A stretch of 64,000 nt of DNA from Candidatus Amesbacteria bacterium RIFOXYB1_FULL_44_23 (lineage in GTDB: Bacteria > Patescibacteriota > Microgenomatia > CAZETR01 > Amesbacteraceae), in the NCBI GenBank assembly GCA_001773775.1, contig MEXR01000032.1, positions 7,266-71,265 on the forward strand. Direction: 5' to 3'. How positions within the stretch are numbered: the stretch's first letter is position 1; each line of letters starts with the position of its first letter. Positions 1 through 64,000 of this stretch are shown here, one piece after another. The position numbers were made by a program, and so were the translations under genes. Below the pieces are notes generated by a model. That model was not told the origin of the DNA, searched no databases, and was given only the letters and a program-made list of their open reading frames with translations.

Positions 1-1800
1 GGCTTCGGGGTAGGTTTCGGATATTTTAAGGCTTCCGAAAAAAGCTGCGGCGCAAACCCCGGCAATTCTGGTGAGATACACGGCAGTTGTTTCAAGGTCA
101 CTAAGAAGCCGACCTTTATGTCTTCTCAGGCCAAAAGCTTCATAGGTAGTGGGTGTTTCGTGGGGCCAGAGTTTTTTGAGTTTCTGAACAATTTGTTCCA
201 GTGAGGCCGGTTGGGGACCGACTTTTAGATCGGCTTTTTCTAAAGCGGCGTCGATTATTTTAGGCACCAGAACCGAGTTGTCGTAGCAATCAATTTCTTG
301 GGATTTGGGTGTGGTTAGGGAGTAGAATTTGGCGAGCCGGTCGGAGGATGAGAAGGGCGGGTTGTCCGAGAAGGCGAAATCGGTGTTGCGATCGCTGACT
401 GAAAAGGCCGAAGTCAGAATATCCTGAGCGGCAAATTTCAGAAGATGCTGGAACGAGTTTGGGTTTTGACGAACAGCATCGAATAGGAGATCTCTGAATT
501 CATAGAAACGAAGATGGTTAATCCATCTTAAACTGGGCAGCTGAGCCAGTTGTAACAGATTAGTATCTGAAAGACGATTAAGGTATGCGTGGTTAGTCGT
601 CCGGGCTTTGGCAGGTAAATTCGGATCGGCAGAAAACAAGTCGATTAGCTTTTCAATGGTTGACCTGACGGTTTGGGGCGATGCCGGAAGATGGGGCGGA
701 AGATTTTCTGCAAATTGGTCAAAAACAGAACCCCACTTCTGGGTGAAATTACGAGCGGCTGATTCCTTTTGCCGGGACAGGTTTTCTCTGGCAGATCTGA
801 CAGCAATCGGATCGGGTGGCTCGAGCAGGCCGTGTTTGCCCAGAACTGCAATTCTGGGAGAACGGAGGCTTTTTTCCAGAGCGGAGACACTGCCTGCCAG
901 TCGATTGCAGGTTTCGATATGGTCACAGGAGGGCAGATTGAGAATCAGCGGTTGGTAAGAAAAGGGTTCCGGGGGTGAGAAAAGATCCGGGCGGGTGGAA
1001 AGTATTCTATACGGGGCGATGTCTTTATACGTTTCCTGAGGAAAATGTAAGTTTATGGTTGTGATAGTTGAGAGTTTTTTTACTAGGCGTGCAAGGTCAG
1101 GGTGGTCGACGAGCTGGTTATTGTTAATAATTTCCAGCAGTCCTATGGCAGTTGATTCAGGTTTAGGCCTAAAAAAATCAGAATTTAAGGTTTCATAAAT
1201 CATGCTGGGATACACTCTGTCAATTTCGGACAGGAAAAATATGCCCTTTTTGGCTATACCGGGAAAGCGGTCATATCCGGCAAGGGTGCGGTATTTTTGT
1301 TGGGGGTGGCCAGGATCCCAGCCTGTTTCGAGTGGTCTTTGGTAGATGGAATTTGCGTCGTTGGGATTTAGGAATTCCGGAGACGAGTGAGTTAAGAGGT
1401 TGTTAGAGACAAAGTTTTGAGCGATTTTGTCACCTTGAGCCAGGCGTCCATCCCCGGTGGTTGAATAGGATCTTTCCGCACCAGAAAACAACAACAAAGC
1501 GATGTCTGTAGCCGGGTTGGTGGATGGAGGATTTGGGAGGTCGTGGTTTAAACAAAGGATGCTAACGGCCCGCATCTGTTTGAAGAGAATTTCAGCAAGC
1601 AGACCTTCTTCTATAGTAAGATTTTGGGATTGTTGTACAGATACGTATTGAAGATTCTTTCTGATAAATTGTTCAATGCGGCGGGTTTGATTTGTGTTCA
1701 TCCATTTTTCCAGTTTTTCCAAAGTGTCGGTGTTTAAAAATTCAGGAGTCAGGGGTTTGGGGGCTATTTCTTTACCGGTTGAGGCAGACTCTGTATCCAT
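1..1800 (-). CDS. Large hypothetical protein, 3'-truncated by the window edge (>=600 aa; MDTESASTGKEIAPKPLTPEFLN...)
   Basis: Manual translation from ATG at 1800 is open to position 1. Absent from the ORF track because there is no stop in the window. No recognisable motif. Confidence 0.8.
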   Translation of the reverse strand, partial: MDTESASTGKEIAPKPLTPEFLNTDTLEKLEKWMNTNQTRRIEQFIRKNLQYVSVQQSQNLTIEEGLLAEILFKQMRAVSILCLNHDLPNPPSTNPATDIALLLFSGAERSYSTTGDGRLAQGDKIAQNFVSNNLLTHSSPEFLNPNDANSIYQRPLETGWDPGHPQQKYRTLAGYDRFPGIAKKGIFFLSEIDRVYPSMIYETLNSDFFRPKPESTAIGLLEIINNNQLVDHPDLARLVKKLSTITTINLHFPQETYKDIAPYRILSTRPDLFSPPEPFSYQPLILNLPSCDHIETCNRLAGSVSALEKSLRSPRIAVLGKHGLLEPPDPIAVRSARENLSRQKESAARNFTQKWGSVFDQFAENLPPHLPASPQTVRSTIEKLIDLFSADPNLPAKARTTNHAYLNRLSDTNLLQLAQLPSLRWINHLRFYEFRDLLFDAVRQNPNSFQHLLKFAAQDILTSAFSVSDRNTDFAFSDNPPFSSSDRLAKFYSLTTPKSQEIDCYDNSVLVPKIIDAALEKADLKVGPQPASLEQIVQKLKKLWPHETPTTYEAFGLRRHKGRLLSDLETTAVYLTRIAGVCAAAFFGSLKISETYPEA

Positions 1801-1836
1801 ACCGGGATTATTTTAGCTGATGTATGATGTGAAGAC

Positions 1837-2136
1837 ATGAGGCAGAACTCGATCGGTACCTGGATTCTGAAGTTTGTTTTTTGGACTCTGCATTTAGGAT
1901 TTGTAATTTGGGTATGGAAGGTGCCACAGATTTCCGGAGGGGTGTATATGGCAAACGGAAAATTGTATGACCCCAATTTGGCAAGCTGGGGATTTAAGTC
2001 GGGTGCGGCTTTTTTGGGGATGTTTGGAGCTTTTCAGGTGGCGAAATTCAGATGGATGTGGGGACTGGGCGTTTTGGGGGTAAACATTCTTTTGATGGTC
2101 TGTTATTGGATGTTTATGCTGTCCTGGGGAGAATGA
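1837..2136 (+). CDS. Small membrane protein (about 3 TM segments)
   Basis: Hydrophobic segments; -10-like TATGAT just upstream. Confidence 0.65.
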   Translation: MRQNSIGTWILKFVFWTLHLGFVIWVWKVPQISGGVYMANGKLYDPNLASWGFKSGAAFLGMFGAFQVAKFRWMWGLGVLGVNILLMVCYWMFMLSWGE

Positions 2137-2221
2137 CTGTGGTAAGGCTGGCGACTTTGGAAGGGCGGATATTGTGGGGTATGAATGTGGATTAGTAAAG
2201 ATGTTAGGATATAATATTGCG

Positions 2222-2776
2222 ATGGCAAATTCCGAAAAAAGAGACAGAATAAGCAGAATCGAGGCGCTACAAGAGTTGTGGCAACATTCCCGGAGAGTAG
2301 GAAAGCTGGCGGTGACTTTGGGGGGCAAATTTAGTTTGAAAAAGGGCGAATTGGAAGTTTTGGAGAGAGCGGCAAAGTTGCACGATGTGGGAAAGTTATT
2401 GATGATTAGACTGGTGTCCGGCAATGGCAGTTTAACCGCAAAAGAGAGAGAAAAACTTAGATATCATCCGGCCCTGGGAGTGTTACTGGTAGGACTATGG
2501 TTAGGTTCGACCGGAAGAGAGGTTGTAATGCAGCACCATGAACAACCAAACGGTTTAGGTTACCCGCGCGGTTTACGAGAAGATCAAATACACCCACTTG
2601 CAGGAATACTTGCAGTGGCAGACCATTATGATGCATTGGCTAGCGACCGGTGTTATCGAAAGCGATTTAAGTTATCCAAGGTGATACAAATGTTAGAGGA
2701 CGAAGCGGCACTGGGAATTTTAAACCCAGGGGTGGTGGAAAAAGCGGTTAAGCTGTGGGGAAACGGAGTTAGATAA
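2222..2776 (+). CDS. HD-GYP domain phosphodiesterase (stand-alone)
   Basis: H...LHDVGK, HHEQPNGLGYPRGL, ILAVADHYDAL and DRCYRK motifs; TATAAT just before ATG 2222. Confidence 0.9.
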   Translation: MANSEKRDRISRIEALQELWQHSRRVGKLAVTLGGKFSLKKGELEVLERAAKLHDVGKLLMIRLVSGNGSLTAKEREKLRYHPALGVLLVGLWLGSTGREVVMQHHEQPNGLGYPRGLREDQIHPLAGILAVADHYDALASDRCYRKRFKLSKVIQMLEDEAALGILNPGVVEKAVKLWGNGVR

Positions 2777-3194
2777 CCTTAACGCCCATTGATCTAGCGG
2801 TTCCGGATACGGATTTGATGGCGGCTTCCAGGGTGTCACAGTTCATATCTCCCAATTTCTTTTGGGCAATTTCTTTGATTTGTTCCTGGGTGATATTGCC
2901 GGCAGTTTCCCGACCCGGTTTTTTGGCGGCCAATTCAAGCCCTAAAGCCTTTTTGATCAAAGCGGAAACCGGTGGAAGTTTGGTGACAAAAGTGAAGCTG
3001 CGATCTTCATAGACGGTGATAACAGCCGGAATAATGTCACCTTTCTGATCCTTGGTTTTGTCATTGTATTGTTTGACAAAATCCATGATGGCAATACCGT
3101 GCTGACCTAAAGCCGGACCTACCGGAGGAGCAGGGGTAGCGGAACCTGCCGGAAGGTTTAACTTTAAAACGACTTTAACTTTTTTGGGTGCCAT
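2769..3194 (-). CDS. rplK: 50S ribosomal protein L11
   Basis: AGSATPAPPVGPALGQHG...GTARSMGVKV. Confidence 0.98.
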   Translation of the reverse strand: MAPKKVKVVLKLNLPAGSATPAPPVGPALGQHGIAIMDFVKQYNDKTKDQKGDIIPAVITVYEDRSFTFVTKLPPVSALIKKALGLELAAKKPGRETAGNITQEQIKEIAQKKLGDMNCDTLEAAIKSVSGTARSMGVKVI

Positions 3195-3199
3195 AGTGT

Positions 3200-3421
3200 T
3201 TAAGGAAGGGTAATTGACGACATATAAGAGCAAGTTCCATTTTTGGTTACTTCAGTTTTCAGGGTTTGGGGCGAGAGAGGGTGTCCAGGTTGTTTGGAGG
3301 CACAAAAAAAATTATTTAGGACTTTTAGAGGGAGAGCTTCTAAATCATATTGATGTCCATTAAACATACATCCTTCACATTGAGCGGAGACGAATTTGGA
3401 TAGTTCGAGTAGGGTTGGCAT
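3200..3421 (-). CDS. Small Cys/His-rich hypothetical protein
   Basis: CEGC...FC...HP...C; fills the space between nusG and rplK. Confidence 0.55.
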   Translation of the reverse strand: MPTLLELSKFVSAQCEGCMFNGHQYDLEALPLKVLNNFFCASKQPGHPLSPQTLKTEVTKNGTCSYMSSITLP

Positions 3422-3430
3422 GGGCTTAGA

Positions 3431-3649
3431 TTATATACTAAATCTATTCGTCTGATTACGATGGTCTTCTGTCGACGTCTGTGGGATCTGTCTTTTAAAA
3501 GCACATCGGTTACAATTTTGACTTAGGTGTTTCTTAAGTTGCTCTGGCGTTTGAGGCCTGTTTGATCTAGGAGAACCGCAGAACTCCGGGCGACCGGTGG
3601 TTTCTGGAGTGTAACTACAATCTGAGCAAACGGTTTCTGTGTAGGCCAT
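3431..3649 (-). CDS. Small Cys-rich hypothetical protein (possible Zn binder)
   Basis: CSDC...FC...CNRC; starts 6 nt after the nusG stop. Confidence 0.6.
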   Translation of the reverse strand: MAYTETVCSDCSYTPETTGRPEFCGSPRSNRPQTPEQLKKHLSQNCNRCAFKRQIPQTSTEDHRNQTNRFSI

Positions 3650-3655
3650 AGTATT

Positions 3656-4342
3656 CTAGATCTTTTTAACTTGCAGGAAATCTAACTCTACCGGGGTTTC
3701 GCGGCCAAAGATGGAGACCAGGACGCGAAGCTTACCTGAGGCTTCATCAATGCTTTCGATTGAACCCAGGAAGTCGGCAAAGGGACCATCGGTAATTTTG
3801 ACGGCTTCACCAACACTGAAGTTGGCTTTGTACTTGGGAGCTCCGATGGAAGCAAATTGCATGATGGCTTCAACTTCGGTGGTGGAGAGGGGGGTGGGTT
3901 TGCTACCAACGCCGACAAATCCGGTAACACCGGCGGTGGTTCTGACTACCAGCCAGGAATCATCGTCCAACAGCATTTTGACCAGCAGATATCCGGGAAA
4001 GATTTTTTCCTTGACCGAAGATTTTTTGCCGTGCCTGATTTGGATCTTGTCCTGAGTGGGGATGAGAACTTCAAAAACTTTGTCGGTGTGACCCAGGGTA
4101 GAGACTCTTTGGCGCAGGGTTTCGGCAACCCGGGCCTCGTGGCCGGAGTAGGTATGGACGACATACCAATGAGCTTTCTTGCCTTCAGGAAGATTTTTTT
4201 CCTCACTGATGATGATATGTCCCGGGATGACTTTTGAACCTAAACCTCTTTCAGTGACACTGCTGGCCGGAGCCGGAGTGTTGGTGACAGGCGGGGTTTG
4301 AGCTGAAGTATCGGATTGAGGATCAAAAATTGAATCTGGCAT
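3656..4342 (-). CDS. nusG: Transcription termination/antitermination factor NusG
   Basis: WYVVHTYSGHE, FPGYLLV, TAGVTGFVG, KOW domain GPFADF...FGRETPVELDF. Confidence 0.97.
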   Translation of the reverse strand: MPDSIFDPQSDTSAQTPPVTNTPAPASSVTERGLGSKVIPGHIIISEEKNLPEGKKAHWYVVHTYSGHEARVAETLRQRVSTLGHTDKVFEVLIPTQDKIQIRHGKKSSVKEKIFPGYLLVKMLLDDDSWLVVRTTAGVTGFVGVGSKPTPLSTTEVEAIMQFASIGAPKYKANFSVGEAVKITDGPFADFLGSIESIDEASGKLRVLVSIFGRETPVELDFLQVKKI

Positions 4343-4343
4343 A

Positions 4344-4526
4344 TTATTGGGTGGTAACTAGTTTTAACAAGTTGGTAAAAACAAAATCTAAACCTCCGAC
4401 ATAGGCTCCTACAAAAAGAGAAATGCCGAGAACTATGATGGTCAGATTAATGGTTTGCTGGCGGGTGGGCCAGGTGACCAATTTTAGTTCAGAGACGGTA
4501 TCTTTAAAATAAGAGACAAGATTCAT
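4344..4526 (-). CDS. secE: Preprotein translocase subunit SecE
   Basis: ELKLVTWPTR motif plus a single TM helix; directly upstream of nusG. Confidence 0.95.
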   Translation of the reverse strand: MNLVSYFKDTVSELKLVTWPTRQQTINLTIIVLGISLFVGAYVGGLDFVFTNLLKLVTTQ

Positions 4527-4605
4527 TGGATGATTGTACCAACAAAAAAGAGTCTTAGCGACTCGTGTCAAGGATTGTAGCACTTAAAACGGGGGGATTC
4601 AATAT

Positions 4606-5073
4606 TCAAACTGCTAGGGCTGGGGAGGGGGTAGTTTGTTCGGGGTGATCGGGTTGGGGCGGATCGGCAACTGCTTTTTGTGTGACCGGAAGTTCTTTTT
4701 TGATGCGGTTGGCCACTTCTTCAATGCTGAACGGAACAGCTCCCGTTTCGGAAGCTCGGTCTGGGCAATCGATAAATTTCCAGACTCCGGCTGCGGCACA
4801 GTACAGGGTGTCTTTTGAACCTTTTGATCTAAGATACGGACAAACTCTGATACAGGGACGTTCGTCAATTAAAACATCGGGATCGGCCTCAATAACCGGA
4901 ATTTGCGGAAATATAGGACAACTGGCTATTCTGAACAGACCGATCGCCCTCATAGCATCTGCGTTGCTGGTTTGAAGAGTTTTAAGGTAGGCTTCGGTAA
5001 TTTGGGCGGGTGGGAATTGGGCAATCATCTTTAATTCAAGATGCAAGTTGCGAAGTTGCTCTTCTGAGGCCAT
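4606..5073 (-). CDS. Cys-rich hypothetical protein
   Basis: CPIF...CIRVCPY...YC...DCP. Confidence 0.6.
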   Translation of the reverse strand: MASEEQLRNLHLELKMIAQFPPAQITEAYLKTLQTSNADAMRAIGLFRIASCPIFPQIPVIEADPDVLIDERPCIRVCPYLRSKGSKDTLYCAAAGVWKFIDCPDRASETGAVPFSIEEVANRIKKELPVTQKAVADPPQPDHPEQTTPSPALAV

Positions 5074-5106
5074 TTGATCGGATGATATTGCCTGATGATC
5101 ACAATG

Positions 5107-6138
5107 TCAATTGGGTTGCATTTGCAGCTGAGACCACCAGTTGGAGAGCCAAGCGAAGGCGGTGATTTCGGTAAGGGAAGACTGGGTGAATGTTTCCGTA
5201 AAGGTGACGGCGGGTGGAGCGCTGATGGTTTTTTCGACGTGGGGGCCGAAAGATTTACCACAGTGGGGACACGGGTCGTGGCCAAAAGTGAGAACGGTAC
5301 CAATTTCCCGGCAACAAAGCGGACATCCTATGCAAAATACTTCCTGACCGATATGGAAATCGTAGGAGGCGGAAGTGGAAACGTAGACTGAGTTTGATTC
5401 CCCGCATCCGGAACCGGAAAAATCCATTGATTGACCTGAGATACTTACCATCTGGGTTTCGGCCTGAGCCCCAACCCGGTGCGGGGAGACGTCTTTAGCT
5501 AAATCAGCCTGAATGGCGATGGCAACCGGAATCATGTCTTGAGTGAGCTTTTGGCAACGGTTTTTAATTTCTCCGGAGTTGATTTGGCCCCAGACTTCGT
5601 CTGGTAAGTCGATCCAACGTTGAGCCAGTTTGCAAAGGTCTGTTGGGGAAGATGACGTAACGGAAAGAGGGGTCATGGCGGCGTCCTGGTTATGCAGGGG
5701 GGGGAGGTTTTTGGTGTCTGAAATGAGGGCAAATTGGTTAAGTCTGGCTTCGGTTTTTTGGGGGGATTCGTGGCGAAGCGGAATTCCGTAGGCGTCAAAA
5801 GTAACGGCGCCGTTTTGGTTTTTGACAAAATACAAATCGAGCCGGCCTTCAGGAAAATTGCTGGCCGGGCTGACCAGAATTACCAGTCGGTGTCGGTTGT
5901 CAGGGGTGCTTTGAATATGTCTTTCCAGATCCAGGGCAGCCAGAGAAGCATCAAAATCCGGTTTTTTAGTACTCAGGTTTTGGGGCAGACGGTTAAACCA
6001 CCAGATGCGATTCGGATCAATGTCTTTGTTAGTAGAAGCGGCTTCTACATTGAGCGAGGCGACGTCTGAGCTAACTTCTTCAAGAGGGGACGATCGGTAT
6101 AGGGAAACGTCGAGAGCGACGCGGGATTCGTTTGACAT
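5107..6138 (-). CDS. Hypothetical protein with C-terminal zinc ribbon
   Basis: CIGCPLC...CPHCG near the C-terminus. Confidence 0.7.
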   Translation of the reverse strand: MSNESRVALDVSLYRSSPLEEVSSDVASLNVEAASTNKDIDPNRIWWFNRLPQNLSTKKPDFDASLAALDLERHIQSTPDNRHRLVILVSPASNFPEGRLDLYFVKNQNGAVTFDAYGIPLRHESPQKTEARLNQFALISDTKNLPPLHNQDAAMTPLSVTSSSPTDLCKLAQRWIDLPDEVWGQINSGEIKNRCQKLTQDMIPVAIAIQADLAKDVSPHRVGAQAETQMVSISGQSMDFSGSGCGESNSVYVSTSASYDFHIGQEVFCIGCPLCCREIGTVLTFGHDPCPHCGKSFGPHVEKTISAPPAVTFTETFTQSSLTEITAFAWLSNWWSQLQMQPN

Positions 6139-6277
6139 AGATTTTCCTGCTCGGGAACAGTGAACCATTAGTTTTCTGACTTTACAGTTGCGGCACAGTG
6201 GAGGAATTTCACCTCACTTCCTGAAACATGGTTTGGGGACTATATTTGCGGATTCGGGGTAGAATGTCAAGAAGAAA

Positions 6278-6607
6278 ATGAACGCAGAAAACAGCCGTTA
6301 TTTGCTATGTTGTTGCGGAAGTAAGCTGAAATGTCCGACTTCGGTTCTGATAACCAGCATCTGGAAAGATGACGGACTGTGTACAGCTAACTGTCAAAGA
6401 AAAATCGACCAGGGATGGGTAGGCGAAGTTGAGCCGGTGGAAATACTACCAAACAGTGAAGGGAAGGAAGTGGCGGTGTGTGTTTTTGGAAGAATGTATG
6501 TTTTGGAGTGGAAAACTATTGGGTTTTGCGGTCTGCTGCCAGAAGAGGTTTTAGAACCCGGGCAAGTTTTGCCGGATCGTGACGGATGCGATACAGTGTC
6601 GGAGTGA
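6278..6607 (+). CDS. Cys-rich hypothetical protein (convergent overlap with yvcK 3' end)
   Basis: CCCGSKLKC...CTANC; about 90 nt overlap lowers confidence. Confidence 0.4.
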   Translation: MNAENSRYLLCCCGSKLKCPTSVLITSIWKDDGLCTANCQRKIDQGWVGEVEPVEILPNSEGKEVAVCVFGRMYVLEWKTIGFCGLLPEEVLEPGQVLPDRDGCDTVSE

Positions 6608-7547
6608 TGCTGAAGACGTCTGCTTTAACAGGGGTAATATCGGATTTGATAAGTTCCTGAAGCTGAGAGTCGGTCCAGCCCAGAAAGTGTGAATGTTCGG
6701 CGGCGTAAGTGTCGGCTACTTTGGGATACTTGGTATCAAATTGATTTTCGGTAAGATGGGGACAGATAAAATAATCAAACGGATGTTTGAGCTTAGTGTA
6801 TTTTTGGAAAAGTCGAAGAAAATCGGCAGGTGAGAAACGATGAGTCTGGTTGCGGTTGGAAACCAAATTACTAACAAAAATGGTGGTGGCCTTTGAGGAC
6901 TTTAAGGCCGAAGTGATGCCGGTGGGAAGAAGATTACTGATAACCGATCCGTAGATACTGCCGGGGCTGTAAATGATGTGAGTAGCCTCCTGGATGGCGG
7001 TGACGGCTTGTTTGGTTGCTTTAACCGGGCGATCCAGCCAAATGTGAGTGATGACATTGGTGGAGAGGGACTGTTTGTCCAATTCATGTTCGCCGCAGAA
7101 AGTGTTGCCCAGCGAAGTGCTAAAACACAAATTGGCTGGTTCTGAGGTAATGGGAATGGCAGTACCCTGGAAGTGGATACCCAACAGTTGTTCTAAGTGG
7201 GATTGAACTTTTATAAAATCACCGTGGTATTTTTCCAGGAGAGCGTAGTAGATGGTGTAGCCGAGGTTACGGTTGCGGCCGTCGGTAAAGCTGACCAGGT
7301 CAATAAAAGATGAGACCTGTTCCAGATGATTTTGCTTGTCAGAAACCAAAGCCAGCAGGTTTCTAAGTAAGTCGGAAATGGCAATTACCCGGTCTCGTTC
7401 ATCGCTTCTGATAACACCGGTTTTACCGCCGCTGTCAGTGGAGGCTGAGACGGCTGAAATGTCAGTAAATCCAGCCATGGCCAGGGATTTGAGGATGGTA
7501 GGGGATCCGGTGCCGCCGCCTATAGTGACAATTTTAGTAGTTTTCAT
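6516..7547 (-). CDS. yvcK: YvcK/GlmR-family (CofD-like) UDP-GlcNAc-binding protein
   Basis: IVTIGGGTG, DSGGKTG, GEHELD, PGSIYGSVISNL, RHDPAKLA. Confidence 0.88.
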   Translation of the reverse strand: MKTTKIVTIGGGTGSPTILKSLAMAGFTDISAVSASTDSGGKTGVIRSDERDRVIAISDLLRNLLALVSDKQNHLEQVSSFIDLVSFTDGRNRNLGYTIYYALLEKYHGDFIKVQSHLEQLLGIHFQGTAIPITSEPANLCFSTSLGNTFCGEHELDKQSLSTNVITHIWLDRPVKATKQAVTAIQEATHIIYSPGSIYGSVISNLLPTGITSALKSSKATTIFVSNLVSNRNQTHRFSPADFLRLFQKYTKLKHPFDYFICPHLTENQFDTKYPKVADTYAAEHSHFLGWTDSQLQELIKSDITPVKADVFSITPTLYRIRHDPAKLARVLKPLLAADRKTQ

Positions 7548-7553
7548 TCAAAA

Positions 7554-7757
7554 TCAGGGTTTGTTGCCTAAGACAAATCTAAGCGTTTCTTTCTTTTCTG
7601 CTTGGAATTCTGGCTTCTTCATAATTCTGAGCGCATTTTGGCGATGCCTTTCGGCGCTTTTTTCGTCACCTCTCAACTCCGCTTCCAGAGCCATACCAAG
7701 CTCTAACTGAGCTTTTTCTTCTGCCGTGGAGGGAGGCGCTAAGAATTCGCTTCTCAT
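7554..7757 (-). CDS. Hypothetical protein
   Basis: Helical 67-aa ORF in tandem with neighbours. Confidence 0.5.
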   Translation of the reverse strand: MRSEFLAPPSTAEEKAQLELGMALEAELRGDEKSAERHRQNALRIMKKPEFQAEKKETLRFVLGNKP

Positions 7758-7770
7758 AATGGTGATGATA

Positions 7771-7992
7771 CTACTTGGAATCAACTTTGGGGGTGGTTGA
7801 GTGGGAGTCGGTGGTAGTAGTACCCAGGACTTTTAAGTTTTGACGACGATTGTTTAGAGTTAGGGCGGTGTATGAGATGACGATAGTTAAGGCCAGAAGT
7901 GAAACCATGGCCAGGCTAAAAGAGGCGCGGTGAATCAGCCGCCAGTCAGATGAGCGCATATAGAATTTAGGCTGAGGGAAATCTTCGTACAT
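7771..7992 (-). CDS. Small single-TM protein
   Basis: One TM segment followed by 'KVLGT'; TATAAT upstream. Confidence 0.6.
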   Translation of the reverse strand: MYEDFPQPKFYMRSSDWRLIHRASFSLAMVSLLALTIVISYTALTLNNRRQNLKVLGTTTTDSHSTTPKVDSK

Positions 7993-8021
7993 GCGGTGAT
8001 ATTATATACCCAGGGTGAAAT

Positions 8022-8867
8022 ATGTTAGGAAAAAGAATAAAACTGGCGGTTGAACATGAGTGGGACTTTTTAGGATCAAAACAAAGCTATCGAAAGCTGG
8101 GGCAAGGTCTGCCGGTAGTTTTGTTGCACGGATCGATGGTGGCTGACCCCTGGGACGGATTTGAAAAACGGCTGGCGGAGCATTTTGAAGTGTATGTGCC
8201 GGATTTGCCAGGTTTCGGGGCTTCGGATGCGATTGAAGGCCGGGTGCATGACACACAATTTTTTTCTGAGGCTTTAGCTGAGTTTTTGAAACACAGTAAA
8301 TTGGAGCAGGCGCCAATAATCGCTTTTTCTCTGGGGGCGGTGGTAGCAGTGAAGACGGCATCGGGCGGAGGGACTTTGGGAAAGCTAATACTGGTGGGGC
8401 TACCCATCAGACTTGAAAGTAAACTATTGGATCAAATTTGCCGGATGCCGCTTATTGCCAGACGGGTACTGGCAACTGATGAACTAACCCGAGGAGGCGT
8501 ACTTCTGGCAATACTAAAAGACGTAATCGGGATTACGGAAGCTAAATTTTTGCCGAAATATTTAAATTTGCTGCGCACAACCGACGTGCGGGCGATGGTG
8601 GACACGGATCTGATTTCAGAAGTGGAGAAAGAGTTGCCGTGGTATTTAAACCGGATAACTAATCCGGTTTGGTTTGTCTACGGAGAACATGACAAGCTGA
8701 AAAACGGAGCCGAGAAGTGGCTACAACGGCGGATAATGGTGGTTAAGGGAGCCGGGCATGATGTATTTATCGGGCGGCCCGAGGCCACTCTGACACTAAT
8801 TAGAAGGATTTTGGAAAAACAACAAAGTCTTTGGGACAAAATCAGGAGGTGGTGGAATGGGGCGTAA
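8022..8867 (+). CDS. Alpha/beta hydrolase
   Basis: LLHG, PDLPGFGAS, nucleophile elbow AFSLG, YGEHD, GAGH. Confidence 0.9.
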   Translation: MLGKRIKLAVEHEWDFLGSKQSYRKLGQGLPVVLLHGSMVADPWDGFEKRLAEHFEVYVPDLPGFGASDAIEGRVHDTQFFSEALAEFLKHSKLEQAPIIAFSLGAVVAVKTASGGGTLGKLILVGLPIRLESKLLDQICRMPLIARRVLATDELTRGGVLLAILKDVIGITEAKFLPKYLNLLRTTDVRAMVDTDLISEVEKELPWYLNRITNPVWFVYGEHDKLKNGAEKWLQRRIMVVKGAGHDVFIGRPEATLTLIRRILEKQQSLWDKIRRWWNGA

Positions 8868-10179
8868 AGTTTTTATTGCAATATTGATTTTGGGATTTTT
8901 GGTGTGGGTGCATACCCGGGGGTTTGTAGTCGGGGATGAGGGATATTTATTAAATGCCGGAGCCCGGATGATGGATGGTCAATGGCCGTATCGGGATTTT
9001 CAATTTGTGTATCAGCCATTAACGGCTTATTTAAATTTTTTGGCGTTTAAGTTTTGGGGAGTAAGTATTTTGTCGTCGCGGGTAATGGCGATTTTAGTCA
9101 GCGGTCTGGGAGTCGTGGCAATTTTTAAAATATTTGGACAAACCAAGTGGGGGATAGCGGTAGTGGTGAGTTACTTACTGTGGGGTCCGGGACAAATTAA
9201 TTTTTTGGCCCCGACAATGATTTGTTTGGCGTTGGGACTATGGCATGTGTGGGGGCTTAAAAATGGAAAATGGATGCTGGTTGGAGTAACAGCCGGACTG
9301 GTAATTCTGACTAAACAAAATTTCGGACTGGCCATTTTGTTACTTGATTTGTTCTATATAAAAAGGTTTGTAACAGGCTATTTCTACGGTTTATTGGGTA
9401 TTATTCTTGCGCATAGTGTAATTCTTTTTTTGACCGGTTCAATGATGATGTACCTGGTTGAATTGTATGAAACGACAGTAGTTAAAATCGGACTGAAAGG
9501 AATCTTTACCACCGCCTGGCCATGGGAGTATCCGCAACCATTAATTATCAAATTGGTTAAGACAGCAATCTATGCAGTTCCGGCTATTTTGGCGGTTAAG
9601 GAACTTAGAAACGACAAAGTATTGGCATTGTTGGTATTGGCATTTTACGGACTGAGCATTAGACCGACCACTGACTGGATCCATCTGACCCCCTTACTGG
9701 CAATCAGCGGCCTTTTAATTTCTGGGAAATACAGAACGTGGTTTATGGCTGGTTGGATTGCTGCTGGAGTATTGGTTTTGGGGTACGGAGGATATTACAA
9801 GTGGGGGAAACCGATTGTTGAGCAAACGGTGGTTTGGAAAATCGGGTTAGAAGTTCCGGAGCTGGCCAGTGAGAAATATGTTTTTATTTATAGCTACAGC
9901 CCGGGATGGTATGTAGTGTTGGGGAAACAAAATCCAACCCCTTACGACTATCTGCATTCAGGAATATTGGACACCAAAATTGAGAGGAGAGTAATCGGTG
10001 AATTGCTGGTTAATAAAGTTCAATACGTACTGGCTGACGGGCAATTGGAGGCTGATAGATCAAGGATTGCCGAGTTTGTGGTAGCCAATTACAGTAAAGT
10101 AGCGGTGGTTGAGAATCTGACACTATGGAAATCAAATTCAGTTTTGTATGCACTGGAAACGGGGACTAATAGTAGGTGA
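8857..10179 (+). CDS. Polytopic membrane protein, GT-C/ArnT-like glycosyltransferase
   Basis: GDEG...GQWPYRDF...YQPL, many TM helices, TKQNFG. Confidence 0.7.
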   Translation: MGRKVFIAILILGFLVWVHTRGFVVGDEGYLLNAGARMMDGQWPYRDFQFVYQPLTAYLNFLAFKFWGVSILSSRVMAILVSGLGVVAIFKIFGQTKWGIAVVVSYLLWGPGQINFLAPTMICLALGLWHVWGLKNGKWMLVGVTAGLVILTKQNFGLAILLLDLFYIKRFVTGYFYGLLGIILAHSVILFLTGSMMMYLVELYETTVVKIGLKGIFTTAWPWEYPQPLIIKLVKTAIYAVPAILAVKELRNDKVLALLVLAFYGLSIRPTTDWIHLTPLLAISGLLISGKYRTWFMAGWIAAGVLVLGYGGYYKWGKPIVEQTVVWKIGLEVPELASEKYVFIYSYSPGWYVVLGKQNPTPYDYLHSGILDTKIERRVIGELLVNKVQYVLADGQLEADRSRIAEFVVANYSKVAVVENLTLWKSNSVLYALETGTNSR

Positions 10180-10227
10180 GTAGGGAGTAAGCCTTGCGGG
10201 AATCTTGCGTTAATTATGCGGGAAAAG

Positions 10228-10563
10228 TTATTTTTGAGCAACAAGAAAAGCGATGATACTGAGAATGTAGACGCTAAGCCAGAGAGTAGTAAAAATGACC
10301 AGTTTTACGGCTTTTTTTGGTTGCTTGCTGTCCCAAAAAAGTAAAAATGCCTGACCTAAAAACATCAAAGAAGTGATGACAGCCGAAACGATGAATAACG
10401 ACAAAAATAAGGCCGGTCCGAGAATGCTGGGTGAAGATCCAAACCAATGGTTACCGTTTAGCATGATCGATCCGATTAAAAGACAGTAGACAAAGATTCC
10501 GGTTGCCTGCAGGAAAGCGGTAAATTCCAAAGAAAGTTTACTTAGCACTAGATTATTATACAC
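10228..10563 (-). CDS. Small membrane protein
   Basis: 3 TM helices. Confidence 0.7.
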   Translation of the reverse strand: MYNNLVLSKLSLEFTAFLQATGIFVYCLLIGSIMLNGNHWFGSSPSILGPALFLSLFIVSAVITSLMFLGQAFLLFWDSKQPKKAVKLVIFTTLWLSVYILSIIAFLVAQK

Positions 10564-10581
10564 GCCTTGGGAAGGTGGAGT

Positions 10582-10980
10582 TTAGAATGAGGGTTGGAAT
10601 TCAATTTCGGGTTTAATCTGTTGGAATTTAATGGTGGGTTGGGGTGTGGGAGTGGGAGTAATGATTAGTGGTTTTATGGGAAGTTTCGGATTAACTAATT
10701 TCCAGGTTGGTTTGGGAGTGGGTTGGGGTGTGGTGGTGGGGGTAGCAGAAGGGGCAATGGTAGAAGATGGGGTGGCTGGAGCAGGAGTTTCGCTGGGTGA
10801 AGGAGTGACAGTAGGAGTAGTTTCGGTCTGGGCGGAAAGAACTTGTTTTTGACGGGTGCCAAAGTAGTATGCGGCGGCAACGACTCCGACCAAGAGTAAG
10901 GTAATGGCGATGCCGGAGATAAAAAACTTAGCAGATCCAGAGGAGGTTTTGGGAGTCGGAGTGAGGGTATTGTCTTCCAC
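10582..10980 (-). CDS. Membrane-anchored Pro/Thr-rich surface protein
   Basis: N-terminal TM followed by TP/PT repeats. Confidence 0.75.
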   Translation of the reverse strand: MEDNTLTPTPKTSSGSAKFFISGIAITLLLVGVVAAAYYFGTRQKQVLSAQTETTPTVTPSPSETPAPATPSSTIAPSATPTTTPQPTPKPTWKLVNPKLPIKPLIITPTPTPQPTIKFQQIKPEIEFQPSF

Positions 10981-11079
10981 TAGTTTCGGATAATAGTCTC
11001 AAATAAATCGCATGTCAATCCTGGTTTAATTGTCACCATCTCCTTCCTATGTCCTATAGGATGGTATAATGCTCAAATC

Positions 11080-11928
11080 ATGTTTGATAAAGAAATTGGT
11101 GATAAGTATGGTCCGAAGAATGAGCCATATTTGGGGGCTAGAGTATTGGCTTTGCTACCCAGGTTGATCGGTAAAAGAGGCGAGTTTGTAGTTGGATTAT
11201 TTTCATATCTGAGGTGGGTGGATGACTTGATGGATGAGGGGAAGCAACCTACCAAGTCTAAGCTCGAATTTATGGAGCGGCAAATGGTGCTGGCAACCGG
11301 GATTGATGAAATTAAGCCAGCAAACCCCGAACCAGAAGAAGAATTTTTTTCCAATCTTCCGTGGAACGTAGTGCCCAGGGAAACTCGTCACAGAGTTCAG
11401 ATGATTTTGGGGTCTGTGATTGATGACGTAAATAATCAAGGATTCAAGGTTAGAACAGATCGAGAAATAAGGCATTACAACTGGAGGACAATGTGGCCAA
11501 TTATGGACGGGTTATTTCTGGTTTTAAATGGAAAACCTGCAAAGCCAGGAGTTCAGGTTATGAGGTTTTTGGATGCTTGTGTCAGGATAGGGAGCCTGGA
11601 GGGTTTGGGTGACGATTTGTCCCAGGAGGTAATAAAGCTGCCTGTGGAGTTTGAGAGAGAGACTGCAGTAACAAAGCAATCGGTGCTAGAAAAATTAGAT
11701 GAGAAGTGGTTTTCCGCAGAGAAAAAAAGAAACCTGAATGAGATTGCGGTCAATGCGTTGGGATTTTTGAAATTAGATATTCCGGCGTGGCAGAAATTGT
11801 TGTGTCTTGGCTATGCTGCTGAAATTTTGGTAACTAAGAGCTTGGGAGTTAGTCTAAAAAAAGCAATCCAAGGAGCTGTATCCGAAACGGTAGATGTTGG
11901 AAATTTGAATGAGACAGAAGCCATATAG
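11080..11928 (+). CDS. Squalene/phytoene synthase-like (isoprenoid synthase fold) protein
   Basis: YLRWVDDLMDE first Asp-rich motif; weak second motif GLGDDL. Confidence 0.55.
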   Translation: MFDKEIGDKYGPKNEPYLGARVLALLPRLIGKRGEFVVGLFSYLRWVDDLMDEGKQPTKSKLEFMERQMVLATGIDEIKPANPEPEEEFFSNLPWNVVPRETRHRVQMILGSVIDDVNNQGFKVRTDREIRHYNWRTMWPIMDGLFLVLNGKPAKPGVQVMRFLDACVRIGSLEGLGDDLSQEVIKLPVEFERETAVTKQSVLEKLDEKWFSAEKKRNLNEIAVNALGFLKLDIPAWQKLLCLGYAAEILVTKSLGVSLKKAIQGAVSETVDVGNLNETEAI

Positions 11929-12081
11929 ACGAGATCGAAAAAGTAATGCTGAGGCGGTTTTAGGAATAGAGATTTGGCCAAGATTTGAGTGAGGATTTAC
12001 TGCGCTGTTAGCTCATGTCCTATAGTTTGACTTTATAAGGAAAAATGCTTATAATGCCGCCATATTTGTTGCGGGAAGCCT

Positions 12082-13176
12082 ATGAAAATACCGGCGGATT
12101 TATCGAGAGCTTTGACGGGATTTAGGCGGGTTTTTACAGGCGTTAATAAACAAAGCAAAACCAGGATAAATGACAGGGAAAAGATAACGGTAATTTTGAC
12201 CGGGTTCGGGGGAAAGGATGTTTTGGGAAATTGGTCCGGGGAAACGGCCCCTTTCTTAAAGGAAATGAAAGATCTTTTGGACGTAAGAAATAAAGTGCGA
12301 TTGTGCAATTTGGCATATGAAGGAGAACTGTACGGAAGCCGGGTTTTGGTAGCGGCAACCGGAATGGCTAAAGTGAAGACCACGGCCTGTTTATCAGAGA
12401 TTCTGCATGTTTATGATAAGAAAATAAGAGAGGTTATTTTGGTCGGGATTGCCGGCATAACCCCAATGAAGGGCGGGATTTTAGATAGTTTGGGAAAGGT
12501 GCGAAAGTCGGAGCCGGCCATGTTGGGTGATGTTTGCGTCAGCTTTCTGGCAGTGGATTACGATTTGCAGCATTATGGTGCCGATTGCGGCAGATCGAGT
12601 TTGCCGGAACCTAAATTTTGGGATCAAAAAAGCACATTTCAGGCTAAGTTCATAAAGGGAGATAAGAAGTTGGCAGATGAGCTTCTTTCTGCCTGCAAAA
12701 AAGTGCGCTGGCCGGCTGTACCTAAGGGGGTGGAAAAAATTAACACCTTATATCACTCCGGAAGCCGATTTCCTAAAGTGTGGGAACCTTGGGAATGTCT
12801 GGAAGTGACCAGTGACTTATATTGGCACGATTTAAGATCTGATTGCAGAGCCCGGGAGCTGGCCGGAGGACTGTTGAGGAGGGAATACGGCAGGAAAATT
12901 TCCCCAGATTCGGTGCTGGTAGTTTCTTCCATGGAAGCGGTGGCCTGCGGGGCAGTTGTGGAATGGTGGAACAGGGATCACAAACGGGCAATTGGGTTTT
13001 CTTACGTCAGGGGGGCTAGTAACTTTAGTCACCCATATGTAGACACTGACGGAAAGCCGGTTTTAGGGGCCCTGGAGAGCCTGAAAATGTCGGCAAAATC
13101 GGGAGGGGCCTCGTATGCAATGCAGACTGAAGCGTTACCGGTATTAAAAATGCTTGAATTGAGATCATATGTTTAA
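12082..13176 (+). CDS. Nucleoside phosphorylase/NUP-like (PNP_UDP fold) protein
   Basis: TGMAKV, VGIAGITP, TSDLYW, SMEAVA, VRGASNF. Confidence 0.65.
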   Translation: MKIPADLSRALTGFRRVFTGVNKQSKTRINDREKITVILTGFGGKDVLGNWSGETAPFLKEMKDLLDVRNKVRLCNLAYEGELYGSRVLVAATGMAKVKTTACLSEILHVYDKKIREVILVGIAGITPMKGGILDSLGKVRKSEPAMLGDVCVSFLAVDYDLQHYGADCGRSSLPEPKFWDQKSTFQAKFIKGDKKLADELLSACKKVRWPAVPKGVEKINTLYHSGSRFPKVWEPWECLEVTSDLYWHDLRSDCRARELAGGLLRREYGRKISPDSVLVVSSMEAVACGAVVEWWNRDHKRAIGFSYVRGASNFSHPYVDTDGKPVLGALESLKMSAKSGGASYAMQTEALPVLKMLELRSYV

Positions 13177-13720
13177 TAGTTTGAAAACAAATGTCGCATT
13201 ACTAATGCAGAGCCCGAAGGACTACTTGTATTCCTTTGTATATTCGGATAACTCGAAAGTGGAAATACGCCGGTTTGATCCCAGATCGGTAGCGGCGGCT
13301 GAAAAACTAATTAAGAAACTTAAGAGGCTTTGTCCTAAGATAACAGTTGTTTTAATCGGATCGGTAGGCTTGGGAATTGACGGCCGGGGAGACATTGATT
13401 TGTGTGCCTGTGCTGCGAAGACTAAACTGCCGGTTTATTACCGGAGGATAACAAAAAATTTCGGTAAACCGGTAAAAATCAGAAGTGAATTTCGGCAGTG
13501 GGAGTTTGAGAGAAATGGTTTTCCGGTAGAGCTGTACTTGTCTAATACAAAAGACCAAAGATTTAAAGAGCAAGTTAGATTGTTTAACTTGCTGAAAAAT
13601 AATCCAGCTTACCTACGGGAGTATCAGAGCATTAAAAGATTAATGAACCATGGATCTGAGAGAGAGTATGTATTAAGAAGAATGGAGTTTTTTAACAGGA
13701 TTTCGGGCCAAAGACAATAA
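13169..13720 (+). CDS. GrpB-family (UPF0157) nucleotidyltransferase-fold protein
   Basis: IGSVGLGIDGRGDIDL; C-terminal FNLLKNNP...EYQSIK. Confidence 0.75.
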   Translation: MFNSLKTNVALLMQSPKDYLYSFVYSDNSKVEIRRFDPRSVAAAEKLIKKLKRLCPKITVVLIGSVGLGIDGRGDIDLCACAAKTKLPVYYRRITKNFGKPVKIRSEFRQWEFERNGFPVELYLSNTKDQRFKEQVRLFNLLKNNPAYLREYQSIKRLMNHGSEREYVLRRMEFFNRISGQRQ

Positions 13721-13766
13721 ATGTTGACTGGAAATTTATGGGCGGGAAGCTATACTTATTTAAGAG

Positions 13767-14171
13767 ATGAAACCTGAAAAGGTGATGCTAGTTGTGAGCG
13801 CAGTAGTAATTGCGTTGGGAGTGGGGATTTACGCGGTAAAAGCGACTGGATTCTTCAAAAGAGTCGGTGGTAGAGTTGTTACCAATCTGTTTGAAGTTAA
13901 GTGTAAAGAAAATGAAGAATATGTAGTGACCCAGGCAGGCGGAAAGAAACTTTGTGTCAAAAGACCAAAAGACGGAGGTAAAAGTTGCACTAAAAGCAGC
14001 GAGTGTGAAACGGGTAAATGCGTGAGTAAAGAATATTATGGAGCTACTAGCGGAACCTGTTTTAATTCAAACTACCACCAGCCTTGTATATTTTGGTTGT
14101 GGACGGTTGAAGAATCTCAAGCCCGGGAAAAACCAGCAGCTAATGTTATTCAGGGTCCTTGTGTTTATTAG
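13767..14171 (+). CDS. Secreted or membrane-anchored Cys-rich protein
   Basis: N-terminal TM; DGGKSCTKSSECETGKC; TTGACT...TATACT promoter. Confidence 0.7.
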   Translation: MKPEKVMLVVSAVVIALGVGIYAVKATGFFKRVGGRVVTNLFEVKCKENEEYVVTQAGGKKLCVKRPKDGGKSCTKSSECETGKCVSKEYYGATSGTCFNSNYHQPCIFWLWTVEESQAREKPAANVIQGPCVY

Positions 14172-14269
14172 GTGTTAATAGAGAAGGTATTAATAGTCGT
14201 TTTGTAACCGCAAGTGGTTAGTGGTCCGAAAGGAGATTTGAAAAACGAATCTTGTTATAATTCCGGATT

Positions 14270-14839
14270 ATGGTTTTGCAGAAAGGTGAAGTTGTAGGTT
14301 TGTATATTGCGGCTCAGGGTCAAAGACCTAAAGAGGGACTGCGAAGAGCGGCGATGAATCCGGTAGATTATGTGTTAGCCGTAGCGGGATTTGGATTGAT
14401 GGGTGACAGATATTACCTAAACAGGTTACTGGGTTCTTATTCTAAAACGGCCCGAATTCCTGACATTTTTCGTCAAGTTACGTTTATGGGAATGGAAGAT
14501 TTTGAGGCCGGGGTTTTGGAGATGAGTGGTCGGATGGATATACGTGAAACGCGGAGAAACATCATAACCAGGGGAATCGATTACCGGGAATTGAAGAAAA
14601 AAACTATTCGGATAGTCAGTGATTCAAGAACCAGGAGGTTTGCCGGATTTTTAACCGAGGAAGAGTGTACTCCTTGTAACATCCCCGATGACGGAAAGTT
14701 GGGATTTAAGGAGGCTTTCGGTTCTGAGTGGAGAGGAGGAGTAAGAGCTCAAGTTACGAAAACCGGGTTGGTGGAGATGGGATATCAGGTGTTGGTGATG
14801 GACCGAAAACCAGGGATAATTACAGACGCACAGCAGTAG
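14270..14839 (+). CDS. MOSC-domain protein
   Basis: GLMGDRY, RQVTF, TRRNIITRG, CTPC, RGGVRAQVTKTG. Confidence 0.8.
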   Translation: MVLQKGEVVGLYIAAQGQRPKEGLRRAAMNPVDYVLAVAGFGLMGDRYYLNRLLGSYSKTARIPDIFRQVTFMGMEDFEAGVLEMSGRMDIRETRRNIITRGIDYRELKKKTIRIVSDSRTRRFAGFLTEEECTPCNIPDDGKLGFKEAFGSEWRGGVRAQVTKTGLVEMGYQVLVMDRKPGIITDAQQ

Positions 14840-14854
14840 CAGTAACTATGATGT

Positions 14855-15139
14855 TTAAGGCAGAAAATAGGCGACTAGCCACAGCGGAATAGCAGTCAGG
14901 GACAGTTTTCCCAGAAGTCCGATATAACCTCTTTTTAAGACGACAAATCCACCAGCAATGCCTGTGACATCAAGGGGAAAGGTAACCAGGTTGCAATAGG
15001 GTTTGCACCAATTGTGAGGCCGGTGCAGTATGTCCGTTAAGCCGTTATTTAAGTTCAGGGTTTGCAGAATATCTCTACCCAGATGGTATAGGGAGAAGGC
15101 AAGAAGGCAGATGAAACACAATCTGGCTAATTTAGTCAC
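14855..15139 (-). CDS. Small membrane protein
   Basis: 3 TM; GTG start; TATACT upstream. Confidence 0.6.
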   Translation of the reverse strand: MTKLARLCFICLLAFSLYHLGRDILQTLNLNNGLTDILHRPHNWCKPYCNLVTFPLDVTGIAGGFVVLKRGYIGLLGKLSLTAIPLWLVAYFLP

Positions 15140-15157
15140 GAATAAAAGTATAACAAC

Positions 15158-15177
15158 TGAGATGAGTATTCATCTCA
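15158..15177. promoter_or_regulatory. Operator-like palindrome TGAGATGA-gtat-TCATCTCA
   Basis: Perfect 8-bp inverted repeat in the promoter region of the 14855-15139 gene. Confidence 0.35.
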
Positions 15178-15261
15178 AATACTGACTTAATAGTTTGCAA
15201 CCAGAACAAGATCAGTTTATGCGATCTGATTGGGGTGAAGTCTGATAGACCCAAAAGCCAG

Positions 15262-15672
15262 TTACTTACAATCCTTTGGACAATTGCAGTAATCTTCGTA
15301 TTGCGAGTCACAGACTCCGTTTCCACACGGGCTGCAAATAGCATTGGGTCCACCCATAATCATGCCGCAGGTTCCTCGACCTTTGTTTGTTGGGGGTTGT
15401 TTTTTCTGGATAGATACCAGTCCGGGACAACATTTTTTAATCTTGATGTCGGGATTTATTTTTCCGGTTCGGAAGTCAAAGTTGCTGATGGGGATTTCAC
15501 CTGCGTTTGAACAGTATGTTTCGGAAGTATTGGTGGCAGGAGTCGTTGAGGGGGAGATTTGATTTGTGTCTGCCTTTTTGGGCAAGACATTTTGATATAG
15601 GAGATATCCTGAGCTTGCAACAAAGATTGCAAGCATGATTAAGGGGAGCAACCCAGAGCCCTTTTGGTTCAC
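15262..15672 (-). CDS. Membrane-anchored Cys-rich protein
   Basis: Prepilin-like N-terminus (QKGSGLLPLI); CGNGVCDSQYEDYCNCPKDC. Confidence 0.75.
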   Translation of the reverse strand: MNQKGSGLLPLIMLAIFVASSGYLLYQNVLPKKADTNQISPSTTPATNTSETYCSNAGEIPISNFDFRTGKINPDIKIKKCCPGLVSIQKKQPPTNKGRGTCGMIMGGPNAICSPCGNGVCDSQYEDYCNCPKDCK

Positions 15673-15807
15673 AATTCAGTATCTTTTAATGTGGGGGAGA
15701 TGTCAATAATTGTGTTTGCAAAACCAGCGAGCAATGCCAAAACCTACTTTTTGATGTTTGTTTGATCGCGTTTTGAATGGCAATGAATATTCAAATAATT
15801 TGTTAGC

Positions 15808-16011
15808 TTAGCCTTGTAATAATGGGCAGTTTGGGTCGCAGTTGCCGTTGCAACTTATGTCGAGGGGCAAGCCATTTTCAGGTATCAAGATGGGAACTCT
15901 CTGATTGCACCATTTTCCATCCTTTCCAGCTTTTAAAACTCCAGCTGCGACTAACTTATCAACGTCGGGATTAATACCGGGATTTGCGAGCTCTCTGCAT
16001 TCTTTTGGCAT
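15808..16011 (-). CDS. Small Cys-rich hypothetical protein
   Basis: C...WC...CNGNCDPNCP. Confidence 0.55.
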   Translation of the reverse strand: MPKECRELANPGINPDVDKLVAAGVLKAGKDGKWCNQRVPILIPENGLPLDISCNGNCDPNCPLLQG

Positions 16012-16079
16012 GCTTGCATTATATCCCGGGACCCTAGTGAGTAAATTGATGACGATTCAGCCGAAGAATGCGGGCTTTG

Positions 16080-16814
16080 TTAGAGCCTACTTTTAGGATT
16101 TTGGAAATTCACTTGCAAAAGGAGTTGGGGAATTGAAGCGGTGTCGCTTATAAAATAGCGGAATTCTTCCGTGTACGGGTAAATGTATTTCAGCTGCATA
16201 CCACTGCCTGAGGTGCTGCTTTTTGATACTATCCGGGTAAGACAAGCGACTTTTATCTGATCGTTTCTAACCCCGTATATACACTCTGGCTGATAAGTAG
16301 CGCTTTGAGCTCCCTGGGCCGGGGAAAAACTATAACCCGGTTTAACATAATATTTCTGTCCTGACCAGGCGTTTTGTTTGGCCCACTCTAAAGTAGAAAA
16401 TCCCAAAATATCCCTATGATAAGTTGCCTGATCCGGTTGGGTTACTTGATGGTAGTAAACCCATTCCTTTCCGGGGAGATCAGATGAGCCGGTTTTAAAC
16501 AAATTTAAATCTTCTGGGCATGCACCTTTGGGAGGACATTTGCGGAGATCCATTAACCAGTTCAAAACATCCTGATTGGTTATTACTTGAGATTCTGATA
16601 CGGGCGCCCATTTGACTTTGGAAGGTAAAGAGGGAGGAGTAAGACTGGTAGATGTGGGCATGGGGGTAACGTTTGGCGTGGTTGGGGAGGGGTTATCCGG
16701 GTATGGAAGGTTGGTGATGGTTGAAACCTGCGGTGATCTTAAAAATATGATTATAAATACCGAAAAGGTGACAACGGCAACTAACAAGAGGGGGAGAAAA
16801 GACGATTTGGGCAT
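16080..16814 (-). CDS. Membrane-anchored hypothetical protein
   Basis: N-terminal TM, P/T linker. Confidence 0.75.
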   Translation of the reverse strand: MPKSSFLPLLLVAVVTFSVFIIIFLRSPQVSTITNLPYPDNPSPTTPNVTPMPTSTSLTPPSLPSKVKWAPVSESQVITNQDVLNWLMDLRKCPPKGACPEDLNLFKTGSSDLPGKEWVYYHQVTQPDQATYHRDILGFSTLEWAKQNAWSGQKYYVKPGYSFSPAQGAQSATYQPECIYGVRNDQIKVACLTRIVSKSSTSGSGMQLKYIYPYTEEFRYFISDTASIPQLLLQVNFQNPKSRL

Positions 16815-16897
16815 GTCCTTTTATATTATTATCCGATCAAACTTTAAATTCAATGTGGTAAGCATGGACAGAGCATTCGAAGCTATGATGTTCTGAT

Positions 16898-16927
16898 TTG
16901 ACAAAACGTTGAGCCGGATGGTACCAT
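16898..16927 (+). promoter_or_regulatory. Sigma70-type promoter of the T-box leader
   Basis: TTGACA (16898-16903), 18-nt spacer, TG-n-TACCAT (16922-16927). Confidence 0.65.
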
Positions 16928-16934
16928 TCGTCTA

Positions 16935-17171
16935 CAATTTGCAAAAGCGTTTAAGTTTGGTTTCCCGCCAAACAAGCTGCTTGCGATGAGCAAGACGGAA
17001 GTCAACCGTAAGAATGAGACAAAGCGTGTCGGTAACGGAGCGCTACAAGCGTAAGCTTTTAGTTCCACCGAAAGGTGGTTTTTTTGTAGCTTACGAAAGC
17101 AGGGTGGTACCACGAGAAACCTCGTCCTTGCTCTTCAAGAAATATCTTGGAGGGTGAAGGCGAGGTTTTTT
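16935..17171 (+). promoter_or_regulatory. T-box riboswitch (probably Pro-specific)
   Basis: AGGGTGGTACCACG antiterminator (17101-17114) pairs with CGTCCT; stem III CGTAAGC...GCTTACG; alternative terminator ends in a T-run; upstream of proS. Confidence 0.85.
17118..17171 (+). terminator. T-box terminator/sequestrator hairpin
   Basis: AACCTCGTCCTT...AAGGCGAGGTT followed by T-tract abutting ATG 17172. Confidence 0.8.
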
Positions 17172-18566
17172 ATGTTTACAAATGCAAAACTTATACAAAA
17201 GAACTGGCGAAATACCCTGAAACAAGGGCAGGTGTCTTTGGTGGTCGTGAGGGAGGGAGAGGTTTTGTATGCCAATAAGGTGTCCGGAGTTTCTGGTCTG
17301 GTTGATTGTTTTAAGCAGGATTTATTGTCAGGAAGTGAGGTCTATGACACCAAGATTGGGTTGGCGGCGGCGAAACTTTTAGTGTGGGGGAAGGCAAGAT
17401 CAGTGTTTGCACTTACGGCGAGTCAGTCCGCTGTAAACTTTTGCAAAGCAAATAATCTGGCAGTTGAGAGTGTGAAGCAGGTGGACCGGTTGTACTTTTC
17501 TAATGATTTAGGTGGATGCCTATTTGAGAAGACAGCCTTCGGAGCGCAGAGAGCGGAAGATTTAATCAGGGGTTTGGAAGGACTAGGGGAGGTAAGAGTT
17601 GAGAGGTGTACAAAAGACGGTGTCTTTCCCCTGAATTATTATTCCACGTCAAATAGAAAAACATGGGTCAATCTGCAAGGGAAATGGACTGCGGTCAGGC
17701 ATCCTGAAATGGATAAGGCGATCAGAGTTGGGAGAAAGAAAGCCCGGACTGTGGCGACCTGCGAAGTTAAAAGAGGAGATATGGTAGTGGTCGGAGACGG
17801 GTTGGGGGTGTATGAGGAGAAAGTCGAGTTGAAAAAGGGCCAGGATTTTGGCTTTATGAGTAGTGAGGTTAGTGCAGAGAGGCCCAAAGAAGCACTGATT
17901 GGCAGGGTGGCTGAAATAATGCGGGAAAGCAGGCGAGAGGGTAAGCGAACGCTTTTAGTAGGGGGTCCGGCGATAGTTCATACCGGTTCGGGAAAATATT
18001 TGTCCGGACTAATCCGGTCCGGATGGATAGACGTACTGTTTGGAGGAAACGCCATAGCTGCTCATGACTTAGAAGAAAATTATCTGGGGACGTCTTTGGG
18101 GACAGAGGTGACTTCCGGAAACAGGATTGAGGGGGGTCATCATCATCACCTGAGGACTATCAATACGATTCGGTTTTACGGGGGAATTAAAAATGCCGTG
18201 GTCGCCAAAGTGATTAAATCCGGAATTTTTTATGAGTGTGTCCGAAGCGGAACGAAGTTTGTTTTAGCCGGGTCCATCAGGGACGACGGTCCGTTAACAG
18301 ACGTGATCACAGATTCGGTAAGGGCACAAATGGAGATGAGAAAAGAAACCAGAAATGGTTTCGGCGTAGCCCTGATGGTGGCTACGACTTTACACTCAGT
18401 TGCTACGGGCAATTTGTTGTCTTTTGATACCACCAAAATCATCGTTGATGACAATCTGGCTTCAGTGACTAAGTTAGCTGATCGGGGGACTAATGCCTTA
18501 GGAATTGTGACCGATTGCGCTTATTTTTTGAGCCAATTATGTAATAAGCTGGAGGTGGAGATATGA
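17172..18566 (+). CDS. DUF1893 + TIGR00300 (LOR/SDH-region, ornithine cyclodeaminase-like) fusion protein
   Basis: N-terminal DTKIGLAAAKLL...GGCLFE (DUF1893-like); YYSTSN, FMSSEVSAERP, GGPAIVHTG, GGNAIAAHDLE, LAGSIRDDGPL, LHSVATGN, TKLADRG. Confidence 0.85.
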   Translation: MFTNAKLIQKNWRNTLKQGQVSLVVVREGEVLYANKVSGVSGLVDCFKQDLLSGSEVYDTKIGLAAAKLLVWGKARSVFALTASQSAVNFCKANNLAVESVKQVDRLYFSNDLGGCLFEKTAFGAQRAEDLIRGLEGLGEVRVERCTKDGVFPLNYYSTSNRKTWVNLQGKWTAVRHPEMDKAIRVGRKKARTVATCEVKRGDMVVVGDGLGVYEEKVELKKGQDFGFMSSEVSAERPKEALIGRVAEIMRESRREGKRTLLVGGPAIVHTGSGKYLSGLIRSGWIDVLFGGNAIAAHDLEENYLGTSLGTEVTSGNRIEGGHHHHLRTINTIRFYGGIKNAVVAKVIKSGIFYECVRSGTKFVLAGSIRDDGPLTDVITDSVRAQMEMRKETRNGFGVALMVATTLHSVATGNLLSFDTTKIIVDDNLASVTKLADRGTNALGIVTDCAYFLSQLCNKLEVEI

Positions 18567-19993
18567 AAGATTTTATTAAAAAGAATTTACCCAAAAAGAG
18601 TCAAAGCTTGTCTGAATGGTATAACCGGGTGGTAATGCTGGCTGAACTGGCTGATTATGGACCCGCCAGAGGGACTATGATTTTTCGGCCTTACGGATAT
18701 GCGATTTGGGAAACGGTGCAGAAATACATGGATGAGAAAATCAAGGCCAGCGGGGTGGAGAATGCATATTTTCCGCTTTTTATCCCCGAGTCTTTATTGG
18801 CTAAAGAGAAAGATCATATCAAGGGGTTTGCTCCTGAGTTGGCGGTAGTAACGATCGGAGGCGGAGAAGAATTGAAGGAGAGGCTGGTAGTAAGACCGAC
18901 CAGTGAAACGATAATGTACCAGGCGTATGCCAATTGGATAAAGTCATGGCGGGACTTGCCGGTTTTGGTTAACCAATGGAATAACGTAGTCCGCTGGGAA
19001 AAACGTACTTATCTGTTTCTTCGGACTCTGGAATTTCTGTGGCAGGAAGGACATTGTGCTCATGCGACCTGGGAAGAGTCGTGGGAGAGGGTGCTGTGGG
19101 GAATTAAATTGTACGAGCAAACATATCGTGAAATATTTGCATTGCCAACGGTGGTGGGAAGGAAATCGGAATCTGAGAAGTTTGCCGGGGGTGTGGCGAC
19201 TTTGACTTGTGAAGTTTTGATGCCGGAAGGCAAGGCTTTGCAGGGTTGCACATCGCATGATTTGGGGCAAAATTTTTCCAGAGCACAGAACATCAAGTTT
19301 CAGGATAAAGACAGAAGTGCCAAATATGTCTGGCAAAACAGCTGGGGTTTTACCACCAGATCTATAGGAGGAATGCTAATGGCACATGGGGATGATGCGG
19401 GAGCGGTACTGCCCCCAAGAGCTGCTCCTGTTCAAGTAGTAATCATATTGGCAAAAAGCGAAACCGACGTAACGGAGTATGCCAAAAAAGTTGAGTTGGA
19501 GTTGGTTCAACTGGGTTTAAGAGTGAAATTGGACGATCGGGAAGAGGAGTCAATGGGGTACAAAATCAATAAATGGGAACTGAGAGGGGTGCCCTTACGG
19601 ATTGAAATTGGCATTAAAGAGGTGAGGAGTCAGAATTTGACGATTGTTAGAAGGGACAACCAGACCAGACTTCTGATTTCAAATAACAACTTGGGAACAG
19701 TCAAGACGTTGCTGGACACTATTCAGTCTGATATGTTGGCTAGGCAGGAAAGATTTCTAGCTGAGAATACTTTTGAGGCTATTACGTATAATAGATTTAG
19801 CGAAATAATGAAAACAACGAAAGGTTTTATTAAGGCGTTTTGGTGCGAGCGAGCGGAATGCGAAATGACAATTAAAGAAGAGACCAAAGCTTCGACTAGA
19901 TGCCTTCCTTTGGATGCGCCGAAAGAAAACGGAGTCTGTGTTAAATGCGGTGAACCGGCAATTCACCGCTGGTTATTTGCTCAGGCCTATTGA
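18563..19993 (+). CDS. proS: Proline--tRNA ligase (archaeal/eukaryote-like type)
   Basis: RPYGYAIWE, VRPTSET, FLRTLEFLWQEGH, C-terminal Zn domain ending FAQAY. Confidence 0.97.
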   Translation: MKDFIKKNLPKKSQSLSEWYNRVVMLAELADYGPARGTMIFRPYGYAIWETVQKYMDEKIKASGVENAYFPLFIPESLLAKEKDHIKGFAPELAVVTIGGGEELKERLVVRPTSETIMYQAYANWIKSWRDLPVLVNQWNNVVRWEKRTYLFLRTLEFLWQEGHCAHATWEESWERVLWGIKLYEQTYREIFALPTVVGRKSESEKFAGGVATLTCEVLMPEGKALQGCTSHDLGQNFSRAQNIKFQDKDRSAKYVWQNSWGFTTRSIGGMLMAHGDDAGAVLPPRAAPVQVVIILAKSETDVTEYAKKVELELVQLGLRVKLDDREEESMGYKINKWELRGVPLRIEIGIKEVRSQNLTIVRRDNQTRLLISNNNLGTVKTLLDTIQSDMLARQERFLAENTFEAITYNRFSEIMKTTKGFIKAFWCERAECEMTIKEETKASTRCLPLDAPKENGVCVKCGEPAIHRWLFAQAY

Positions 19994-20007
19994 GGAGGTG
20001 ATGATGC

Positions 20008-20343
20008 ATGGCAACTATTGATGATTTTAACGCACTAGATATCAGAGTGGGAAAAATTGTGGAAGTTGAGGATTTCCCCGAGGCAAGGAAACCTTCATAT
20101 AAGCTAACAATTGATTTTGGACCAGAAATCGGGATAAAGCACTCAAGCGCTCAATTGGTTAAGCACTACACAAAAGAAGAGCTAAAAAACAAGCTGGTGT
20201 TGGGTGTGGTCAATTTTCCCCCGCGCCAAATCGGTCCTTTTATATCCGAATCACTTACTCTGGGAGTTCCGGATGAAAACCATGATTGCATTCTAATTGC
20301 ACCCGATAAAGCCACGGCAGTGGTAGGAGGAAAACTATATTAG
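20008..20343 (+). CDS. csaA: CsaA/Trbp111-like tRNA-binding OB-fold protein
   Basis: LDIRVGKI, EARKPSYKLTIDFG, SSAQL, NFPPRQIG. Confidence 0.9.
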   Translation: MATIDDFNALDIRVGKIVEVEDFPEARKPSYKLTIDFGPEIGIKHSSAQLVKHYTKEELKNKLVLGVVNFPPRQIGPFISESLTLGVPDENHDCILIAPDKATAVVGGKLY

Positions 20344-20408
20344 GATTGATTCCAGAATTCGAATTTCGATCTAGCGTCGATACTATTAGACGAGTTCTGA
20401 TCAGGGTT

Positions 20409-20446
20409 TGGGTGGGTATGGGCGGAAATCCGTTCGAACCTGTTTA
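20409..20446 (+). repeat. Array repeat R1
   Basis: tgggtgggtatgggcggaaatccGTTCGAACCtgttta. Confidence 0.55.
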
Positions 20447-20555
20447 GCCATTAAGTTATTATTGGGTTATGTTCAAAATCGTGGCCTGCCCGGTTGATAA
20501 AAGAGAAGTGGGGGAGTTGGCTCGTGAGATCGGGGGCTTTTATATTTGAAAATGT

Positions 20556-20786
20556 ATGACTAAACGACAGGTTTGGCAAACGATAGCCTTGGATTTGAAG
20601 AGAGCGGCTAATTATTTGCATGCTAAGAGATACCGGCAGGCAGAATTTTATTTAGATGAGGCCAAACAACTGTACAAGACCGCTTCTTTTGACGACAAGA
20701 TGCGCTCTGTTGAGAAGTTTATAAGCTTTAGCGGTGATCCGGAAGGGATTTTGTTGGGGAGCAGTATTATTTCAGGGAGACTGTAA
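20556..20786 (+). CDS. Hypothetical protein (cassette 1)
   Basis: Helical 76-aa ORF, IALDLKRAANY. Confidence 0.65.
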   Translation: MTKRQVWQTIALDLKRAANYLHAKRYRQAEFYLDEAKQLYKTASFDDKMRSVEKFISFSGDPEGILLGSSIISGRL

Positions 20787-20790
20787 AACC

Positions 20791-20824
20791 CGGCTGGCCT
20801 GATGGAAAGTATTCTAGCCTGTTC
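20791..20824 (+). repeat. Array repeat R2 (degenerate)
   Basis: cggctggcctGATGGAAagtattctagcctgttc. Confidence 0.45.
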
Positions 20825-20875
20825 CTCTCAAATTTAGTATTTACTATCTTTGTAAAATATGTTAGAAGTTCTTAA

Positions 20876-21109
20876 ATGTCAGATGAACGTTTAGGTCCGG
20901 CAGAAACAAGGGTAGATATTAGAAGATATATCGAAGAACACCCCGAAGGTGTAAATATTTCTCCAACTGTTCTTGCGGCCATTGCTAGGCAGAGAAAATG
21001 GTCGGATCTTGTAGATCCTGTAAGAAGAATAACTTCAGGTCTAAAAACTTTAGGAGTTGTACGTATAGAGGGTTTAATTGCTAAACCCGTTCCTCGAAGG
21101 AAGCATTAA
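20876..21109 (+). CDS. Hypothetical protein, possibly winged helix (cassette 2)
   Basis: IRRYIEEHPEG...VRRITSGLKTLGVV. Confidence 0.55.
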   Translation: MSDERLGPAETRVDIRRYIEEHPEGVNISPTVLAAIARQRKWSDLVDPVRRITSGLKTLGVVRIEGLIAKPVPRRKH

Positions 21110-21115
21110 AATTTG

Positions 21116-21150
21116 TTCAGAGGGCTTTGATGGAAGACGTCTGCGGTAAA
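21116..21150 (+). repeat. Array repeat R3 (3' part diverged)
   Basis: ttcagagggctttGATGGAAGACgtctgcgg. Confidence 0.5.
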
Positions 21151-21264
21151 CCACTACCCCCTTTGATACAGAACGAAGCTGTTACGCACAAAATTTAACA
21201 TAACAGACTAGATAGAATGGCCTCACGCGGTTATAATCTCACTTAGTAAAACAACTAAATAGCC

Positions 21265-22074
21265 ATGAATATGCCTGATTTCGATGAGTCTCGAGTTATA
21301 TTTGAAAAGAGATGGCAGGAGTATGTTAATAATTTTCTTGCCTCACCATCTAATTCCAAGGTATTTAAAGCGTACGAGTCCGGGGGAATCTTATCTCCTG
21401 AAAATAGGAATGTGGTAGAGCATCAAATCATGGCAAGATTCGTAGTTGAGGTGTTGTGTGATTTGTGTGGTGTAGACGGAAATGAAAAGGAAGACGGCTT
21501 AACAGCAGCAAGTCTGCACGATTTCAATGTGCTCGAAGAAAAATTCGGCAGAAGAAACGGGAAATATAAACATTACCGGGATATAGAATCGCTGAAAGAA
21601 AAAGATCGTAATACACTCAGAGAGTTGGGGTTTTCAGAGGAAGCAATTAGTCTGACGGATGCTAACATAACGCACGAAGAGGGGGGTCCAAAATCACTAA
21701 CCGCGATGTTTTTGTTCTTGGCTGACGCCTGCATCTCCGGAACAAAAATCGTAGATATCAGAAAAAGATTTGCGGATACAAGGATGGGGTGGCGCAGCGA
21801 CAAGAAGCGAATAGATGATAAAACAGCGCAGGAGAATGCATATTATTATGATCATTTTTGGAAAGGGGCTCCGGGGCACGGAGACAGGCCGCATGATGAA
21901 GTACAACTGGAAACTGCCGCAAGAATATGTAGTGATTTGGTAGGAATATTAAGAGAGAAGCAGGCAGATACTAAAAATCCCAAATACGCACGCATATTTG
22001 GCCCAAATGGAGATTCAAACCTACTTCCAGAGTATATACGGGATAAAGTGAACGAAAAAGTTGCAAACGTCTAA
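21265..22074 (+). CDS. HD-superfamily phosphohydrolase (cassette 3)
   Basis: VVEH...AASLHDF...FLADA. Confidence 0.7.
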   Translation: MNMPDFDESRVIFEKRWQEYVNNFLASPSNSKVFKAYESGGILSPENRNVVEHQIMARFVVEVLCDLCGVDGNEKEDGLTAASLHDFNVLEEKFGRRNGKYKHYRDIESLKEKDRNTLRELGFSEEAISLTDANITHEEGGPKSLTAMFLFLADACISGTKIVDIRKRFADTRMGWRSDKKRIDDKTAQENAYYYDHFWKGAPGHGDRPHDEVQLETAARICSDLVGILREKQADTKNPKYARIFGPNGDSNLLPEYIRDKVNEKVANV

Positions 22075-22114
22075 GGGGAGATTTGTAATATTCATTGGGA
22101 TTAGTTCTCGATAT

Positions 22115-22150
22115 TTGCAGGGACTGGCGGACTGTCTGGGAACCTGGTTT
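22115..22150 (+). repeat. Array repeat R4
   Basis: ttGCAGGGACtGGcGGActgtctggGAACCTggttt; 13/15 nt identical to the tRNA-Trp 3'-end strand at 28769-28783. Confidence 0.7.
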
Positions 22151-22167
22151 TGGGTATAATCAGTCTT

Positions 22168-23220
22168 ATGGATGAAATTAAAGTAGCTTCACTAGAAGAT
22201 TTGGGTTGGGGTGGGTATTTTAAAAATGAACACTCTATAGCCAGAGTGGTTGCCGAATATAGAGAAGCGTATAGGGTCAGAAGCATAAATGGAGAATTTT
22301 TAGCAAAAATTACCGGTAAACAACTGTTTTTGGCGACCAAACGGGAAGATTATCCGGCGGTAGGTGATTTCGTGGTGATAGATGAAATGTCCGGGAAAAA
22401 AGCAGTAATTCGTGAGGTGTTGCCCAGAAAGACCTGGCTTAAGAAGAAGTACAGCGATAAAGAAGAAAACCAGCTGATAGCAACTAACATAGACGCGGCA
22501 TTTATAGTGGGATCTCCGGATAAGGATTACAGTTTGAATCGTTTTGAGAGATATTTAGTTATTGCTAAGGACGGGGGAATTAAGCCGGTCTTAATTATTA
22601 ACAAAACCGACTTACTTTCTGAGGCGGAATTGCGCGCCAAAATATCGGAGATTAAGGAAAGATTTGGGGAGGTTGATATTCTTCTGACTAGTACAGTGAC
22701 TGAGCTGGGATTAGGAGAGCTGGAAAAGTATATTCTAAGGGGTAAGACATATTGCTTTTTGGGTTCTTCCGGAGTAGGCAAATCGACACTTATAAATAAA
22801 TTACTGGGTAAAAATGAAATTAAAACGATGGAAATTAGTGAAACATCCGGCAGGGGAAAACACACCACCTCAACCAGGGAGATGTATTTTTTAAAAAACG
22901 GGGGAATAGTCATTGATAACCCAGGAACCAGGGAGGTGGGTACGGGAGATTCAGTTAGGGGTATGGAAAATGTGTTTGATGAAATAAGATTACTGTCTCA
23001 AAACTGCAGATTTTCTGATTGCACGCATACAAACGAACCTAATTGTGCGATTATCACAGCCGTGGAGTCTGGAAGTTTGGATAAAGATAAATATGCGAAT
23101 TTTCTAAAGTTACGAAAAGAATCGGAATTTTATAAAATGAGTGAGCTGGATAGAAGAGCTAAAGATCGGAAGTTTGGAAAATTTGTTAAGAAGGCAAAAA
23201 ATGAGCTTGAGATGTATTGA
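22168..23220 (+). CDS. rsgA: Ribosome small subunit-dependent GTPase A (cassette 4)
   Basis: PAVGDFV, NKTD, GSSGVGKSTL, GKHTT, DNPG, CRFSDCTHTNEPNC. Confidence 0.95.
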   Translation: MDEIKVASLEDLGWGGYFKNEHSIARVVAEYREAYRVRSINGEFLAKITGKQLFLATKREDYPAVGDFVVIDEMSGKKAVIREVLPRKTWLKKKYSDKEENQLIATNIDAAFIVGSPDKDYSLNRFERYLVIAKDGGIKPVLIINKTDLLSEAELRAKISEIKERFGEVDILLTSTVTELGLGELEKYILRGKTYCFLGSSGVGKSTLINKLLGKNEIKTMEISETSGRGKHTTSTREMYFLKNGGIVIDNPGTREVGTGDSVRGMENVFDEIRLLSQNCRFSDCTHTNEPNCAIITAVESGSLDKDKYANFLKLRKESEFYKMSELDRRAKDRKFGKFVKKAKNELEMY

Positions 23221-23240
23221 ATTTTTTACTTAAAGCTATT

Positions 23241-23300
23241 TTGCAGGTTTGGACGCCATAGCCCTGAGCGGAGTCGAAGGGGAAGATACTCGAATTTTGT
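23241..23300 (+). repeat. Array repeat R5 interrupted by a REP-like element
   Basis: ttgcagg...[gccctgagcggagtcgaaggg]GAAGAtactCGAAttt. Confidence 0.5.
23261..23281. repeat. REP-like short hairpin GCCCTGAGCGGAGTCGAAGGG
   Basis: Resembles, from memory, the widespread CCCTTCGACTxCGCTCAGGG extragenic repeat. Confidence 0.5.
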
Positions 23301-23936
23301 ATGGGCAACTTGCCTCTTTTGGAACTAAGCAATAAAATCCGGCAAATGGCTCGTGAACGCGGGTTTGAATGTCTGTTTAGCAGTAATCCAAAGGTTTATT
23401 TTATCGAGCAAGTTATTGAACAGCTCGATGTACTCGAGGCTCTCTTTTTGTGGGAACAGGGATTGGAACATATCTCTGGCTTAGTGACTGGATGTTTCGA
23501 TATACTACACCCTGATCAAGTTGAGTTTTTACAAGCAGGAAAAAGAAAGGTTCAGACGTTAATTGTGGGGGTTGATAGGGATGAAACGGTGAGACTAAAA
23601 GGTCCAGGAAGACCAATTTTTAATCTTAGACAAAGGTGCGAAATGCTGGCGGCTCTTGATTGTGTAGACTTAGTTTTTCCAATTCCCTTTGCTTTGGGAA
23701 GGTATGAGGAGTCACCCGAAAACGCTACCTTGTTCGAAGCCTTAACTGATAGATTATTCAACTCTACTTTGCCGAGGCAAGGTATACATTGTCTAATAAC
23801 AAATGAAGCTGCAGATCCGTTTTGGCGGGAAAAGAAAGAGCGGGCTGAAAAACTGGGAGTTGGCTATATTGGTTTGAATATGGAGAGATCTACTAGCTCG
23901 AGTCAGGTGGCAACTAAAATTCAAACAGGGGGTTAG
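23301..23936 (+). CDS. Cytidylyltransferase-family (RfaE domain II-like) protein with altered HxGH motif (cassette 5)
   Basis: GCFDILHPDQ, LIVGVDRD, KGPGRPI, R.EMLAALDCVD, C-terminal STSS. Confidence 0.8.
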   Translation: MGNLPLLELSNKIRQMARERGFECLFSSNPKVYFIEQVIEQLDVLEALFLWEQGLEHISGLVTGCFDILHPDQVEFLQAGKRKVQTLIVGVDRDETVRLKGPGRPIFNLRQRCEMLAALDCVDLVFPIPFALGRYEESPENATLFEALTDRLFNSTLPRQGIHCLITNEAADPFWREKKERAEKLGVGYIGLNMERSTSSSQVATKIQTGG

Positions 23937-23949
23937 GCATTCTTTATGG

Positions 23950-23983
23950 TTGCAGCCCTGGATGGAAGACATCCGAACCTATT
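23950..23983 (+). repeat. Array repeat R6
   Basis: ttgcaGCCCTGGATGGAAGACATcCGAACctatt. Confidence 0.75.
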
Positions 23984-24008
23984 ACTCTCAAAACCGATAA
24001 TAGAGTAT

Positions 24009-24698
24009 CTATTTTAATATTTCTCTTACAGTAGCCTGGACAAGGATTTCCATTGTATCGATAATTTCAGAGTTCTGTATATGGGGGGTGATTAATTGTA
24101 AATCTGTGCACGCAAGCAGAATTGTTTTTGGACCCTGGTCTAGTAGTCCTTTGGTTATTTTTAACAATTTTTCCCTGTCTTCACCATCCTGTCTACTGTG
24201 AACCAGGTGGTTGATGATTTCGCCCATTTGGTTCTGATCCTCCTCAACTGGACTTTTTACTTTTATACCATTTGAGGTAAGAACCTCTTCATATAACCTT
24301 TTTCTGATGGTGGAGGAGGTGGCTAAAAGACCAACTTCGGTGACTTTGTTACTATTGAGGCGACTTAATGTTTCATCCACTATGCTCAAAACAGGGACTT
24401 TCACTGATTCTCGGATTTGGTTAATAAAAATATGAACTGAGTTACATGGGATGACGATAAAATCTGCTCCGCCCTTCTCCAGTCTTTTAGCGGCATCTAA
24501 CAGATAAGGCAGATATTTTTCTTCTCCCTGAGAATTCTTGATGAATTCCTCTTCTATCTGATAGGGGAGGGGGACGTTCCAAATCAGCATTGGCGGACGG
24601 TTTATCCGATCCTTTTCAAAACAGGAGAAAATTACCTCCAGATAAAATTTGGAAGTTGTTTCCGGACCCAGTCCGCCAATTATGCCTGCAGTTTTCAT
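24009..24698 (-). CDS. Aspartate/glutamate racemase-family protein (cassette 6, inverted)
   Basis: GIIGGLGPETT, IPCNSVH, LACTDL (two catalytic Cys). Confidence 0.92.
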   Translation of the reverse strand: MKTAGIIGGLGPETTSKFYLEVIFSCFEKDRINRPPMLIWNVPLPYQIEEEFIKNSQGEEKYLPYLLDAAKRLEKGGADFIVIPCNSVHIFINQIRESVKVPVLSIVDETLSRLNSNKVTEVGLLATSSTIRKRLYEEVLTSNGIKVKSPVEEDQNQMGEIINHLVHSRQDGEDREKLLKITKGLLDQGPKTILLACTDLQLITPHIQNSEIIDTMEILVQATVREILK

Positions 24699-24780
24699 TC
24701 TCGGACTTAATTATATAGCAGGTTCGATTCCAATTAGCCGTTGATATAGTTTGATATGTTTTTTAGCTTCAAATTGAGTT

Positions 24781-24813
24781 AGCTGCCCTGGATGGAAGAC
24801 ATTCGAACTTTTT
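24781..24813 (+). repeat. Array repeat R7
   Basis: agctGCCCTGGATGGAAGACATtCGAACttttt; 18 nt identical to R6. Confidence 0.75.
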
Positions 24814-24864
24814 ACGTTCAGTTATCTTGTTAGTTGGAATAAACAGACTTATACTTTTTCCGTA

Positions 24865-25230
24865 ATGATAATAAATCGTAATAATTCGCGTTTTTGGGAG
24901 GCTTTGGAAGATATATTGAATAATTCTTCAGTAGTAATAGACCGGCCAGGGGGCAGTGCTCATCCAAGATTTCCGAAGTTTATTTATCCTCTGGATTATG
25001 GTTTCCTCGAAGGGACTTCTTCTATGGATGGTGGGGGAATTGACGTGTGGAAGGGGACCGGTACTAACGGTTTTGATGCGATACTTTGTGTTGTTGACAC
25101 AATCAAAAAAGATTCAGAAATAAAAATATTACTTAACTGCACCCCAGAAGAAAAAAGAAAGGTGCTGGAGTGTCAGAATACAAAAAAGATGAAGGCTATG
25201 ATGATAAATCGCGACGGGACACTTTCGTGA
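24865..25230 (+). CDS. Short inorganic pyrophosphatase-like protein (cassette 7)
   Basis: IDRPGGSAHP...YPLDYGFLEGTSSMDGGGIDVW. Confidence 0.75.
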   Translation: MIINRNNSRFWEALEDILNNSSVVIDRPGGSAHPRFPKFIYPLDYGFLEGTSSMDGGGIDVWKGTGTNGFDAILCVVDTIKKDSEIKILLNCTPEEKRKVLECQNTKKMKAMMINRDGTLS

Positions 25231-25284
25231 AAAGCTAGACGTCGTCTGGTGAAGCTAAACGAAAGATTGTTACAAAGCTCTGTT

Positions 25285-25322
25285 GTGGCAGGACTAGTGG
25301 ACTATGTTGGAACCTGGTTTAG
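25285..25322 (+). repeat. Array repeat R8
   Basis: gtggcaggactagtggactatgtTGGAACCTGGTTTAG. Confidence 0.7.
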
Positions 25323-25449
25323 GGAAAATAGGTTTGGTTTTGCTGTGTAAATGGTGGGGGGCGGGTAAACCCGTTAGCTTTATTGTCGTAAAATTACTGA
25401 GGTATTGGAAAGACAGCCTTTTTGGGTTAATATCGCCCCAGGAACGAGT

Positions 25450-25986
25450 ATGAGTGACGATATTAAATGGGTGGTAGATAATGCAGTGAAGTTATCTATT
25501 TTGGCGATAGCCTTATCAGTGGCATATTACTTTGTATTTTTTTTGCCAAATAAACAGAACCAGGAATTGGAATTAAAAAGGCAACAGTATCAGGACCAGA
25601 TAGTTGCCCAGCAAAAGGAAGACGAACGGGAACAACAAAAGATTTTAGATGTACAGAAACAGGCTGCAGAGAATAGGTCATTATTGGATAAGTGTTTGGA
25701 AAACGCTGAAGATTCGTATCACCTGAATTGGAGAAATAGTTGTAGGACAAGAGGATTAATGCCAAGTGGGTGTGAGGAGGAGTCAATTAACCTGGAGTTT
25801 TCTGATTATCAGAAACAACATAATTTGCCAACTTCTACCATTGAGGGATGGGATGATTATTGGAAAGTTTACAGTGCAAAAAAGGATAAATGTACCTGCA
25901 GCTTGCCTACATATAATGCAGACGACATAACTGAGACTGAAAAAAACTCAAAGGACGAATGCTTTAAAAGATATCCACAGAATTAG
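25450..25986 (+). CDS. Membrane-anchored Cys-containing hypothetical protein (cassette 8)
   Basis: TM (SVAYYFVFFLP), coiled coil, six Cys. Confidence 0.75.
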   Translation: MSDDIKWVVDNAVKLSILAIALSVAYYFVFFLPNKQNQELELKRQQYQDQIVAQQKEDEREQQKILDVQKQAAENRSLLDKCLENAEDSYHLNWRNSCRTRGLMPSGCEEESINLEFSDYQKQHNLPTSTIEGWDDYWKVYSAKKDKCTCSLPTYNADDITETEKNSKDECFKRYPQN

Positions 25987-25996
25987 GGGTATATTA

Positions 25997-26027
25997 CGGT
26001 TGGTGTTGTCGCTGGAACCTGGTTTAG
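25997..26027 (+). repeat. Array repeat R9
   Basis: cggttggtgttgtcgcTGGAACCTGGTTTAG; 15 nt identical to R8. Confidence 0.6.
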
Positions 26028-26121
26028 CCTGAATTGGTGGAGAGAAAGGGGGATTAGCCTTTGCTGGGTGGTTTAGGAGGAGTGGATGTTTGTACTGCGC
26101 AGGACTAAGATTACCCAGGAC

Positions 26122-26436
26122 ATGGACGAGGAAAATAATGCTCTTTCTTATTTATTTTGGGGTGGGGTAATAGTCTTCATTATTTGGGCATTCATTTTTA
26201 ACAATAAGCCCGATACTGAATACATTAGGGAAGAATTCGACAATGGTAAGGCTATCGAAATGGAGGTTGACGACTCGATCACTAGAGACAATTGGGAGTG
26301 TACAGGTGATTGCTCTGGTCATGATGCTGGATATGAATGGGCAGAAGAGAAGGGGATAACTGATCCAAGTGACTGTGGTGGCAAATCAGAGTCTTTTATA
26401 GAGGGGTGTGAGGCTTATGCGAACGAAAATTATTAA
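26122..26436 (+). CDS. Membrane-anchored small Cys-rich protein (cassette 9)
   Basis: TM plus CTGDCSGHDAGYEWAEEKGI...CGGKSESFIEGC. Confidence 0.75.
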   Translation: MDEENNALSYLFWGGVIVFIIWAFIFNNKPDTEYIREEFDNGKAIEMEVDDSITRDNWECTGDCSGHDAGYEWAEEKGITDPSDCGGKSESFIEGCEAYANENY

Positions 26437-26448
26437 GGTAGGTGGGCA

Positions 26449-26483
26449 TTGATGGGGTGGGGGACTACGTGGGAACCTTTTTT
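26449..26483 (+). repeat. Array repeat R10
   Basis: ttgatggggtggGGGACtacgtggGAACCtttttt. Confidence 0.6.
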
Positions 26484-26537
26484 GTTTGTATTGATAGAAG
26501 GTATGGGGAAGTAAACCTTGTCAGGAATTTTTGTGCC

Positions 26538-27032
26538 CTAGGGTCCTTTTTTTAGGTTAGATCGGAAATTTATCCAACTTATAAAAATTTTTACTCTGTC
26601 AATGAGGCTCAGATTTGAAAGTAAGGTGTCTGCTCTGTCTCCAATGTGTTCAATGTAGTCCTTAAAATAATTTATTTCAGATTGCTTTGGTTCAAAGATT
26701 GATTCCCCGCCGGTGAAGCTGGGAATTTTTTTCCAATCCTGTACAAATGCTCTAATCATGGTTGAGAGTGATGGGTTGTACATTTTGACATTTCTAGCGA
26801 TGTGTATCAGGCGTTGTGATATGTTTTCAGAGAATTTGAGCGATGGTAAACATTGTTCTTCGAATTCGGCCAACCGATCTTGAATTTTATTTCTAAGCTT
26901 GCGTTTTTCGGTCTCATCTTCACCCAAGGATTTAAGCTTATTAGACAAGTTGTAGTTGTAAAATATTCCGATCAAACTGATTACTGCGGGTACTGAGGCT
27001 AAGACCAAAGCAAATTTTTCTGAAAGTGTCAT
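26538..27032 (-). CDS. Hypothetical protein with N-terminal TM
   Basis: ORF 9 nt downstream of the 27042-27968 gene. Confidence 0.7.
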   Translation of the reverse strand: MTLSEKFALVLASVPAVISLIGIFYNYNLSNKLKSLGEDETEKRKLRNKIQDRLAEFEEQCLPSLKFSENISQRLIHIARNVKMYNPSLSTMIRAFVQDWKKIPSFTGGESIFEPKQSEINYFKDYIEHIGDRADTLLSNLSLIDRVKIFISWINFRSNLKKGP

Positions 27033-27041
27033 ATATTACGT

Positions 27042-27968
27042 TTATGCAAAAAGTTTTGTTATTTCCGAATCCCATGATTCAGTATGGATAACTCTTTTGA
27101 TCGATAAATTGCCTTGTATTATCTGTGCTTTGGTGAGTTTGGAAAGGGTTTCCCAGTTGTTCCCAAATACGTAAGTGGCGTTGCCATACTTGATGCACTC
27201 GAGTAGGTAAAAGCCTCTTTGCCCAAAGCCAAAAACTACATACCCCTGAAAACCGCCAAAACCAATGGCGTGTAGGGTGGGTTTGTAACTTCGAATTTTG
27301 TCTACCCTATGTGTAGCCCATGGCTGGTTACCTTTGGGTAGCTGATTTATGACCGTTTTTAATCTATCGGACACCCTTTCCCAGGGGTATTCACCTGGTG
27401 GGAGTATTTCCCAGTTGAGTCTTACTTCTTTAGGTGAAAAGTAACCTTCGAGATTATTGGAGACAATGTCGAATTCACCAAAAATTTCAAGCATCAAGTT
27501 TGCGAGGTGGAGAACTTCCTTTTCGTTTTCTGGTTTGCTTTGAACTACCCGGCTGGAAAACATGAGTTCGCCTGTTGGAGTTTGAAGTATTTCGAGTTCT
27601 TCTGAGGGTGGTAGCACTTTTTCTCTGGGATATCTTTGGTAAGGAACATCAACAAATTTGCTCATTGGAACTGTGTTGTAACGGCCGTCCCATTGTTTCC
27701 AATGCCACTTGACTGTGCGGTAAGCAGTTTCCATTGGTAGATCAGTTCTTTTTATTTCCTTGCCCAGGGCATTGAATCTGGTAGTTGGGCCAAATGTGGG
27801 TGGGGGGAGTATTTTGTGACCTACTGAAATGGGTAAGTTGAAACCAATTCTAATGGCTATCTGGTCAGTGGTGGAGTTGGTGGTGGCAATGAGTCGAAAT
27901 TGTTCACCTGGTTTTAAGAATCCAAAATAAGACTTGTAATCGTGGATTGACGTCTTTTTAATCTTCAT
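27042..27968 (-). CDS. Conserved-looking hypothetical protein
   Basis: LNWEILPPGEYPW, GFQGYVVFGF, GNATYVF...W.TLSKLTK, RVIH...W. Confidence 0.8.
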   Translation of the reverse strand: MKIKKTSIHDYKSYFGFLKPGEQFRLIATTNSTTDQIAIRIGFNLPISVGHKILPPPTFGPTTRFNALGKEIKRTDLPMETAYRTVKWHWKQWDGRYNTVPMSKFVDVPYQRYPREKVLPPSEELEILQTPTGELMFSSRVVQSKPENEKEVLHLANLMLEIFGEFDIVSNNLEGYFSPKEVRLNWEILPPGEYPWERVSDRLKTVINQLPKGNQPWATHRVDKIRSYKPTLHAIGFGGFQGYVVFGFGQRGFYLLECIKYGNATYVFGNNWETLSKLTKAQIIQGNLSIKRVIHTESWDSEITKLFA

Positions 27969-28051
27969 GAGGCTGATTGTACCACAATTTCTGGTAAATG
28001 CAAGATTGTTCTTGTATAGTGTGTTATGATTTAATACGATTGAAAGGCATT

Positions 28052-28669
28052 ATGGTAGGATTACATCCAAGGCAAATAAAAATTCTGGAGCTGCTGAAAG
28101 GTGGTGATGGCCAGGGTTTAAGCGTGAGGGAGATTCAGAACTTACTTGGGATTTCCTCACCAAGTGTTGTTCAGCACCACATTGTTCAATTGGAGCGGAA
28201 GGGTTATCTTCGCAGAAATCCTAATAACCCTCAGGATTTTCAGGTTTTGGCTGATAGCCCTGATAGGGAAGTGACCTATTTGAACGTTTATGGGTTGGCT
28301 CAGTGTGGTCCAGGAGGGAGAATTCTTGATGGCAATCCCATTGAGAGAGTTCCCATCAGCTCAAAATTGCTTGGATTCTCCTCCTCGGAAGCATTTATGG
28401 TTAAGGCGAAAGGAGATTCGATGGTGCCACTTATTGCTGAGAACGACTATGTGGTTGCTAGGGTAACGAATGACAAACCACCTGGGGGTGAAATTGTTGT
28501 TGCTGTCAATGATGGTAATGCGACAATAAAAAAAATAAATTATTCAGGAGGTGAGGTTGTCTTGTCGTCTATTAACAGGGATTATTCGCCAATGATTGTA
28601 TCGCCAGATTTCAGGGTGGAGGGTGTAGTTAGAGGTGTATATAAATATGCCAATCCCACGGTAAAATAA
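28052..28669 (+). CDS. LexA/CI-like repressor (HTH + S24 peptidase)
   Basis: LSVREIQ..LGISSPSVVQHH..QLERKGYL; GDSM (Ser); ATIKK (Lys); Cys-Gly at the cleavage position. Confidence 0.88.
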   Translation: MVGLHPRQIKILELLKGGDGQGLSVREIQNLLGISSPSVVQHHIVQLERKGYLRRNPNNPQDFQVLADSPDREVTYLNVYGLAQCGPGGRILDGNPIERVPISSKLLGFSSSEAFMVKAKGDSMVPLIAENDYVVARVTNDKPPGGEIVVAVNDGNATIKKINYSGGEVVLSSINRDYSPMIVSPDFRVEGVVRGVYKYANPTVK

Positions 28670-28769
28670 TTTATGGCGAAAATATCATGGTCGGAGGCAT
28701 TGGCTGATTATTTGGGGGGATGAGACGTCGAGTTACCAATCCTTGGTGGGGAAATTTGGGGTATCGAAG

Positions 28770-28840
28770 CAGGGACGGGAGGAATCGAACCTCCACTAGA
28801 GCTTTTGGAGAGCCCAGGTCTACCATTAACCTACGTCCCT
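28770..28840 (-). tRNA. tRNA-Trp (CCA)
   Basis: AGGGACGTAGGTTAATGGTAGACCTGGGCTCTCCAAAAGCTC...GGTTCGATTCCTCCCGTCCCTG cloverleaf. Confidence 0.95.
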
Positions 28841-28881
28841 AGACAGTTTAATTTTACAGGAGTTGCTGAAGAAAGAGAAGC

Positions 28882-29055
28882 TTACTTGAGTTTGGCGTTT
28901 TCCTTGTGGGTGGTGTGCTTTCGGCACTTCTTACAGAATTTATCCAACTGGATTTTTTCGGGGACGTTAACCTTGTTACGTTCTCCGATATAGTTTTGGG
29001 TTTTGCAGACGCTGCAAACAAAACCAAAGATCTGACGGGCACCTTTTTTGGCCAT
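28882..29055 (-). CDS. rpmG: 50S ribosomal protein L33 (Zn-binding C+ type; below the ORF-track cutoff)
   Basis: MAKKGARQIFGFVCSVCKTQNY...KFCKKCRKHTTHKE. Confidence 0.95.
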   Translation of the reverse strand: MAKKGARQIFGFVCSVCKTQNYIGERNKVNVPEKIQLDKFCKKCRKHTTHKENAKLK

Positions 29056-29090
29056 AGTTTTGTGATTTTACTCGAAACTGCCTCCCATGT

Positions 29091-29501
29091 CTATTGGGTG
29101 ACTGGCGGAACTGGGGTAGCAGCCGCTGGTTGGGTTGGCATGTTCCAGGCCGGAGAAACTGGAGCCGGAGCACTTGAGAGCGGTGCTTGTGGCATTGTTG
29201 CCGGAGCCATGGGAACTACGGGTTCTGGGGCTACTGGAGCTATGACAACCGGTTCCGGAGCCATTACCGGTGGTGGGGTCACGACAGGGGTCGGACTGAA
29301 AACCGGAGTGGGGGGAACGCTGACTGTGGCTGCTGCCTGGTCAATACTGGCCTGAGCCTGACTGACGTCTGGGGCGACTGAGGCTGCTGTGGTTGCGGTA
29401 GAGTTTTCTACGCCACAACGTTCGCATACCCAAACAGTGCGGCCATCGTTGGTGGTAACAGCTTGACAGTTGACGCAGTTAATTGGTTGTTGAGGATCCA
29501 A
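29091..29501 (-). CDS. Zn-ribbon + Pro/Ala-rich disordered protein
   Basis: CVNC...WVCERCG, TTG start with GGGGGTG SD. Confidence 0.7.
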   Translation of the reverse strand: MDPQQPINCVNCQAVTTNDGRTVWVCERCGVENSTATTAASVAPDVSQAQASIDQAAATVSVPPTPVFSPTPVVTPPPVMAPEPVVIAPVAPEPVVPMAPATMPQAPLSSAPAPVSPAWNMPTQPAAATPVPPVTQ

Positions 29502-29604
29502 AAAAATTCACCCCCTGATAAATTGCGCGAAAATAAATTGCGCAATAGCCTGTTAACTATATGTGATAATTGACACCCCGGTCAAGACACAACACAATGG
29601 ATAG

Positions 29605-30816
29605 GTGGACTACGCAAGTAAGTTGGGGGGAATGCAAAGCTTTTCATTGTCGGGAATGTCTTCCCCGGTTGAGATTGTGGACCAGGTGATCGGTCAGGCG
29701 GTAAAAGATTCGGCTTCGGATATTTTGTTTGAGCCTCAGGAGAAAGATGTGGCGGTCAGACTGAGAGTAGATGGAGTGCTGCAGGTGGTGGGAGTAATGC
29801 CGCACGGAGCTTACGATCAGGTGCTGTCAAGAATCAAGGTGTTGGGAAATATGGACGTAACTGAAAGCAGGAAACCTCAGGAATCAAAGATAAGATTTGA
29901 AGTGGACGGGCATCCGTATGTGCTAAGGGCTGCTATTGTATCTACCAATTTCGGACAAATGGTGGCTTTAAGAGTTCTTGACGCCCCTAAATTCACTGAA
30001 TTTACGGATTTGGGAATGTCGGCTGACCTGTCAGATAAAATCAAAAAGAACATTTCCGGGAGATACGGATTGTTTTTGGTCTGCGGACCGACGGGATCCG
30101 GAAAAACTACAACGGTGCATGCCTGTTTGAAGCATTTAAATGATGGGGAAGTAAATATCATGACCTTGGAAGACCCGATTGAATACATCATGGGCGGAAT
30201 TAATCAGATGCAGATTGGGGAAGAGGTGGGATTGGACTTTGTTTCCGGACTGAAACTTATTTTGCGACTGAATCCGGACATTGTTTTTGTGGGAGAAATC
30301 CGGGATGCGGAAACGGCCCGGATTGCGGTTCAGGCATCACTGACCGGGCATTTGGTTATTTCAACAATTCACGCCCGAAACAGTGTGGGAGCGTTGTACA
30401 GATTGATAGATTTGGGAGTGGACCGATACATGATCAATTACGCCCTGCGGGCAATTGTGTCACAAAGGCTGATGCGGCGGGTGTGTGACCACTGTAAGGA
30501 AGAGTATGCACCGGAACAAACTGAGGTGAAGGCATATGTCACCGAAAAAGGAGCACCGCCTTCAAGGCTTGTGCATGGAAGGGGATGTGATTTGTGTAAT
30601 CAGACCAAGTATCGGGGCAGGGTGGGAATTTACGAGCTGTTAGAAATGGACGATGGTGTAAGGCAAATGGTGACTTCAGTGGCATCAGAATCAGAATTCA
30701 GGGCTGGTTTAAACAGTAAAGGTTGGGTGGGAATGAACCACGAGGGGATTAGACTGGTGGATGAAGGAGTAACTTCACTGCGGGAGTTTGTGAGAACAAT
30801 GTACGATGCGAGGTAA
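29605..30816 (+). CDS. PilB/GspE-family type IV pilus assembly ATPase
   Basis: ASDILFEP, RLRVDG, GPTGSGKTTT, TLEDPIEY, GEIRD, TGHLV.STIH, tetracysteine motif. Confidence 0.93.
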   Translation: MDYASKLGGMQSFSLSGMSSPVEIVDQVIGQAVKDSASDILFEPQEKDVAVRLRVDGVLQVVGVMPHGAYDQVLSRIKVLGNMDVTESRKPQESKIRFEVDGHPYVLRAAIVSTNFGQMVALRVLDAPKFTEFTDLGMSADLSDKIKKNISGRYGLFLVCGPTGSGKTTTVHACLKHLNDGEVNIMTLEDPIEYIMGGINQMQIGEEVGLDFVSGLKLILRLNPDIVFVGEIRDAETARIAVQASLTGHLVISTIHARNSVGALYRLIDLGVDRYMINYALRAIVSQRLMRRVCDHCKEEYAPEQTEVKAYVTEKGAPPSRLVHGRGCDLCNQTKYRGRVGIYELLEMDDGVRQMVTSVASESEFRAGLNSKGWVGMNHEGIRLVDEGVTSLREFVRTMYDAR

Positions 30817-30827
30817 TAGAAGTGAGC

Positions 30828-30902
30828 TGGAGCCTGGAGTGAGAATCGGACTCACGACTTCATTCTTACCAAGAATGCGTTCTGCCACTGAACTACCCAG
30901 GC
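30828..30902 (-). tRNA. tRNA-Thr (GGT)
   Basis: GCCTGGGTAGTTCAGTGGCAGAAC-GCATTCTTGGTAAGAATG-...CCAGGCTCCA. Confidence 0.95.
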
Positions 30903-30958
30903 GACGTAATTATTATATCTGACTAAATGCTGATGTGAAGAGTTAAAGACCCTTTAGA

Positions 30959-31312
30959 CTACTTACTTTCTTTTCGGGTGTCGTAAAGTCGGCGGGTAAG
31001 ATCCTCGCTGGCCAGAATCCACTTGTGATGAGTGGTTTGGTTGACGTATTTTAGTTGAAAGCTTAGATCGAGAAGAGCGGTAATTTTAGCTATGGATAAA
31101 ATGCATTTTTCCAAAGTTTTGGGCACATCTGATTCTGAGAATCGGGTTGAACTTTCGGCAAAGTCTTCCAAAAGTGAAGTACCCAGGTTGCGAATTTGGG
31201 GAATCAAGCCTGAGCTTTCATAGCTGGGGAAACTACCGGTGAGGACAAACAGGTCTTTGGTATATTGACGGAGTTGTTCGTAAAGAACTTGATTTAGAAA
31301 TTTAAAGGACAT
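30959..31312 (-). CDS. Four-helix-bundle protein (23S IVS/bAvd-like family, divergent)
   Basis: LTGSFPSYESSGLIPQIR...FAES pattern. Confidence 0.7.
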   Translation of the reverse strand: MSFKFLNQVLYEQLRQYTKDLFVLTGSFPSYESSGLIPQIRNLGTSLLEDFAESSTRFSESDVPKTLEKCILSIAKITALLDLSFQLKYVNQTTHHKWILASEDLTRRLYDTRKESK

Positions 31313-31332
31313 GATAAATTTATATCACAATT

Positions 31333-32100
31333 TTATCTGAAAGTTAGAAGAGAAGTCTCTAAAAGATCCTTGTGTTTGTCCCAGGCGGATTCGAGTGAGG
31401 TGGCGGTGACAATATACGCCCGGCTATCTTCAATGAGAATGAGTTGGATATTTTTGATGTGAAAGACACCCTGAACAAAAGTGCCGCCAATGATTCTGGC
31501 CTGGGATCCGGCTGTTGTTGTAACCGGCCGATCTTCGGTTGAGCGATAGTTTTGCAAAAGCTTGGGCAGCATCTCTTTGGTGGCGGCTACATAGGTATCC
31601 AAATCTAGACCGGGAACCGATTCTGAGGTGACGTTGATATTGGTGGTGAACTGGTTTTCGCCTTCTTTGTCCGTTTGGTTGTTAAAGAAAAAAACCAGGG
31701 TGCCAAATTGTCCGCTTTCGTCCGTTCGCCAACCTTTGGGGGCATTGATTTTGAAACCAAATTTAGAGTTGGTGTACGCAGTCTGTTCGAGAGAACTTGA
31801 AACTGATTGCTGGGTGGGAGCGGGTTTGGGATCGATAAGGAGTTCGGTTGATGGTTTTTTGGTGTTAACAAAGAAATAAATACCGATTGAAGCCAGGCTG
31901 ACTAGTAAAATAGCGATAAAGCCGGTTAAGAGGTGGTTTTTAGGACGGGGTGGGGCAATGGTGGTAGTGGCCTGAGATAGAGCTTCGTCGATGTCGTGCT
32001 GCTGCCATCCTTGTTGGATCAGGGTTTGGATGATTGATGAGGGCGATATCCCAGACTGGATTTGTTGCCTGATGTAGTCGAGCAGTTGCTGATTTGCCAT
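31333..32100 (-). CDS. Membrane-anchored PsbP/DcrB-like protein
   Basis: MANQQLLDYIRQQ...GWQQHDIDEA N-domain, TM, YTNSKFGFKINAPKGW. Confidence 0.8.
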   Translation of the reverse strand: MANQQLLDYIRQQIQSGISPSSIIQTLIQQGWQQHDIDEALSQATTTIAPPRPKNHLLTGFIAILLVSLASIGIYFFVNTKKPSTELLIDPKPAPTQQSVSSSLEQTAYTNSKFGFKINAPKGWRTDESGQFGTLVFFFNNQTDKEGENQFTTNINVTSESVPGLDLDTYVAATKEMLPKLLQNYRSTEDRPVTTTAGSQARIIGGTFVQGVFHIKNIQLILIEDSRAYIVTATSLESAWDKHKDLLETSLLTFR

Positions 32101-32184
32101 GGTGCCGGGAGCAGGATTCGAACCTACGTAGCCTAAGGCGCCTGATTTACAGTCAGGTGTGATTGACCGCTCCACCATCCCGGC
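32100..32184 (-). tRNA. tRNA-Tyr (GTA)
   Basis: GCCGGGATGGTGGAGCGGTCAATCACACCTGACTGTAAATCAGG, long variable arm, GGTTCGAATCC...GGCACCA. Confidence 0.95.
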
Positions 32185-32274
32185 GATAATTATGATTTTA
32201 ACAAAATTCAGACGCTTCGTGTTGCTGACGGTCAAATCTTTAAGTACTTGAACTCTTGTTACTGACGAAATATA

Positions 32275-33054
32275 TCATTCCCAATCTTCGATTAGGGGTC
32301 GATATTCTCTTTGAATTTCTAAATATGATTTTTTGAGAATGACTTCAAGTTTTATCTGGGGGAATAGATGTCTAAATAAAGCATCTCTTTCTTGTGAATA
32401 TAAATTCATGTAGTTTTTAACTTCGATATAAGTTTTAACTTTAGGCAAATAGAAGTCTGGACGGTAGGTGTGGATTCCTAGATTAAAACGTCTGGGGGCA
32501 TATTGCCATTTAATCCCGACTAAATTGAACGTTCTGGCAAGATTGGCTTCCCATGTACTATAAAAACAAATTTTGGGATCAATATCGATTCTTACTCCAG
32601 ATTTGCCTTTTGAGGCCTTAGGCGACGTGGTTTGATGGCCAATCGTGGTTATGGCACAAAGAGAGCTACAGTATTTTCGTGACTTTGTTAAGTACCTGGC
32701 GACTTTAAATATTTGTTTACAATCAGGGTTTTGGCAGGTCAGGGTGACAAGTGGCAATTTTACTTGTTTAGGAGGTCTGATCCCGGCAAGTTTGAGACAT
32801 TTCGAAATTTTATTTCTGATTATTTCTGGCATGTGTTTTCCCGTGTTGTGAAACTGAGCCGAACATCTTCTTGAACAGAATATTTGCCTAGCGTACGGCT
32901 TTGTCTCAAAAATACTTGAACATTTTGGGTTGGGACAAACCTTGGTAATAGTGGGGCTAGTTAACTTTGTATATTTTCCAGCTAGCCAATTGGCTTTAGT
33001 AATGCGGGATTGTTTGGATCGATACGTAGGGGTTTGGTAGAACTGGGGTGCCAC
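32275..33054 (-). CDS. Zn-finger + PD-(D/E)XK nuclease (homing-endonuclease-like)
   Basis: CPNPKC...FCSRRC, CQNPDC...YCSSLC, STWEANLAR, YRPDFYLP...IEVKNY. Confidence 0.8.
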   Translation of the reverse strand: MAPQFYQTPTYRSKQSRITKANWLAGKYTKLTSPTITKVCPNPKCSSIFETKPYARQIFCSRRCSAQFHNTGKHMPEIIRNKISKCLKLAGIRPPKQVKLPLVTLTCQNPDCKQIFKVARYLTKSRKYCSSLCAITTIGHQTTSPKASKGKSGVRIDIDPKICFYSTWEANLARTFNLVGIKWQYAPRRFNLGIHTYRPDFYLPKVKTYIEVKNYMNLYSQERDALFRHLFPQIKLEVILKKSYLEIQREYRPLIEDWE

Positions 33055-33103
33055 ACTTTAATTATTCCGAAATTTACCCGAATGTCAAGAGAAATAGATT
33101 ATG

Positions 33104-33174
33104 AGCCGATGGGCAGAATTGAACTGCCGTCTGAGGGTTACAAAACCTCGGCTCTGCCATTGAGCTACATCGGC
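33104..33174 (-). tRNA. tRNA-Thr (TGT)
   Basis: GCCGATGTAGCTCAATGGCAGAGC-CGAGGTTTTGTAACCCTC-...GTTCAATTCTGCCCATCGGCT. Confidence 0.9.
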
Positions 33175-33196
33175 TTAACTAAGATGATTTTACAAT

Positions 33197-33381
33197 AAAA
33201 AGTCCTGCCAATAGGGATGAAAGGTTTCTCCCTGAGGGAACTCAGGTGGGCGAGCTGTTCTGACAACTAATGGAGTCAGAAACGATTTCAAAAGTACTAG
33301 GACGTTTGAAATATTAAGCAAGCCCTGAGAAATTTAAATAGTCAAGGAAAACATCCTTTGCTATCCCATTTTGACAGGACC
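33197..33381 (-). ncRNA. ssrS: 6S RNA candidate
   Basis: ~185 nt; ends pair (GTCCTG..GGGAT / ATCCC..CAGGAC); internal TTGAC and CCCACCTG...CAGG like Firmicutes-type 6S; TATAAT at 33387-33392; T-run at the 3' end. Confidence 0.7.
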
Positions 33382-33418
33382 CTTTAATTATATAGGAAGA
33401 GCGCAATAGGGGAAATGG

Positions 33419-34033
33419 CTAAGGAAACAGAAAACCGAGAAGAAAATTGGCGATGGGGGAAACAAGGAGTGAGGCGATTGACGCCCCACCAATAATAGGC
33501 AGAATCAGGAGTAACAAAATAAGAGGCCGGTTTTGGTTTTGATAGCGAAGGGCGGATTCGTTGGACATGAGAAGGCCAATAATTTTAGAGCCATCCAGTG
33601 GGGGAACTGGGATTAAATTAAACAGGGCCAAGAAAATATTCAGGCGGACTAAAGAATAAACAACTGCACCTACTAGCATGGGCGGGCTGGTGAAATTTAA
33701 AACAACAGCCAATAAGACAGCCATGATTAAATTACTGGCCGGTCCGGCCAGGGCGATTAAGGCGGTATCCTTTTTGGGATTTTTTAAATTGAAGGGGTCA
33801 AAAGGGGCAGGTTTTCCCCAACCAAAAAAACCGGTGACTAAAATAACCAAAGTTCCCATGGGGTCTAAATGGGCCAGGGGATTTAAGGTAGTCCGGCCCA
33901 GGGAACGGGGAGTGGGGTCTCCCAGATAATCGGCCATGTAGGCGTGGGCTGCCTCATGAATACCGATGGCCATAATTAATCCACCGAAAATAAGCGCAAA
34001 AGCAGCCGGTGAGGAAACCAGGAGATCAAGCAT
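33419..34033 (-). CDS. Site-2 protease (M50)
   Basis: HEAAH, NPLAHLDP, LAGPASN, FNLIPVPPLDG. Confidence 0.93.
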   Translation of the reverse strand: MLDLLVSSPAAFALIFGGLIMAIGIHEAAHAYMADYLGDPTPRSLGRTTLNPLAHLDPMGTLVILVTGFFGWGKPAPFDPFNLKNPKKDTALIALAGPASNLIMAVLLAVVLNFTSPPMLVGAVVYSLVRLNIFLALFNLIPVPPLDGSKIIGLLMSNESALRYQNQNRPLILLLLILPIIGGASIASLLVSPIANFLLGFLFP

Positions 34034-37000
34034 TAGGGTTGGTAGTGATTTAGCCAAGTAACGTAATCGGCACCGTCTACTTTACCATCATTATTGAAAT
34101 CACCGACACTGGCTCCACCGGCAACTGCTTGTTCATAGTGATTTAGCCAAATGATGTAATCGAGTCCGTCAATTTTTAAATCACTGTTGGCATCACCAGG
34201 AATCGGAGTGGGGATGGCACTGGGCGTTTGGGTGGGGGACTGAGTTGAAGTGGGAACAGAAATAGTCGGCTGGAGAGTGGGTACGGGAGTAATAAGAGAG
34301 GTGCCGGGAGCGGAGATGGTTTTGGTCAGTCCCTGGATGTAGAAAAGATCGCCGGTTTTTAGCGCGGGGACATCTACGTACGGCTCTAATTGACTGCGGG
34401 TGGCATTAAGAACGTAGCGTTTGGCGTTTAGAAGACCGGTTCTGTCCTGCCAGGGCTGAACACTAACTTCTCCGGCTGCTTCCGGGGCGTTAACCATAAA
34501 CCAGTAGGGAGCCATACGTTCATAGGCTGTCACCTGATTGGTGACTTCCGGTAGGGCATGCTGGCTCATGAAAGAGCCGACTTCGGGGACCAGGTCGAGA
34601 AAATCAACCGTGAAGGTGTAAGCGCCGCCGGTAAGGGCGCCGCTTCTGAAGTAGAGCAGATCGTAGATCAGGCCGTAGGTCGAATATTGGGACCACTGAG
34701 TGCCGATTTGCTGGGTGTGGAAAGTAATTTCTCCCACATCGGGCCGGTATGCCTGGACCGTCCACAAGTGGCCACCATTTTCAAACCCGGTTTGGGAGAG
34801 GCTTTCGGGGTTTTTACTTAAGGCCAGGCGCATCAAAAGCAGTTTAGTGAAGACCTGTTTTTGGGTATCGGTGTTGGCTGCGGCCTGATTGCCTAATTTA
34901 ATATAGCCCAGATATCCGGCCAGGTAGTTATTAAGAGTGTAGGGAGTGCTAATTCTGAAGCGGTTCCCGGTAAAGGGATTTTGGAGCTTGTTGGAAACTG
35001 CGGAAAAGAGAGTTTGGGCATTGCCGAATTCCTGAGCATATTTGGCCAGGGTATATAAACTTTTGGGTGAGTAAGACCAGCCTTGAGTATCGATAGACCA
35101 GTTTACAGAGGTGTTTTGGTTTATAACCCGATTGGCCCGGTTGAACTCATATTCAAAATCCGGAAGAGGGAGATGGTCTTCCCGGCGGGTTCCACTGCCA
35201 AAGCCGGTGTGGACGATCGAAGTGATTGGATCGTGACTGTATTCACTCTGAATGTAAGTGCGAAGGGCCAATTGCTGATCTGACGGAAGTAGCGGTAGTG
35301 CATCAAGCAGAGTAAGAATTGTTTCTGAGGGGTTGTGGTAATACTGGAACAGCCATTCTCCGGCTGAGTTGTCTAAGTTATTGAGAATGCCGTAGTAAAT
35401 GCGGTAGGGGCGTAAATGTCCGGCAGTTTCCATAGCTGAAATCTCCCGGCTTAAGCGAGAAACCAGCGGATCTGAAGCTGAAGCTGCAGTGGATGAAGCC
35501 GGGGATTGGGTCCACAAAGAGGAAACTCCGGGAATGGTCACGCTAAGTTGACCGGTGTTGGCAACGGCAGCCCATCTGCCTAAAGGAAGAGGGTAATTAA
35601 GATCCAGGTGGTTTGCCAGGGGCTGGGAGTTGAAAGTGATTTGAGTGTTATTCCAGGCAGCCAGCGCGGTAGTGGGAGGAATAAAGGCGACATCTGAAGG
35701 AGTACTGCCACCGGCAAATCCGAATTTAGTAAAAGCGGAATAACTGTAAGTTTGGGTGGCACTAGCGGTGGTAAAGGAGGAGTTTTCGGTCCAGGAGGTG
35801 GGGAAAACTCTGGCCAGCTGATCGATTTGATCGGCTTTGGATACTTCAGCTGTGTTCGGCCCTGCTACCTGCCAGCGATCTAAGATTGAGTTCAGGCGAT
35901 CGTCGGCATAATAGGTGGGGCCTTTGCCGGGTAAGGGACTGCTTAAACCATTAAAAGGAGTAAGGCTGATGTGTCCGGTTGATGAGGCAAAGTTTAAGAT
36001 GATTCCGGTTGAACGGACGCTGATTGAGGAAGGACGATTTTCCAAGGAAACGACAACCGGAAACCAGCGATGGTTGTCGGAAGTGTCCCAGACTATAAAC
36101 CAGCCGTCGGTCAGGCTGCTGCCGGCAACGTCGCCTGCGCCGATAACCCGGGTGATTCCGGATGCGGATGGATAGGCAATTCCGGCAACCGGCCCGGAGA
36201 GTTTGAGATATGAGCCGGTGTTATGTAATAGCAGGGTAGGAGTAACAGGCGAGGTGCGGATAGTCAGAGTGCCGTTGTCATAAGTAGAAGTGAGGGTAGG
36301 AGCAAATGTCGAAGCTGTGACTGTGGTTTGGGTGGGCATAAGTGAGGGGTGGGCAATAACAGAAAATGGATTAAACACATACATGGGATACGAATTCAAA
36401 GCGGCGTTTGGCCTAAGGTCTAAATACGATTCCTGTTGGTGCCATGTAGGCCAGATGTTGGTATTGGAGGTGACATTGGAAAAGATTCCGGTAATTTTTA
36501 GAGGACCTTCGGTGGCTGTTACCTGGACGCCGGTATTTTTGTTTCGAATTGAAGCAATGGCGGCGGTTTGATTCCAAAGGTATTGTTTGGCAGTTCCCTG
36601 GGAACTGAATTCAACCAGGGCGTTATTGGTGATGGAGTAGACCTTCCCGCGAAAAGGAATCATGGGCGCCTGATCACCGGATTTCCAATAGCCATATGGC
36701 CAACCCCGGCGGAACAATTCGGGAACGAGGTAACTTAAGAAGCTGTCGCCGCCCTGATCCCAATAATTGCTGGACTGGGTAGGGCTGGATGAATAACGAA
36801 AGACTCTGGCTGCCCGTTCGGCCATCAGTTTATGGTGAATAAAGTTGGGGCCGGCCGCATAGGCTGAGGGTTCGTCGATGGCCCAGTTACCTTCAGGTAA
36901 ACTGAAATATCTACTGCCGGGAACCCAACCTACCAGTCCCCCCCGGCCGATGGCACTATTGGTGATGTAGTTGTTGCGGGCGTAAAGTACGTTATCAGAT

Positions 37001-38229
37001 CCGATAAGCGGAGGATAAGCGGTGCCGGCTTTTCCGCCAACATAAGCAAATGGCATATGGTCGTCAACCTGGCCATTGCCTTCCAAATCGGCTAGATATT
37101 CATTTCCGTTGGCAGCGTAGACCATGAAATAAGTCCGGCGGTAAGCACGATTGGCAGATTCAGTGACCCGGGTGGCCGGATCGCAGGTGGTGGTGTTTTC
37201 CGAGAGAATATAAGTTTCGTTTTGGTTGTCTAAATAGGTGATGTGTTTAGCAGCGCTAAGCATGGAAAATCCGTGCATCCAGGGCTGATTTCCGGCTTCA
37301 ATGGGCACAATGGGCAGAAAGGAGGTAAAGGAGTTACGGTCGCATGTGCTGCCCTGCGAATACAAATCGGTTGATTCCAGGTGGGTTTGAGTGATGTCAA
37401 ACAAACGAACGAAGATGACATATTTGGTGCCGTTGTACGAATAAACGACCGGCCAGTAGGACTGAAACATGGGACCGGGAAATTTGTCTTTTTGCGGGGT
37501 GGATGGGTCGGCGTCTGATTTCCAAATGATGGCTCCGGTGTCGGCACTGATGGCATAAGCATGCATGTCGTTACTGGCGACATACAGAACTCCGGCATCG
37601 TAGGCAGGGGATTGGTAAATGGTTCCACCGGTTTGCTGACGCCACTTAAGCGATCCGGTATTGAGATCAAAGGCATAAACTGATCCATCTCTGTTGGCGG
37701 CATAAACGGTATTGTTTATGACAATCGGATTGCTTTGAAACCCGGCTTCAGCTTCTGGACTGCGCCATAGAAGCTGATACGAATTACCATTATCCTTGAT
37801 GGCGTGAATCCGCTTGTCCATTCCGGGAAGGTAAGCTACCCCGGCTACGACGGTAGGGGAGTTTCCTGAAGGAAGCGAAGTAGGATAATGCCATTTCAGT
37901 CCGGAGGTAGCTTGTCTTGATGGAGTGTCGAATCGGACGGCCGAAGGGTCAACGGCATACAATCCATCGGAAGCGGCCACATAAATAGTGTCACGACCCT
38001 GGGAATCTTTTGTAGCTATGGGGTGAATACGTTGGGAAACATAAGAACCGATGGGCAAAAACCAGTCGGGAGTTAATGTACCGGGAACATCTTCTGAAAC
38101 TGTACTGGTGCGGTTATAGTTGCCGGCTACGGTAAACCAGTCAGTGGAGGGAGGCAGGGTTTGGGCGCGAGCAAGCTGAGGGGAACCGAGTAAACATACT
38201 AAAAGTATTAATAGATTGACGACTGTCAT
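34033..38229 (-). CDS. Large secreted protein with PQQ-like beta-propeller repeats and C-terminal dockerin-like domain
   Basis: Signal peptide; YAFDLNTGSLKW and YAISADTGAIIW repeats; P/T linker; twin GDxNxDxKxDGxDY..WLNHY. Confidence 0.85.
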   Translation of the reverse strand: MTVVNLLILLVCLLGSPQLARAQTLPPSTDWFTVAGNYNRTSTVSEDVPGTLTPDWFLPIGSYVSQRIHPIATKDSQGRDTIYVAASDGLYAVDPSAVRFDTPSRQATSGLKWHYPTSLPSGNSPTVVAGVAYLPGMDKRIHAIKDNGNSYQLLWRSPEAEAGFQSNPIVINNTVYAANRDGSVYAFDLNTGSLKWRQQTGGTIYQSPAYDAGVLYVASNDMHAYAISADTGAIIWKSDADPSTPQKDKFPGPMFQSYWPVVYSYNGTKYVIFVRLFDITQTHLESTDLYSQGSTCDRNSFTSFLPIVPIEAGNQPWMHGFSMLSAAKHITYLDNQNETYILSENTTTCDPATRVTESANRAYRRTYFMVYAANGNEYLADLEGNGQVDDHMPFAYVGGKAGTAYPPLIGSDNVLYARNNYITNSAIGRGGLVGWVPGSRYFSLPEGNWAIDEPSAYAAGPNFIHHKLMAERAARVFRYSSSPTQSSNYWDQGGDSFLSYLVPELFRRGWPYGYWKSGDQAPMIPFRGKVYSITNNALVEFSSQGTAKQYLWNQTAAIASIRNKNTGVQVTATEGPLKITGIFSNVTSNTNIWPTWHQQESYLDLRPNAALNSYPMYVFNPFSVIAHPSLMPTQTTVTASTFAPTLTSTYDNGTLTIRTSPVTPTLLLHNTGSYLKLSGPVAGIAYPSASGITRVIGAGDVAGSSLTDGWFIVWDTSDNHRWFPVVVSLENRPSSISVRSTGIILNFASSTGHISLTPFNGLSSPLPGKGPTYYADDRLNSILDRWQVAGPNTAEVSKADQIDQLARVFPTSWTENSSFTTASATQTYSYSAFTKFGFAGGSTPSDVAFIPPTTALAAWNNTQITFNSQPLANHLDLNYPLPLGRWAAVANTGQLSVTIPGVSSLWTQSPASSTAASASDPLVSRLSREISAMETAGHLRPYRIYYGILNNLDNSAGEWLFQYYHNPSETILTLLDALPLLPSDQQLALRTYIQSEYSHDPITSIVHTGFGSGTRREDHLPLPDFEYEFNRANRVINQNTSVNWSIDTQGWSYSPKSLYTLAKYAQEFGNAQTLFSAVSNKLQNPFTGNRFRISTPYTLNNYLAGYLGYIKLGNQAAANTDTQKQVFTKLLLMRLALSKNPESLSQTGFENGGHLWTVQAYRPDVGEITFHTQQIGTQWSQYSTYGLIYDLLYFRSGALTGGAYTFTVDFLDLVPEVGSFMSQHALPEVTNQVTAYERMAPYWFMVNAPEAAGEVSVQPWQDRTGLLNAKRYVLNATRSQLEPYVDVPALKTGDLFYIQGLTKTISAPGTSLITPVPTLQPTISVPTSTQSPTQTPSAIPTPIPGDANSDLKIDGLDYIIWLNHYEQAVAGGASVGDFNNDGKVDGADYVTWLNHYQP

Positions 38230-38346
38230 AACTGATATTTAACTATAGCTAATCATAATAGTATATTTGCGAACGGATGTGAACAGGTATTTGGATTGCA
38301 GTGATTTGCTGATTGCAAGGATTAGGGGGTATGCTAAAATTTGCGC

Positions 38347-38547
38347 ATGGCTTACGTGTGTGATAATTGTGGAAAAGGCGTGCAATATGGAGAGTCGCAT
38401 ACTCATGGACGGGGTGTGGCAGGAGGCAGGTGGAAGAAAAGAGCACCCAGAACCAGAAAAGTGTTTAAACCTAATTTGCACAAATGGGAAGGATTGAGAT
38501 TGTGTACCAAGTGTCTAAGAAAACTTAAGGGGAGTAAGGGAAAGTAA
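38347..38547 (+). CDS. rpmB: 50S ribosomal protein L28
   Basis: CDNCGK...GRGVAGGRWKKRAPRTRKVFKPNL...CTKCLR. Confidence 0.93.
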   Translation: MAYVCDNCGKGVQYGESHTHGRGVAGGRWKKRAPRTRKVFKPNLHKWEGLRLCTKCLRKLKGSKGK

Positions 38548-39315
38548 TTTGAGACGTTTGCCTTCAGGATTTATAGTCCACAAGCCAGGCCATGGCCAAT
38601 AGGCTCTGAATTTGGAATCAAGAAGGGGAGATTTTGCGGCCAGCTGGGATTTCAATTCAGGATACGGGACAAAGCCGTCCTGGCGGGTAAGCTTTCTGGT
38701 GTAGGTAGATTGGGAATCGTCCTGGGCAACAGGGTGAATGGACTTTGGAAGTGAGTTGTTTTGAAGCAAATCAAGAAACAAATCGGTACCTTTTTCAAAT
38801 AATCTCTTTCCCAATATTGGGGGAGTGTCGGTGTCTAAAATGACGTCTTTTTTTTGGGCGACAACCGGTCCGTGATCCATCTGAGCATCCAGTTGAATAA
38901 CGGTTACACCGGTATCTTTTTCTCCATCAAGTATTTGCTGTTGCAGGGGTGAAGGACCCCTATATTTAGGAAGCATTGATGGGTGAATATTGTATATTTG
39001 ATTATTAAATATACTCAGTATGTTTTGCGGAATAATCTGGCCGAATGCCGCCACCAGACCCAGTGTTTGGTTGTGGGAATCAATAAAATTTTCAGGTAGT
39101 TTTTTAAGCGATTCTATAACATGGATTTGATACTTTTGGGCCAGTACTTTTACGGGATTGGGGGTAAGTTTTAGATGGCGACCTACCGGTTTGTCAGGCG
39201 AGGTGACTACGTAACGCAGCTGAATGTCGTTGGAGGTGAGTTGGTGGTGGATTAATTTGTCTAAAACCGGAAGGGAGTACTCAGAGGAGCCAAAAAAAAT
39301 GAGATTTATGCTCAT
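38515..39315 (-). CDS. fmt: Methionyl-tRNA formyltransferase
   Basis: FFGSS, VVTSPDKPVGR, NIHPSMLPKYRGPSP, MDHGP. Confidence 0.95.
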   Translation of the reverse strand: MSINLIFFGSSEYSLPVLDKLIHHQLTSNDIQLRYVVTSPDKPVGRHLKLTPNPVKVLAQKYQIHVIESLKKLPENFIDSHNQTLGLVAAFGQIIPQNILSIFNNQIYNIHPSMLPKYRGPSPLQQQILDGEKDTGVTVIQLDAQMDHGPVVAQKKDVILDTDTPPILGKRLFEKGTDLFLDLLQNNSLPKSIHPVAQDDSQSTYTRKLTRQDGFVPYPELKSQLAAKSPLLDSKFRAYWPWPGLWTINPEGKRLKLLSLTPLKFS

Positions 39316-39373
39316 GATTTGATTCTATACTAATTTGGTTGATTTGAAATATATTCTGTCTATAATGTGCAGT

Positions 39374-39598
39374 ATGTCTAACTCAGAAGCTAGAGAACAG
39401 AGGGGTGACGATAAGCAGCCTCCTCAGGAGCCTTCTGACATGCAAAAGCTTTATGATGCAGCGGTGGAAGGTAATAATGCAATGGCTGATGGCGATAGAA
39501 AAAAAGCCAGGTTAGCTCTTCATCGGGTAACATGGTTGACAGAAAAAATGAAAGATGTTGACAGAAATACTGAGAGCAAGCAAGAAGAAGTAACCTAG
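39374..39598 (+). CDS. Small hypothetical protein inserted antisense between def and fmt
   Basis: Own TATAAT upstream; helical ORF. Confidence 0.5.
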   Translation: MSNSEAREQRGDDKQPPQEPSDMQKLYDAAVEGNNAMADGDRKKARLALHRVTWLTEKMKDVDRNTESKQEEVT

Positions 39599-40140
39599 AT
39601 CGTCACTTCTTCGTAAACTTCACCCTTGATCAGATACAATTTTGAATGTTGAGTGAGAACGTGGTCGACAAAAAGAATTCCGTTTAAGTGATCGGTTTCG
39701 TGTTGGATGATGTGAGCTAAAAACCCGGTGAACACACCTGTTTTTTCAACTAATTGAGGCTCGGGCTGGGTCATATCGATGTCTTGGTATTTGACGGTAA
39801 CTGATTGGGATCTTTTAATGGGGGAATAGTGGTTGGGGATTGAGAGGCAGCCTTCATAGACGCCGTTTTTGGCGTTCGGCTGTTGCAGGCGCTGGCTGTA
39901 TTGAGTGATTTCGGGATTGATAAACAAAAGCGGTGGTTTTTTGAGGTCGGGTCTGGCTAAGAATAACTTAAGCGGTTCTCCTACCTGAGGAGCTGCCAGG
40001 CCTACTCCTTCAGGATCTTTGGCAGACAGCAAAGTTTGGGTCATATCCTCAATCAGATCCAGAAGTTTTTTGTCGACTCTTTCTACCGGTTTGGTTATCT
40101 GACGCAGGACAGGATGGGGAACGCAAACTATTCTGGCCAT
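39595..40140 (-). CDS. def: Peptide deformylase
   Basis: GVGLAAPQVG, EGCLS, QHETDHLNG. Confidence 0.97.
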   Translation of the reverse strand: MARIVCVPHPVLRQITKPVERVDKKLLDLIEDMTQTLLSAKDPEGVGLAAPQVGEPLKLFLARPDLKKPPLLFINPEITQYSQRLQQPNAKNGVYEGCLSIPNHYSPIKRSQSVTVKYQDIDMTQPEPQLVEKTGVFTGFLAHIIQHETDHLNGILFVDHVLTQHSKLYLIKGEVYEEVTI

Positions 40141-42140
40141 GAGTCGATTTTAGCAGACTGGGAGGCAATTTCTTCAAGTTGTAGTTTGGGGTCGGCAAAA
40201 TCAGGCTTAAGTTTTAATGAGTTTTCGAACTCCGCTTTGGCTTTGGGGAACTGCTCTTGGTACTTGTAGATCACGCCCAGATTGTAGGGAATCCGGGGAT
40301 CGGTGGGAGAAATTTCGGAAGCCGTAAGTAAATACTTAGCGGCAGAATCTAACATCTCCGGGTTGACTGTAGAGAGAATGATGGCGGCTTTTGAAGCTGA
40401 TTTGTAGTAGTTGGGGTGGTGGGGATTGGCAGAAATGGATTTATTGATGAGAAACTCAGTGATTTTTTTCAGTCCGGCCGAGGTGGAGGCATCCGAATCC
40501 GAAGTAAGAACTGACATATATGCGGTGGCCAGGGCCAGTTCTGAGGAGATGGCCGGCTCGCTAGAGTTGAGTTCGTAGGCCTGATTGAGTTTTTGGTAGG
40601 CAGAAACAATGTAGGAAACTTCCTGGGTCAGAGCAAAAGCGCGCAGATCGGTTTGACCGCCGGAGTATTTGGTGTCGGCTAACCAGTAACGGGCAAGCAT
40701 TAATTGAACGTATCCGGCCGCACAAAGGGCAATTAAAAACAGAAATACATTTCTGAAACTGTTTTCGGAAGGAGGCAGAGGGACTGGGGGGTCACGTTGA
40801 AAAGAGAGACTAATTGCAGGGAGTAAAAACATGAGTATTTGTACCGGAACTACTGAAAAGCCCCAAAAGTTTGTAAAGGGGATGGTTAACCAGCCAGCCA
40901 AAAGGGCGAGACTTAGATTTGAGTAGGTCGGGTCTATTTTTTTAGCATGGTCGGATTTTGAGGCCAGTGGGGCTGGGGGAGGAATCAAGACCGACCTAAT
41001 CAGTACGTACCCCATGACTACCAGCAAAACCAGGTATGACCCCAGGCCGAGAATGCCGGTGGTAGTTAAGTAGTTTAAGAATTCATTGTGGGCTTTGTTG
41101 TATAAAAGTTCCCATTCGGAAGTCGCGTTGTGTTCCGGGGGACGATTTTGATAGTAGGCCATGGTAAAGGTTTCCGGACCGGTGCCTATCAGGATAGTTT
41201 GATTTGATGACAGCCAGGCTCTGACAGCTCCGGTCCAGACTATTTTTCTGATGGCTTCGGAGTTAGTGCCGCCTGATTCCAAAACCGTGCCGGTGGGAGT
41301 TTTTACGGGTGGGGAGGTGTTAGTGGGCGGAAAAAGATAGTCGCGAAAAGGGTTTGAGATAAGAAGCGGGAAAACAATCACCGAAAGCCAGGCGATAACG
41401 GCCAGGTAATTTTTTACGGTTTTAATACCGGACTGTTTAATAGTTAAACCCCAGAAGACCAGCCACGAGAGGCCAAAAGCCAACATGCCGGACCGGCTTT
41501 TAGTGTAGATGAGACAGACAAAAAGAAGTGCAAAAAGAAACAAATGAAAATAACCACCCTTTTTTGAAGTCAGCCAGGAGAGGGGAATAAAGACCAAAGC
41601 AATTAGATATGAAGCCAGCCAATTGGGCTGGCCGAGAGTACTAAAGACCCGGTTTTGAACGTCCTGAACCCAGATATGGGCGTCGATCCCCATGTGCTGG
41701 GCTGCGCCGTAAAGCGAGACCAGGAAAGCTGCTAATAAAGCGAATTTTAGATTTGTCAGAGTTGATTTACGGTCCATGTAGGTGACAAAGCTCCAATACA
41801 AAAGGCTGTAGCTGACCAAAGAAAGAAGACCGCCGTTGAAGCGGGAATAATACCCTAAAAGAGAGATTTGCTGATTGATGGAAAAAAAGAAACTCAGTAG
41901 TTGACTGGCCAGAAACAGCAGGATGGGCCAGTCTAAAAGAGAACGGCGAAAAATAATTTTACGCTGAAAAATCATATCCGAGACCCAGGCAAAGACGATT
42001 ACGGAAGTGAGGCTGTAGGTGGCGACGATTTTGTTAAATTCAAAAAGCTCGGAGTTGTTAGGAAGAAAAATGAGGGGAACCAGGACTAACAGTAAGTGGA
42101 AACAAATGCGGATGACTTTCGCCGGCCAGGACATAGACAT
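40128..42140 (-). CDS. O-antigen ligase-family membrane protein with C-terminal TPR
   Basis: STLGQPNWLA, TKSRSG, GTGPETF, KAHNEFL, TPR. Confidence 0.85.
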   Translation of the reverse strand: MSMSWPAKVIRICFHLLLVLVPLIFLPNNSELFEFNKIVATYSLTSVIVFAWVSDMIFQRKIIFRRSLLDWPILLFLASQLLSFFFSINQQISLLGYYSRFNGGLLSLVSYSLLYWSFVTYMDRKSTLTNLKFALLAAFLVSLYGAAQHMGIDAHIWVQDVQNRVFSTLGQPNWLASYLIALVFIPLSWLTSKKGGYFHLFLFALLFVCLIYTKSRSGMLAFGLSWLVFWGLTIKQSGIKTVKNYLAVIAWLSVIVFPLLISNPFRDYLFPPTNTSPPVKTPTGTVLESGGTNSEAIRKIVWTGAVRAWLSSNQTILIGTGPETFTMAYYQNRPPEHNATSEWELLYNKAHNEFLNYLTTTGILGLGSYLVLLVVMGYVLIRSVLIPPPAPLASKSDHAKKIDPTYSNLSLALLAGWLTIPFTNFWGFSVVPVQILMFLLPAISLSFQRDPPVPLPPSENSFRNVFLFLIALCAAGYVQLMLARYWLADTKYSGGQTDLRAFALTQEVSYIVSAYQKLNQAYELNSSEPAISSELALATAYMSVLTSDSDASTSAGLKKITEFLINKSISANPHHPNYYKSASKAAIILSTVNPEMLDSAAKYLLTASEISPTDPRIPYNLGVIYKYQEQFPKAKAEFENSLKLKPDFADPKLQLEEIASQSAKIDSWPE

Positions 42141-42182
42141 GATTCTACATTAAAAATTGGATTGGGGTAAAATTGTGAATGC

Positions 42183-43166
42183 ATGGAAAAAACAGTTACC
42201 CGGCGAATGATTTTATCGGTGGCAGAAACTGTGGGGATGACTTCAAAAAAGGTTTTGGAAGTATTATTTCTTTTAAGACACGGACAAGCGGTTGAAAATA
42301 ATGAATTGGTTAAACGGACAGGAGTGTCGCGAAACGTGCTTAATTTGTTAAAAAAAGAGTGGTCTGAACTGTTACTTCCGGGTACCGACAAAACCCAGAT
42401 GAAGCCAGAAGTGGTAGGGGAGTTGGATTTACTGTTCGGAGAAGGTTGGCAGCCTGATGATAGCCTGTGGAGGGTATTAGACGGAGAGCTGGGAAGAAGA
42501 ATGATGAATCTTTTAGACAAATATGCTCATTTAAGACCGGAGCCAAACAGGGCGTACGATCAGTTTTATGCCACAAAAGAAACGGTGGCCAAAAGAGCTG
42601 AGCTATTAAATTTTATGGATGACGTGGCCGGCAAAAGATTGTTGTTTTTAGGAGATGATGATTGGGGATCGGTGGGGGTTGGGTTACAAAAGCAGGCAGA
42701 AAAAGTAGTGGCTTTGGACGTAGACAAACGGATGCTGGGAAGTATCAGACAGCTGGCTGAACTGGAGAAGTTGGAGATTGAAACCGAAATGTACGATGCC
42801 AGAGACCCGCTTTTCAACAAGTGGGCCGGGAAGTTTGATGTGGTGTTTACGGATCCGCCATACACCCCACAGGGAGTGGAGTTATTCCTGTCCAGAGCCG
42901 TGTCTGGTTTGGACCTGTCCAAACAGACAGCAAGAATATACTTGTGCTTTGGTAACAGTGATCGGGCCAAAGAACGGTTTTTGCCAATTTACGAACTATT
43001 TGTGAAGTCGGGGTTGATGATTCGGTGGGTGTGGGATAAATTTAACAGATATCAGGGGGCGGAATCGATCGGGAGCGCCAGCAGCTTGTTTATATTAGAA
43101 ACTACATCTAAAACAAAACCGTTAATTTCAGGTAAAAACCATGGAGCAATCTACACCAATAATTAA
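42183..43166 (+). CDS. BpsA-like (DUF43, bis-aminopropyl spermidine synthase family) aminopropyltransferase
   Basis: YDQFYAT, LFLGDDD, LDVDKR, YDARDPL, FDVVFTDPPYT..G..LFLSR. Confidence 0.8.
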   Translation: MEKTVTRRMILSVAETVGMTSKKVLEVLFLLRHGQAVENNELVKRTGVSRNVLNLLKKEWSELLLPGTDKTQMKPEVVGELDLLFGEGWQPDDSLWRVLDGELGRRMMNLLDKYAHLRPEPNRAYDQFYATKETVAKRAELLNFMDDVAGKRLLFLGDDDWGSVGVGLQKQAEKVVALDVDKRMLGSIRQLAELEKLEIETEMYDARDPLFNKWAGKFDVVFTDPPYTPQGVELFLSRAVSGLDLSKQTARIYLCFGNSDRAKERFLPIYELFVKSGLMIRWVWDKFNRYQGAESIGSASSLFILETTSKTKPLISGKNHGAIYTNN

Positions 43167-43482
43167 TCATTTTGTGGCCTTAATTCGATTAGCAGGAGTG
43201 GACGATTGGGGAAACCTAGCCAGTAATTTGGCCGAGAGCCTAATCCAAAAGCTGAACTTAACGGTGATTAAATCTGACAGTCACAACTTTTCTCCCCACG
43301 GAGAAACAAGAGTGTATTTATTGTCACAGTCGCATCTGGCAATTCATACCTGGCCGGAAGACGGGGTGATGCATGTGGACCTAGTCACCTGCAGCGAAGC
43401 CAATTTAGGTCAGTTTGAGGAGGGGGTACGACCGGACTTCCTCAGGGAGAAAATAATTGATTTGCAGGCGAGAAAAGTATAG
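43141..43482 (+). CDS. speD: S-adenosylmethionine decarboxylase proenzyme (class 1B-like)
   Basis: HNFSPHG..VYLLSQSHLAIHTWPE...DLVTC. Confidence 0.85.
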   Translation: MEQSTPIINHFVALIRLAGVDDWGNLASNLAESLIQKLNLTVIKSDSHNFSPHGETRVYLLSQSHLAIHTWPEDGVMHVDLVTCSEANLGQFEEGVRPDFLREKIIDLQARKV

Positions 43483-43517
43483 AAGAGAAGATCGAAAAAG
43501 ACGGAGCGATATGGGAA

Positions 43518-43862
43518 ATGGTAAAATGGGTGATGACAGAAAAAGGCAGCTGGCATAAATTTAGAAGGACAAGTCCCAGTTGGAGAGAAGTTGATGATAC
43601 AGAGAGTAGGGCCATTCAGGAAGCGTTAAGGATAGCGGATGAGGTCGTCAGATTGAGAGACGCAGCTATTTCGAAGGTGGATCCGCAAGTGGGGGAGATG
43701 CAAAAGTTGGTTAAGCAAAAAGCAAGGAGGGGGGAACTGGATATGGGCTTGGTGTTAAAAATTGCCGAAAGAATGGCTGACTTAGAGCAATCGGGTAAGA
43801 TACCCAGCACAGAGGCTTTAGAGAATCAGGCGAGAACAAAATTGGGTCTTTTAAAGCATTAG
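43518..43862 (+). CDS. Hypothetical protein
   Basis: Helical ORF. Confidence 0.6.
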   Translation: MVKWVMTEKGSWHKFRRTSPSWREVDDTESRAIQEALRIADEVVRLRDAAISKVDPQVGEMQKLVKQKARRGELDMGLVLKIAERMADLEQSGKIPSTEALENQARTKLGLLKH

Positions 43863-44776
43863 CCAATAGTTTCTGGCTCGAGAACGGATTTTAAACGTTG
43901 AGCAAACTGGGTTGGGTTTTGATAGCGATCTTTAGATTCTTTGGCTAAAGCTTTTTGAAAGATAGTAACTAATTCAGAAGGTGCGTTTGGAATTGAATTG
44001 GGATCTAGGCTAGCTCCGTTTTGGAAATCGTTGTAGTCTGGTAAACGGCCACCTAAGGCTTGGTAAGCTACTGCTGCTAAGCTGTAGACCTGGGCTTGGG
44101 GATTGGCGACTTCAATTTGACCTGCCTGAGTCCAGGTAAAGGTATTTAATTCTGGAGGGGAATAGACTTCGTTGGTACCGACTAGTCCGTGTTGGGTGAC
44201 CGTGGAAACAGTCATACCCAGATCTGAGAGGGCGTATGATCCATCGTCCCTGCGCCAGATTTGGGCGGGGCTAATGTCTGTATTTATGACCTGTTCAGTT
44301 TCTCTCAGATAATCGAGAGCTGAGGCTATCTGAGTGACCATGGCAGCGACTTGTGGCAACCGGTCAGAAGAAGGAAGGGTGGCTATGTGTTCTGTGGCGG
44401 TTACGGGAAGAAATTCCCGAACCAAGGCTGGGAATTTCTTGGTTGAGGTTAGAGGTATCTCAGTTGTAGCGTATGCCAAAGCCAGATTCGGGTGTGTATT
44501 TTTCATTAGTATTTCAGCCTCAATTTTGAATTGATCGGCTATTAAATTATCCCCATAAGCCAGGACAGTATTTCCCCGGGGAAACAGCATTTTTACTACT
44601 ACTTTCTTACCTTTTAGCTTGCCTTGGTAAGTAATGGCAAAGTCACCTGCTCCCAGGGGTGAATTAAGGTCGATAGTCAGGCCAGAAGGAGTTTGGGGAG
44701 CCCACTCTTTTTTTGAGGATAAGGCCCGAACGACGGCTGCCGGACGGTCTTGGCTGATTTCAGGATTGGAATCCAT
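43859..44776 (-). CDS. Ser/Thr protein kinase-fold protein with atypical catalytic loop
   Basis: LGAGDFA, VVVK, E helix, HPNL, ALDYL, NTDISPAQ, DLG, YSPPE, KALAK...RY. Confidence 0.8.
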   Translation of the reverse strand: MDSNPEISQDRPAAVVRALSSKKEWAPQTPSGLTIDLNSPLGAGDFAITYQGKLKGKKVVVKMLFPRGNTVLAYGDNLIADQFKIEAEILMKNTHPNLALAYATTEIPLTSTKKFPALVREFLPVTATEHIATLPSSDRLPQVAAMVTQIASALDYLRETEQVINTDISPAQIWRRDDGSYALSDLGMTVSTVTQHGLVGTNEVYSPPELNTFTWTQAGQIEVANPQAQVYSLAAVAYQALGGRLPDYNDFQNGASLDPNSIPNAPSELVTIFQKALAKESKDRYQNPTQFAQRLKSVLEPETIG

Positions 44777-44820
44777 AGATTAGTTAGATTATATGTTAAG
44801 TAATATAAATTTAAAGCGAG

Positions 44821-44905
44821 GGGCCCGCGCTCGAAGACTAGTTGCGTTTTTAAACTTTACGTAGAACGTAAAGAACACAATTTTGTCTTATGTGAGCGCG
44901 GGCCC
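44821..44905. other. Long GC-closed hairpin between the lipoprotein and kinase genes
   Basis: GGGCCCGCGCTC / GAGCGCGGGCCC 12-bp IR with inner CTTTACGT/ACGTAAAG stem. Confidence 0.7.
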
Positions 44906-44921
44906 AGGCAGTGATGAGTTT

Positions 44922-46268
44922 CTATCGTTTGAACAGGTTTTCAGGTCTTAGGTCTGGCAAAGGGATTTCTGTAATTTCATAGAGTGGACTATATTTCGCT
45001 CTGGTGGCCTCCCACCATTGCCAGCCTTGTCCTACCTCTAGCCACGTTGATTCAGGAGAAGCCCCGTGCCCGTTCCAATCCTTGTTTGAAAGGATCCACG
45101 CACAATTCCAAAGGAGGTCCTTTGGGTTGAAAAAACTTTGTGAATCGATTCGAATGCACCCGCCTGGTGGGCACAAATAACCTAGTGGGCGAACGGGTGC
45201 CGACAGAACAGTGAACCAAACATATTTGTTCACTATCAGTAGCACCGCTACGTGCGCCTGTTGTCTGTTCGTAGCGTCTACTCCTGCGTAGATACGGACA
45301 CTTCCATTTGAGTGGCCATCTCCTTTTTTATGCAGACAGTAGCCGGCTGAACAGACTGTAGCAGCGGTTAAGGCTGCTTTTATAACTTGCTCCGATTCAT
45401 TTCCTAACTGATCACCCCATCCAGGTAGGGGCGATCCATGCCGTGTTGACATCCAAACGGCTTCCGAAAGCGAGGCCGCAGTGAGGGGTGGTCCTAAAAG
45501 TTCAGGACCCGCGTCGCTAGATAGCAGTGTGGCGATTGAGGCTAGTACAAATACTCTGGACAACACTACTACTGCGCCGTCCGTTATGAATTCGTACCCG
45601 ACCGTTTTATACGCCAGTGATGCGATAGTCGCAACACTGGTGTCATTGGCCTCAAAAGCTATAACCTCTTCATTTTCTGGGAATGAATCACACCAGAATA
45701 TTGAAGTCTCGCTATCATCAGTCGTAGGCTGCCAAGGGCTTGAGGTCAATGTCCCATTGCATGTAAGAGCTTGCCACATTAATGTAGCAGAGTTTCCAAC
45801 AACAACCCCATCATCTCTGGCAAAAACTATGCTTCCACTTTCCCTGGACACGGCGGTACTCCAGGTATAGTAGTGGTGAATTTCCCCAGATTGGGGAGGG
45901 GCGACAAAAAAGTCATAAATTCCCCCGTTGGGGTTTATTTCCCAACCAAAATTCATCCGGAGAACTTGCTCTAGTGTTACGTCTACCCCACACAGTGTGC
46001 GGATAGAATCGGTTGCGAATTGCCAAGGGTTTGTTACTCCGGCTGGTATTTCAACCCTGCATATAGGGGTTTTGAGATCGAGAACTGGTTCTGGGTTTAC
46101 ATTTTCGATAGCTGGCTGAGAAGCCGGCTGAACTGAATCCGACGAGGCATTGATTAAGTCTGTTGGGGCTTTGTCGGGAATGGCGGTGGCAGTTGGTCCG
46201 CCACATTTTGCGGCCATTATAAAAACTGAACTGGCCAGCATCAATCGAACAAGCTTATTAAGCTTCAT
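44922..46268 (-). CDS. Putative lipoprotein, function unknown
   Basis: Signal peptide ending AAK-C; AGGAG SD. Confidence 0.7.
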   Translation of the reverse strand: MKLNKLVRLMLASSVFIMAAKCGGPTATAIPDKAPTDLINASSDSVQPASQPAIENVNPEPVLDLKTPICRVEIPAGVTNPWQFATDSIRTLCGVDVTLEQVLRMNFGWEINPNGGIYDFFVAPPQSGEIHHYYTWSTAVSRESGSIVFARDDGVVVGNSATLMWQALTCNGTLTSSPWQPTTDDSETSIFWCDSFPENEEVIAFEANDTSVATIASLAYKTVGYEFITDGAVVVLSRVFVLASIATLLSSDAGPELLGPPLTAASLSEAVWMSTRHGSPLPGWGDQLGNESEQVIKAALTAATVCSAGYCLHKKGDGHSNGSVRIYAGVDATNRQQAHVAVLLIVNKYVWFTVLSAPVRPLGYLCPPGGCIRIDSQSFFNPKDLLWNCAWILSNKDWNGHGASPESTWLEVGQGWQWWEATRAKYSPLYEITEIPLPDLRPENLFKR

Positions 46269-46269
46269 T

Positions 46270-46610
46270 GTGATCTCCTTTTCTTTTTCTTTTGGTCGTT
46301 TTTTTTGGCCCTTTTTCTTCCTATGCTTCTTCCTTTTTCCTTTTTTTATCCTTTCTTAGCCTCTCTGAACCGGTGGGCTGGAAAACCGAGATTGCTTTTA
46401 GGTCCCATGGATGCAATCCGCAAAAGGGGATACCAATTTGAGTTATCCCGCTTAACGGATTGCACCGTAGACCTATAGCTTTATAGAACTACATCACTAC
46501 CATTTTAATGTGCTAGATTGCAAAAAAGGCGCAAATAGTTCCTTGGAATTCAAGAAACCTGCGCCTGATTTACATGGATATATCCTATAATAAATATAGT
46601 CGAAAGTCAA
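46270..46610 (-). promoter_or_regulatory. Promoter plus ~300-nt structured leader of the lipoprotein gene
   Basis: TTGACT-17-TAGGAT (46610-46582); terminator-like hairpin 46521-46567; long hairpin ~46399-46474; purine-rich tract 46278-46358. Confidence 0.5.
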
Positions 46611-46678
46611 GTATTATAGGGTATTTGCCGGTAAGGGTGGATTTTGGAGCCTGTGTGGGAGTATGATGGGGAGGCTTT

Positions 46679-47575
46679 ATGGCTAAAAAAGTAACCAAGG
46701 CGGTGATTCCGGCGGCTGGGTTTGGGACCCGGTTTTTGCCTCAAACCAAGGCTATGCCAAAGCAAATGTTACCAATCGTAGACAAGCCTATTATTCAGTA
46801 CGTGGTAGAGGGGCTGGTGAAGTCGGGAATTGAGGATATTATCGTGGTCACCAACTACCACGAACGGGCGATTGAGGATCATTTTGACCGACCACATGCC
46901 GATCTGACTGAGAACATCTTGATGGGTGGTGAGAAGAAACGACCACTTCTTGATATCCTAAACGAGATTTCAGACATGGCTAATTTTGTATATGTCAGAC
47001 AGAAGGGGCCGTATGGTAACGGAACCCCATTATTAAACGTCAGGAACCTGGTCGGAGATGAACCGTTTATATATACCTGGAGCGATGAGTTTATTGATAC
47101 CAATGGAGGCAAGTCGGTATTTGAGCAGCTGATCGAGGTGTACAACGAATACGGCTGTTCGGTGATGGGCTCGATAAGAGCCAGATCTGATGAAGACTAC
47201 AAGCGGTTTGGGTTTGCAGCCGGCAAGGAATTAAGACCGGGTTTAATTGACGCTGACGCAATTATTGAAAAGCCGGGAAAGGAGAAGGCTCCTTCAAACC
47301 TAGCTCAGGTGACGGCTTATTTGTTTACTCCGGAAATCTTTGCCAAAATTTCTGAGGCCAAGGACAGGCTAAAAGAAGGGGAAGAGCTATGGTATAACGA
47401 TGCGCTCAAATTGATGCTGGCTGATGGTCAAAGGGTTCTGGCTAAAGAAATTGAGGGGGGAATTTATCGTGACGCGGGAACAAAAATTGAATATCTGAAG
47501 ACGGTGGTTTCAATGGCAATGAAACACCCTGAAGTGGGGGAAGAATTTTCAAAGTGGCTTAGGGAATTGAAGTAA
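46679..47575 (+). CDS. galU: UTP--glucose-1-phosphate uridylyltransferase
   Basis: KAVIPAAGFGTRFLPQTKAMPKQMLPIVDKP, IEKP. Confidence 0.93.
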   Translation: MAKKVTKAVIPAAGFGTRFLPQTKAMPKQMLPIVDKPIIQYVVEGLVKSGIEDIIVVTNYHERAIEDHFDRPHADLTENILMGGEKKRPLLDILNEISDMANFVYVRQKGPYGNGTPLLNVRNLVGDEPFIYTWSDEFIDTNGGKSVFEQLIEVYNEYGCSVMGSIRARSDEDYKRFGFAAGKELRPGLIDADAIIEKPGKEKAPSNLAQVTAYLFTPEIFAKISEAKDRLKEGEELWYNDALKLMLADGQRVLAKEIEGGIYRDAGTKIEYLKTVVSMAMKHPEVGEEFSKWLRELK

Positions 47576-47622
47576 GTTAATAATCAAGAACTTTGCAGGT
47601 TGAATAGTTTCAGGAAACAAGT

Positions 47623-47838
47623 CTAGCGTTCGGATGAAAACCCGCGTCTTTCTGATCCTCTTTCACGCCGGTATCTGTACACTTCTGCCTTTAATTCATT
47701 TCCCGATTGACCGGTTGCAAGGTTAGTAAGGTATGGACATCCGGCGTGAACGCACTTAGCAAAGACCCCTCCAGCAGTTTGACAATTAGAGTCTTTTTTA
47801 GAGGGATGGTTGCAAACGTATTCAGGATGGTTTGGCAT
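47623..47838 (-). CDS. Small Cys-rich hypothetical protein
   Basis: CNHP...NC...KCVHAGCPY. Confidence 0.5.
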   Translation of the reverse strand: MPNHPEYVCNHPSKKDSNCQTAGGVFAKCVHAGCPYLTNLATGQSGNELKAEVYRYRRERGSERRGFSSER

Positions 47839-47933
47839 ATGGCGGAAAAGAAGCATTGTACTAACTGGATAGTAAGATTTTAAGTGGGAGATTTGGATGA
47901 CCAAAAAGGCCTTAAATATGATAAAATACAGTT

Positions 47934-48287
47934 ATGTCTAGTAGAATTAATAAGATAAAACCGAGAGTGTCAGATGCGGTTGACGGGGGAGAGGGAACAG
48001 AGATTCACCGAGATAGGTCAGAAGAACATCTGGACCATCGATTTGGATATGGAAGGGAGCTATCTCAGGGAGATACTTCTGACTTTTATCAGCCCGGACG
48101 GAGGGTTTCGGTGGAAGAGGCGCGGCTTCGTCAATTGAGCTTGCAGGAAGGGATGGATCAGCAGGTGGTGGATGAGAATCGGTTTCCGGAAGATCCGGAG
48201 CATGTGACTCGACGCGGGTTGCCTCCATGTCAAAGAGTGAATGATGAGGGTACACGTCGTGGTGACACTCCGGGAAGAAGGAGATAA
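47934..48287 (+). CDS. Charged, disordered hypothetical protein
   Basis: ORF preceded by a -10-like TAAAAT. Confidence 0.5.
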   Translation: MSSRINKIKPRVSDAVDGGEGTEIHRDRSEEHLDHRFGYGRELSQGDTSDFYQPGRRVSVEEARLRQLSLQEGMDQQVVDENRFPEDPEHVTRRGLPPCQRVNDEGTRRGDTPGRRR

Positions 48288-48378
48288 ACCAAGGCTTCTT
48301 TATTGGGAAATCGATTGATGGGTTTTTGGCTTGGGTCTTGAGGAAAAGAGAGGTTAGTGTATATTGCGAGGTAGAGCT

Positions 48379-49440
48379 ATGTTTGATTATATTTTTGGAC
48401 TGTTGTCACATGACGTCGGTATTGATTTAGGGACGGCAAATACCCTGGTACATGTTAAGGGGAAGGGGATAGTGATCCGGGAGCCGTCAGTAGTAGCCAG
48501 ACACAAAAAAACCAAACAGGTACTAGCTATCGGGGAGGAAGCCAAAAAAATGCTGGGGAGAACACCGGCGACCATTGAGGCTATCAGGCCGTTGAAAGAC
48601 GGAGTGATTTCCGACTTTGATGCGACCGAAGCCATGCTGAAAAAATACATCCTGATGGTGCACGAGTCAGGACAAATAATCCCTAAAGTTCCCCGACCGC
48701 GGGTAGTGGTGGGAATTCCTTCAGGGGTGACAGAAGTTGAAAGGCGGGCGGTACAGGAAGCGGCATTGTCGGCAGGAGCTCGGAAATGTTATCTGATTGA
48801 AGAGCCGATGGCAGCAGCCATAGGAGCGGAATTACCAATATCTGATGCCGGAGGGGTGATGGTAATTGATATCGGCGGAGGAACCAGCGAAATGGCAGTA
48901 ATTTCTCTGGGGGGGATTGTTCTTAACAGGTCAATCCGGGTGGCCGGAGATGAGATGGATGAGGCCATCATCCATTTTATGAGGTTAAAATACAATTTAC
49001 TGTTAGGTGAAAGAACGGCTGAGGAACTTAAATTTGCCCTGGGAAATGCCCACGTAACTGCATACGGCGATAAAGACCAAATAAAGTATATGGTGGTTAG
49101 AGGCAGGGATTTGGGTACCGGCTTGCCCAGAACTATTAAAGTAACTTCTACCGAAGTGAGAGAAGCGTTGATGCCGGTTTTAAAACAGATTACGGCCGCT
49201 GCGGCAGAACTGATTGAAGAGACCCCGCCGGAACTGGTGTCGGATATTTTGGAACGGGGGATTGTTCTGGCCGGAGGCGGATCTCAAATTGTGGGGATTG
49301 AGAAGCTTTTGAGTGAAGACACCAAAATGCCGGTGTTTATCACCGAAGACCCGATGACGGCAGTGGTTCGCGGTTGCGGCAGAGTTTTAGAAGATGATGA
49401 ATTACTCAGGAAAGTAAAAGTGGTGGGGGGACTGAGATAG
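48379..49440 (+). CDS. mreB: Rod shape-determining protein MreB
   Basis: GIDLGTANT, EPSVVA, IEEPMAAAIGA, DIGGGT. Confidence 0.97.
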   Translation: MFDYIFGLLSHDVGIDLGTANTLVHVKGKGIVIREPSVVARHKKTKQVLAIGEEAKKMLGRTPATIEAIRPLKDGVISDFDATEAMLKKYILMVHESGQIIPKVPRPRVVVGIPSGVTEVERRAVQEAALSAGARKCYLIEEPMAAAIGAELPISDAGGVMVIDIGGGTSEMAVISLGGIVLNRSIRVAGDEMDEAIIHFMRLKYNLLLGERTAEELKFALGNAHVTAYGDKDQIKYMVVRGRDLGTGLPRTIKVTSTEVREALMPVLKQITAAAAELIEETPPELVSDILERGIVLAGGGSQIVGIEKLLSEDTKMPVFITEDPMTAVVRGCGRVLEDDELLRKVKVVGGLR

Positions 49441-49471
49441 ACAGGTGGCGGTAAGAAATTATAATGGGACC

Positions 49472-51169
49472 ATGAGAAAGTTTAAGCCGGGGATAGGATT
49501 TTCGGACTTTGTGGTGACGGACCAGATGGAGAAAAGAATAAGAATCGGCGATGATCAGGAAAGGAATTTCCGGATGGGGTGGCTGGTGTGGATTTTGGTA
49601 CTGGTGGGGTTTTCCGTTTTAGGAGTCAGGCTTTTGACACTGCAGGTTTTTTTCGGAGAAAGATACCGACTGTTGTCTGATGAAAACAGAGTCAGGACAA
49701 TTAAGTTAGTGGCTCCCCGGGGGGTGATAGCTGATCGAAACGGAGTTGAACTGGCGGCAAACCGGTTGGTGGGTGAAAAGTGGAGACGGGTGTATTTGGC
49801 CGGAGAGGCGTTTTCTCACATGCTGGGTTATGTAGGAGAAGTGACGGAAGATGAAGTGGGGCTTATGAAAGAGCGGGGATTAAAGTTTCAGGTGGGGGAT
49901 TTTATCGGCAGAAGCGGAGTTGAGGAATATTATGAGGAGGCGTTAAGAGGAATTGACGGGGGAATTCTGGTGGAAGTGGATAACCAGGGTATTGCTGCCA
50001 GGCAGTTGGGTCGAAGACAGCCGGTAGGAGGGGAACGACTGATATTGGGGATTGATGCCGACTTGCAAAAGACGGGGTTTGAGGCTATGGGCAACAAGAA
50101 AGGAGCGGTAGTGGCGTCTGACCCCAAAACGGGGGAACTATTGGTGCTGACCAGTTCGCCAAGTTTTGATGCCAATAGCTTAACGGCTAATTATTCGGAT
50201 TTAATTACCAATGCCGACATGCCGTTTTTGAACAGAACGGTAGGCGGGGTGTATCCACCGGGGTCGATTTTTAAAATGATCACCACATCAGCGGCCATCG
50301 AATCAGGAGAAGTGTTGCCGGGTTTTACTTTTGAGGATGCCGGAGTGATTAAGGTAAATGAATATTCGTACTACAACTGGCTGTTTACCAAAAGGGGAGG
50401 TGTGGAGGGGACGATCGGATTTACCAGGGCGATCACCAGATCGACCGATACTTTTTTTTACAAAGTGGGTGAAAAAACCGGTCCGGAGAATATCGCTGAT
50501 TGGGCGACAAAGTTCGGATTGTCGCAAAAAACGGGAATTGATCTTCCGGGAGAAGTGACGGGGTTAATACCGGATCCAGATTGGAAGATGGAGGTTAAAA
50601 ATGAGCGGTGGTATCTGGGTGACACTTACATCATGTCAATCGGCCAGGGTGACATTCTGGTGACCCCGTTACAAATGAATGTAATGACTAATGTACTGGC
50701 CACAGGCGGAAGTAAATGCGTTCCGCATTTACTAAAGAATCCAAGCGGTAAATGTCAGACACTGCCGATGGCAAAATCGACACTGGATATCATCGAAAAG
50801 GGAATGGTGGGGGCTTGCAGCAGCGGGGGAACGGCTTACGTATTTTTTGATTGGAATGATGCGGCCAAAGCCGGACTATCCCAGGCAGCTTATACCAAAG
50901 CCCCGCCTGAGACCAAGCTGCCACTGGTAGCCTGCAAGACAGGGACGGCGGAGTACTGGGATGTGGCAAGTGGCAAAATGAAAACCCATGGCTGGCTGAC
51001 GGCTTATGCGCCGGCTGATAACCCGCAAATTTCGGTGACGGTGTTGATGGAGGGAGGCGGCGAAGGGTCGGATGTGGCTGCTCCGGTTGTTCGTAAAGTG
51101 CTGGCCAAGTACTTCGGAATAACCGACACATATCCGTATCAAAGTATCAGAAAAGGAGAAGGGGAATAA
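49472..51169 (+). CDS. mrdA: Penicillin-binding protein 2
   Basis: TM, APRG..DRNG, GRSGVE, PGSIFK (SxxK), STD, KTGTAE. Confidence 0.92.
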   Translation: MRKFKPGIGFSDFVVTDQMEKRIRIGDDQERNFRMGWLVWILVLVGFSVLGVRLLTLQVFFGERYRLLSDENRVRTIKLVAPRGVIADRNGVELAANRLVGEKWRRVYLAGEAFSHMLGYVGEVTEDEVGLMKERGLKFQVGDFIGRSGVEEYYEEALRGIDGGILVEVDNQGIAARQLGRRQPVGGERLILGIDADLQKTGFEAMGNKKGAVVASDPKTGELLVLTSSPSFDANSLTANYSDLITNADMPFLNRTVGGVYPPGSIFKMITTSAAIESGEVLPGFTFEDAGVIKVNEYSYYNWLFTKRGGVEGTIGFTRAITRSTDTFFYKVGEKTGPENIADWATKFGLSQKTGIDLPGEVTGLIPDPDWKMEVKNERWYLGDTYIMSIGQGDILVTPLQMNVMTNVLATGGSKCVPHLLKNPSGKCQTLPMAKSTLDIIEKGMVGACSSGGTAYVFFDWNDAAKAGLSQAAYTKAPPETKLPLVACKTGTAEYWDVASGKMKTHGWLTAYAPADNPQISVTVLMEGGGEGSDVAAPVVRKVLAKYFGITDTYPYQSIRKGEGE

Positions 51170-51209
51170 TTGACTGGTTACCTAACGACATGTAAAATAT
51201 CTCACTGAT

Positions 51210-51458
51210 ATGGCAAAAACCGGAAATGGAATAGAAGGGGGACCGGGCAAACTCAGAGAAGTTTTAGTGACCGGGTCGATATTAGCAATAATGGGAATTG
51301 GCTTGATTGTTTTACTTGAACAGGGCAAGTTGGATTTGGGTCAGAGATTTTTGGAGGCAGTAGCAATATTAGGAGTGGGGGCGGGAGCTTTATCGAAGAT
51401 TAAGGATTGGATGGGAGCATTAGGTTGGACTAGTACAGATAAGGACAAGAAGAGTTGA
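51210..51458 (+). CDS. Small 2-TM protein
   Basis: TTGACT...TAAAAT promoter; two TM segments. Confidence 0.6.
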   Translation: MAKTGNGIEGGPGKLREVLVTGSILAIMGIGLIVLLEQGKLDLGQRFLEAVAILGVGAGALSKIKDWMGALGWTSTDKDKKS

Positions 51459-51555
51459 TTGTTTGCTAATAGTGATTTGTGTTTATGCTAAGGTAGCAGA
51501 AGAGAAAAGGACACCCTTTGACACGGTGATTAAACCGCAGTAGGATGCGAAGGCC

Positions 51556-52140
51556 ATGAGTTCAAGGTCGGAATTAATTCAAAAGGCTCGGTTGCCGCAA
51601 GAGTTGGTGGAACAAACTGCATTTGAAGCATTTCGCAATGTAGTAGTTACTTATCTACCACAAACTTCTACTGATTTGTATGATTTTAATGCAGTTGCTG
51701 AACAAGATATGGGCGCATTGAGAATGGCACTTAGAGTTGATTTAATGCCGAAAGATGAACAGAAGATTTTTGATGATTTAACTACCGGGAGCTTGTTGGG
51801 CGACAGCCGGGAGCAAACTCCGTTTGAGCATTTTGCCGAGCAGATAACGGAGGACGATGTGGATAAAATGATTCCGAAAGAATTAAAGGGGCTGGCGTTA
51901 AGGTGGGTAGTGTTGGGAATAGCAGCGAGGGTGCATTTGGCTCGGCGCATGGTAGCAAATATTGCTCAAGATTCGATCCGACCAGTAGACGATATTGGTT
52001 TTAAGAGTTGGTGTGAAATTGGAGCCAATACCAGCACTATGTTTAAAATTGCAAATGGGAGAAAAGTGATTGATGGTAGGTTTGTTTTTTACCGGATATT
52101 AACCAATTCGGGAGTTAAGGCCTATTTAGGCAGTCGGTAA
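51556..52140 (+). CDS. Hypothetical protein
   Basis: TTGACA...TAGGAT promoter directly upstream. Confidence 0.7.
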   Translation: MSSRSELIQKARLPQELVEQTAFEAFRNVVVTYLPQTSTDLYDFNAVAEQDMGALRMALRVDLMPKDEQKIFDDLTTGSLLGDSREQTPFEHFAEQITEDDVDKMIPKELKGLALRWVVLGIAARVHLARRMVANIAQDSIRPVDDIGFKSWCEIGANTSTMFKIANGRKVIDGRFVFYRILTNSGVKAYLGSR

Positions 52141-52199
52141 AATTAGTGAAGGGGGATTGACGGGAAGGGTAAACTTGTGGGAACGTGTAGGGAGCATTT

Positions 52200-54248
52200 A
52201 TGAACTTGATTATTGTTGAGTCGCCAACTAAAGCCAGGACACTGGCTCGTTTTTTGGGGGCTGGATTTGAAATCCGAGCCAGTTACGGCCATGTCAGAGA
52301 TTTGCCACAAAGAAAGATGGGGGTAAAGATCATTTCTCCTAAGGCTAAAGATTCAGACGGATCGGGTGAATACAAATTCGTGCCCGAATATGTGATGGTG
52401 GATAAGCAAAAGGAGAGAGTAGATGAGATTAAGAAGTTGAGCGAACAGGCTGAGAAAGTATACCTGGCAACAGACCCTGACCGAGAAGGAGAAGCAATTG
52501 CCTGGCACGTGGGACAAGTGCTGGACGTCAAAGGGCTCACCCGGCGAATTGAGTTTCATGAAATTACCGAGAAAGCGATTAAGCTAGCTTTGGAAGATCC
52601 GCGGGAGATTGATACTAAGCTCGTAGACGCCCAACAGGCCAGAAGAATTCTGGACCGGTTGGTGGGATACAAGTTGTCACCTCTTTTGTGGAGAAAAATC
52701 AGAAAAGGACTGTCGGCCGGAAGAGTGCAGAGTGTGGCCGTTCGGCTAATTGTTGATAGGGAACGGGAGATTGAAGCGTTTAAGCCGGAGGAGTATTGGA
52801 ACATCTCAGTTCTGGTTAAGGATGGCCAAAATTCAAAATTTGCGGTAACGCTGGTAGAAAAAAACGGGGAGAAAATAAAAGTTGTCAACGGTGATCAGGC
52901 ACATCAGGTAGAGGAAGATTTGCGACAGGCGATGTATGAAGTTGAGAAGGTGGAGGAGAAGGAAATTAAAAAGTCGCCCCCGGCTCCGTTTACTACTTCC
53001 AGTTTGCAGCAAACAGCGGCAAACAAACTTGGATGGACAGCCAAAAGAACCATGCAGGTGGCTCAAATGCTGTACGAGGAAGGCTACATAACGTATCACA
53101 GGACCGATTCAACCAATGTTGCTACGGAGGCAGCTGAGGGAGTGGCGGTATTTATCACCAACGGCTTCGGGAAGGAATATGCTTTGGATAAACCAAGGTT
53201 TTATAAGACAAAATCAAAAGTGGCCCAAGAGGCACATGAGGCAATCAGGCCTACAGATTTTAGCTCTCAGCACACTGAACATTCGGCACAATTAAACAGG
53301 GATCAGGCCAGATTGTATGAGTTGATATGGAAAAGATTTGTAGGCTGCCAGATGGCGGAAGCGACCGGGGTAAGTGTCAAAGTAAGCGTGAGTGGTAAAA
53401 CCAGCGGAGCAAGTTATGGACTGGAAGCAAAAGGGGAAACGATTAAGTTTGATGGCTGGTTGAAGCTGTATGAAACCGGCGGCCGAAAGGTGCAAGCGGC
53501 AACCGAGGAGTTGGACGAGAAAGAAAATGAAGTGCTGACTTTGCCGGAGATAAAAACAGGTGAGAAATTGGAGTTTGTAGATTTTTCTGGCGAGCAGAAA
53601 TTCACCCAACCTCCGGCTAGGTACAATGACGCCTCTTTAATCAAGGCGCTGGAGGAAAGAGGTATCGGCAGGCCGAGTACGTATGCTCCGATACTGACTA
53701 CGATTCAGGAGCGCCAGTATGTGGAAAGACTGGAAAAAAGACTGAAACCGACCAGTCTGGGAATTGCGGTAAGCGATTTTCTGGTAGCAAACTTTACCGG
53801 GATCGTGGATTACGGATTTACGGCCAGAATGGAGGATGAACTGGACGAAATTGCTAACGGGGACAGACTGTGGCAGCCGACTATTTCTGAGTTCTACGGT
53901 CCATTTGAAGCAGAACTATTAAAAGTCTCGGAAACGGCTCAAAGAGTCAAAGTAGAAGTGGAAATTACCGGGGACAAATGTCCGACATGCGGGCAGGGAG
54001 ATGTGGTGGTCAGGATAGGCAAGTTCGGCAAGTTTTTGGCCTGCAGTAGGTATCCGGAATGCACTTACAAAGCTAATTGGCAGGAAAAAATCGGAGTGGC
54101 TTGTCCCAAATGCGGCGGAGATGTAATTATGAGGAAAACAAAGTCGCACAAGAATTTTTACGGCTGCAGCAATTATCCGAACTGTGATTTTGCCAGTTGG
54201 ACTAAGCCTAAAGCAGAGGCTACGGAAACAGGAGGAAAAAATGAGTGA
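52200..54248 (+). CDS. topA: DNA topoisomerase I
   Basis: IVESPTKA, ATDPDREGEAI, SAGRVQS, ITYHRTD, GIGRPSTY, C4 Zn ribbons. Confidence 0.98.
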   Translation: MNLIIVESPTKARTLARFLGAGFEIRASYGHVRDLPQRKMGVKIISPKAKDSDGSGEYKFVPEYVMVDKQKERVDEIKKLSEQAEKVYLATDPDREGEAIAWHVGQVLDVKGLTRRIEFHEITEKAIKLALEDPREIDTKLVDAQQARRILDRLVGYKLSPLLWRKIRKGLSAGRVQSVAVRLIVDREREIEAFKPEEYWNISVLVKDGQNSKFAVTLVEKNGEKIKVVNGDQAHQVEEDLRQAMYEVEKVEEKEIKKSPPAPFTTSSLQQTAANKLGWTAKRTMQVAQMLYEEGYITYHRTDSTNVATEAAEGVAVFITNGFGKEYALDKPRFYKTKSKVAQEAHEAIRPTDFSSQHTEHSAQLNRDQARLYELIWKRFVGCQMAEATGVSVKVSVSGKTSGASYGLEAKGETIKFDGWLKLYETGGRKVQAATEELDEKENEVLTLPEIKTGEKLEFVDFSGEQKFTQPPARYNDASLIKALEERGIGRPSTYAPILTTIQERQYVERLEKRLKPTSLGIAVSDFLVANFTGIVDYGFTARMEDELDEIANGDRLWQPTISEFYGPFEAELLKVSETAQRVKVEVEITGDKCPTCGQGDVVVRIGKFGKFLACSRYPECTYKANWQEKIGVACPKCGGDVIMRKTKSHKNFYGCSNYPNCDFASWTKPKAEATETGGKNE

Positions 54249-54618
54249 TCAGTCCAGTCGGGAAGATGAGCCAAGGGTGCATAGCGCCGCCGCCAGAACG
54301 GTTAGAGACGGAACGGCAGTAACAGTGGTAACACTCCTAGCTTCCGCTATTTCCGAAAAGTTTGGGGGAGGGGGGTTTGCGGTTGGACTGTTAGCTATGA
54401 CAATTCTGGCTGGAGTGCAAGCGGTGTCTAAAGTCGAGGCGCATCAGGAGTTGAACGGAGCAAAGATAGAAGAGGTTCCGGGGGCGGGTTTAGTACGTGA
54501 AGTGAGGGCGCAGACTGAAGCTTTTCTGGCTGTACTTAAAAATCTGAGAAGGGAGCCGAAATCAGAAGAGCGGGAGAAAGTAAGCGGGGGGATACAGGAG
54601 TTATCAAACGGAGATTAA
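54241..54618 (+). CDS. Small membrane protein
   Basis: GGAGG SD; 2 TM. Confidence 0.6.
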   Translation: MSDQSSREDEPRVHSAAARTVRDGTAVTVVTLLASAISEKFGGGGFAVGLLAMTILAGVQAVSKVEAHQELNGAKIEEVPGAGLVREVRAQTEAFLAVLKNLRREPKSEEREKVSGGIQELSNGD

Positions 54619-54675
54619 ATCGGTTTGGATCGTACAACACATTGCAAATAGTGTTGGTTTGAGTAAAATAAGCCA

Positions 54676-55281
54676 ATGAGTGCAAGGAAAGGTTTGTTTG
54701 TGGTGCTTTACGGTCCATCCGGAGTAGGTAAGACCAAACAACTGGATTTGTTGGAAGAAAGATTGAGACGGGAGGGAATAGTAAATAAAAGAGTGGAGTA
54801 TCCGATTTACGATTTGGCGGAAGCAGGACCAACGTTAAAAAAGATTTTATGGAGGCAAAAAGCAGCCCCAGCCGAAGAACAAATGCAGGAACTGTTCGCC
54901 CAGAACAGACGGGATTTCGAGCCCACCCTGAGAACGTGGCTTGATTCAGGAGTGACTGTTCTGGCTGAAGACTACAAAGGTACGGGAATTGTGTGGGGGT
55001 CAGTAAGAGGAGTGGATCCAAAGAGAGTGGAAGAGATCAATGATGGATTTGAAGATCCGGATGTGTCGATACTGATTGACGGACCAAGAAGACTGGATTT
55101 ACGACCCGGGGAGGGTCACATCTACCAACAGAACGAGGATGAGTGGTATCGGGCCAGAAAGATGTACCTGGGAATGGCTGACAAATACGGCTGGATAAGA
55201 GTCGGAGCGGATGCTCCGATTTTGACTGTGGCCGGTAGGATTTGGACTGTGGTTAGACTAGCACTGGCGATGAAGAAGTAA
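54676..55281 (+). CDS. Divergent thymidylate kinase-like P-loop protein
   Basis: FVVLYGPSGVGKTKQ, LFAQNR, AEDYKGTG (DRY-equivalent), PDVSILID. Confidence 0.75.
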   Translation: MSARKGLFVVLYGPSGVGKTKQLDLLEERLRREGIVNKRVEYPIYDLAEAGPTLKKILWRQKAAPAEEQMQELFAQNRRDFEPTLRTWLDSGVTVLAEDYKGTGIVWGSVRGVDPKRVEEINDGFEDPDVSILIDGPRRLDLRPGEGHIYQQNEDEWYRARKMYLGMADKYGWIRVGADAPILTVAGRIWTVVRLALAMKK

Positions 55282-55712
55282 TGCGAGTCAAGATTAAGAG
55301 GTTCGATTTGAGTTTGCCCTTGCCTGAATATAAAACAGCTAAGGCTACTTCTGCAGATCTAAATGCCAGAGAACGCGTGGAAATAAAACCAGGTGAAGTA
55401 AAACTGATCGGTTTAAATATTGCCATAAAAATACCCAACGGATATGTGGGGATTTTGGCAGCTAGAAGTTCAACTCATAAGTTAGGATTAATGGCGGCAA
55501 ACGGTGTGGGAATAATCGATCCGGATTATTGCGGAGATGAAGATGAATGGAAGCTGGCGGCTTTCAATTTTACAAAGAAAAAAGTGGTGGTGGAGAAGGG
55601 GACTCGAATTGCTCAGGTGTTGTTTTTGCCTTGTAAAAGGGCGAAGTGGACGGAGGTTAAAAAAATGGGAATCAGGAACAGAGGAGGATTTGGAACAACG
55701 GGAGTTAAGTAG
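55281..55712 (+). CDS. dut: dUTP diphosphatase
   Basis: ARSS, GIIDPDYCG, RIAQ, RGGFGTTG. Confidence 0.95.
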   Translation: MRVKIKRFDLSLPLPEYKTAKATSADLNARERVEIKPGEVKLIGLNIAIKIPNGYVGILAARSSTHKLGLMAANGVGIIDPDYCGDEDEWKLAAFNFTKKKVVVEKGTRIAQVLFLPCKRAKWTEVKKMGIRNRGGFGTTGVK

Positions 55713-55772
55713 TGTGGAAATTTGTAATAAAACCGTTGGTAATTTAAATAGAAGTGTGATAGAAATTTGTGA

Positions 55773-56636
55773 ATGAAATTGGAAGACGGAAGCTATGCGC
55801 CGGCGGAATTTGCACAGGAGTTTGTGGCCAACAGGACTGATTTGACGTATCACGCACTACTACATCGGGTTTTAACTGAAGGGGAAAGGCGGCCAGACAG
55901 GACAGGAGTGGGTACAATCGGAGTATTTGGACATTTTATGGAGTTTGATTTAAGAACACACTTTCCTCTTGGTACCACCAAGAGGTTAAGTTTTAAATCT
56001 ATAGCGGAAGAGCTGTTATGGTTTTTGAGAGGTGAGCAGAATATCCGTTCTTTGCAGGAGCGGGGGGTCAGCATTTGGGATGAGTGGGCTGATGCTGATG
56101 GTAATTTGGGACCGGTATATGGAGTGCAATGGCGAGGTTGGATGACAGCAGGTGGGCAGCGGGTTGATCAAATCGCTAATGTGATTAATGATTTGAGACA
56201 TAATCCACATAGCCGGAGACACATTGTGAGCGCATGGAACGTGGGTGAGATACAGAAGATGGCACTACCTCCGTGCCATTTGTTAGTTCAATTTTACGTG
56301 GATGCCCAAAAAAAATTGTCTGGTCAAATGTATCAACGTTCGGCTGATATTTTTTTGGGGGTGCCGTTTAATATAGCTTCATATGCATTGTTAACCCGGA
56401 TGGTGGCCCAGGTGGTCGGACTTGAACCCGGTTGGCTTAAAATGATTTTAGGGGACGCTCATTTGTATTTGAATCACCTGGAACAGGCAAGGGAACAGTT
56501 AAGCCGGACGCCATTTCCTTCACCAAGGTTGGAGCTGGATCCGGGAGTGACCGAGATTGATGATTTTAGATTTGAACATATTAAGTTGGTTGGCTACCAA
56601 TCTCATCCTTCAATAAAAGCTCAGATTGCGGTGTAG
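55773..56636 (+). CDS. thyA: Thymidylate synthase
   Basis: [46 protein letters not shown]. Confidence 0.98.
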
Positions 56637-56661
56637 GGGGGGTGTGATATATTGGGCGGAA

Positions 56662-56997
56662 ATGATGGTAGAGCAGGAAGTGATGAAAATCAGACCCAGG
56701 TTGCGAATCGGAGCAGCAGGACAAATGACTTTTTTGGCAGGGACCAGAGCTCAGGTAGAACGATCCCACAGGCGGGCGATAGGAATAGGACCAAAAGAGG
56801 AGGAGGCCAAACGAGAAGAAATGTTGGAAAGTTTGGATTATCATCCACGTTACTTGGCACTTGGCTGTCCGCAGTTTTTTGAATTTAGATTCGGAGCAGA
56901 TCTGACAGAATGGATATGCCGCTTGGACGAACCGGGTGATCCTAGGTGTATGAGTAGAAATATGTCACTCGCATTAAAGTTACTTAAGAAGTTGTGA
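56662..56997 (+). CDS. Hypothetical protein inside the dTTP operon
   Basis: GCPQF...WIC...RC; fills the thyA-tmk gap. Confidence 0.5.
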   Translation: MMVEQEVMKIRPRLRIGAAGQMTFLAGTRAQVERSHRRAIGIGPKEEEAKREEMLESLDYHPRYLALGCPQFFEFRFGADLTEWICRLDEPGDPRCMSRNMSLALKLLKKL

Positions 56998-57010
56998 TAT
57001 ATTGTGCGAA

Positions 57011-57667
57011 ATGGGGACTGAAAAAGGGGCATTTATTACTTTTGAGGGTGATGACGGGTGTGGAAAAACGAGCACAATTGGTGAGATCGCTCCAACATTG
57101 ATGAAGATGGGGGTATCTGTATTGTCTGTCCATGAACCAGGTGGGACACAAATAAGCGAACAGATAAGGGGTGTGTTGAGTGCTCATGGAAATCACATGA
57201 TCAGTCCTAGAACTGAGGCATTATTATTTCAAGGAGCCAGGGCTCAGTTGGTGGATGAAAAAATTTTGCCATGGTTGAAAGCAGGGGGAGTGGTATTATC
57301 TGACAGGTTTTACGATAGCACTTTGGCGTATCAGGGTTATGCCAGGGGATTGGACATGGGGGAGTTGAGGCAATTGATAAAATTTGCAACTGGCGGTCTG
57401 AAGCCAGATTTAACTCTTTTTTTTGATGTGCAACCAGAGATTGGGTTGGCTCGGGCTAGTGGGAGAGGTGAAATGGATCGGCTAGATTTGGAAAAATTGC
57501 CTTTCCACAAGAAAGTCTACGAAGGATATCAGGCGTTGATGAAAGAGGAGCCACAGAGATGGAGAAGGGTTGATGCTGGGAAGGATTTGGTCAGTGTTCA
57601 GGCGGAGGCGACAGGCTTGGTGTTGGAATTTTTACGATTAAGAGGAATAGGGCTTTTAGGGTTATAA
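57011..57667 (+). CDS. tmk: Thymidylate kinase
   Basis: FITFEGDDGCGKTS, EPGGT, SDRFYDSTLAYQG, PDLT. Confidence 0.95.
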   Translation: MGTEKGAFITFEGDDGCGKTSTIGEIAPTLMKMGVSVLSVHEPGGTQISEQIRGVLSAHGNHMISPRTEALLFQGARAQLVDEKILPWLKAGGVVLSDRFYDSTLAYQGYARGLDMGELRQLIKFATGGLKPDLTLFFDVQPEIGLARASGRGEMDRLDLEKLPFHKKVYEGYQALMKEEPQRWRRVDAGKDLVSVQAEATGLVLEFLRLRGIGLLGL

Positions 57668-57674
57668 TTTGGGG

Positions 57675-59003
57675 ATGGATAAACAAGTGGGGGAGTTGAT
57701 TTACCAGGAGGAAGAAAGACAGCAAAAAACTCTGGCGCTTATTCCTTCAGAGAATTATGCCAGCCCGGCAGTTCGTGAAGCGATGGCCAGCTGCTTTGCC
57801 AACAAGTATGCAGAAGGGTATCCCCAAAAAAGATACTACCAAGGAAACGAAGTGGTCGATAAGTTAGAACGGTTGTGTCAGGAAAGGGCACAAAAGTTGT
57901 TTGGTGTACCCCATGTAAACGTTCAACCATTGTCCGGAGCGCCGGCAAATCTGGCAATAATTAAAGCATTATGGTCGGATAAAAATGATGTTCAATTATC
58001 TCAATTATTGTCTTCAGGGGGCCATTTATCTATGGGCCAGGAAGTGTCAGTTACTAACATGGTGATGCCGGCTGTTTTTTACACTTTGGACAAATCAGGC
58101 GAGATTAACTGGGAGGAACTTTTTGCCAAAGCCAGAGAGCACAAGCCAAGAATCATCTGGTCCGGGGGAACCGGTTACACCAGGATATTTCATTGGGAGA
58201 AGTACAGACTGATTGCTGACGAAGTGGGGGCCTATTTTGTGGCCGACATTTCGCATATCGGAGGACTGGTGGCAGGGGGAGCTCATCCGACACCTGTGCC
58301 TTATGCAGATGTAGTGATGACGACGACCCATAAATCACTGCGAGGCCCTCGGGGAGCTATGATTATGGTGACTGATCGGGGACTGAAAAAGGATCCTGAC
58401 TTGGGTCAAAAAATTGATAAGGCAGTTTTTCCGGGAACTCAGGGTGGGCCTCACATGGAAAATGTAGCTGCCTTGGTGGTGGCTTTGGCAGAGGCGGGGA
58501 CAGAAGAGTTTAAAGAGTACTCCAGACAGATTGTAGCTAACGCCAACACTTTAGCTTCTGAACTGGCCATCCGGGGTTATGAACTGGTTGGGGGAGGAAC
58601 TGAGAATCATATGGTGTGGATTGATTTAAGCAACAAAGGGATTGACGGTTGGACTGCGGCCTGGGCGCTTGAATACGCCGGAATGATTGCCAACCGACAA
58701 ACCGTGCCTGATGATGCCAAGTCGGCTTATTATCCTTCGGGGCTACGGTTGGGAACTCCGGCTGTGACCACCAGGGGAATGAAAGAAGCCGAGATGAAAA
58801 CAATCGCCGGGTGGATTGATAAAGCGGTGGAGAGTTGCCGGGTTGCGGTTGGCAGCAAATACAAAGATATCGGAAATCCGGATAAAGTGAAAGACCAGGA
58901 GGCGAGAAAGAAATTCAAAGATGAGATGGCTTCAGATGCCGTTCTGGCTGGAATTAAAAAAGAAGTTGAAGAGTTGTGCGGGAGGTTTTTATGCCCGCGG
59001 TAA
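57675..59003 (+). CDS. glyA: Serine hydroxymethyltransferase
   Basis: LIPSENY, NKYAEGYP, TTTHKSLRGPRG, SGLRLGTPA. Confidence 0.97.
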   Translation: MDKQVGELIYQEEERQQKTLALIPSENYASPAVREAMASCFANKYAEGYPQKRYYQGNEVVDKLERLCQERAQKLFGVPHVNVQPLSGAPANLAIIKALWSDKNDVQLSQLLSSGGHLSMGQEVSVTNMVMPAVFYTLDKSGEINWEELFAKAREHKPRIIWSGGTGYTRIFHWEKYRLIADEVGAYFVADISHIGGLVAGGAHPTPVPYADVVMTTTHKSLRGPRGAMIMVTDRGLKKDPDLGQKIDKAVFPGTQGGPHMENVAALVVALAEAGTEEFKEYSRQIVANANTLASELAIRGYELVGGGTENHMVWIDLSNKGIDGWTAAWALEYAGMIANRQTVPDDAKSAYYPSGLRLGTPAVTTRGMKEAEMKTIAGWIDKAVESCRVAVGSKYKDIGNPDKVKDQEARKKFKDEMASDAVLAGIKKEVEELCGRFLCPR

Positions 59004-59758
59004 TTTTTGACGGAAAAAAACTGGCTTTTGAAATTACAAAAGAACTGGAGATGAAAGTAGCCGGGTTGAATAAGAAAAAAGGCAGAAGATTGAAGCTGGT
59101 AACTATTTATAACCCGGATCATGAACCAAGCCGGGTGTACTCGAATATTAAGCAGAAAAAAGCAGAGGAAATCGGGGTGGAGTTTGAGAAGGTGCCGGTT
59201 GGGGGAATGACAGTGGAGCAAATAAGCCGAATAATTGGAAAGCTCAATTTGGATTTATCAGTGGACGGGGTGATGGTCCAATTGCCGTTGGGAACTGCAA
59301 ACGACAAAGAATTAATTGATCAAATTGATTTAAAAAAAGACGTTGACGGACTTAGGGCTAACTCGGTGATAGTGCCGGCAACGGTGAGGGCAGTTTTAAA
59401 AATTCTGGGAGAATTATCTGAACAAAATAATAGTAAGGTGCTGGTGGTCGGTAACCTGGGGTTGGTGGGGGCAAGGTTACAAAAGGAACTGGGGTGTGAA
59501 GGAATGGACAAACATAACTTCGATTCGGAGAAAATTAAAAGCTTCGATGTAGTGATTGGCTGTACGGGTGAAGCGGGGCTAATCAAAGCCGAGATGGTCA
59601 AACAGGGTGTGGTGGCAATTGATGTAGGGTATCCGGTGGGGGATTTTGAACCAGATGTGGCTGATTCAGCTTCATTTTTAACCCCGGTACCCGGCGGAGT
59701 GGGACCGGTGACGGTGGCGATGTTGTTTGCAAATTTGGTGGACCTGGTGTCGGATTGA
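58991..59758 (+). CDS. folD: Methylenetetrahydrofolate dehydrogenase/cyclohydrolase
   Basis: DGVMVQLPL, KDVDG, IDVG, TPVPGGVGPVTVAML. Confidence 0.95.
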   Translation: MPAVIFDGKKLAFEITKELEMKVAGLNKKKGRRLKLVTIYNPDHEPSRVYSNIKQKKAEEIGVEFEKVPVGGMTVEQISRIIGKLNLDLSVDGVMVQLPLGTANDKELIDQIDLKKDVDGLRANSVIVPATVRAVLKILGELSEQNNSKVLVVGNLGLVGARLQKELGCEGMDKHNFDSEKIKSFDVVIGCTGEAGLIKAEMVKQGVVAIDVGYPVGDFEPDVADSASFLTPVPGGVGPVTVAMLFANLVDLVSD

Positions 59759-59790
59759 CTATCCTATAGTTTTATGGTTAAATTGTGGGT

Positions 59791-60627
59791 ATGAGTTTGG
59801 CGGAGACATTACATTTAGGTGAGGCGGCGGCTGTCTGGAGTGGTAGGTTTAATAAGAGTGGGGTTGAGAGTAAAGCGAGCGCGCAGCGAGTTCCGGAAGA
59901 TAAGAAAGAGAGACGGAGTTTTATGGCCGACAAGTGGAGCAAGTATGAGTCCAGGCTGATGACAGGCGAAATGTCGGTTCAGGAGGCAGTTGATGAGGCC
60001 AGACTGCAAACACGAGACGAGAGACGCCGGCTGGCACAGTCATTGTCCGGACGAATGAAAACCCGGGAAATGCGGGCATGGGCCACTGAACTGGAAGACG
60101 AACGCAGTGTTTGGTATGGAGTGAATCAAAAATTTCGAGGACAGGGAGAGGCCAGGATGGCAGCGGCCAAAAAGATTTACAGAGAACGACAAATGGTATT
60201 GTCAGAAGTGCCGTTACCTAAATCCGAGTTGGCAGACCCTAATTTAACCAGAAGAGCCGGATTGGCACTGACTTTGATGCAGGCCAGAGCAGAAGAGATA
60301 GTTGGACAAAAACCGGCTGGGAAAGTTTCGGGACAAGACAATCAACTTTCTGAACAGCCAGTGCAGAAGATATATTTAGAGGGTCAAGGCGGGGAAATAG
60401 TTTTGTATCAGCTGCGAAAAGCGGCGATCAGGCTGGATCGGGCCAATCGGGCGGTTGAGAGGTTCTTGGACCAGGGAGGATGTGGCAGGCTGGTGGGTGT
60501 GGCATTATTGGGATTGGCAGGACTTCTTGTTTGGCAGCTAGTCGACAATTACTCCGTTGTGTCGGAGTTTATTACTTGCGGCCCGGGTGGATATAATGAT
60601 TGCGGTTGGTTAAAGCCTGAGCCTTAA
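59791..60627 (+). CDS. Hypothetical protein with C-terminal TM
   Basis: Charged helical N-part, TM near the C-terminus. Confidence 0.7.
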   Translation: MSLAETLHLGEAAAVWSGRFNKSGVESKASAQRVPEDKKERRSFMADKWSKYESRLMTGEMSVQEAVDEARLQTRDERRRLAQSLSGRMKTREMRAWATELEDERSVWYGVNQKFRGQGEARMAAAKKIYRERQMVLSEVPLPKSELADPNLTRRAGLALTLMQARAEEIVGQKPAGKVSGQDNQLSEQPVQKIYLEGQGGEIVLYQLRKAAIRLDRANRAVERFLDQGGCGRLVGVALLGLAGLLVWQLVDNYSVVSEFITCGPGGYNDCGWLKPEP

Positions 60628-60645
60628 TTAGCCTTTTTAATCTAA

Positions 60646-61719
60646 ATGATAGACACGTCTGAGCCAGTGCCTATAGGTGAACTGCTTTTTTTAGGAAGAA
60701 AGTTTGAGTGGAGTAAAAACTTGTTGGAGCCGGAAAAAGTCAGGAATCAATTTCAAGCCTTTACTAAAACCCACCCGGAAATTGCCATTTCGGCTCAGGA
60801 GACCGTAAACACCATCACTACCAGCAACAAGATGGCAGCAGAAATATATGAACGATTTTGCCCGGCGGAATACTTAAATTTGGTTTACCACAACGCGGAT
60901 CATGAAGCAGTTACCGGACTGACCGGTCTGAAACTGTTTTTGGGTGGATTGGTCAAACTAGCAGACAAGCCGGAGTATAAGGAGTATTTTGGTGACAGGC
61001 AGAAAGTGGGAAAGCTGATAACCACCGTGGCTTTTTGTCTGGCTAACCATGAAGTGGACGACTGGTTTGATAGGATGGATGAGAATTTTAATCAGGAACA
61101 GATAGAACAAAAGCAGGCGGTGATTGCTGACGGGAAAGCAAAAGTAAGAGAACTTTTAGAAGTGCAAAAAATTAACCCATGGGATTTTCAGGGCTTGGTT
61201 AGTTTGGATGCGTTTTCTGAACCGGTTGAGGTATCTCTTAAGAAGGCAACTGATACACCACAGGCGATTCGGGATTTTTTGGAAGTGGGCAGACAGTCAC
61301 AGTCGGAGGTATTGGCTGATTTGGTTTCGGATAAAGGCCTGAGACAAGAGATACTGCGGGTATATGCAAATTCGGTCAGAGCAGCTGATTTTATGCAGAT
61401 ATTTAATCCGGCCTACAGACAGGAAATTCAGGTCAGGGGAGAGGATGGCCAGGTGCTGCGCAAGACCGCGGGGACAATTGCTTTGGCAACCGAAGTGATC
61501 AAATTCAGACCGAAAATGATTTCCGGAGCGGGGTGGTCAAAAAACGGAGATGGGGTGCTTGATTGGGGGAAAGTAGGCATGGATGCCGGGTTTTACCTGA
61601 AACTGGCCAAACCAAATATTGAATTGGGGCTTAATTATATGAGAAATTTTGATGCGGGTGAGTACGACCGGGCGATGGCAGTGAAAGGGGAATACGATAA
61701 CCGATTTGGAGCGAGTTAA
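60646..61719 (+). CDS. HD-like hypothetical protein
   Basis: YHNADH...NHEVDD...RAADF resembles the HD fold with HE in place of HD. Confidence 0.55.
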   Translation: MIDTSEPVPIGELLFLGRKFEWSKNLLEPEKVRNQFQAFTKTHPEIAISAQETVNTITTSNKMAAEIYERFCPAEYLNLVYHNADHEAVTGLTGLKLFLGGLVKLADKPEYKEYFGDRQKVGKLITTVAFCLANHEVDDWFDRMDENFNQEQIEQKQAVIADGKAKVRELLEVQKINPWDFQGLVSLDAFSEPVEVSLKKATDTPQAIRDFLEVGRQSQSEVLADLVSDKGLRQEILRVYANSVRAADFMQIFNPAYRQEIQVRGEDGQVLRKTAGTIALATEVIKFRPKMISGAGWSKNGDGVLDWGKVGMDAGFYLKLAKPNIELGLNYMRNFDAGEYDRAMAVKGEYDNRFGAS

Positions 61720-61738
61720 TTTGGTATCATGAGGGGAT

Positions 61739-63163
61739 ATGGAAGGCCAAGAAGGGTGGGTGCAGAGAAATCCCAGAACCAGAGGAGAGTCCTCAGTCGA
61801 ATTCTGGAAACGGGAAATTAGGGGGGCAATTTTAGATCCCGATACCGAACCTGTCGGAATGCCGGAAGACATTAGGGATCAAACGGCTTTGGAACTGGCT
61901 GCTCAGCAGGGAAATCTAGAGCAACATTCAATGCGCGATTGGATGACCGGAGTTTTAAACAGAGAGGAAATTTTGGATAAGGCACACCGGCTGGTGGGGC
62001 TGGAGAGAGTTCACAAAGATCATAAAGTAGCATTGGCGATTCTGGATTTGGATGACTTTGGCAAGATTGCAAAGCGGGAAGCGACGGAAACGCTTTCCCG
62101 AGTTGATATTGAAAAACAGGCTGACGCTGTTTTAGTAAAAATGACCAGGTTAATAATGGAAAAGAAAAAAGAGGAGCAGACAAAGCCCGGGGGCGAAGTG
62201 TGGAAAAACTTTGATATCGGCCGGCTGGGGGGAGAGGAGTTTTTACTAGTGATTGACGAGAAGGATCCGCAAAAGATAGCCTTGGTGTTGGAGGAAGTGA
62301 GAAAGCTGGTGGAAGCGGAGTTGGCAACGCAGTCGGGAATTTTGGATGTGCGCCCGACACTGACTGCCAGCATGGGAGTAAATTTAGTAGAACCCGGAAG
62401 TGATGTTTCGCAGGGTTTGTTGAAAGCCGATGCGGCGTTGTATAAGGCTAAAGCCCAGGGCAAAAACCAGGTGATGTTTTTTGACGAGTCGATGACAACT
62501 TCAGAGCCAGAAAAACAGGATAATAGGTTGGAAAGGGAGCAGATAGAAAGGGATTCGGTTCTTAAAAGAAGGGAAGAGCTGAGGCTGCAATTTACTGAAG
62601 AATTAAAGGCGCTGACTGATAACCAGGCATATGAAGCCTGGGTGCAGAAAACGGCGGAGAAGTTTGACCTGCTGGAAGCCTCGTCAAGAATGGATAGCCT
62701 GACTAAAGTTGATCATCGGGGAGCAGCCGAGCTGGCACTAACCGATATGCTTGAGCATGCCCGGGAGAATAATGAAACATTACGGGTGGTGGCAGTGGAC
62801 ATTGCGAGATTTAAAAGTGTGAACGACAATTTAGGACACCCCGAAGGAGATGAGGCATTAAAAGCGGTGGCTGAAGTGATGACAGAGGCCAGTCAAACTA
62901 TCGGGGGAGGGGGAAATGAAGTGGCCAGATGGCGGCCGGGGGGGACGTTTATTCTGGCCAGCACACATCAGGAAGTTGACGCTCAAGATGAGCAGCTGGC
63001 CCTGGATCTCAAAGTAAAGCTGGACCAGGTATTAAGTAAATGGAAGGTTTCGGCAGATGTGGCAGTAGTCAAAGTTGATCCTAATAAGCTGACCGGGGTA
63101 AGAGAGCTGTCGCAGGCTTTAGATGTGGAACTGACCCGGGTAAAAAGCGAGAGAAAGGGATAG
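61739..63163 (+). CDS. Tandem GGDEF-domain protein
   Basis: Domain 1 DWMTGVLNR..DLDDF..RLGGEEF..ADAALYKAK; domain 2 DSLT..DIARFKSVNDNLGH..GDEAL..RWRPGGTF. Confidence 0.88.
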   Translation: MEGQEGWVQRNPRTRGESSVEFWKREIRGAILDPDTEPVGMPEDIRDQTALELAAQQGNLEQHSMRDWMTGVLNREEILDKAHRLVGLERVHKDHKVALAILDLDDFGKIAKREATETLSRVDIEKQADAVLVKMTRLIMEKKKEEQTKPGGEVWKNFDIGRLGGEEFLLVIDEKDPQKIALVLEEVRKLVEAELATQSGILDVRPTLTASMGVNLVEPGSDVSQGLLKADAALYKAKAQGKNQVMFFDESMTTSEPEKQDNRLEREQIERDSVLKRREELRLQFTEELKALTDNQAYEAWVQKTAEKFDLLEASSRMDSLTKVDHRGAAELALTDMLEHARENNETLRVVAVDIARFKSVNDNLGHPEGDEALKAVAEVMTEASQTIGGGGNEVARWRPGGTFILASTHQEVDAQDEQLALDLKVKLDQVLSKWKVSADVAVVKVDPNKLTGVRELSQALDVELTRVKSERKG

Positions 63164-63214
63164 AAATTTTTACCGATTGAAGAGGAGGGTTTTTTTGATA
63201 TAATAACTTCTGTT

Positions 63215-63275
63215 AATTCGCACTCCGATGAGGTTCTCCTTGTCAAAAGCCGTCGGAGGAGGATAAGGAGAACTT
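63215..63275 (+). promoter_or_regulatory. rpsB (S2) leader, probably autoregulatory
   Basis: CGCACTCCGA...TCGGAGGAGG stem after a TATAAT, upstream of rpsB. Confidence 0.55.
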
Positions 63276-64000
63276 ATGCAAGATATTTCTTTGAATGATC
63301 TACTAGAAGCGGGGTGTCACTTTGGACATCAGAAGCGACGTTGGAATCCGGCCATGACCAGGTTCATCTACGGGGAGAGAGACGGAGTGCATATTTTTGA
63401 TTTGGCCAAAACAAAATTAGGCTTAGAACAAGCCTGTGAGTTTGCCAAAAATACGGCTGCTTCGGGAGGAAAGATACTGTTTGTGGCCACCAAAAGACAG
63501 GCAGCTGATTTTGTAAAAAATGAAGCCATCAGAGTAGGAATGCCGTATATCACAGTGCGCTGGATGGGAGGGTTTTTAACCAACTACGGACATTTGTCAA
63601 AAAGCATGAAGAAGCTGGCTGATGACAAAACCAAAAGAGAAGCCGGGGATTTTAAGAAATACACCAAGAAAGAAAGACTACTTATTGACAGAGAAATTGC
63701 TAAGTTAGAGAAGTTTTTTTCGGGAGTAATGGATTTACCGGGAATGCCGGCAGCTTTGTTTGTGGTTGATACCCACAGAGAAGATGTGGCAGTTCGGGAG
63801 GGTTTTCGAATGGGAGTTCCGGTAATCGGAATTGTGGACACCAACTCGGATCCGACCATGGTCGAACACGTCATCCCAGCCAACGATGACGCCGTAAAAT
63901 CGATTGAATTGATTGTAAAAACTGTGGCTGATGCGATAGAAGAAGGCAAGAAACAAGGTGAAGCGGTCGAAGCCAAAGCAACGGAGAAGGTTAAATCTAA
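63276..64000 (+). CDS. rpsB: 30S ribosomal protein S2 (runs off the window)
   Basis: MQDISLNDLLEAGCHFGHQKRRWNPAM, LFVATKRQ, RWMGGFLTN, VDTNSDP, IPANDD. Confidence 0.97.
   Translation, partial: MQDISLNDLLEAGCHFGHQKRRWNPAMTRFIYGERDGVHIFDLAKTKLGLEQACEFAKNTAASGGKILFVATKRQAADFVKNEAIRVGMPYITVRWMGGFLTNYGHLSKSMKKLADDKTKREAGDFKKYTKKERLLIDREIAKLEKFFSGVMDLPGMPAALFVVDTHREDVAVREGFRMGVPVIGIVDTNSDPTMVEHVIPANDDAVKSIELIVKTVADAIEEGKKQGEAVEAKATEKVKS

What the first reader, a model, noticed from the sequence alone, without database searches (positions are those of the whole stretch)
20409..26483. Integron-like gene-cassette array punctuated by tRNA-3'-end-mimicking direct repeats
Seen: each of ten consecutive intergenic spacers from csaA to 26.5 kb holds one same-strand copy of a degenerate ~35-nt motif, roughly TTGCnGnnCTGGnnGAnnnnnTnnGAACCTnnTTT (R1-R10). 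Most copies lie 5-65 nt after a stop codon. R6/R7 share 18 identical nt and R8/R9 share 15. The nine intervening units carry one intact, unrelated gene each: HD hydrolase, RsgA, cytidylyltransferase, racemase, pyrophosphatase, surface proteins and orphans. Most have their own -10 box. The motif is not a palindromic attC and the spacers are gene-sized, so this is neither a classical integron nor a CRISPR. Inference: a site-specific gene-capture platform built by repeated integration at or near the tRNA-Trp 3' end, each event leaving one att scar plus cargo.
Basis: partly seen in the sequence, partly recalled or inferred. Interest (0 to 1): 0.9.

Follow-up and report, generated by a model that had tools for sequence, protein, structure and literature searches.

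The report
Severed-recombinase scars stack genes behind tRNA-Trp
Behind a tryptophan tRNA gene of a tiny groundwater bacterium lies a row of ten short DNA units, mostly one gene each, separated by repeats that match the cut-off tail of a serine recombinase gene; they are likely scars of repeated insertions at that tRNA and would let such cells gain and swap single genes.

Summary
The array is real. All ten spacers outscore all 772 control spacer-strands with models trained only on other genomes; six copies are strong, four decayed. The repeats are not tRNA copies. Each is four bases shared with the tRNA-Trp 3' end plus the severed last ~14 codons of a large serine recombinase (LSR) gene: codon 15 is a stop in 50 of 95 arms, and two uncut LSRs end in these peptides. 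Integrated relatives run antisense into tRNA ends (31 of 40 loci). Shared units in other genomes change neighbours inside that four-base core. No LSR lies in this window; three lie at other tRNAs, and two more arrays exist (contigs C3, C33). Best reading: accretion at tRNA-Trp of recombinase-less units that likely travel as passengers of LSR elements. It works like Dehalococcoides ssrA islands and staphylococcal SCC tandems, but units are gene-sized (median 870 bp). It is not an integron. No circle or activity was shown, and how units first form is unexplained. This scan noted the same system in 17 other findings; my literature searches found no description for CPR bacteria.

The parts
20409..20461 (+). 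R1, decayed recombinase-tail arm; distal edge of the array
   Evidence: 9.6 bits, above all 772 controls, genome E 1.0
20469..20786 (+). Unit 1 cargo: 26-codon stump plus 76-aa ORF; similar ORFs lie near tRNA-Trp in 3 of 15 family loci
   Evidence: sequence; translations of L079, L085, L091 compared by eye
20790..20841 (+). R2, class II arm, decayed
   Evidence: 17.1 bits, E 0.003
20876..21109 (+). Unit 2 cargo: 77-aa orphan
21121..21199 (+). R3, class II arm split by about 30 foreign bases
   Evidence: distal half 21174-21197 scores 8.6 bits; proximal half read from the sequence
21265..22074 (+). Unit 3 cargo: 269-aa protein with an HD-like motif, no family hit
22114..22159 (+). R4, class I arm; core AG at 22119-22120; reads LQGLADCLGTWF in the recombinase frame
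   Evidence: 23.4 bits, E 5e-5
22150..23220 (+). Unit 4 cargo: RsgA GTPase; a homolog (81% aa over 210 residues) follows a class I arm next to tRNA-Trp in L078
23241..23317 (+). R5, class II arm interrupted by a REP-like word (23261-23281); core AG at 23245-23246
   Evidence: 7.8 bits; a similar insert breaks the arm in L230
23301..23936 (+). Unit 5 cargo: cytidylyltransferase-like protein
   Evidence: PF01467 E 1e-9
23950..24000 (+). R6, intact class II arm; core AG at 23954-23955; reads LQPWMEDIRTYYSQNR-stop
   Evidence: 48.2 bits; a contig in run X9 leaves the window here into another arm
24009..24698 (-). Unit 6 cargo: Asp/Glu racemase; a homolog (73% aa) fills a site-bounded unit in L192
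24780..24823 (+). R7, class II arm; core TG at 24784-24785
   Evidence: 45.6 bits
24865..25230 (+). Unit 7 cargo: pyrophosphatase-like protein; 97% identical DNA in L185 ends at the R8 core and goes on into a different arm
25286..25330 (+). R8, class I arm, one base short after the core AG at 25290-25291
   Evidence: 31.3 bits
25405..25986 (+). Unit 8 cargo: membrane-anchored orphan
25998..26036 (+). R9, class I arm, only the distal half kept
   Evidence: 26013-26036 scores 9.5 bits
26086..26436 (+). Unit 9 cargo: 116-aa membrane-anchored orphan
26450..26491 (+). R10, class I arm; reads GVGDYVGTFF
   Evidence: 18.2 bits, E 0.002
26538..28669 (.).
   Evidence: age inferred from position
28769..28840 (-). 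tRNA-Trp(CCA), the target; shared core GC-AG at 28769-28772 (tRNA positions 74-71)

Best explanation
The ten repeats are hybrid junctions made of the last bases of tRNA-Trp and the severed 3' tail of a large serine recombinase (LSR) gene, likely left by repeated LSR-driven insertions at that tRNA, and the recombinase-less units between them likely move as passengers of intact LSR elements. Step 1 (shown in sequence): small CPR elements carry an LSR whose attachment site lies inside its own last codons; the uncut gene ends in the arm peptide, and the integrated gene runs antisense into the tRNA while its tail sits at the far end of the element. Step 2 (shown by comparison): exchange happens inside the four bases GC-AG, tRNA positions 74-71, so the tRNA stays whole. 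Step 3 (inferred): new DNA enters at the tRNA and pushes older units outward, so R1 would be the oldest junction and unit 10 the youngest unit. Step 4 (inferred, about 55%): an element parked at the tRNA can excise using any outer junction, which restores a full-length LSR from that tail and carries the units in between; in the next host it excises at the inner junction and drops them. Step 5 (unexplained): how a one-gene unit first loses the recombinase so cleanly. The array has no LSR in cis now and would need an incoming element or one of three LSRs at other tRNAs.
For: Spacing GGA-N8-GAAC in repeats versus GGA-N3-GAAC in tRNA fits the 5-bp zinc-ribbon-domain shift between attP and attB (PMC3783163, passages). 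31 of 40 LSR loci end at an antisense tRNA; upstream of them only spacing 8 is strand-biased (19 versus 3). A matrix from 17 foreign sites puts 9 of its top 10 genome hits in the three arrays. Class II arms: stop at codon 15 in 50 of 95 using all three stop codons, aromatic residue at codon 10 in 95 of 95. Uncut LSRs P0007 and P0123 end in class II and C3-type arm peptides; P0123 and the genome's own C3 LSR align up to the split point. In L147 an LSR fragment reads in frame into the arm. 9 of 15 family tRNA-Trp loci have 1-3 intergenic sites with other cargo, and L092 has an intact LSR there. In 113 metagenome loci no site is on the opposite strand, and 20 of the 22 with a downstream tRNA have tRNA-Trp. 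In 10 site pairs with shared left flank and different arm, identity falls from 0.8 at +1 to 0.3, 0.1 and 0.0 at +2 to +4; in 3 mirror pairs it starts at -3. An 11.4-kb contig of run X9 matches 19500-23955 with 3 differences and then enters another arm.
Against: No activity, circle or excised junction was seen. No LSR or remnant lies in the window; the genome's three LSRs are only 22-31% identical to P0007 and none passes E 1e-100. No uncut LSR ending in the window's class I peptide was found among the roughly 240 listed proteins; that link rests on similar arms beyond LSRs at tRNA-Trp in L064 and L065. Four of ten copies are not significant alone. 6 of 15 family loci show no intergenic site. 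Only 17 of 283 alignment right-ends fell in register near a core, so much shuffling in these regions is not site-specific. No pair of arrays with the same two units in opposite order turned up in the list of shared units. Sites are not independent: many come from related genomes and the class II set was picked with a fixed pattern. The read evidence is from assembled contigs of runs that may be the window's source.
Confidence: 0.8

Rival explanations
1. Graveyard: each unit is the stump of a full LSR element that lost its recombinase by ordinary deletion and never moved again. The junctions have the same origin as in the best explanation, but there is no passenger transport.
For: L147 is such a deletion stump. 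Decay of integrated elements followed by accretion is the standard three-step model (PMC5704250, passages). R1, R3, R5 and R9 are decayed.
Against: Only 1 of 113 metagenome loci had an LSR remnant; random deletions should leave many. Near-identical units sit beside different neighbours on either side, with the change at the core (L166/L184/L216, L165/L172/L173, L185/window).
Confidence: 0.25
2. True cassette system: single units excise as gene-sized circles and are integrated at tRNA-Trp by an LSR acting in trans, as integron cassettes are by IntI.
For: A geneless unit of about 137 bp occurs twice in one array, each time between cores (L113). Left flanks carry GA[AG]GC[TAC] at two fixed distances in 29 of 175 sites. 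Ccr recombinases circularise recombinase-less SCC-like cassettes singly (PMC11470126, passages).
Against: No circle was seen. The junctions have only one strong arm (information content is low left of -7), so this would need site pairs that canonical LSRs do not use (PMC3783163, passages).
Confidence: 0.17
3. The motif is a promoter, operator or terminator element and the region is an ordinary variable island.
For: Copies are intergenic and a LexA-like gene is nearby.
Against: Orientation follows the tRNA, not the genes; the motif is absent from 772 other spacer-strands; it keeps a reading frame and stop codon.
Confidence: 0.02
4. The repeats are duplicated tRNA 3' ends left by a tyrosine integrase or an integron integrase.
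For: They resemble the T-arm and acceptor strand; the genome has two tyrosine recombinases.
Against: Five extra bases split the likeness; neither tyrosine recombinase is near an array or reaches the IntI cut-off (53 bits versus 265); the five copies folded give z-scores of -0.37 to 0.79.
Confidence: 0.02

Closest known systems
Dehalococcoides ssrA-specific genomic islands (DsiB; PMC3146451, passages and sections 10-11 read)
   Same: A ~500-aa serine recombinase gene overlaps the attachment site at its 3' end and runs into the target RNA gene; islands stack in tandem; 15 islands lack the integration module and are proposed to be cis-mobilised by accretion.
   Different: Target is tmRNA with a 20-bp direct repeat and insertion in the T-loop; a six-gene module with a second recombinase; islands overlap SCC in size. 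Here: tRNA acceptor end, 4-bp shared core, one LSR, units of median 870 bp, and the severed tail is directly traceable.
Staphylococcal SCC/SCCmec tandem cassettes at rlmH (CcrAB/CcrC; PMC11470126, passages read)
   Same: LSR att sites divide a string of accessory DNA at the 3' end of a core gene; one recombinase-bearing cassette can move recombinase-less neighbours in all combinations.
   Different: Cassettes are 17-68 kb; the target is a protein gene; att sites outside the ccr genes is recalled, not checked; mobility is proven there, not here.
CIME accretion and cis-mobilisation by ICEs/IMEs (PMC5704250, passages read)
   Same: Elements that lost integration genes but kept attL/attR stack at a tRNA 3' end and can be carried by a neighbour.
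   Different: Described as decayed elements in tandems with ICEs/IMEs; here up to ten gene-sized units with almost no recombinase remnants.
SSV-type 'suicidal' integrases of archaea (PMC7253208, passages read)
   Same: attP inside the integrase gene, tRNA 3' targets, gene antiparallel to the tRNA, gene split on integration, hybrid enzymes from mixed halves.
   Different: Tyrosine recombinases with a 51-bp identity block and the catalytic residue in the severed part. Here a serine recombinase loses only about 14 residues and keeps all three Pfam domains.
Integrons (IntI, attI, attC; defining features recalled)
   Same: One-directional array of single-gene units that grows at one end.
   Different: No IntI, no attC hairpin, mixed gene orientation, different enzyme family.

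Membership tests
Large serine recombinase att junction | Cognate enzyme has catalytic, recombinase and zinc-ribbon domains | tested here: met
   P0007, P0123 and the C3 LSR carry PF00239, PF07508, PF13408 (PF13408 below cut-off in P0123)
Large serine recombinase att junction | Binding motif 5 bp further from the centre in P arms than in B arms | tested here: met
   N8 in repeats versus N3 in tRNA; only spacing 8 strand-biased upstream of LSRs, 19 versus 3
Large serine recombinase att junction | Very short shared core instead of a long direct repeat | tested here: met
   identity changes within four bases; the exact dinucleotide is not resolved
Large serine recombinase att junction | Enzyme binds and recombines these sites | not testable with these tools
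   needs an assay
Integron | IntI tyrosine integrase beside the array | tested here: not met
   best TIGR02249 score 53 bits versus cut-off 265, on other contigs
Integron | attC sites forming single-strand hairpins | tested here: not met
   5 of 10 copies folded, z -0.37 to 0.79
Integron | Cassette genes co-oriented with the array | tested here: not met
   left gene + 72, - 63; right gene + 48, - 59
CIME / accretion tandem | Units lack integration genes but keep att junctions at a shared target | tested here: met
CIME / accretion tandem | Units are carried by an adjacent active element | tested here: inconclusive
   units with changed neighbours and an intact element with outer units (L092); no excised composite seen
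Dehalococcoides ssrA-GI | Recombinase gene overlaps the att site at its 3' end | tested here: met
Dehalococcoides ssrA-GI | Target is ssrA, with a ~20-bp direct repeat and a DsiAB module | tested here: not met
   target is tRNA-Trp, 4-bp core; DsiA homologs were not searched
SCC | Integration at rlmH by CcrAB/CcrC | tested here: not met
   anchor is a tRNA; ccr homology itself was not searched
SSV-type suicidal integrase | attP inside the integrase gene, split on integration | tested here: met
SSV-type suicidal integrase | Archaeal tyrosine recombinase | tested here: not met
   serine recombinase domains
CRISPR array | Near-identical repeats with 25-50-bp spacers | tested here: not met
   units of 328-2318 bp; no Rfam CRISPR match in 19000-34000

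The most novel reading that the evidence does not exclude
CPR bacteria run a serine-recombinase counterpart of the integron: every junction stores a spare C-terminal tail for the recombinase, so an element parked at a tRNA can pick any outer junction, rebuild its enzyme from that tail and shuttle single-gene cassettes, alone or as passengers, between the tRNA arrays of different hosts.
Probability: 0.4. Interest if true: 0.85.

Novelty: new variant of a known kind. Interest (0 to 1): 0.62.

Why it matters
How ultra-small CPR genomes gain their many orphan and accessory genes is poorly understood. This gives a precise, searchable signature (tail peptide plus four-base core), named enzymes and exact substrates, so the question becomes testable in a plasmid assay. 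The enzymes aim at the last bases of tRNA genes and leave them intact, which is of interest for integration tools. Splitting off the last 14 residues may also be a built-in direction switch.

Tried and rejected
Iterating a matrix on the genome's own hits drifted into G/T-rich noise and was dropped. A crossover at tRNA positions 67-68, my first guess from symmetry, was rejected by the pair comparisons. dif/Xer, attC, CRISPR and promoter readings were rejected. Left flanks as recombinase remnants: not supported (1 of 113 loci; none in the window). Viral contigs hold neither P0007's patterns nor the class II pattern. PADLOC found no defence hit for 8 of 9 window proteins given, only weak HTH hits for the LexA-like one. 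No RNA holder was listed for the stretch. Joints 24756>20801, 24761>25301, 24816>21254 and 25292>28869 likely come from other organisms sharing units and were not counted. Joint 23955>24785 in run X7 (one contig, depth 4.9 versus 9.3, letters between not known, one inserted base) may be a haplotype without the racemase unit; it is a hint only. The X9 loose-end motif was not found in the genome or in the oriented locus set used for the site analysis. The contigs of P0007 and P0123 were not seen, so circle versus tandem is open. Literature: searches returned 0 papers; searches listed none on this system in CPR by title and abstract start. The library lacks most subscription papers, and no supplements were read.
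Full report
Setting. The window lies on contig C32 of a 1.11-Mb genome in 62 contigs. Of 23 titled records matching my two repeat patterns, 14 are labelled Amesbacteria, Woesebacteria or Patescibacteria, so I read the organism as a CPR bacterium; this is inference. The region runs from proS and csaA through eleven small genes to a LexA/S24-like gene, tRNA-Trp(CCA) on the minus strand at 28769-28840 and rpmG.

The observation. A matrix from nine of the window's copies recovered R4, R6, R7, R8 and R10 when held out (0-4 better hits in 2.2 million positions), R1, R2 and R5 weakly (110-230) and R9 not at all. It also exposed two more same-strand clusters, on C33 (six copies) and C3 (four copies). 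A fairer test used HMMs from 139 sites of other genomes: all ten spacers scored above all 772 control spacer-strands, six with genome-wide significance. The control left out the three arrays. A tenth unit with three genes lies between R10 and the tRNA.

What the repeat is. On the plus strand the tRNA end reads GC-AG, eight bases, GGA, three bases, GAAC; the repeats have eight bases in place of three. A 5-bp outward shift of the zinc-ribbon-domain motif is what separates attP from attB arms of large serine recombinases (PMC3783163, passages). The genome has three LSRs; each ends at or inside an antisense tRNA 3' end (Gln, Glu and an intron-split Asn), and the C3 one, with a rolling-circle Rep gene, sits between tRNA-Gln and the C3 array. 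Among 40 loci of its relatives, 31 have an antisense tRNA at the gene's end, and upstream only spacing 8 is strand-biased, 19 versus 3, other spacings 4-12 on either strand. Those upstream sites join the local tRNA's last bases to a conserved arm. A matrix from 17 of them ranks array sites in 9 of its top 10 hits in this genome.

The arm is the recombinase's own tail. Two earlier scan notes suggested this; I tested it. In L147 an LSR fragment (45% identical to the L092 enzyme over residues 421-503) reads in frame through the core into the arm and stops. Read in that frame, 95 class II arms have a stop at codon 15 in 50 cases (TGA 19, TAA 16, TAG 15) and F, Y or W at codon 10 in all 95; codon 15 lies outside both the search pattern and the matrix. 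P0007, a full-length LSR, ends in WQPYMESIRTFYAQN; its 37 closest listed relatives diverge at that W-Q, 20 of them into the peptide that antisense tRNA-Trp gives. P0123 ends in WLRVWNDVGTYFVNL, matching the C3 arms, and aligns with the C3 LSR at 56% exactly up to WL. Window R6 reads LQPWMEDIRTYYSQNR-stop and R7 LPWMEDIRTFY; R4, R8 and R10 are of a second class, GL(V)DYVGTWF-like. No uncut enzyme with that second tail was found; similar arms lie beyond LSRs at tRNA-Trp in L064 and L065.

Target and crossover. At tRNA-Trp of 15 family loci, 9 have one to three intergenic sites with different cargo, 6 have none (two of these are under 1.5 kb), and L092 has an intact LSR running into the tRNA with outer units beyond it. 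In 113 metagenome loci holding the class II pattern (some overlap on one contig), no site scoring 16 or more is on the opposite strand, and 20 of 22 with a downstream tRNA have tRNA-Trp. Sixty-five distinct units span 236-3375 bp, median 870. Among 170 distinct sites, 15 pairs share a left flank but not the right neighbour; in the 10 with different arm types identity is 0.8-1.0 at -3 to +1 and 0.3, 0.1, 0.0 at +2 to +4. Three mirror pairs share the right unit and become identical from -3. The crossover therefore lies in GC-AG, tRNA positions 74-71. Several pairs show one unit end next to the tRNA in one genome and next to an arm in another, as stacking predicts. The window's own units take part: the pyrophosphatase-like unit is 97% identical to L185 up to the R8 core, and RsgA and racemase homologs fill site-bounded units in L078 and L192. 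Against over-reading: only 17 of 283 alignment right-ends fell in register near a core, and many sites come from related genomes.

Reads. Only assembled contigs were available, eight runs laid of 15 listed. In X9 an 11,377-bp contig matches 19500-23955 with three differences and then continues for 241 bases into a different class I arm, exactly after the R6 core. In X7 one contig joins 23955 to 24785. Depth over 24510-25177 reaches two to three and a half times the flanks in three of four runs, from divergent copies. These runs may be the window's source, and contigs can cross between organisms at shared DNA, so this supports modularity at the core, not a proven excision.

How it likely works. 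An LSR element integrates at the tRNA end, splitting its gene. Units between junctions have a strong tail arm on one side and a weak, AT-rich flank on the other, with a short motif at two fixed distances in 29 of 175 sites, and almost never a recombinase remnant. The simplest chemistry that gives precise, remnant-free units is excision of a tRNA-parked element at an outer junction, which captures the units in between and gives the enzyme a new tail, followed by integration elsewhere and excision at the inner junction. This step is inferred. Pure decay and free minicircles remain open. How a unit first forms is unexplained. The window holds no LSR, so the array would now be passive.

Comparison. 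The closest described system is the Dehalococcoides ssrA islands, where a serine recombinase gene overlaps its att site and 15 islands lack the module (PMC3146451, sections 10-11). SCC tandems show that one LSR cassette can move recombinase-less neighbours (PMC11470126, passages); CIME accretion is the general frame (PMC5704250, passages); archaeal suicidal integrases share the split gene (PMC7253208, passages). It fails the integron tests. I file it as a new variant of a known kind: gene-sized units, tRNA acceptor-end targets and a traceable severed tail. Searches listed no paper on it in CPR bacteria; supplements were not read and most subscription papers are missing.

Relation to earlier scan notes. 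My LSR reading was written down, before the first look-up. Seventeen earlier findings hold the same words (eight shown), so the system is not new to this scan and those notes are not independent support.

Verdict. Real feature; LSR junction origin about 0.9; passenger transport about 0.55; interest 0.62.

Noticed in passing
G000:C33:2658-5736 (L003): A second array of six co-oriented sites, four with the AG core of the tRNA-Trp type and two with TG (one of the C3/Gln type), but no tRNA on the contig; its anchor would lie beyond the contig start. Cargo includes an Mrr nuclease.
   Followed up: partly
G000:C3:20753-29716 (L004): Intact-looking 5.4-kb element (Rep ORF2/G2P plus LSR) at tRNA-Gln(CTG) with three more junctions beyond it; its arms match the 3' end of the other isoacceptor, tRNA-Gln(TTG), better. 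A good substrate set for an assay.
   Followed up: partly
G000:C60:23128-24720 (L008): LSR running into a tRNA-Asn that carries a 202-nt intron and is missed by default tRNA scans.
   Followed up: no
L113, oriented 775-918 and 3313-3456: A geneless unit of about 137 bp with an N5 arm and an internal palindrome occurs twice in one array, one base apart in sequence, each time between cores.
   Followed up: partly
window:24718-24775: An inverted tRNA-T-loop-like word followed by a conserved ATAGTTTGATA motif forms the right end of the racemase unit; the same end module flanks unrelated cargo in L086, L091, L146, L158 and L174. Function unknown.
   Followed up: partly
window:23261-23281 and L230:1995-2020: The same REP-like word has landed inside a class II arm in two genomes.
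   Followed up: no
window:25290-25300: R8 and the alternative arm seen in run X9 both lack one G right after the core, which would shift the frame of a rebuilt tail.
   Followed up: no
L080, oriented 16857-18019: In this relative the tRNA-Trp and its junction are both flipped relative to rpmG, keeping their orientation to each other.
   Followed up: no
window:24510-25177: Divergent copies of the pyrophosphatase-like unit are abundant in co-occurring organisms (depth up to 53 versus 14.5 in run X2).
   Followed up: partly

What the first reader, a model, noticed from the sequence alone, without database searches (positions are those of the whole stretch)
22115..28792. The array repeat looks like a hybrid of the tRNA-Trp acceptor/T-arm and a recombinase C-terminal coding tail
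Seen: R4 (22117-22131, GCAGGGACTGGCGGA) matches the tRNA-Trp 3'-end strand (28769-28783, GCAGGGACGGGAGGA) at 13/15 nt, and both continue to GAACCT. Read in one frame, the copies give related peptides: QGLADCLGTWF, QPWMEDIRTYY, LPWMEDIRTFY, AGLVDYVGTWF, MGWGDYVGTFF, AGLMESILACS. That codon-like conservation suggests they were once the last codons of a gene. Inference, from my recollection that tRNA-targeting serine recombinases in CPR often end in a '(D/E)x(V/I)RTxF' tail: attP overlaps the recombinase 3' end, integration swaps that tail for antisense tRNA sequence, and the orphaned tails pile up as scars. The different 5' halves (GCAGGGAC vs GCnGCCCT) may mark different element families or original target tRNAs.
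Basis: partly seen in the sequence, partly recalled or inferred. Interest (0 to 1): 0.75.

Follow-up and report, generated by a model that had tools for sequence, protein, structure and literature searches.

The report
Recombinase-tail scars stacked behind tRNA-Trp
The short repeats behind this small groundwater bacterium's tRNA-Trp gene code for the same last residues that natural serine recombinases of its relatives carry, so they are likely scars of mobile elements that inserted one after another, cut off their own enzyme's tail and later lost the enzyme, a layout already described in Dehalococcoides and seen here in miniature.

Summary
Large serine recombinases (LSRs) in relatives run into antisense tRNA-Trp. 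Natural homologs end instead in the repeat peptide, e.g. P0122 WQAWMEDIRTWYAQI. Tail forms: 11 of 240 and 7 of 147 hits.

Two corrections. Only the first four bases (GCAG) track the tRNA: identity is 0.76-0.90 at bases 1-4 and 0.30-0.60 at 5-12 over 50 junction/tRNA pairs. The GAAC motif lies 5 bp further out than in the tRNA, the attP-versus-attB shift of serine integrases (PMC3783163). So each repeat is mostly an attP arm. The two repeat types trace to two LSR clades using the same tRNA, not to two tRNAs.

About nine junctions (20413-26492) bound 0.4-2.3 kb units without a recombinase. The last unit ends in a gene cut at its own CAG codon, which suggests precise truncation.

Precedents: Dehalococcoides dsiB islands, streptococcal rumA ICEs. 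This scan reported the same system on other DNA. Recombination, the exact crossover and any function of the tail are untested.

The parts
20413..20455 (+). Degenerate junction, core not GCAG; probably the outermost scar
   Evidence: Profile score 22.8, but this site was in the seed set of that profile; 15.3 before it was added; peptide test not passed
20556..20786 (+). 76-aa cargo gene, also in the tRNA-Trp regions of G014 and G015
   Evidence: 63% and 51% identity
20790..20836 (+). Decayed type-B junction (reads ...MESILACSSQI*)
   Evidence: DNA match to G017 and G012 junctions; peptide test not passed
20876..22074 (+). Two cargo genes of unknown family (77 and 269 aa)
   Evidence: no family match
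22117..22160 (+). Type-A junction: GCAG core plus arm coding QGLADCLGTWF
   Evidence: best six-frame peptide score fell in another frame
22168..23220 (+). RsgA-type GTPase cargo gene; the same gene follows a type-A junction at tRNA-Trp in G016
   Evidence: PF03193 4e-48; 72% protein and 79% DNA identity
23243..23311 (+). Degenerate type-B-like junction split by a palindromic insert at 23262-23281
   Evidence: Read by eye; profile score 14.2; a similar insert sits in a G166 junction
23301..23936 (+). Cytidylyltransferase-like cargo gene
   Evidence: PF01467 1.4e-9
23952..23996 (+). Type-B junction: GCAG core plus arm coding QPWMEDIRTYYSQN
   Evidence: peptide score 60 against natural LSR tails, null 99th percentile 26
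24009..24698 (-). Asp/Glu racemase cargo gene
   Evidence: PF01177 1.9e-38
24721..24781 (+). Conserved ~60-nt left arm; begins with an inverted T-loop-like half-site and recurs before unrelated junctions in other genomes
   Evidence: six loci that built the model, plus one further locus (L114) at E 3e-8
24782..24826 (+). Type-B junction (core GCTG) coding LPWMEDIRTFY
   Evidence: peptide score 53; other contigs change flank exactly at 24785
24865..25230 (+). Pyrophosphatase-like cargo gene (weak match); related copies in other organisms of the same habitat
   Evidence: PF00719 E 0.0034, below cut-off
25288..25330 (+). Type-A junction, one base short after the core, coding (AG)LVDYVGTWF
   Evidence: peptide score 35
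25450..25986 (+). 178-aa cargo gene of unknown family
26013..26038 (+). 3' half of a type-A arm (GTWFSLNW)
   Evidence: family D13; the same continuation GTYFSLN in a G017 junction
26086..26436 (+). 116-aa cargo gene of unknown family
26450..26492 (+). Type-A junction with decayed core, coding DYVGTFF
   Evidence: peptide score 28
26538..27968 (-). Two cargo genes of unknown family (164 and 308 aa)
27998..28669 (+). LexA/CI-like repressor gene in the tRNA-proximal unit
   Evidence: PF00717 and PF01726; phrog_4 1e-24
28673..28772 (+). Frameshifted 5' remnant (33 codons) of a ~223-aa gene, ending at its own CAG codon, which is the att core
   Evidence: homolog in G383 61% identical over 33 residues, E 1e-7
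28769..28840 (-). tRNA-Trp(cca), the integration target
   Evidence: LSRs read into it in G017, G166, G227, G029, G399

Best explanation
The repeats code for the C-terminal tail that natural large serine recombinases of related bacteria carry, and they are likely attL-type scars left by elements that integrated one after another at the last four bases of tRNA-Trp and then likely lost their recombinase end by precise deletion. Shown: LSR genes at tRNA-Trp switch to antisense tRNA right after W-Q; homologous LSRs exist that continue into the repeat peptide; a whole 9.7-kb element in G017 has the tail at its left end and the LSR at its right; the shared core is 4 nt; the GAAC motif is offset by 5 bp. 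Inferred: attP lies inside the last ~15 codons of the LSR gene; the crossover is within GCAG (AG fits the A118-type geometry best); integration strands the tail at the far end; a later insertion at the same site pushes older units outward and can rejoin an older LSR to a new tail; units lose their LSR end by recombination between the tRNA-side site and an internal GCAG look-alike. Not tested: whether the tail changes enzyme activity.
For: LSR into tRNA-Trp in 5 genomes. P0122, 79% identical to the G017 enzyme, and P0152 end in the type-B peptide. G017 left junction QAWMESIRTWYAQI* and right junction NGNWQGRKESDL. The junction nearest a second-clade Trp LSR (about 30% identical to P0122) is type A in G227 and type-A-like in G399. 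Tail forms in 11 of 240 hits against 3 of 1227 body windows (expression chosen after seeing these proteins), and 7 of 147 against 1 of 765 in a later set with the expression fixed. In 50 junction/tRNA pairs (28 Trp, 13 Gln, 5 Ser, 4 His), base 3 matches the cognate tRNA in 0.90 against 0.05 for non-cognate; these bases were outside the search profile; the shift scan peaks at 5 (0.62, others 0.39 or less), as in PMC3783163. A tail-form LSR sits at a tandem junction inside an 86-kb contig of G163. An LSR 3' remnant joined to the type-B tail lies in the G108 tRNA-Trp array. The window's last unit ends in a gene cut at the core. 0 of 50 left arms hold an LSR coding remnant.
Against: No free circle or phage with an intact attP was found. 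No Trp-type LSR is in this 92%-complete assembly. Frame statistics on the repeats alone do not single out the tail frame: BLOSUM 1.81 against 1.57 and 1.57 forward but 1.77 and 1.74 on the reverse strand; synonymous share 0.25 against 0.19 and 0.28. Only 4 of 7 window sites pass the peptide test in the expected frame. The deletion step rests on one truncated gene and one homolog. G029 has a Trp LSR with no junction scored upstream. Shared right ends and the conserved 60-nt arm and a 28-nt duplicated arm in G010 are not explained by one-off deletions. Classical LSRs do not integrate into attR, so stacking needs a relaxed left half-site, which is assumed.
Confidence: 0.85

Rival explanations
1. 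Integron-like cassette system: the recombinase-free units are themselves mobile, excised and reinserted in trans by a visiting Trp-specific LSR, with an optimised left arm that keeps the site receptive.
For: Units are gene-sized (38 of 50 under 3 kb, median 1.4 kb). Arm plus gene travel together (RsgA unit in G016; pyrophosphatase-like unit in other organisms). A conserved 60-nt left arm precedes different junctions in 7 loci. A left-arm motif occurs in 12 of 71 arms against 0.6 in shuffles (motif chosen by eye). Contigs in some runs join across units.
Against: No resident recombinase in the array. Several sites are decayed, frameshifted or interrupted. The last unit ends inside a broken gene. 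The pyrophosphatase-like unit has a different right spacer in another organism. The joints have 30-47 letters on the short side with unknown filling, and may come from relatives or from the repeats.
Confidence: 0.2
2. Same origin as attL scars, but recombinase ends were lost by ordinary random deletion and IS activity, with selection keeping whole genes.
For: In G108 an IS-like element abuts a 16-codon LSR remnant. Broken LSRs occur in G108 and G302.
Against: 0 of 50 left arms keep LSR coding sequence, and the truncated gene ends exactly at the core.
Confidence: 0.2
3. The repeats are duplicated tRNA-Trp 3' halves made by a tyrosine integrase, with the peptide likeness a by-product.
For: 13 of 15 match at 22117. 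tRNA fragments are the usual signature of tyrosine-integrase islands (PMC4383910).
Against: Identity to the tRNA falls after base 4 and the T-loop motif is 5 bp out of register. Both tyrosine recombinases of the genome end in ordinary stops without the motif. Serine recombinases carry the peptide.
Confidence: 0.03

Closest known systems
Dehalococcoides ssrA genomic islands with the serine recombinase DsiB (McMurdie et al. 2011, PMC3146451; passages read)
   Same: Tandem islands behind a stable-RNA gene; the recombinase gene overlaps the att site at its 3' end; 15 islands lack the integration module; the authors propose full function only on the circle or next to an island that supplies the 3' fragment.
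   Different: There the target is tmRNA with a 20-bp repeat, crossover in the T-loop, and a six-gene module with DsiA. Here it is the tRNA 3' end with a 4-nt core, a conserved tail peptide, 0.4-2.3 kb units, a DUF5659 module, and two enzyme clades on one site.
Streptococcal ICEs with serine integrases targeting rumA (PMC4701971; passages read)
   Same: attR lies inside the serine integrase gene, so integration exchanges the C-terminus.
   Different: Protein-gene target, large conjugative elements; the passages seen describe no stack of miniature units.
Myxophage Mx8 integrase (via PMC6070905 and PMC4701971; passages read)
   Same: attP inside int; integration gives a new C-terminus with changed activity.
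   Different: Tyrosine recombinase; 112 residues are replaced by 13, against about 14 residues swapped here; effect shown there, untested here.
A118/LI serine integrase att architecture (Rutherford et al. 2013, PMC3783163; passages read)
   Same: Zinc-domain motif 5 bp further out in attP than in attB, with similar inner half-sites; the family profile matches the A118 C-terminal domains at 1e-18.
   Different: Here the left half-site is barely conserved, and the attP arm doubles as coding sequence beyond the region that aligns to A118.
Tycheposon islands of Prochlorococcus (bioRxiv 10.1101/2020.12.28.424599; passages read)
   Same: Repeated integration at one tRNA pushes older elements outward and leaves scars and decayed elements.
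   Different: 910 of 937 elements use tyrosine recombinases and leave partial tRNAs of about 40 nt; no coding tail in the passages seen.

Membership tests
Large serine recombinase att sites | Cognate enzyme with resolvase, recombinase and zinc-ribbon domains | tested here: met
   PF00239, PF07508 and PF13408 on Trp-adjacent enzymes; none in the window itself
Large serine recombinase att sites | Very short shared core and 5-bp shift of the outer motif between attP and attB | tested here: met
   Identity high at bases 1-4 only; shift peak at 5
Large serine recombinase att sites | Quasi-symmetric left and right half-sites | tested here: inconclusive
   Left arms weakly conserved; a motif in 12 of 71 arms
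Large serine recombinase att sites | attP x attB recombination and directionality factor shown | not testable with these tools
   Needs a plasmid assay; DUF5659 is only a positional candidate
DsiB-type ssrA islands | Recombinase gene overlapping the att site at its 3' end | tested here: met
DsiB-type ssrA islands | Tandem islands, some without integration module | tested here: met
DsiB-type ssrA islands | Target ssrA with a 20-bp direct repeat | tested here: not met
   Target is tRNA-Trp, core 4 nt
DsiB-type ssrA islands | Six-gene module with DsiA, ParB, Mom | not tested
   No direct search; genes upstream of the Trp LSRs are 60-190 aa and include DUF5659
Integrons | Resident IntI tyrosine integrase beside attI | tested here: not met
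   Only two PF00589 genes in the assembly, on other contigs
Integrons | Hairpin attC sites recombined as single strands | not tested
   Repeats were not folded; they match an LSR coding tail instead
Integrons | Cassettes excise and reinsert singly | tested here: inconclusive
   Ambiguous joints in contigs
Tyrosine-integrase tRNA islands (Islander type) | Displaced tRNA fragment in register with the gene | tested here: not met
   Identity 0.30-0.60 at bases 5-12 and motif out of register

The most novel reading that the evidence does not exclude
Patescibacteria run a serine-recombinase counterpart of the integron at tRNA 3' ends. Several enzyme clades share a 4-nt core, the swapped C-terminal helix acts as an integration-coupled switch that stacking can reset, and the enzyme itself trims elements into single-gene units that stay mobile in trans through conserved left arms.
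Probability: 0.2. Interest if true: 0.75.

Novelty: new variant of a known kind. Interest (0 to 1): 0.45.

Why it matters
It explains where a streamlined Patescibacteria genome keeps accessory genes (RsgA-type GTPase, racemase, repressor) and gives a 40-nt signature for finding such islands, which tools that look for tRNA fragments would likely miss. It makes a 2011 hypothesis (recombinase complete only on the circle or next to a newer island) directly testable, because natural tail-form and tRNA-form enzymes 79% identical are in hand. The enzymes target a conserved tRNA end, so they may be of use as integration tools. The layout itself is known and this scan has met it in many genomes, which limits surprise.

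Tried and rejected
Viral contigs: no relative of the C3 enzyme and no type-B repeat, so no free attP was seen.

Frame statistics on the repeats alone were not decisive.

My first idea, that type-B repeats came from tRNA-Gln elements, was dropped: they sit at tRNA-Trp and match a Trp-clade enzyme.

A tRNA-Trp pattern search was mis-spaced and found it in 1 of 27 genomes; not used.

AlphaFold on P0122: mean pLDDT 90.5, tail predicted as a helix at 502-508 with block pLDDT 61 and 48; few of the 96 rows carry the tail, so it says nothing on packing or function.

DUF5659 not found in this assembly, and the control was also blank.

Sequencing runs: no RNA holder listed. Contig joints 25292-28869 and 23955-24785 are hints only.

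Most cargo genes match no Pfam, PHROG or NCBIfam family.

PMC12884075 passages held nothing on this question. Literature searches listed no paper on this system in Patescibacteria; the library lacks most subscription papers and no supplements were read.
Full report
Setting. The window is G000:C32:7266-71265 of a 1.11-Mb, 92% complete assembly. Protein hits are labelled Gottesmanbacteria, Dojkabacteria, Woykebacteria and Patescibacteria where named, and 3 of 7 records with the type-B repeat are titled Ca. Amesbacteria. I infer a Patescibacteria (Microgenomates-type) host. Runs holding the stretch are groundwater or soil metagenomes.

Observation. tRNA-Trp(cca) lies at c28769-28840. The 13 of 15 match at 22117 is real, but four other copies match at 7-9 of 15. 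Consensus searches find 2 and 3 copies against 0 in 100 shuffles. Five of six peptides read as written; MGWGDYVGTFF mixes two frames, and AGLMESILACS is at about 20790. With degenerate sites I count about nine junctions from 20413 to 26492, bounding units of 378-2319 nt. None of the array's genes is a recombinase.

The tail is real. The genome has three LSRs. One stops at the end of tRNA-Glu, one reads through antisense tRNA-Gln, and one reads into a tRNA-like sequence that ARAGORN did not call. In G017, same family, an LSR reads into tRNA-Trp as NGNWQGRKESDL, and 9.7 kb to the left is a junction reading QAWMESIRTWYAQI*. Among its homologs, P0122 (79% identical) ends NGNWQAWMEDIRTWYAQI and P0152 ends NWQPYMESIRTFYAQN: the window's type-B peptide. 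Of 240 hits from two searches, 149 end in tRNA-derived text, 11 in a tail and 80 otherwise or truncated; 3 of 1227 body windows match (expression set after seeing them). In 147 new proteins from the 50%-cluster search, with the expression fixed, the counts are 78, 7 and 62, with 1 of 765 body windows. PF07508 matched 105 of 151 genomes of the class (this tally includes unpublished G085, on which nothing else rests), and not all of those enzymes lie at tRNAs.

What the repeat is made of. I paired 50 junctions (profile score 16 or more) with the next antisense tRNA: 28 Trp, 13 Gln, 5 Ser, 4 His. Seven loci were left out as duplicates, which also removed most of the G031 array; two probable in-gene false hits were kept; kin are not independent. 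Identity is 0.88, 0.76, 0.90, 0.84 at bases 1-4, then 0.30-0.60 at bases 5-12. Base 3 matches non-cognate tRNAs in only 0.05. Bases 1-10 were not in the profile. Bases 20-30 match the tRNA best when shifted by 5 (0.62; other shifts 0.39 or less). Rutherford et al. describe this 5-bp shift between attP and attB, with similar inner half-sites (PMC3783163, passages), and the family profile matches the A118 integrase C-terminal domains. I infer that each repeat is a left arm, a GCAG core and an attP arm that also codes the tail. AG as the crossover is inferred from geometry only.

Two types, one tRNA. Both types occur at tRNA-Trp across the family (39 junctions after dropping 3 in-gene hits by eye and 1 duplicate). 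The type-B pattern matched 17 of 401 class genomes, with 0 reversed-pattern controls; where a tRNA was in reach in the fetched loci it was Trp, except one copy among His-type junctions in G302. A second Trp-adjacent LSR clade, about 30% identical to P0122, has a type-A junction nearest to it in G227 and a type-A-like one in G399; none was scored in G029. So the halves mark element families.

How the stack forms. P0011, a tail-form LSR, lies inside an 86-kb contig of G163 at a junction, with a near-identical arm 8.4 kb upstream; no tRNA was in the fetched stretch. G108 has the last 16 codons of an LSR joined to the type-B tail 19 kb from tRNA-Trp, behind an IS-like element. These fit insertion into an occupied site that rejoins an old enzyme to a new tail, as McMurdie et al. 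proposed for dsiB (PMC3146451, passages). For loss of the enzyme: the window's last unit ends in a frameshifted remnant, 61% identical over 33 residues to the start of a 223-aa protein in G383; the homolog reads GVSLQAVKK, the window GVSKQ and then tRNA. The cut falls on the gene's own CAG. No LSR coding remnant was found in 50 left arms (best E 0.26). I infer recombinase-guided deletion at GCAG look-alikes; this rests on one gene.

Against, and open. No free attP in viral contigs. Frame statistics on the repeats were weak, and 4 of 7 window sites pass the peptide test. Some features fit reuse of units better than one-off decay: an RsgA unit with the same arm type in G016, shared genes in G014 and G015, a 28-nt arm duplicated in G010, a 60-nt left arm before different junctions in seven loci, and a left-arm motif in 12 of 71 arms against 0.6 in shuffles (chosen by eye). 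In eight runs laid, four of them flagged as possible sources of this DNA, other contigs change flank at 23951 and 24785; contigs join 25292 to 28869 in three runs and 23955 to 24785 in two, with unknown filling and short sides. These mark real breakpoints among relatives but do not show excision. The structure model gives the tail a low-confidence helix.

Known and new. att sites inside the integrase gene are described for DsiB, for streptococcal rumA ICE serine integrases and for Mx8 (passages). Stacking at tRNAs is described for tycheposons (passages). Islander (2014) stated that serine integrases were not known to target tRNA genes (passages). My searches listed no paper on this Patescibacteria form; supplements were not read and subscription papers are mostly missing. 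Earlier notes of this scan report the same system in other genomes, including at tRNA-Trp; they are not independent support. Verdict: new variant of a known kind, interest 0.45.

Noticed in passing
window 24721-24781; also L045, L066, L037, L049, L056, L114: A ~60-nt conserved left arm that starts with an inverted T-loop-like half-site and holds a TTGATA direct repeat. Its middle part also follows the real tRNA-Trp in L060. Role unexplained.
   Followed up: partly
G000:C3:20741-29716 (L170) and G000:C33:2668-5748 (L169): Two more arrays in this assembly: four junctions before an intact LSR at tRNA-Gln, and five junctions on C33 (mostly Trp-type cores, one Gln-type arm) with no tRNA on the contig.
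   Followed up: partly
window 23262-23281; L066 3050-3083; L069 about 1290-1340: Short palindromic REP-like inserts sit inside junctions, at about the same place in three genomes.
   Followed up: no
whole assembly: All 36 tRNA genes that could be registered encode C74; 24 encode only that C, 1 CC and 11 the full CCA (3 of 39 not registered).
   Followed up: no
L039:15290-16389; L171:16564-17363; L173:16928-17648; L172; L066: Three or four small genes precede the Trp LSRs of both clades; one is DUF5659 in the three elements scanned. Candidate directionality factor by position only.
   Followed up: partly
L037:11344-11374 and 12447-12477: Identical 28-nt left arms (half of a terminator-like hairpin) at both ends of a 1.1-kb stretch in G010.
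   Followed up: no
L066:12540-12690: The G166 LSR reads through a partial tRNA-Trp copy and then into a whole one.
   Followed up: no
G000:C60:24470-24546: The third LSR reads into a tRNA-like end that ARAGORN does not call, perhaps an intron-bearing tRNA.
   Followed up: no
window 32275-33054: Zinc-finger nuclease-like gene inside the Thr-Tyr-Thr tRNA cluster; already noted by this scan.
   Followed up: no
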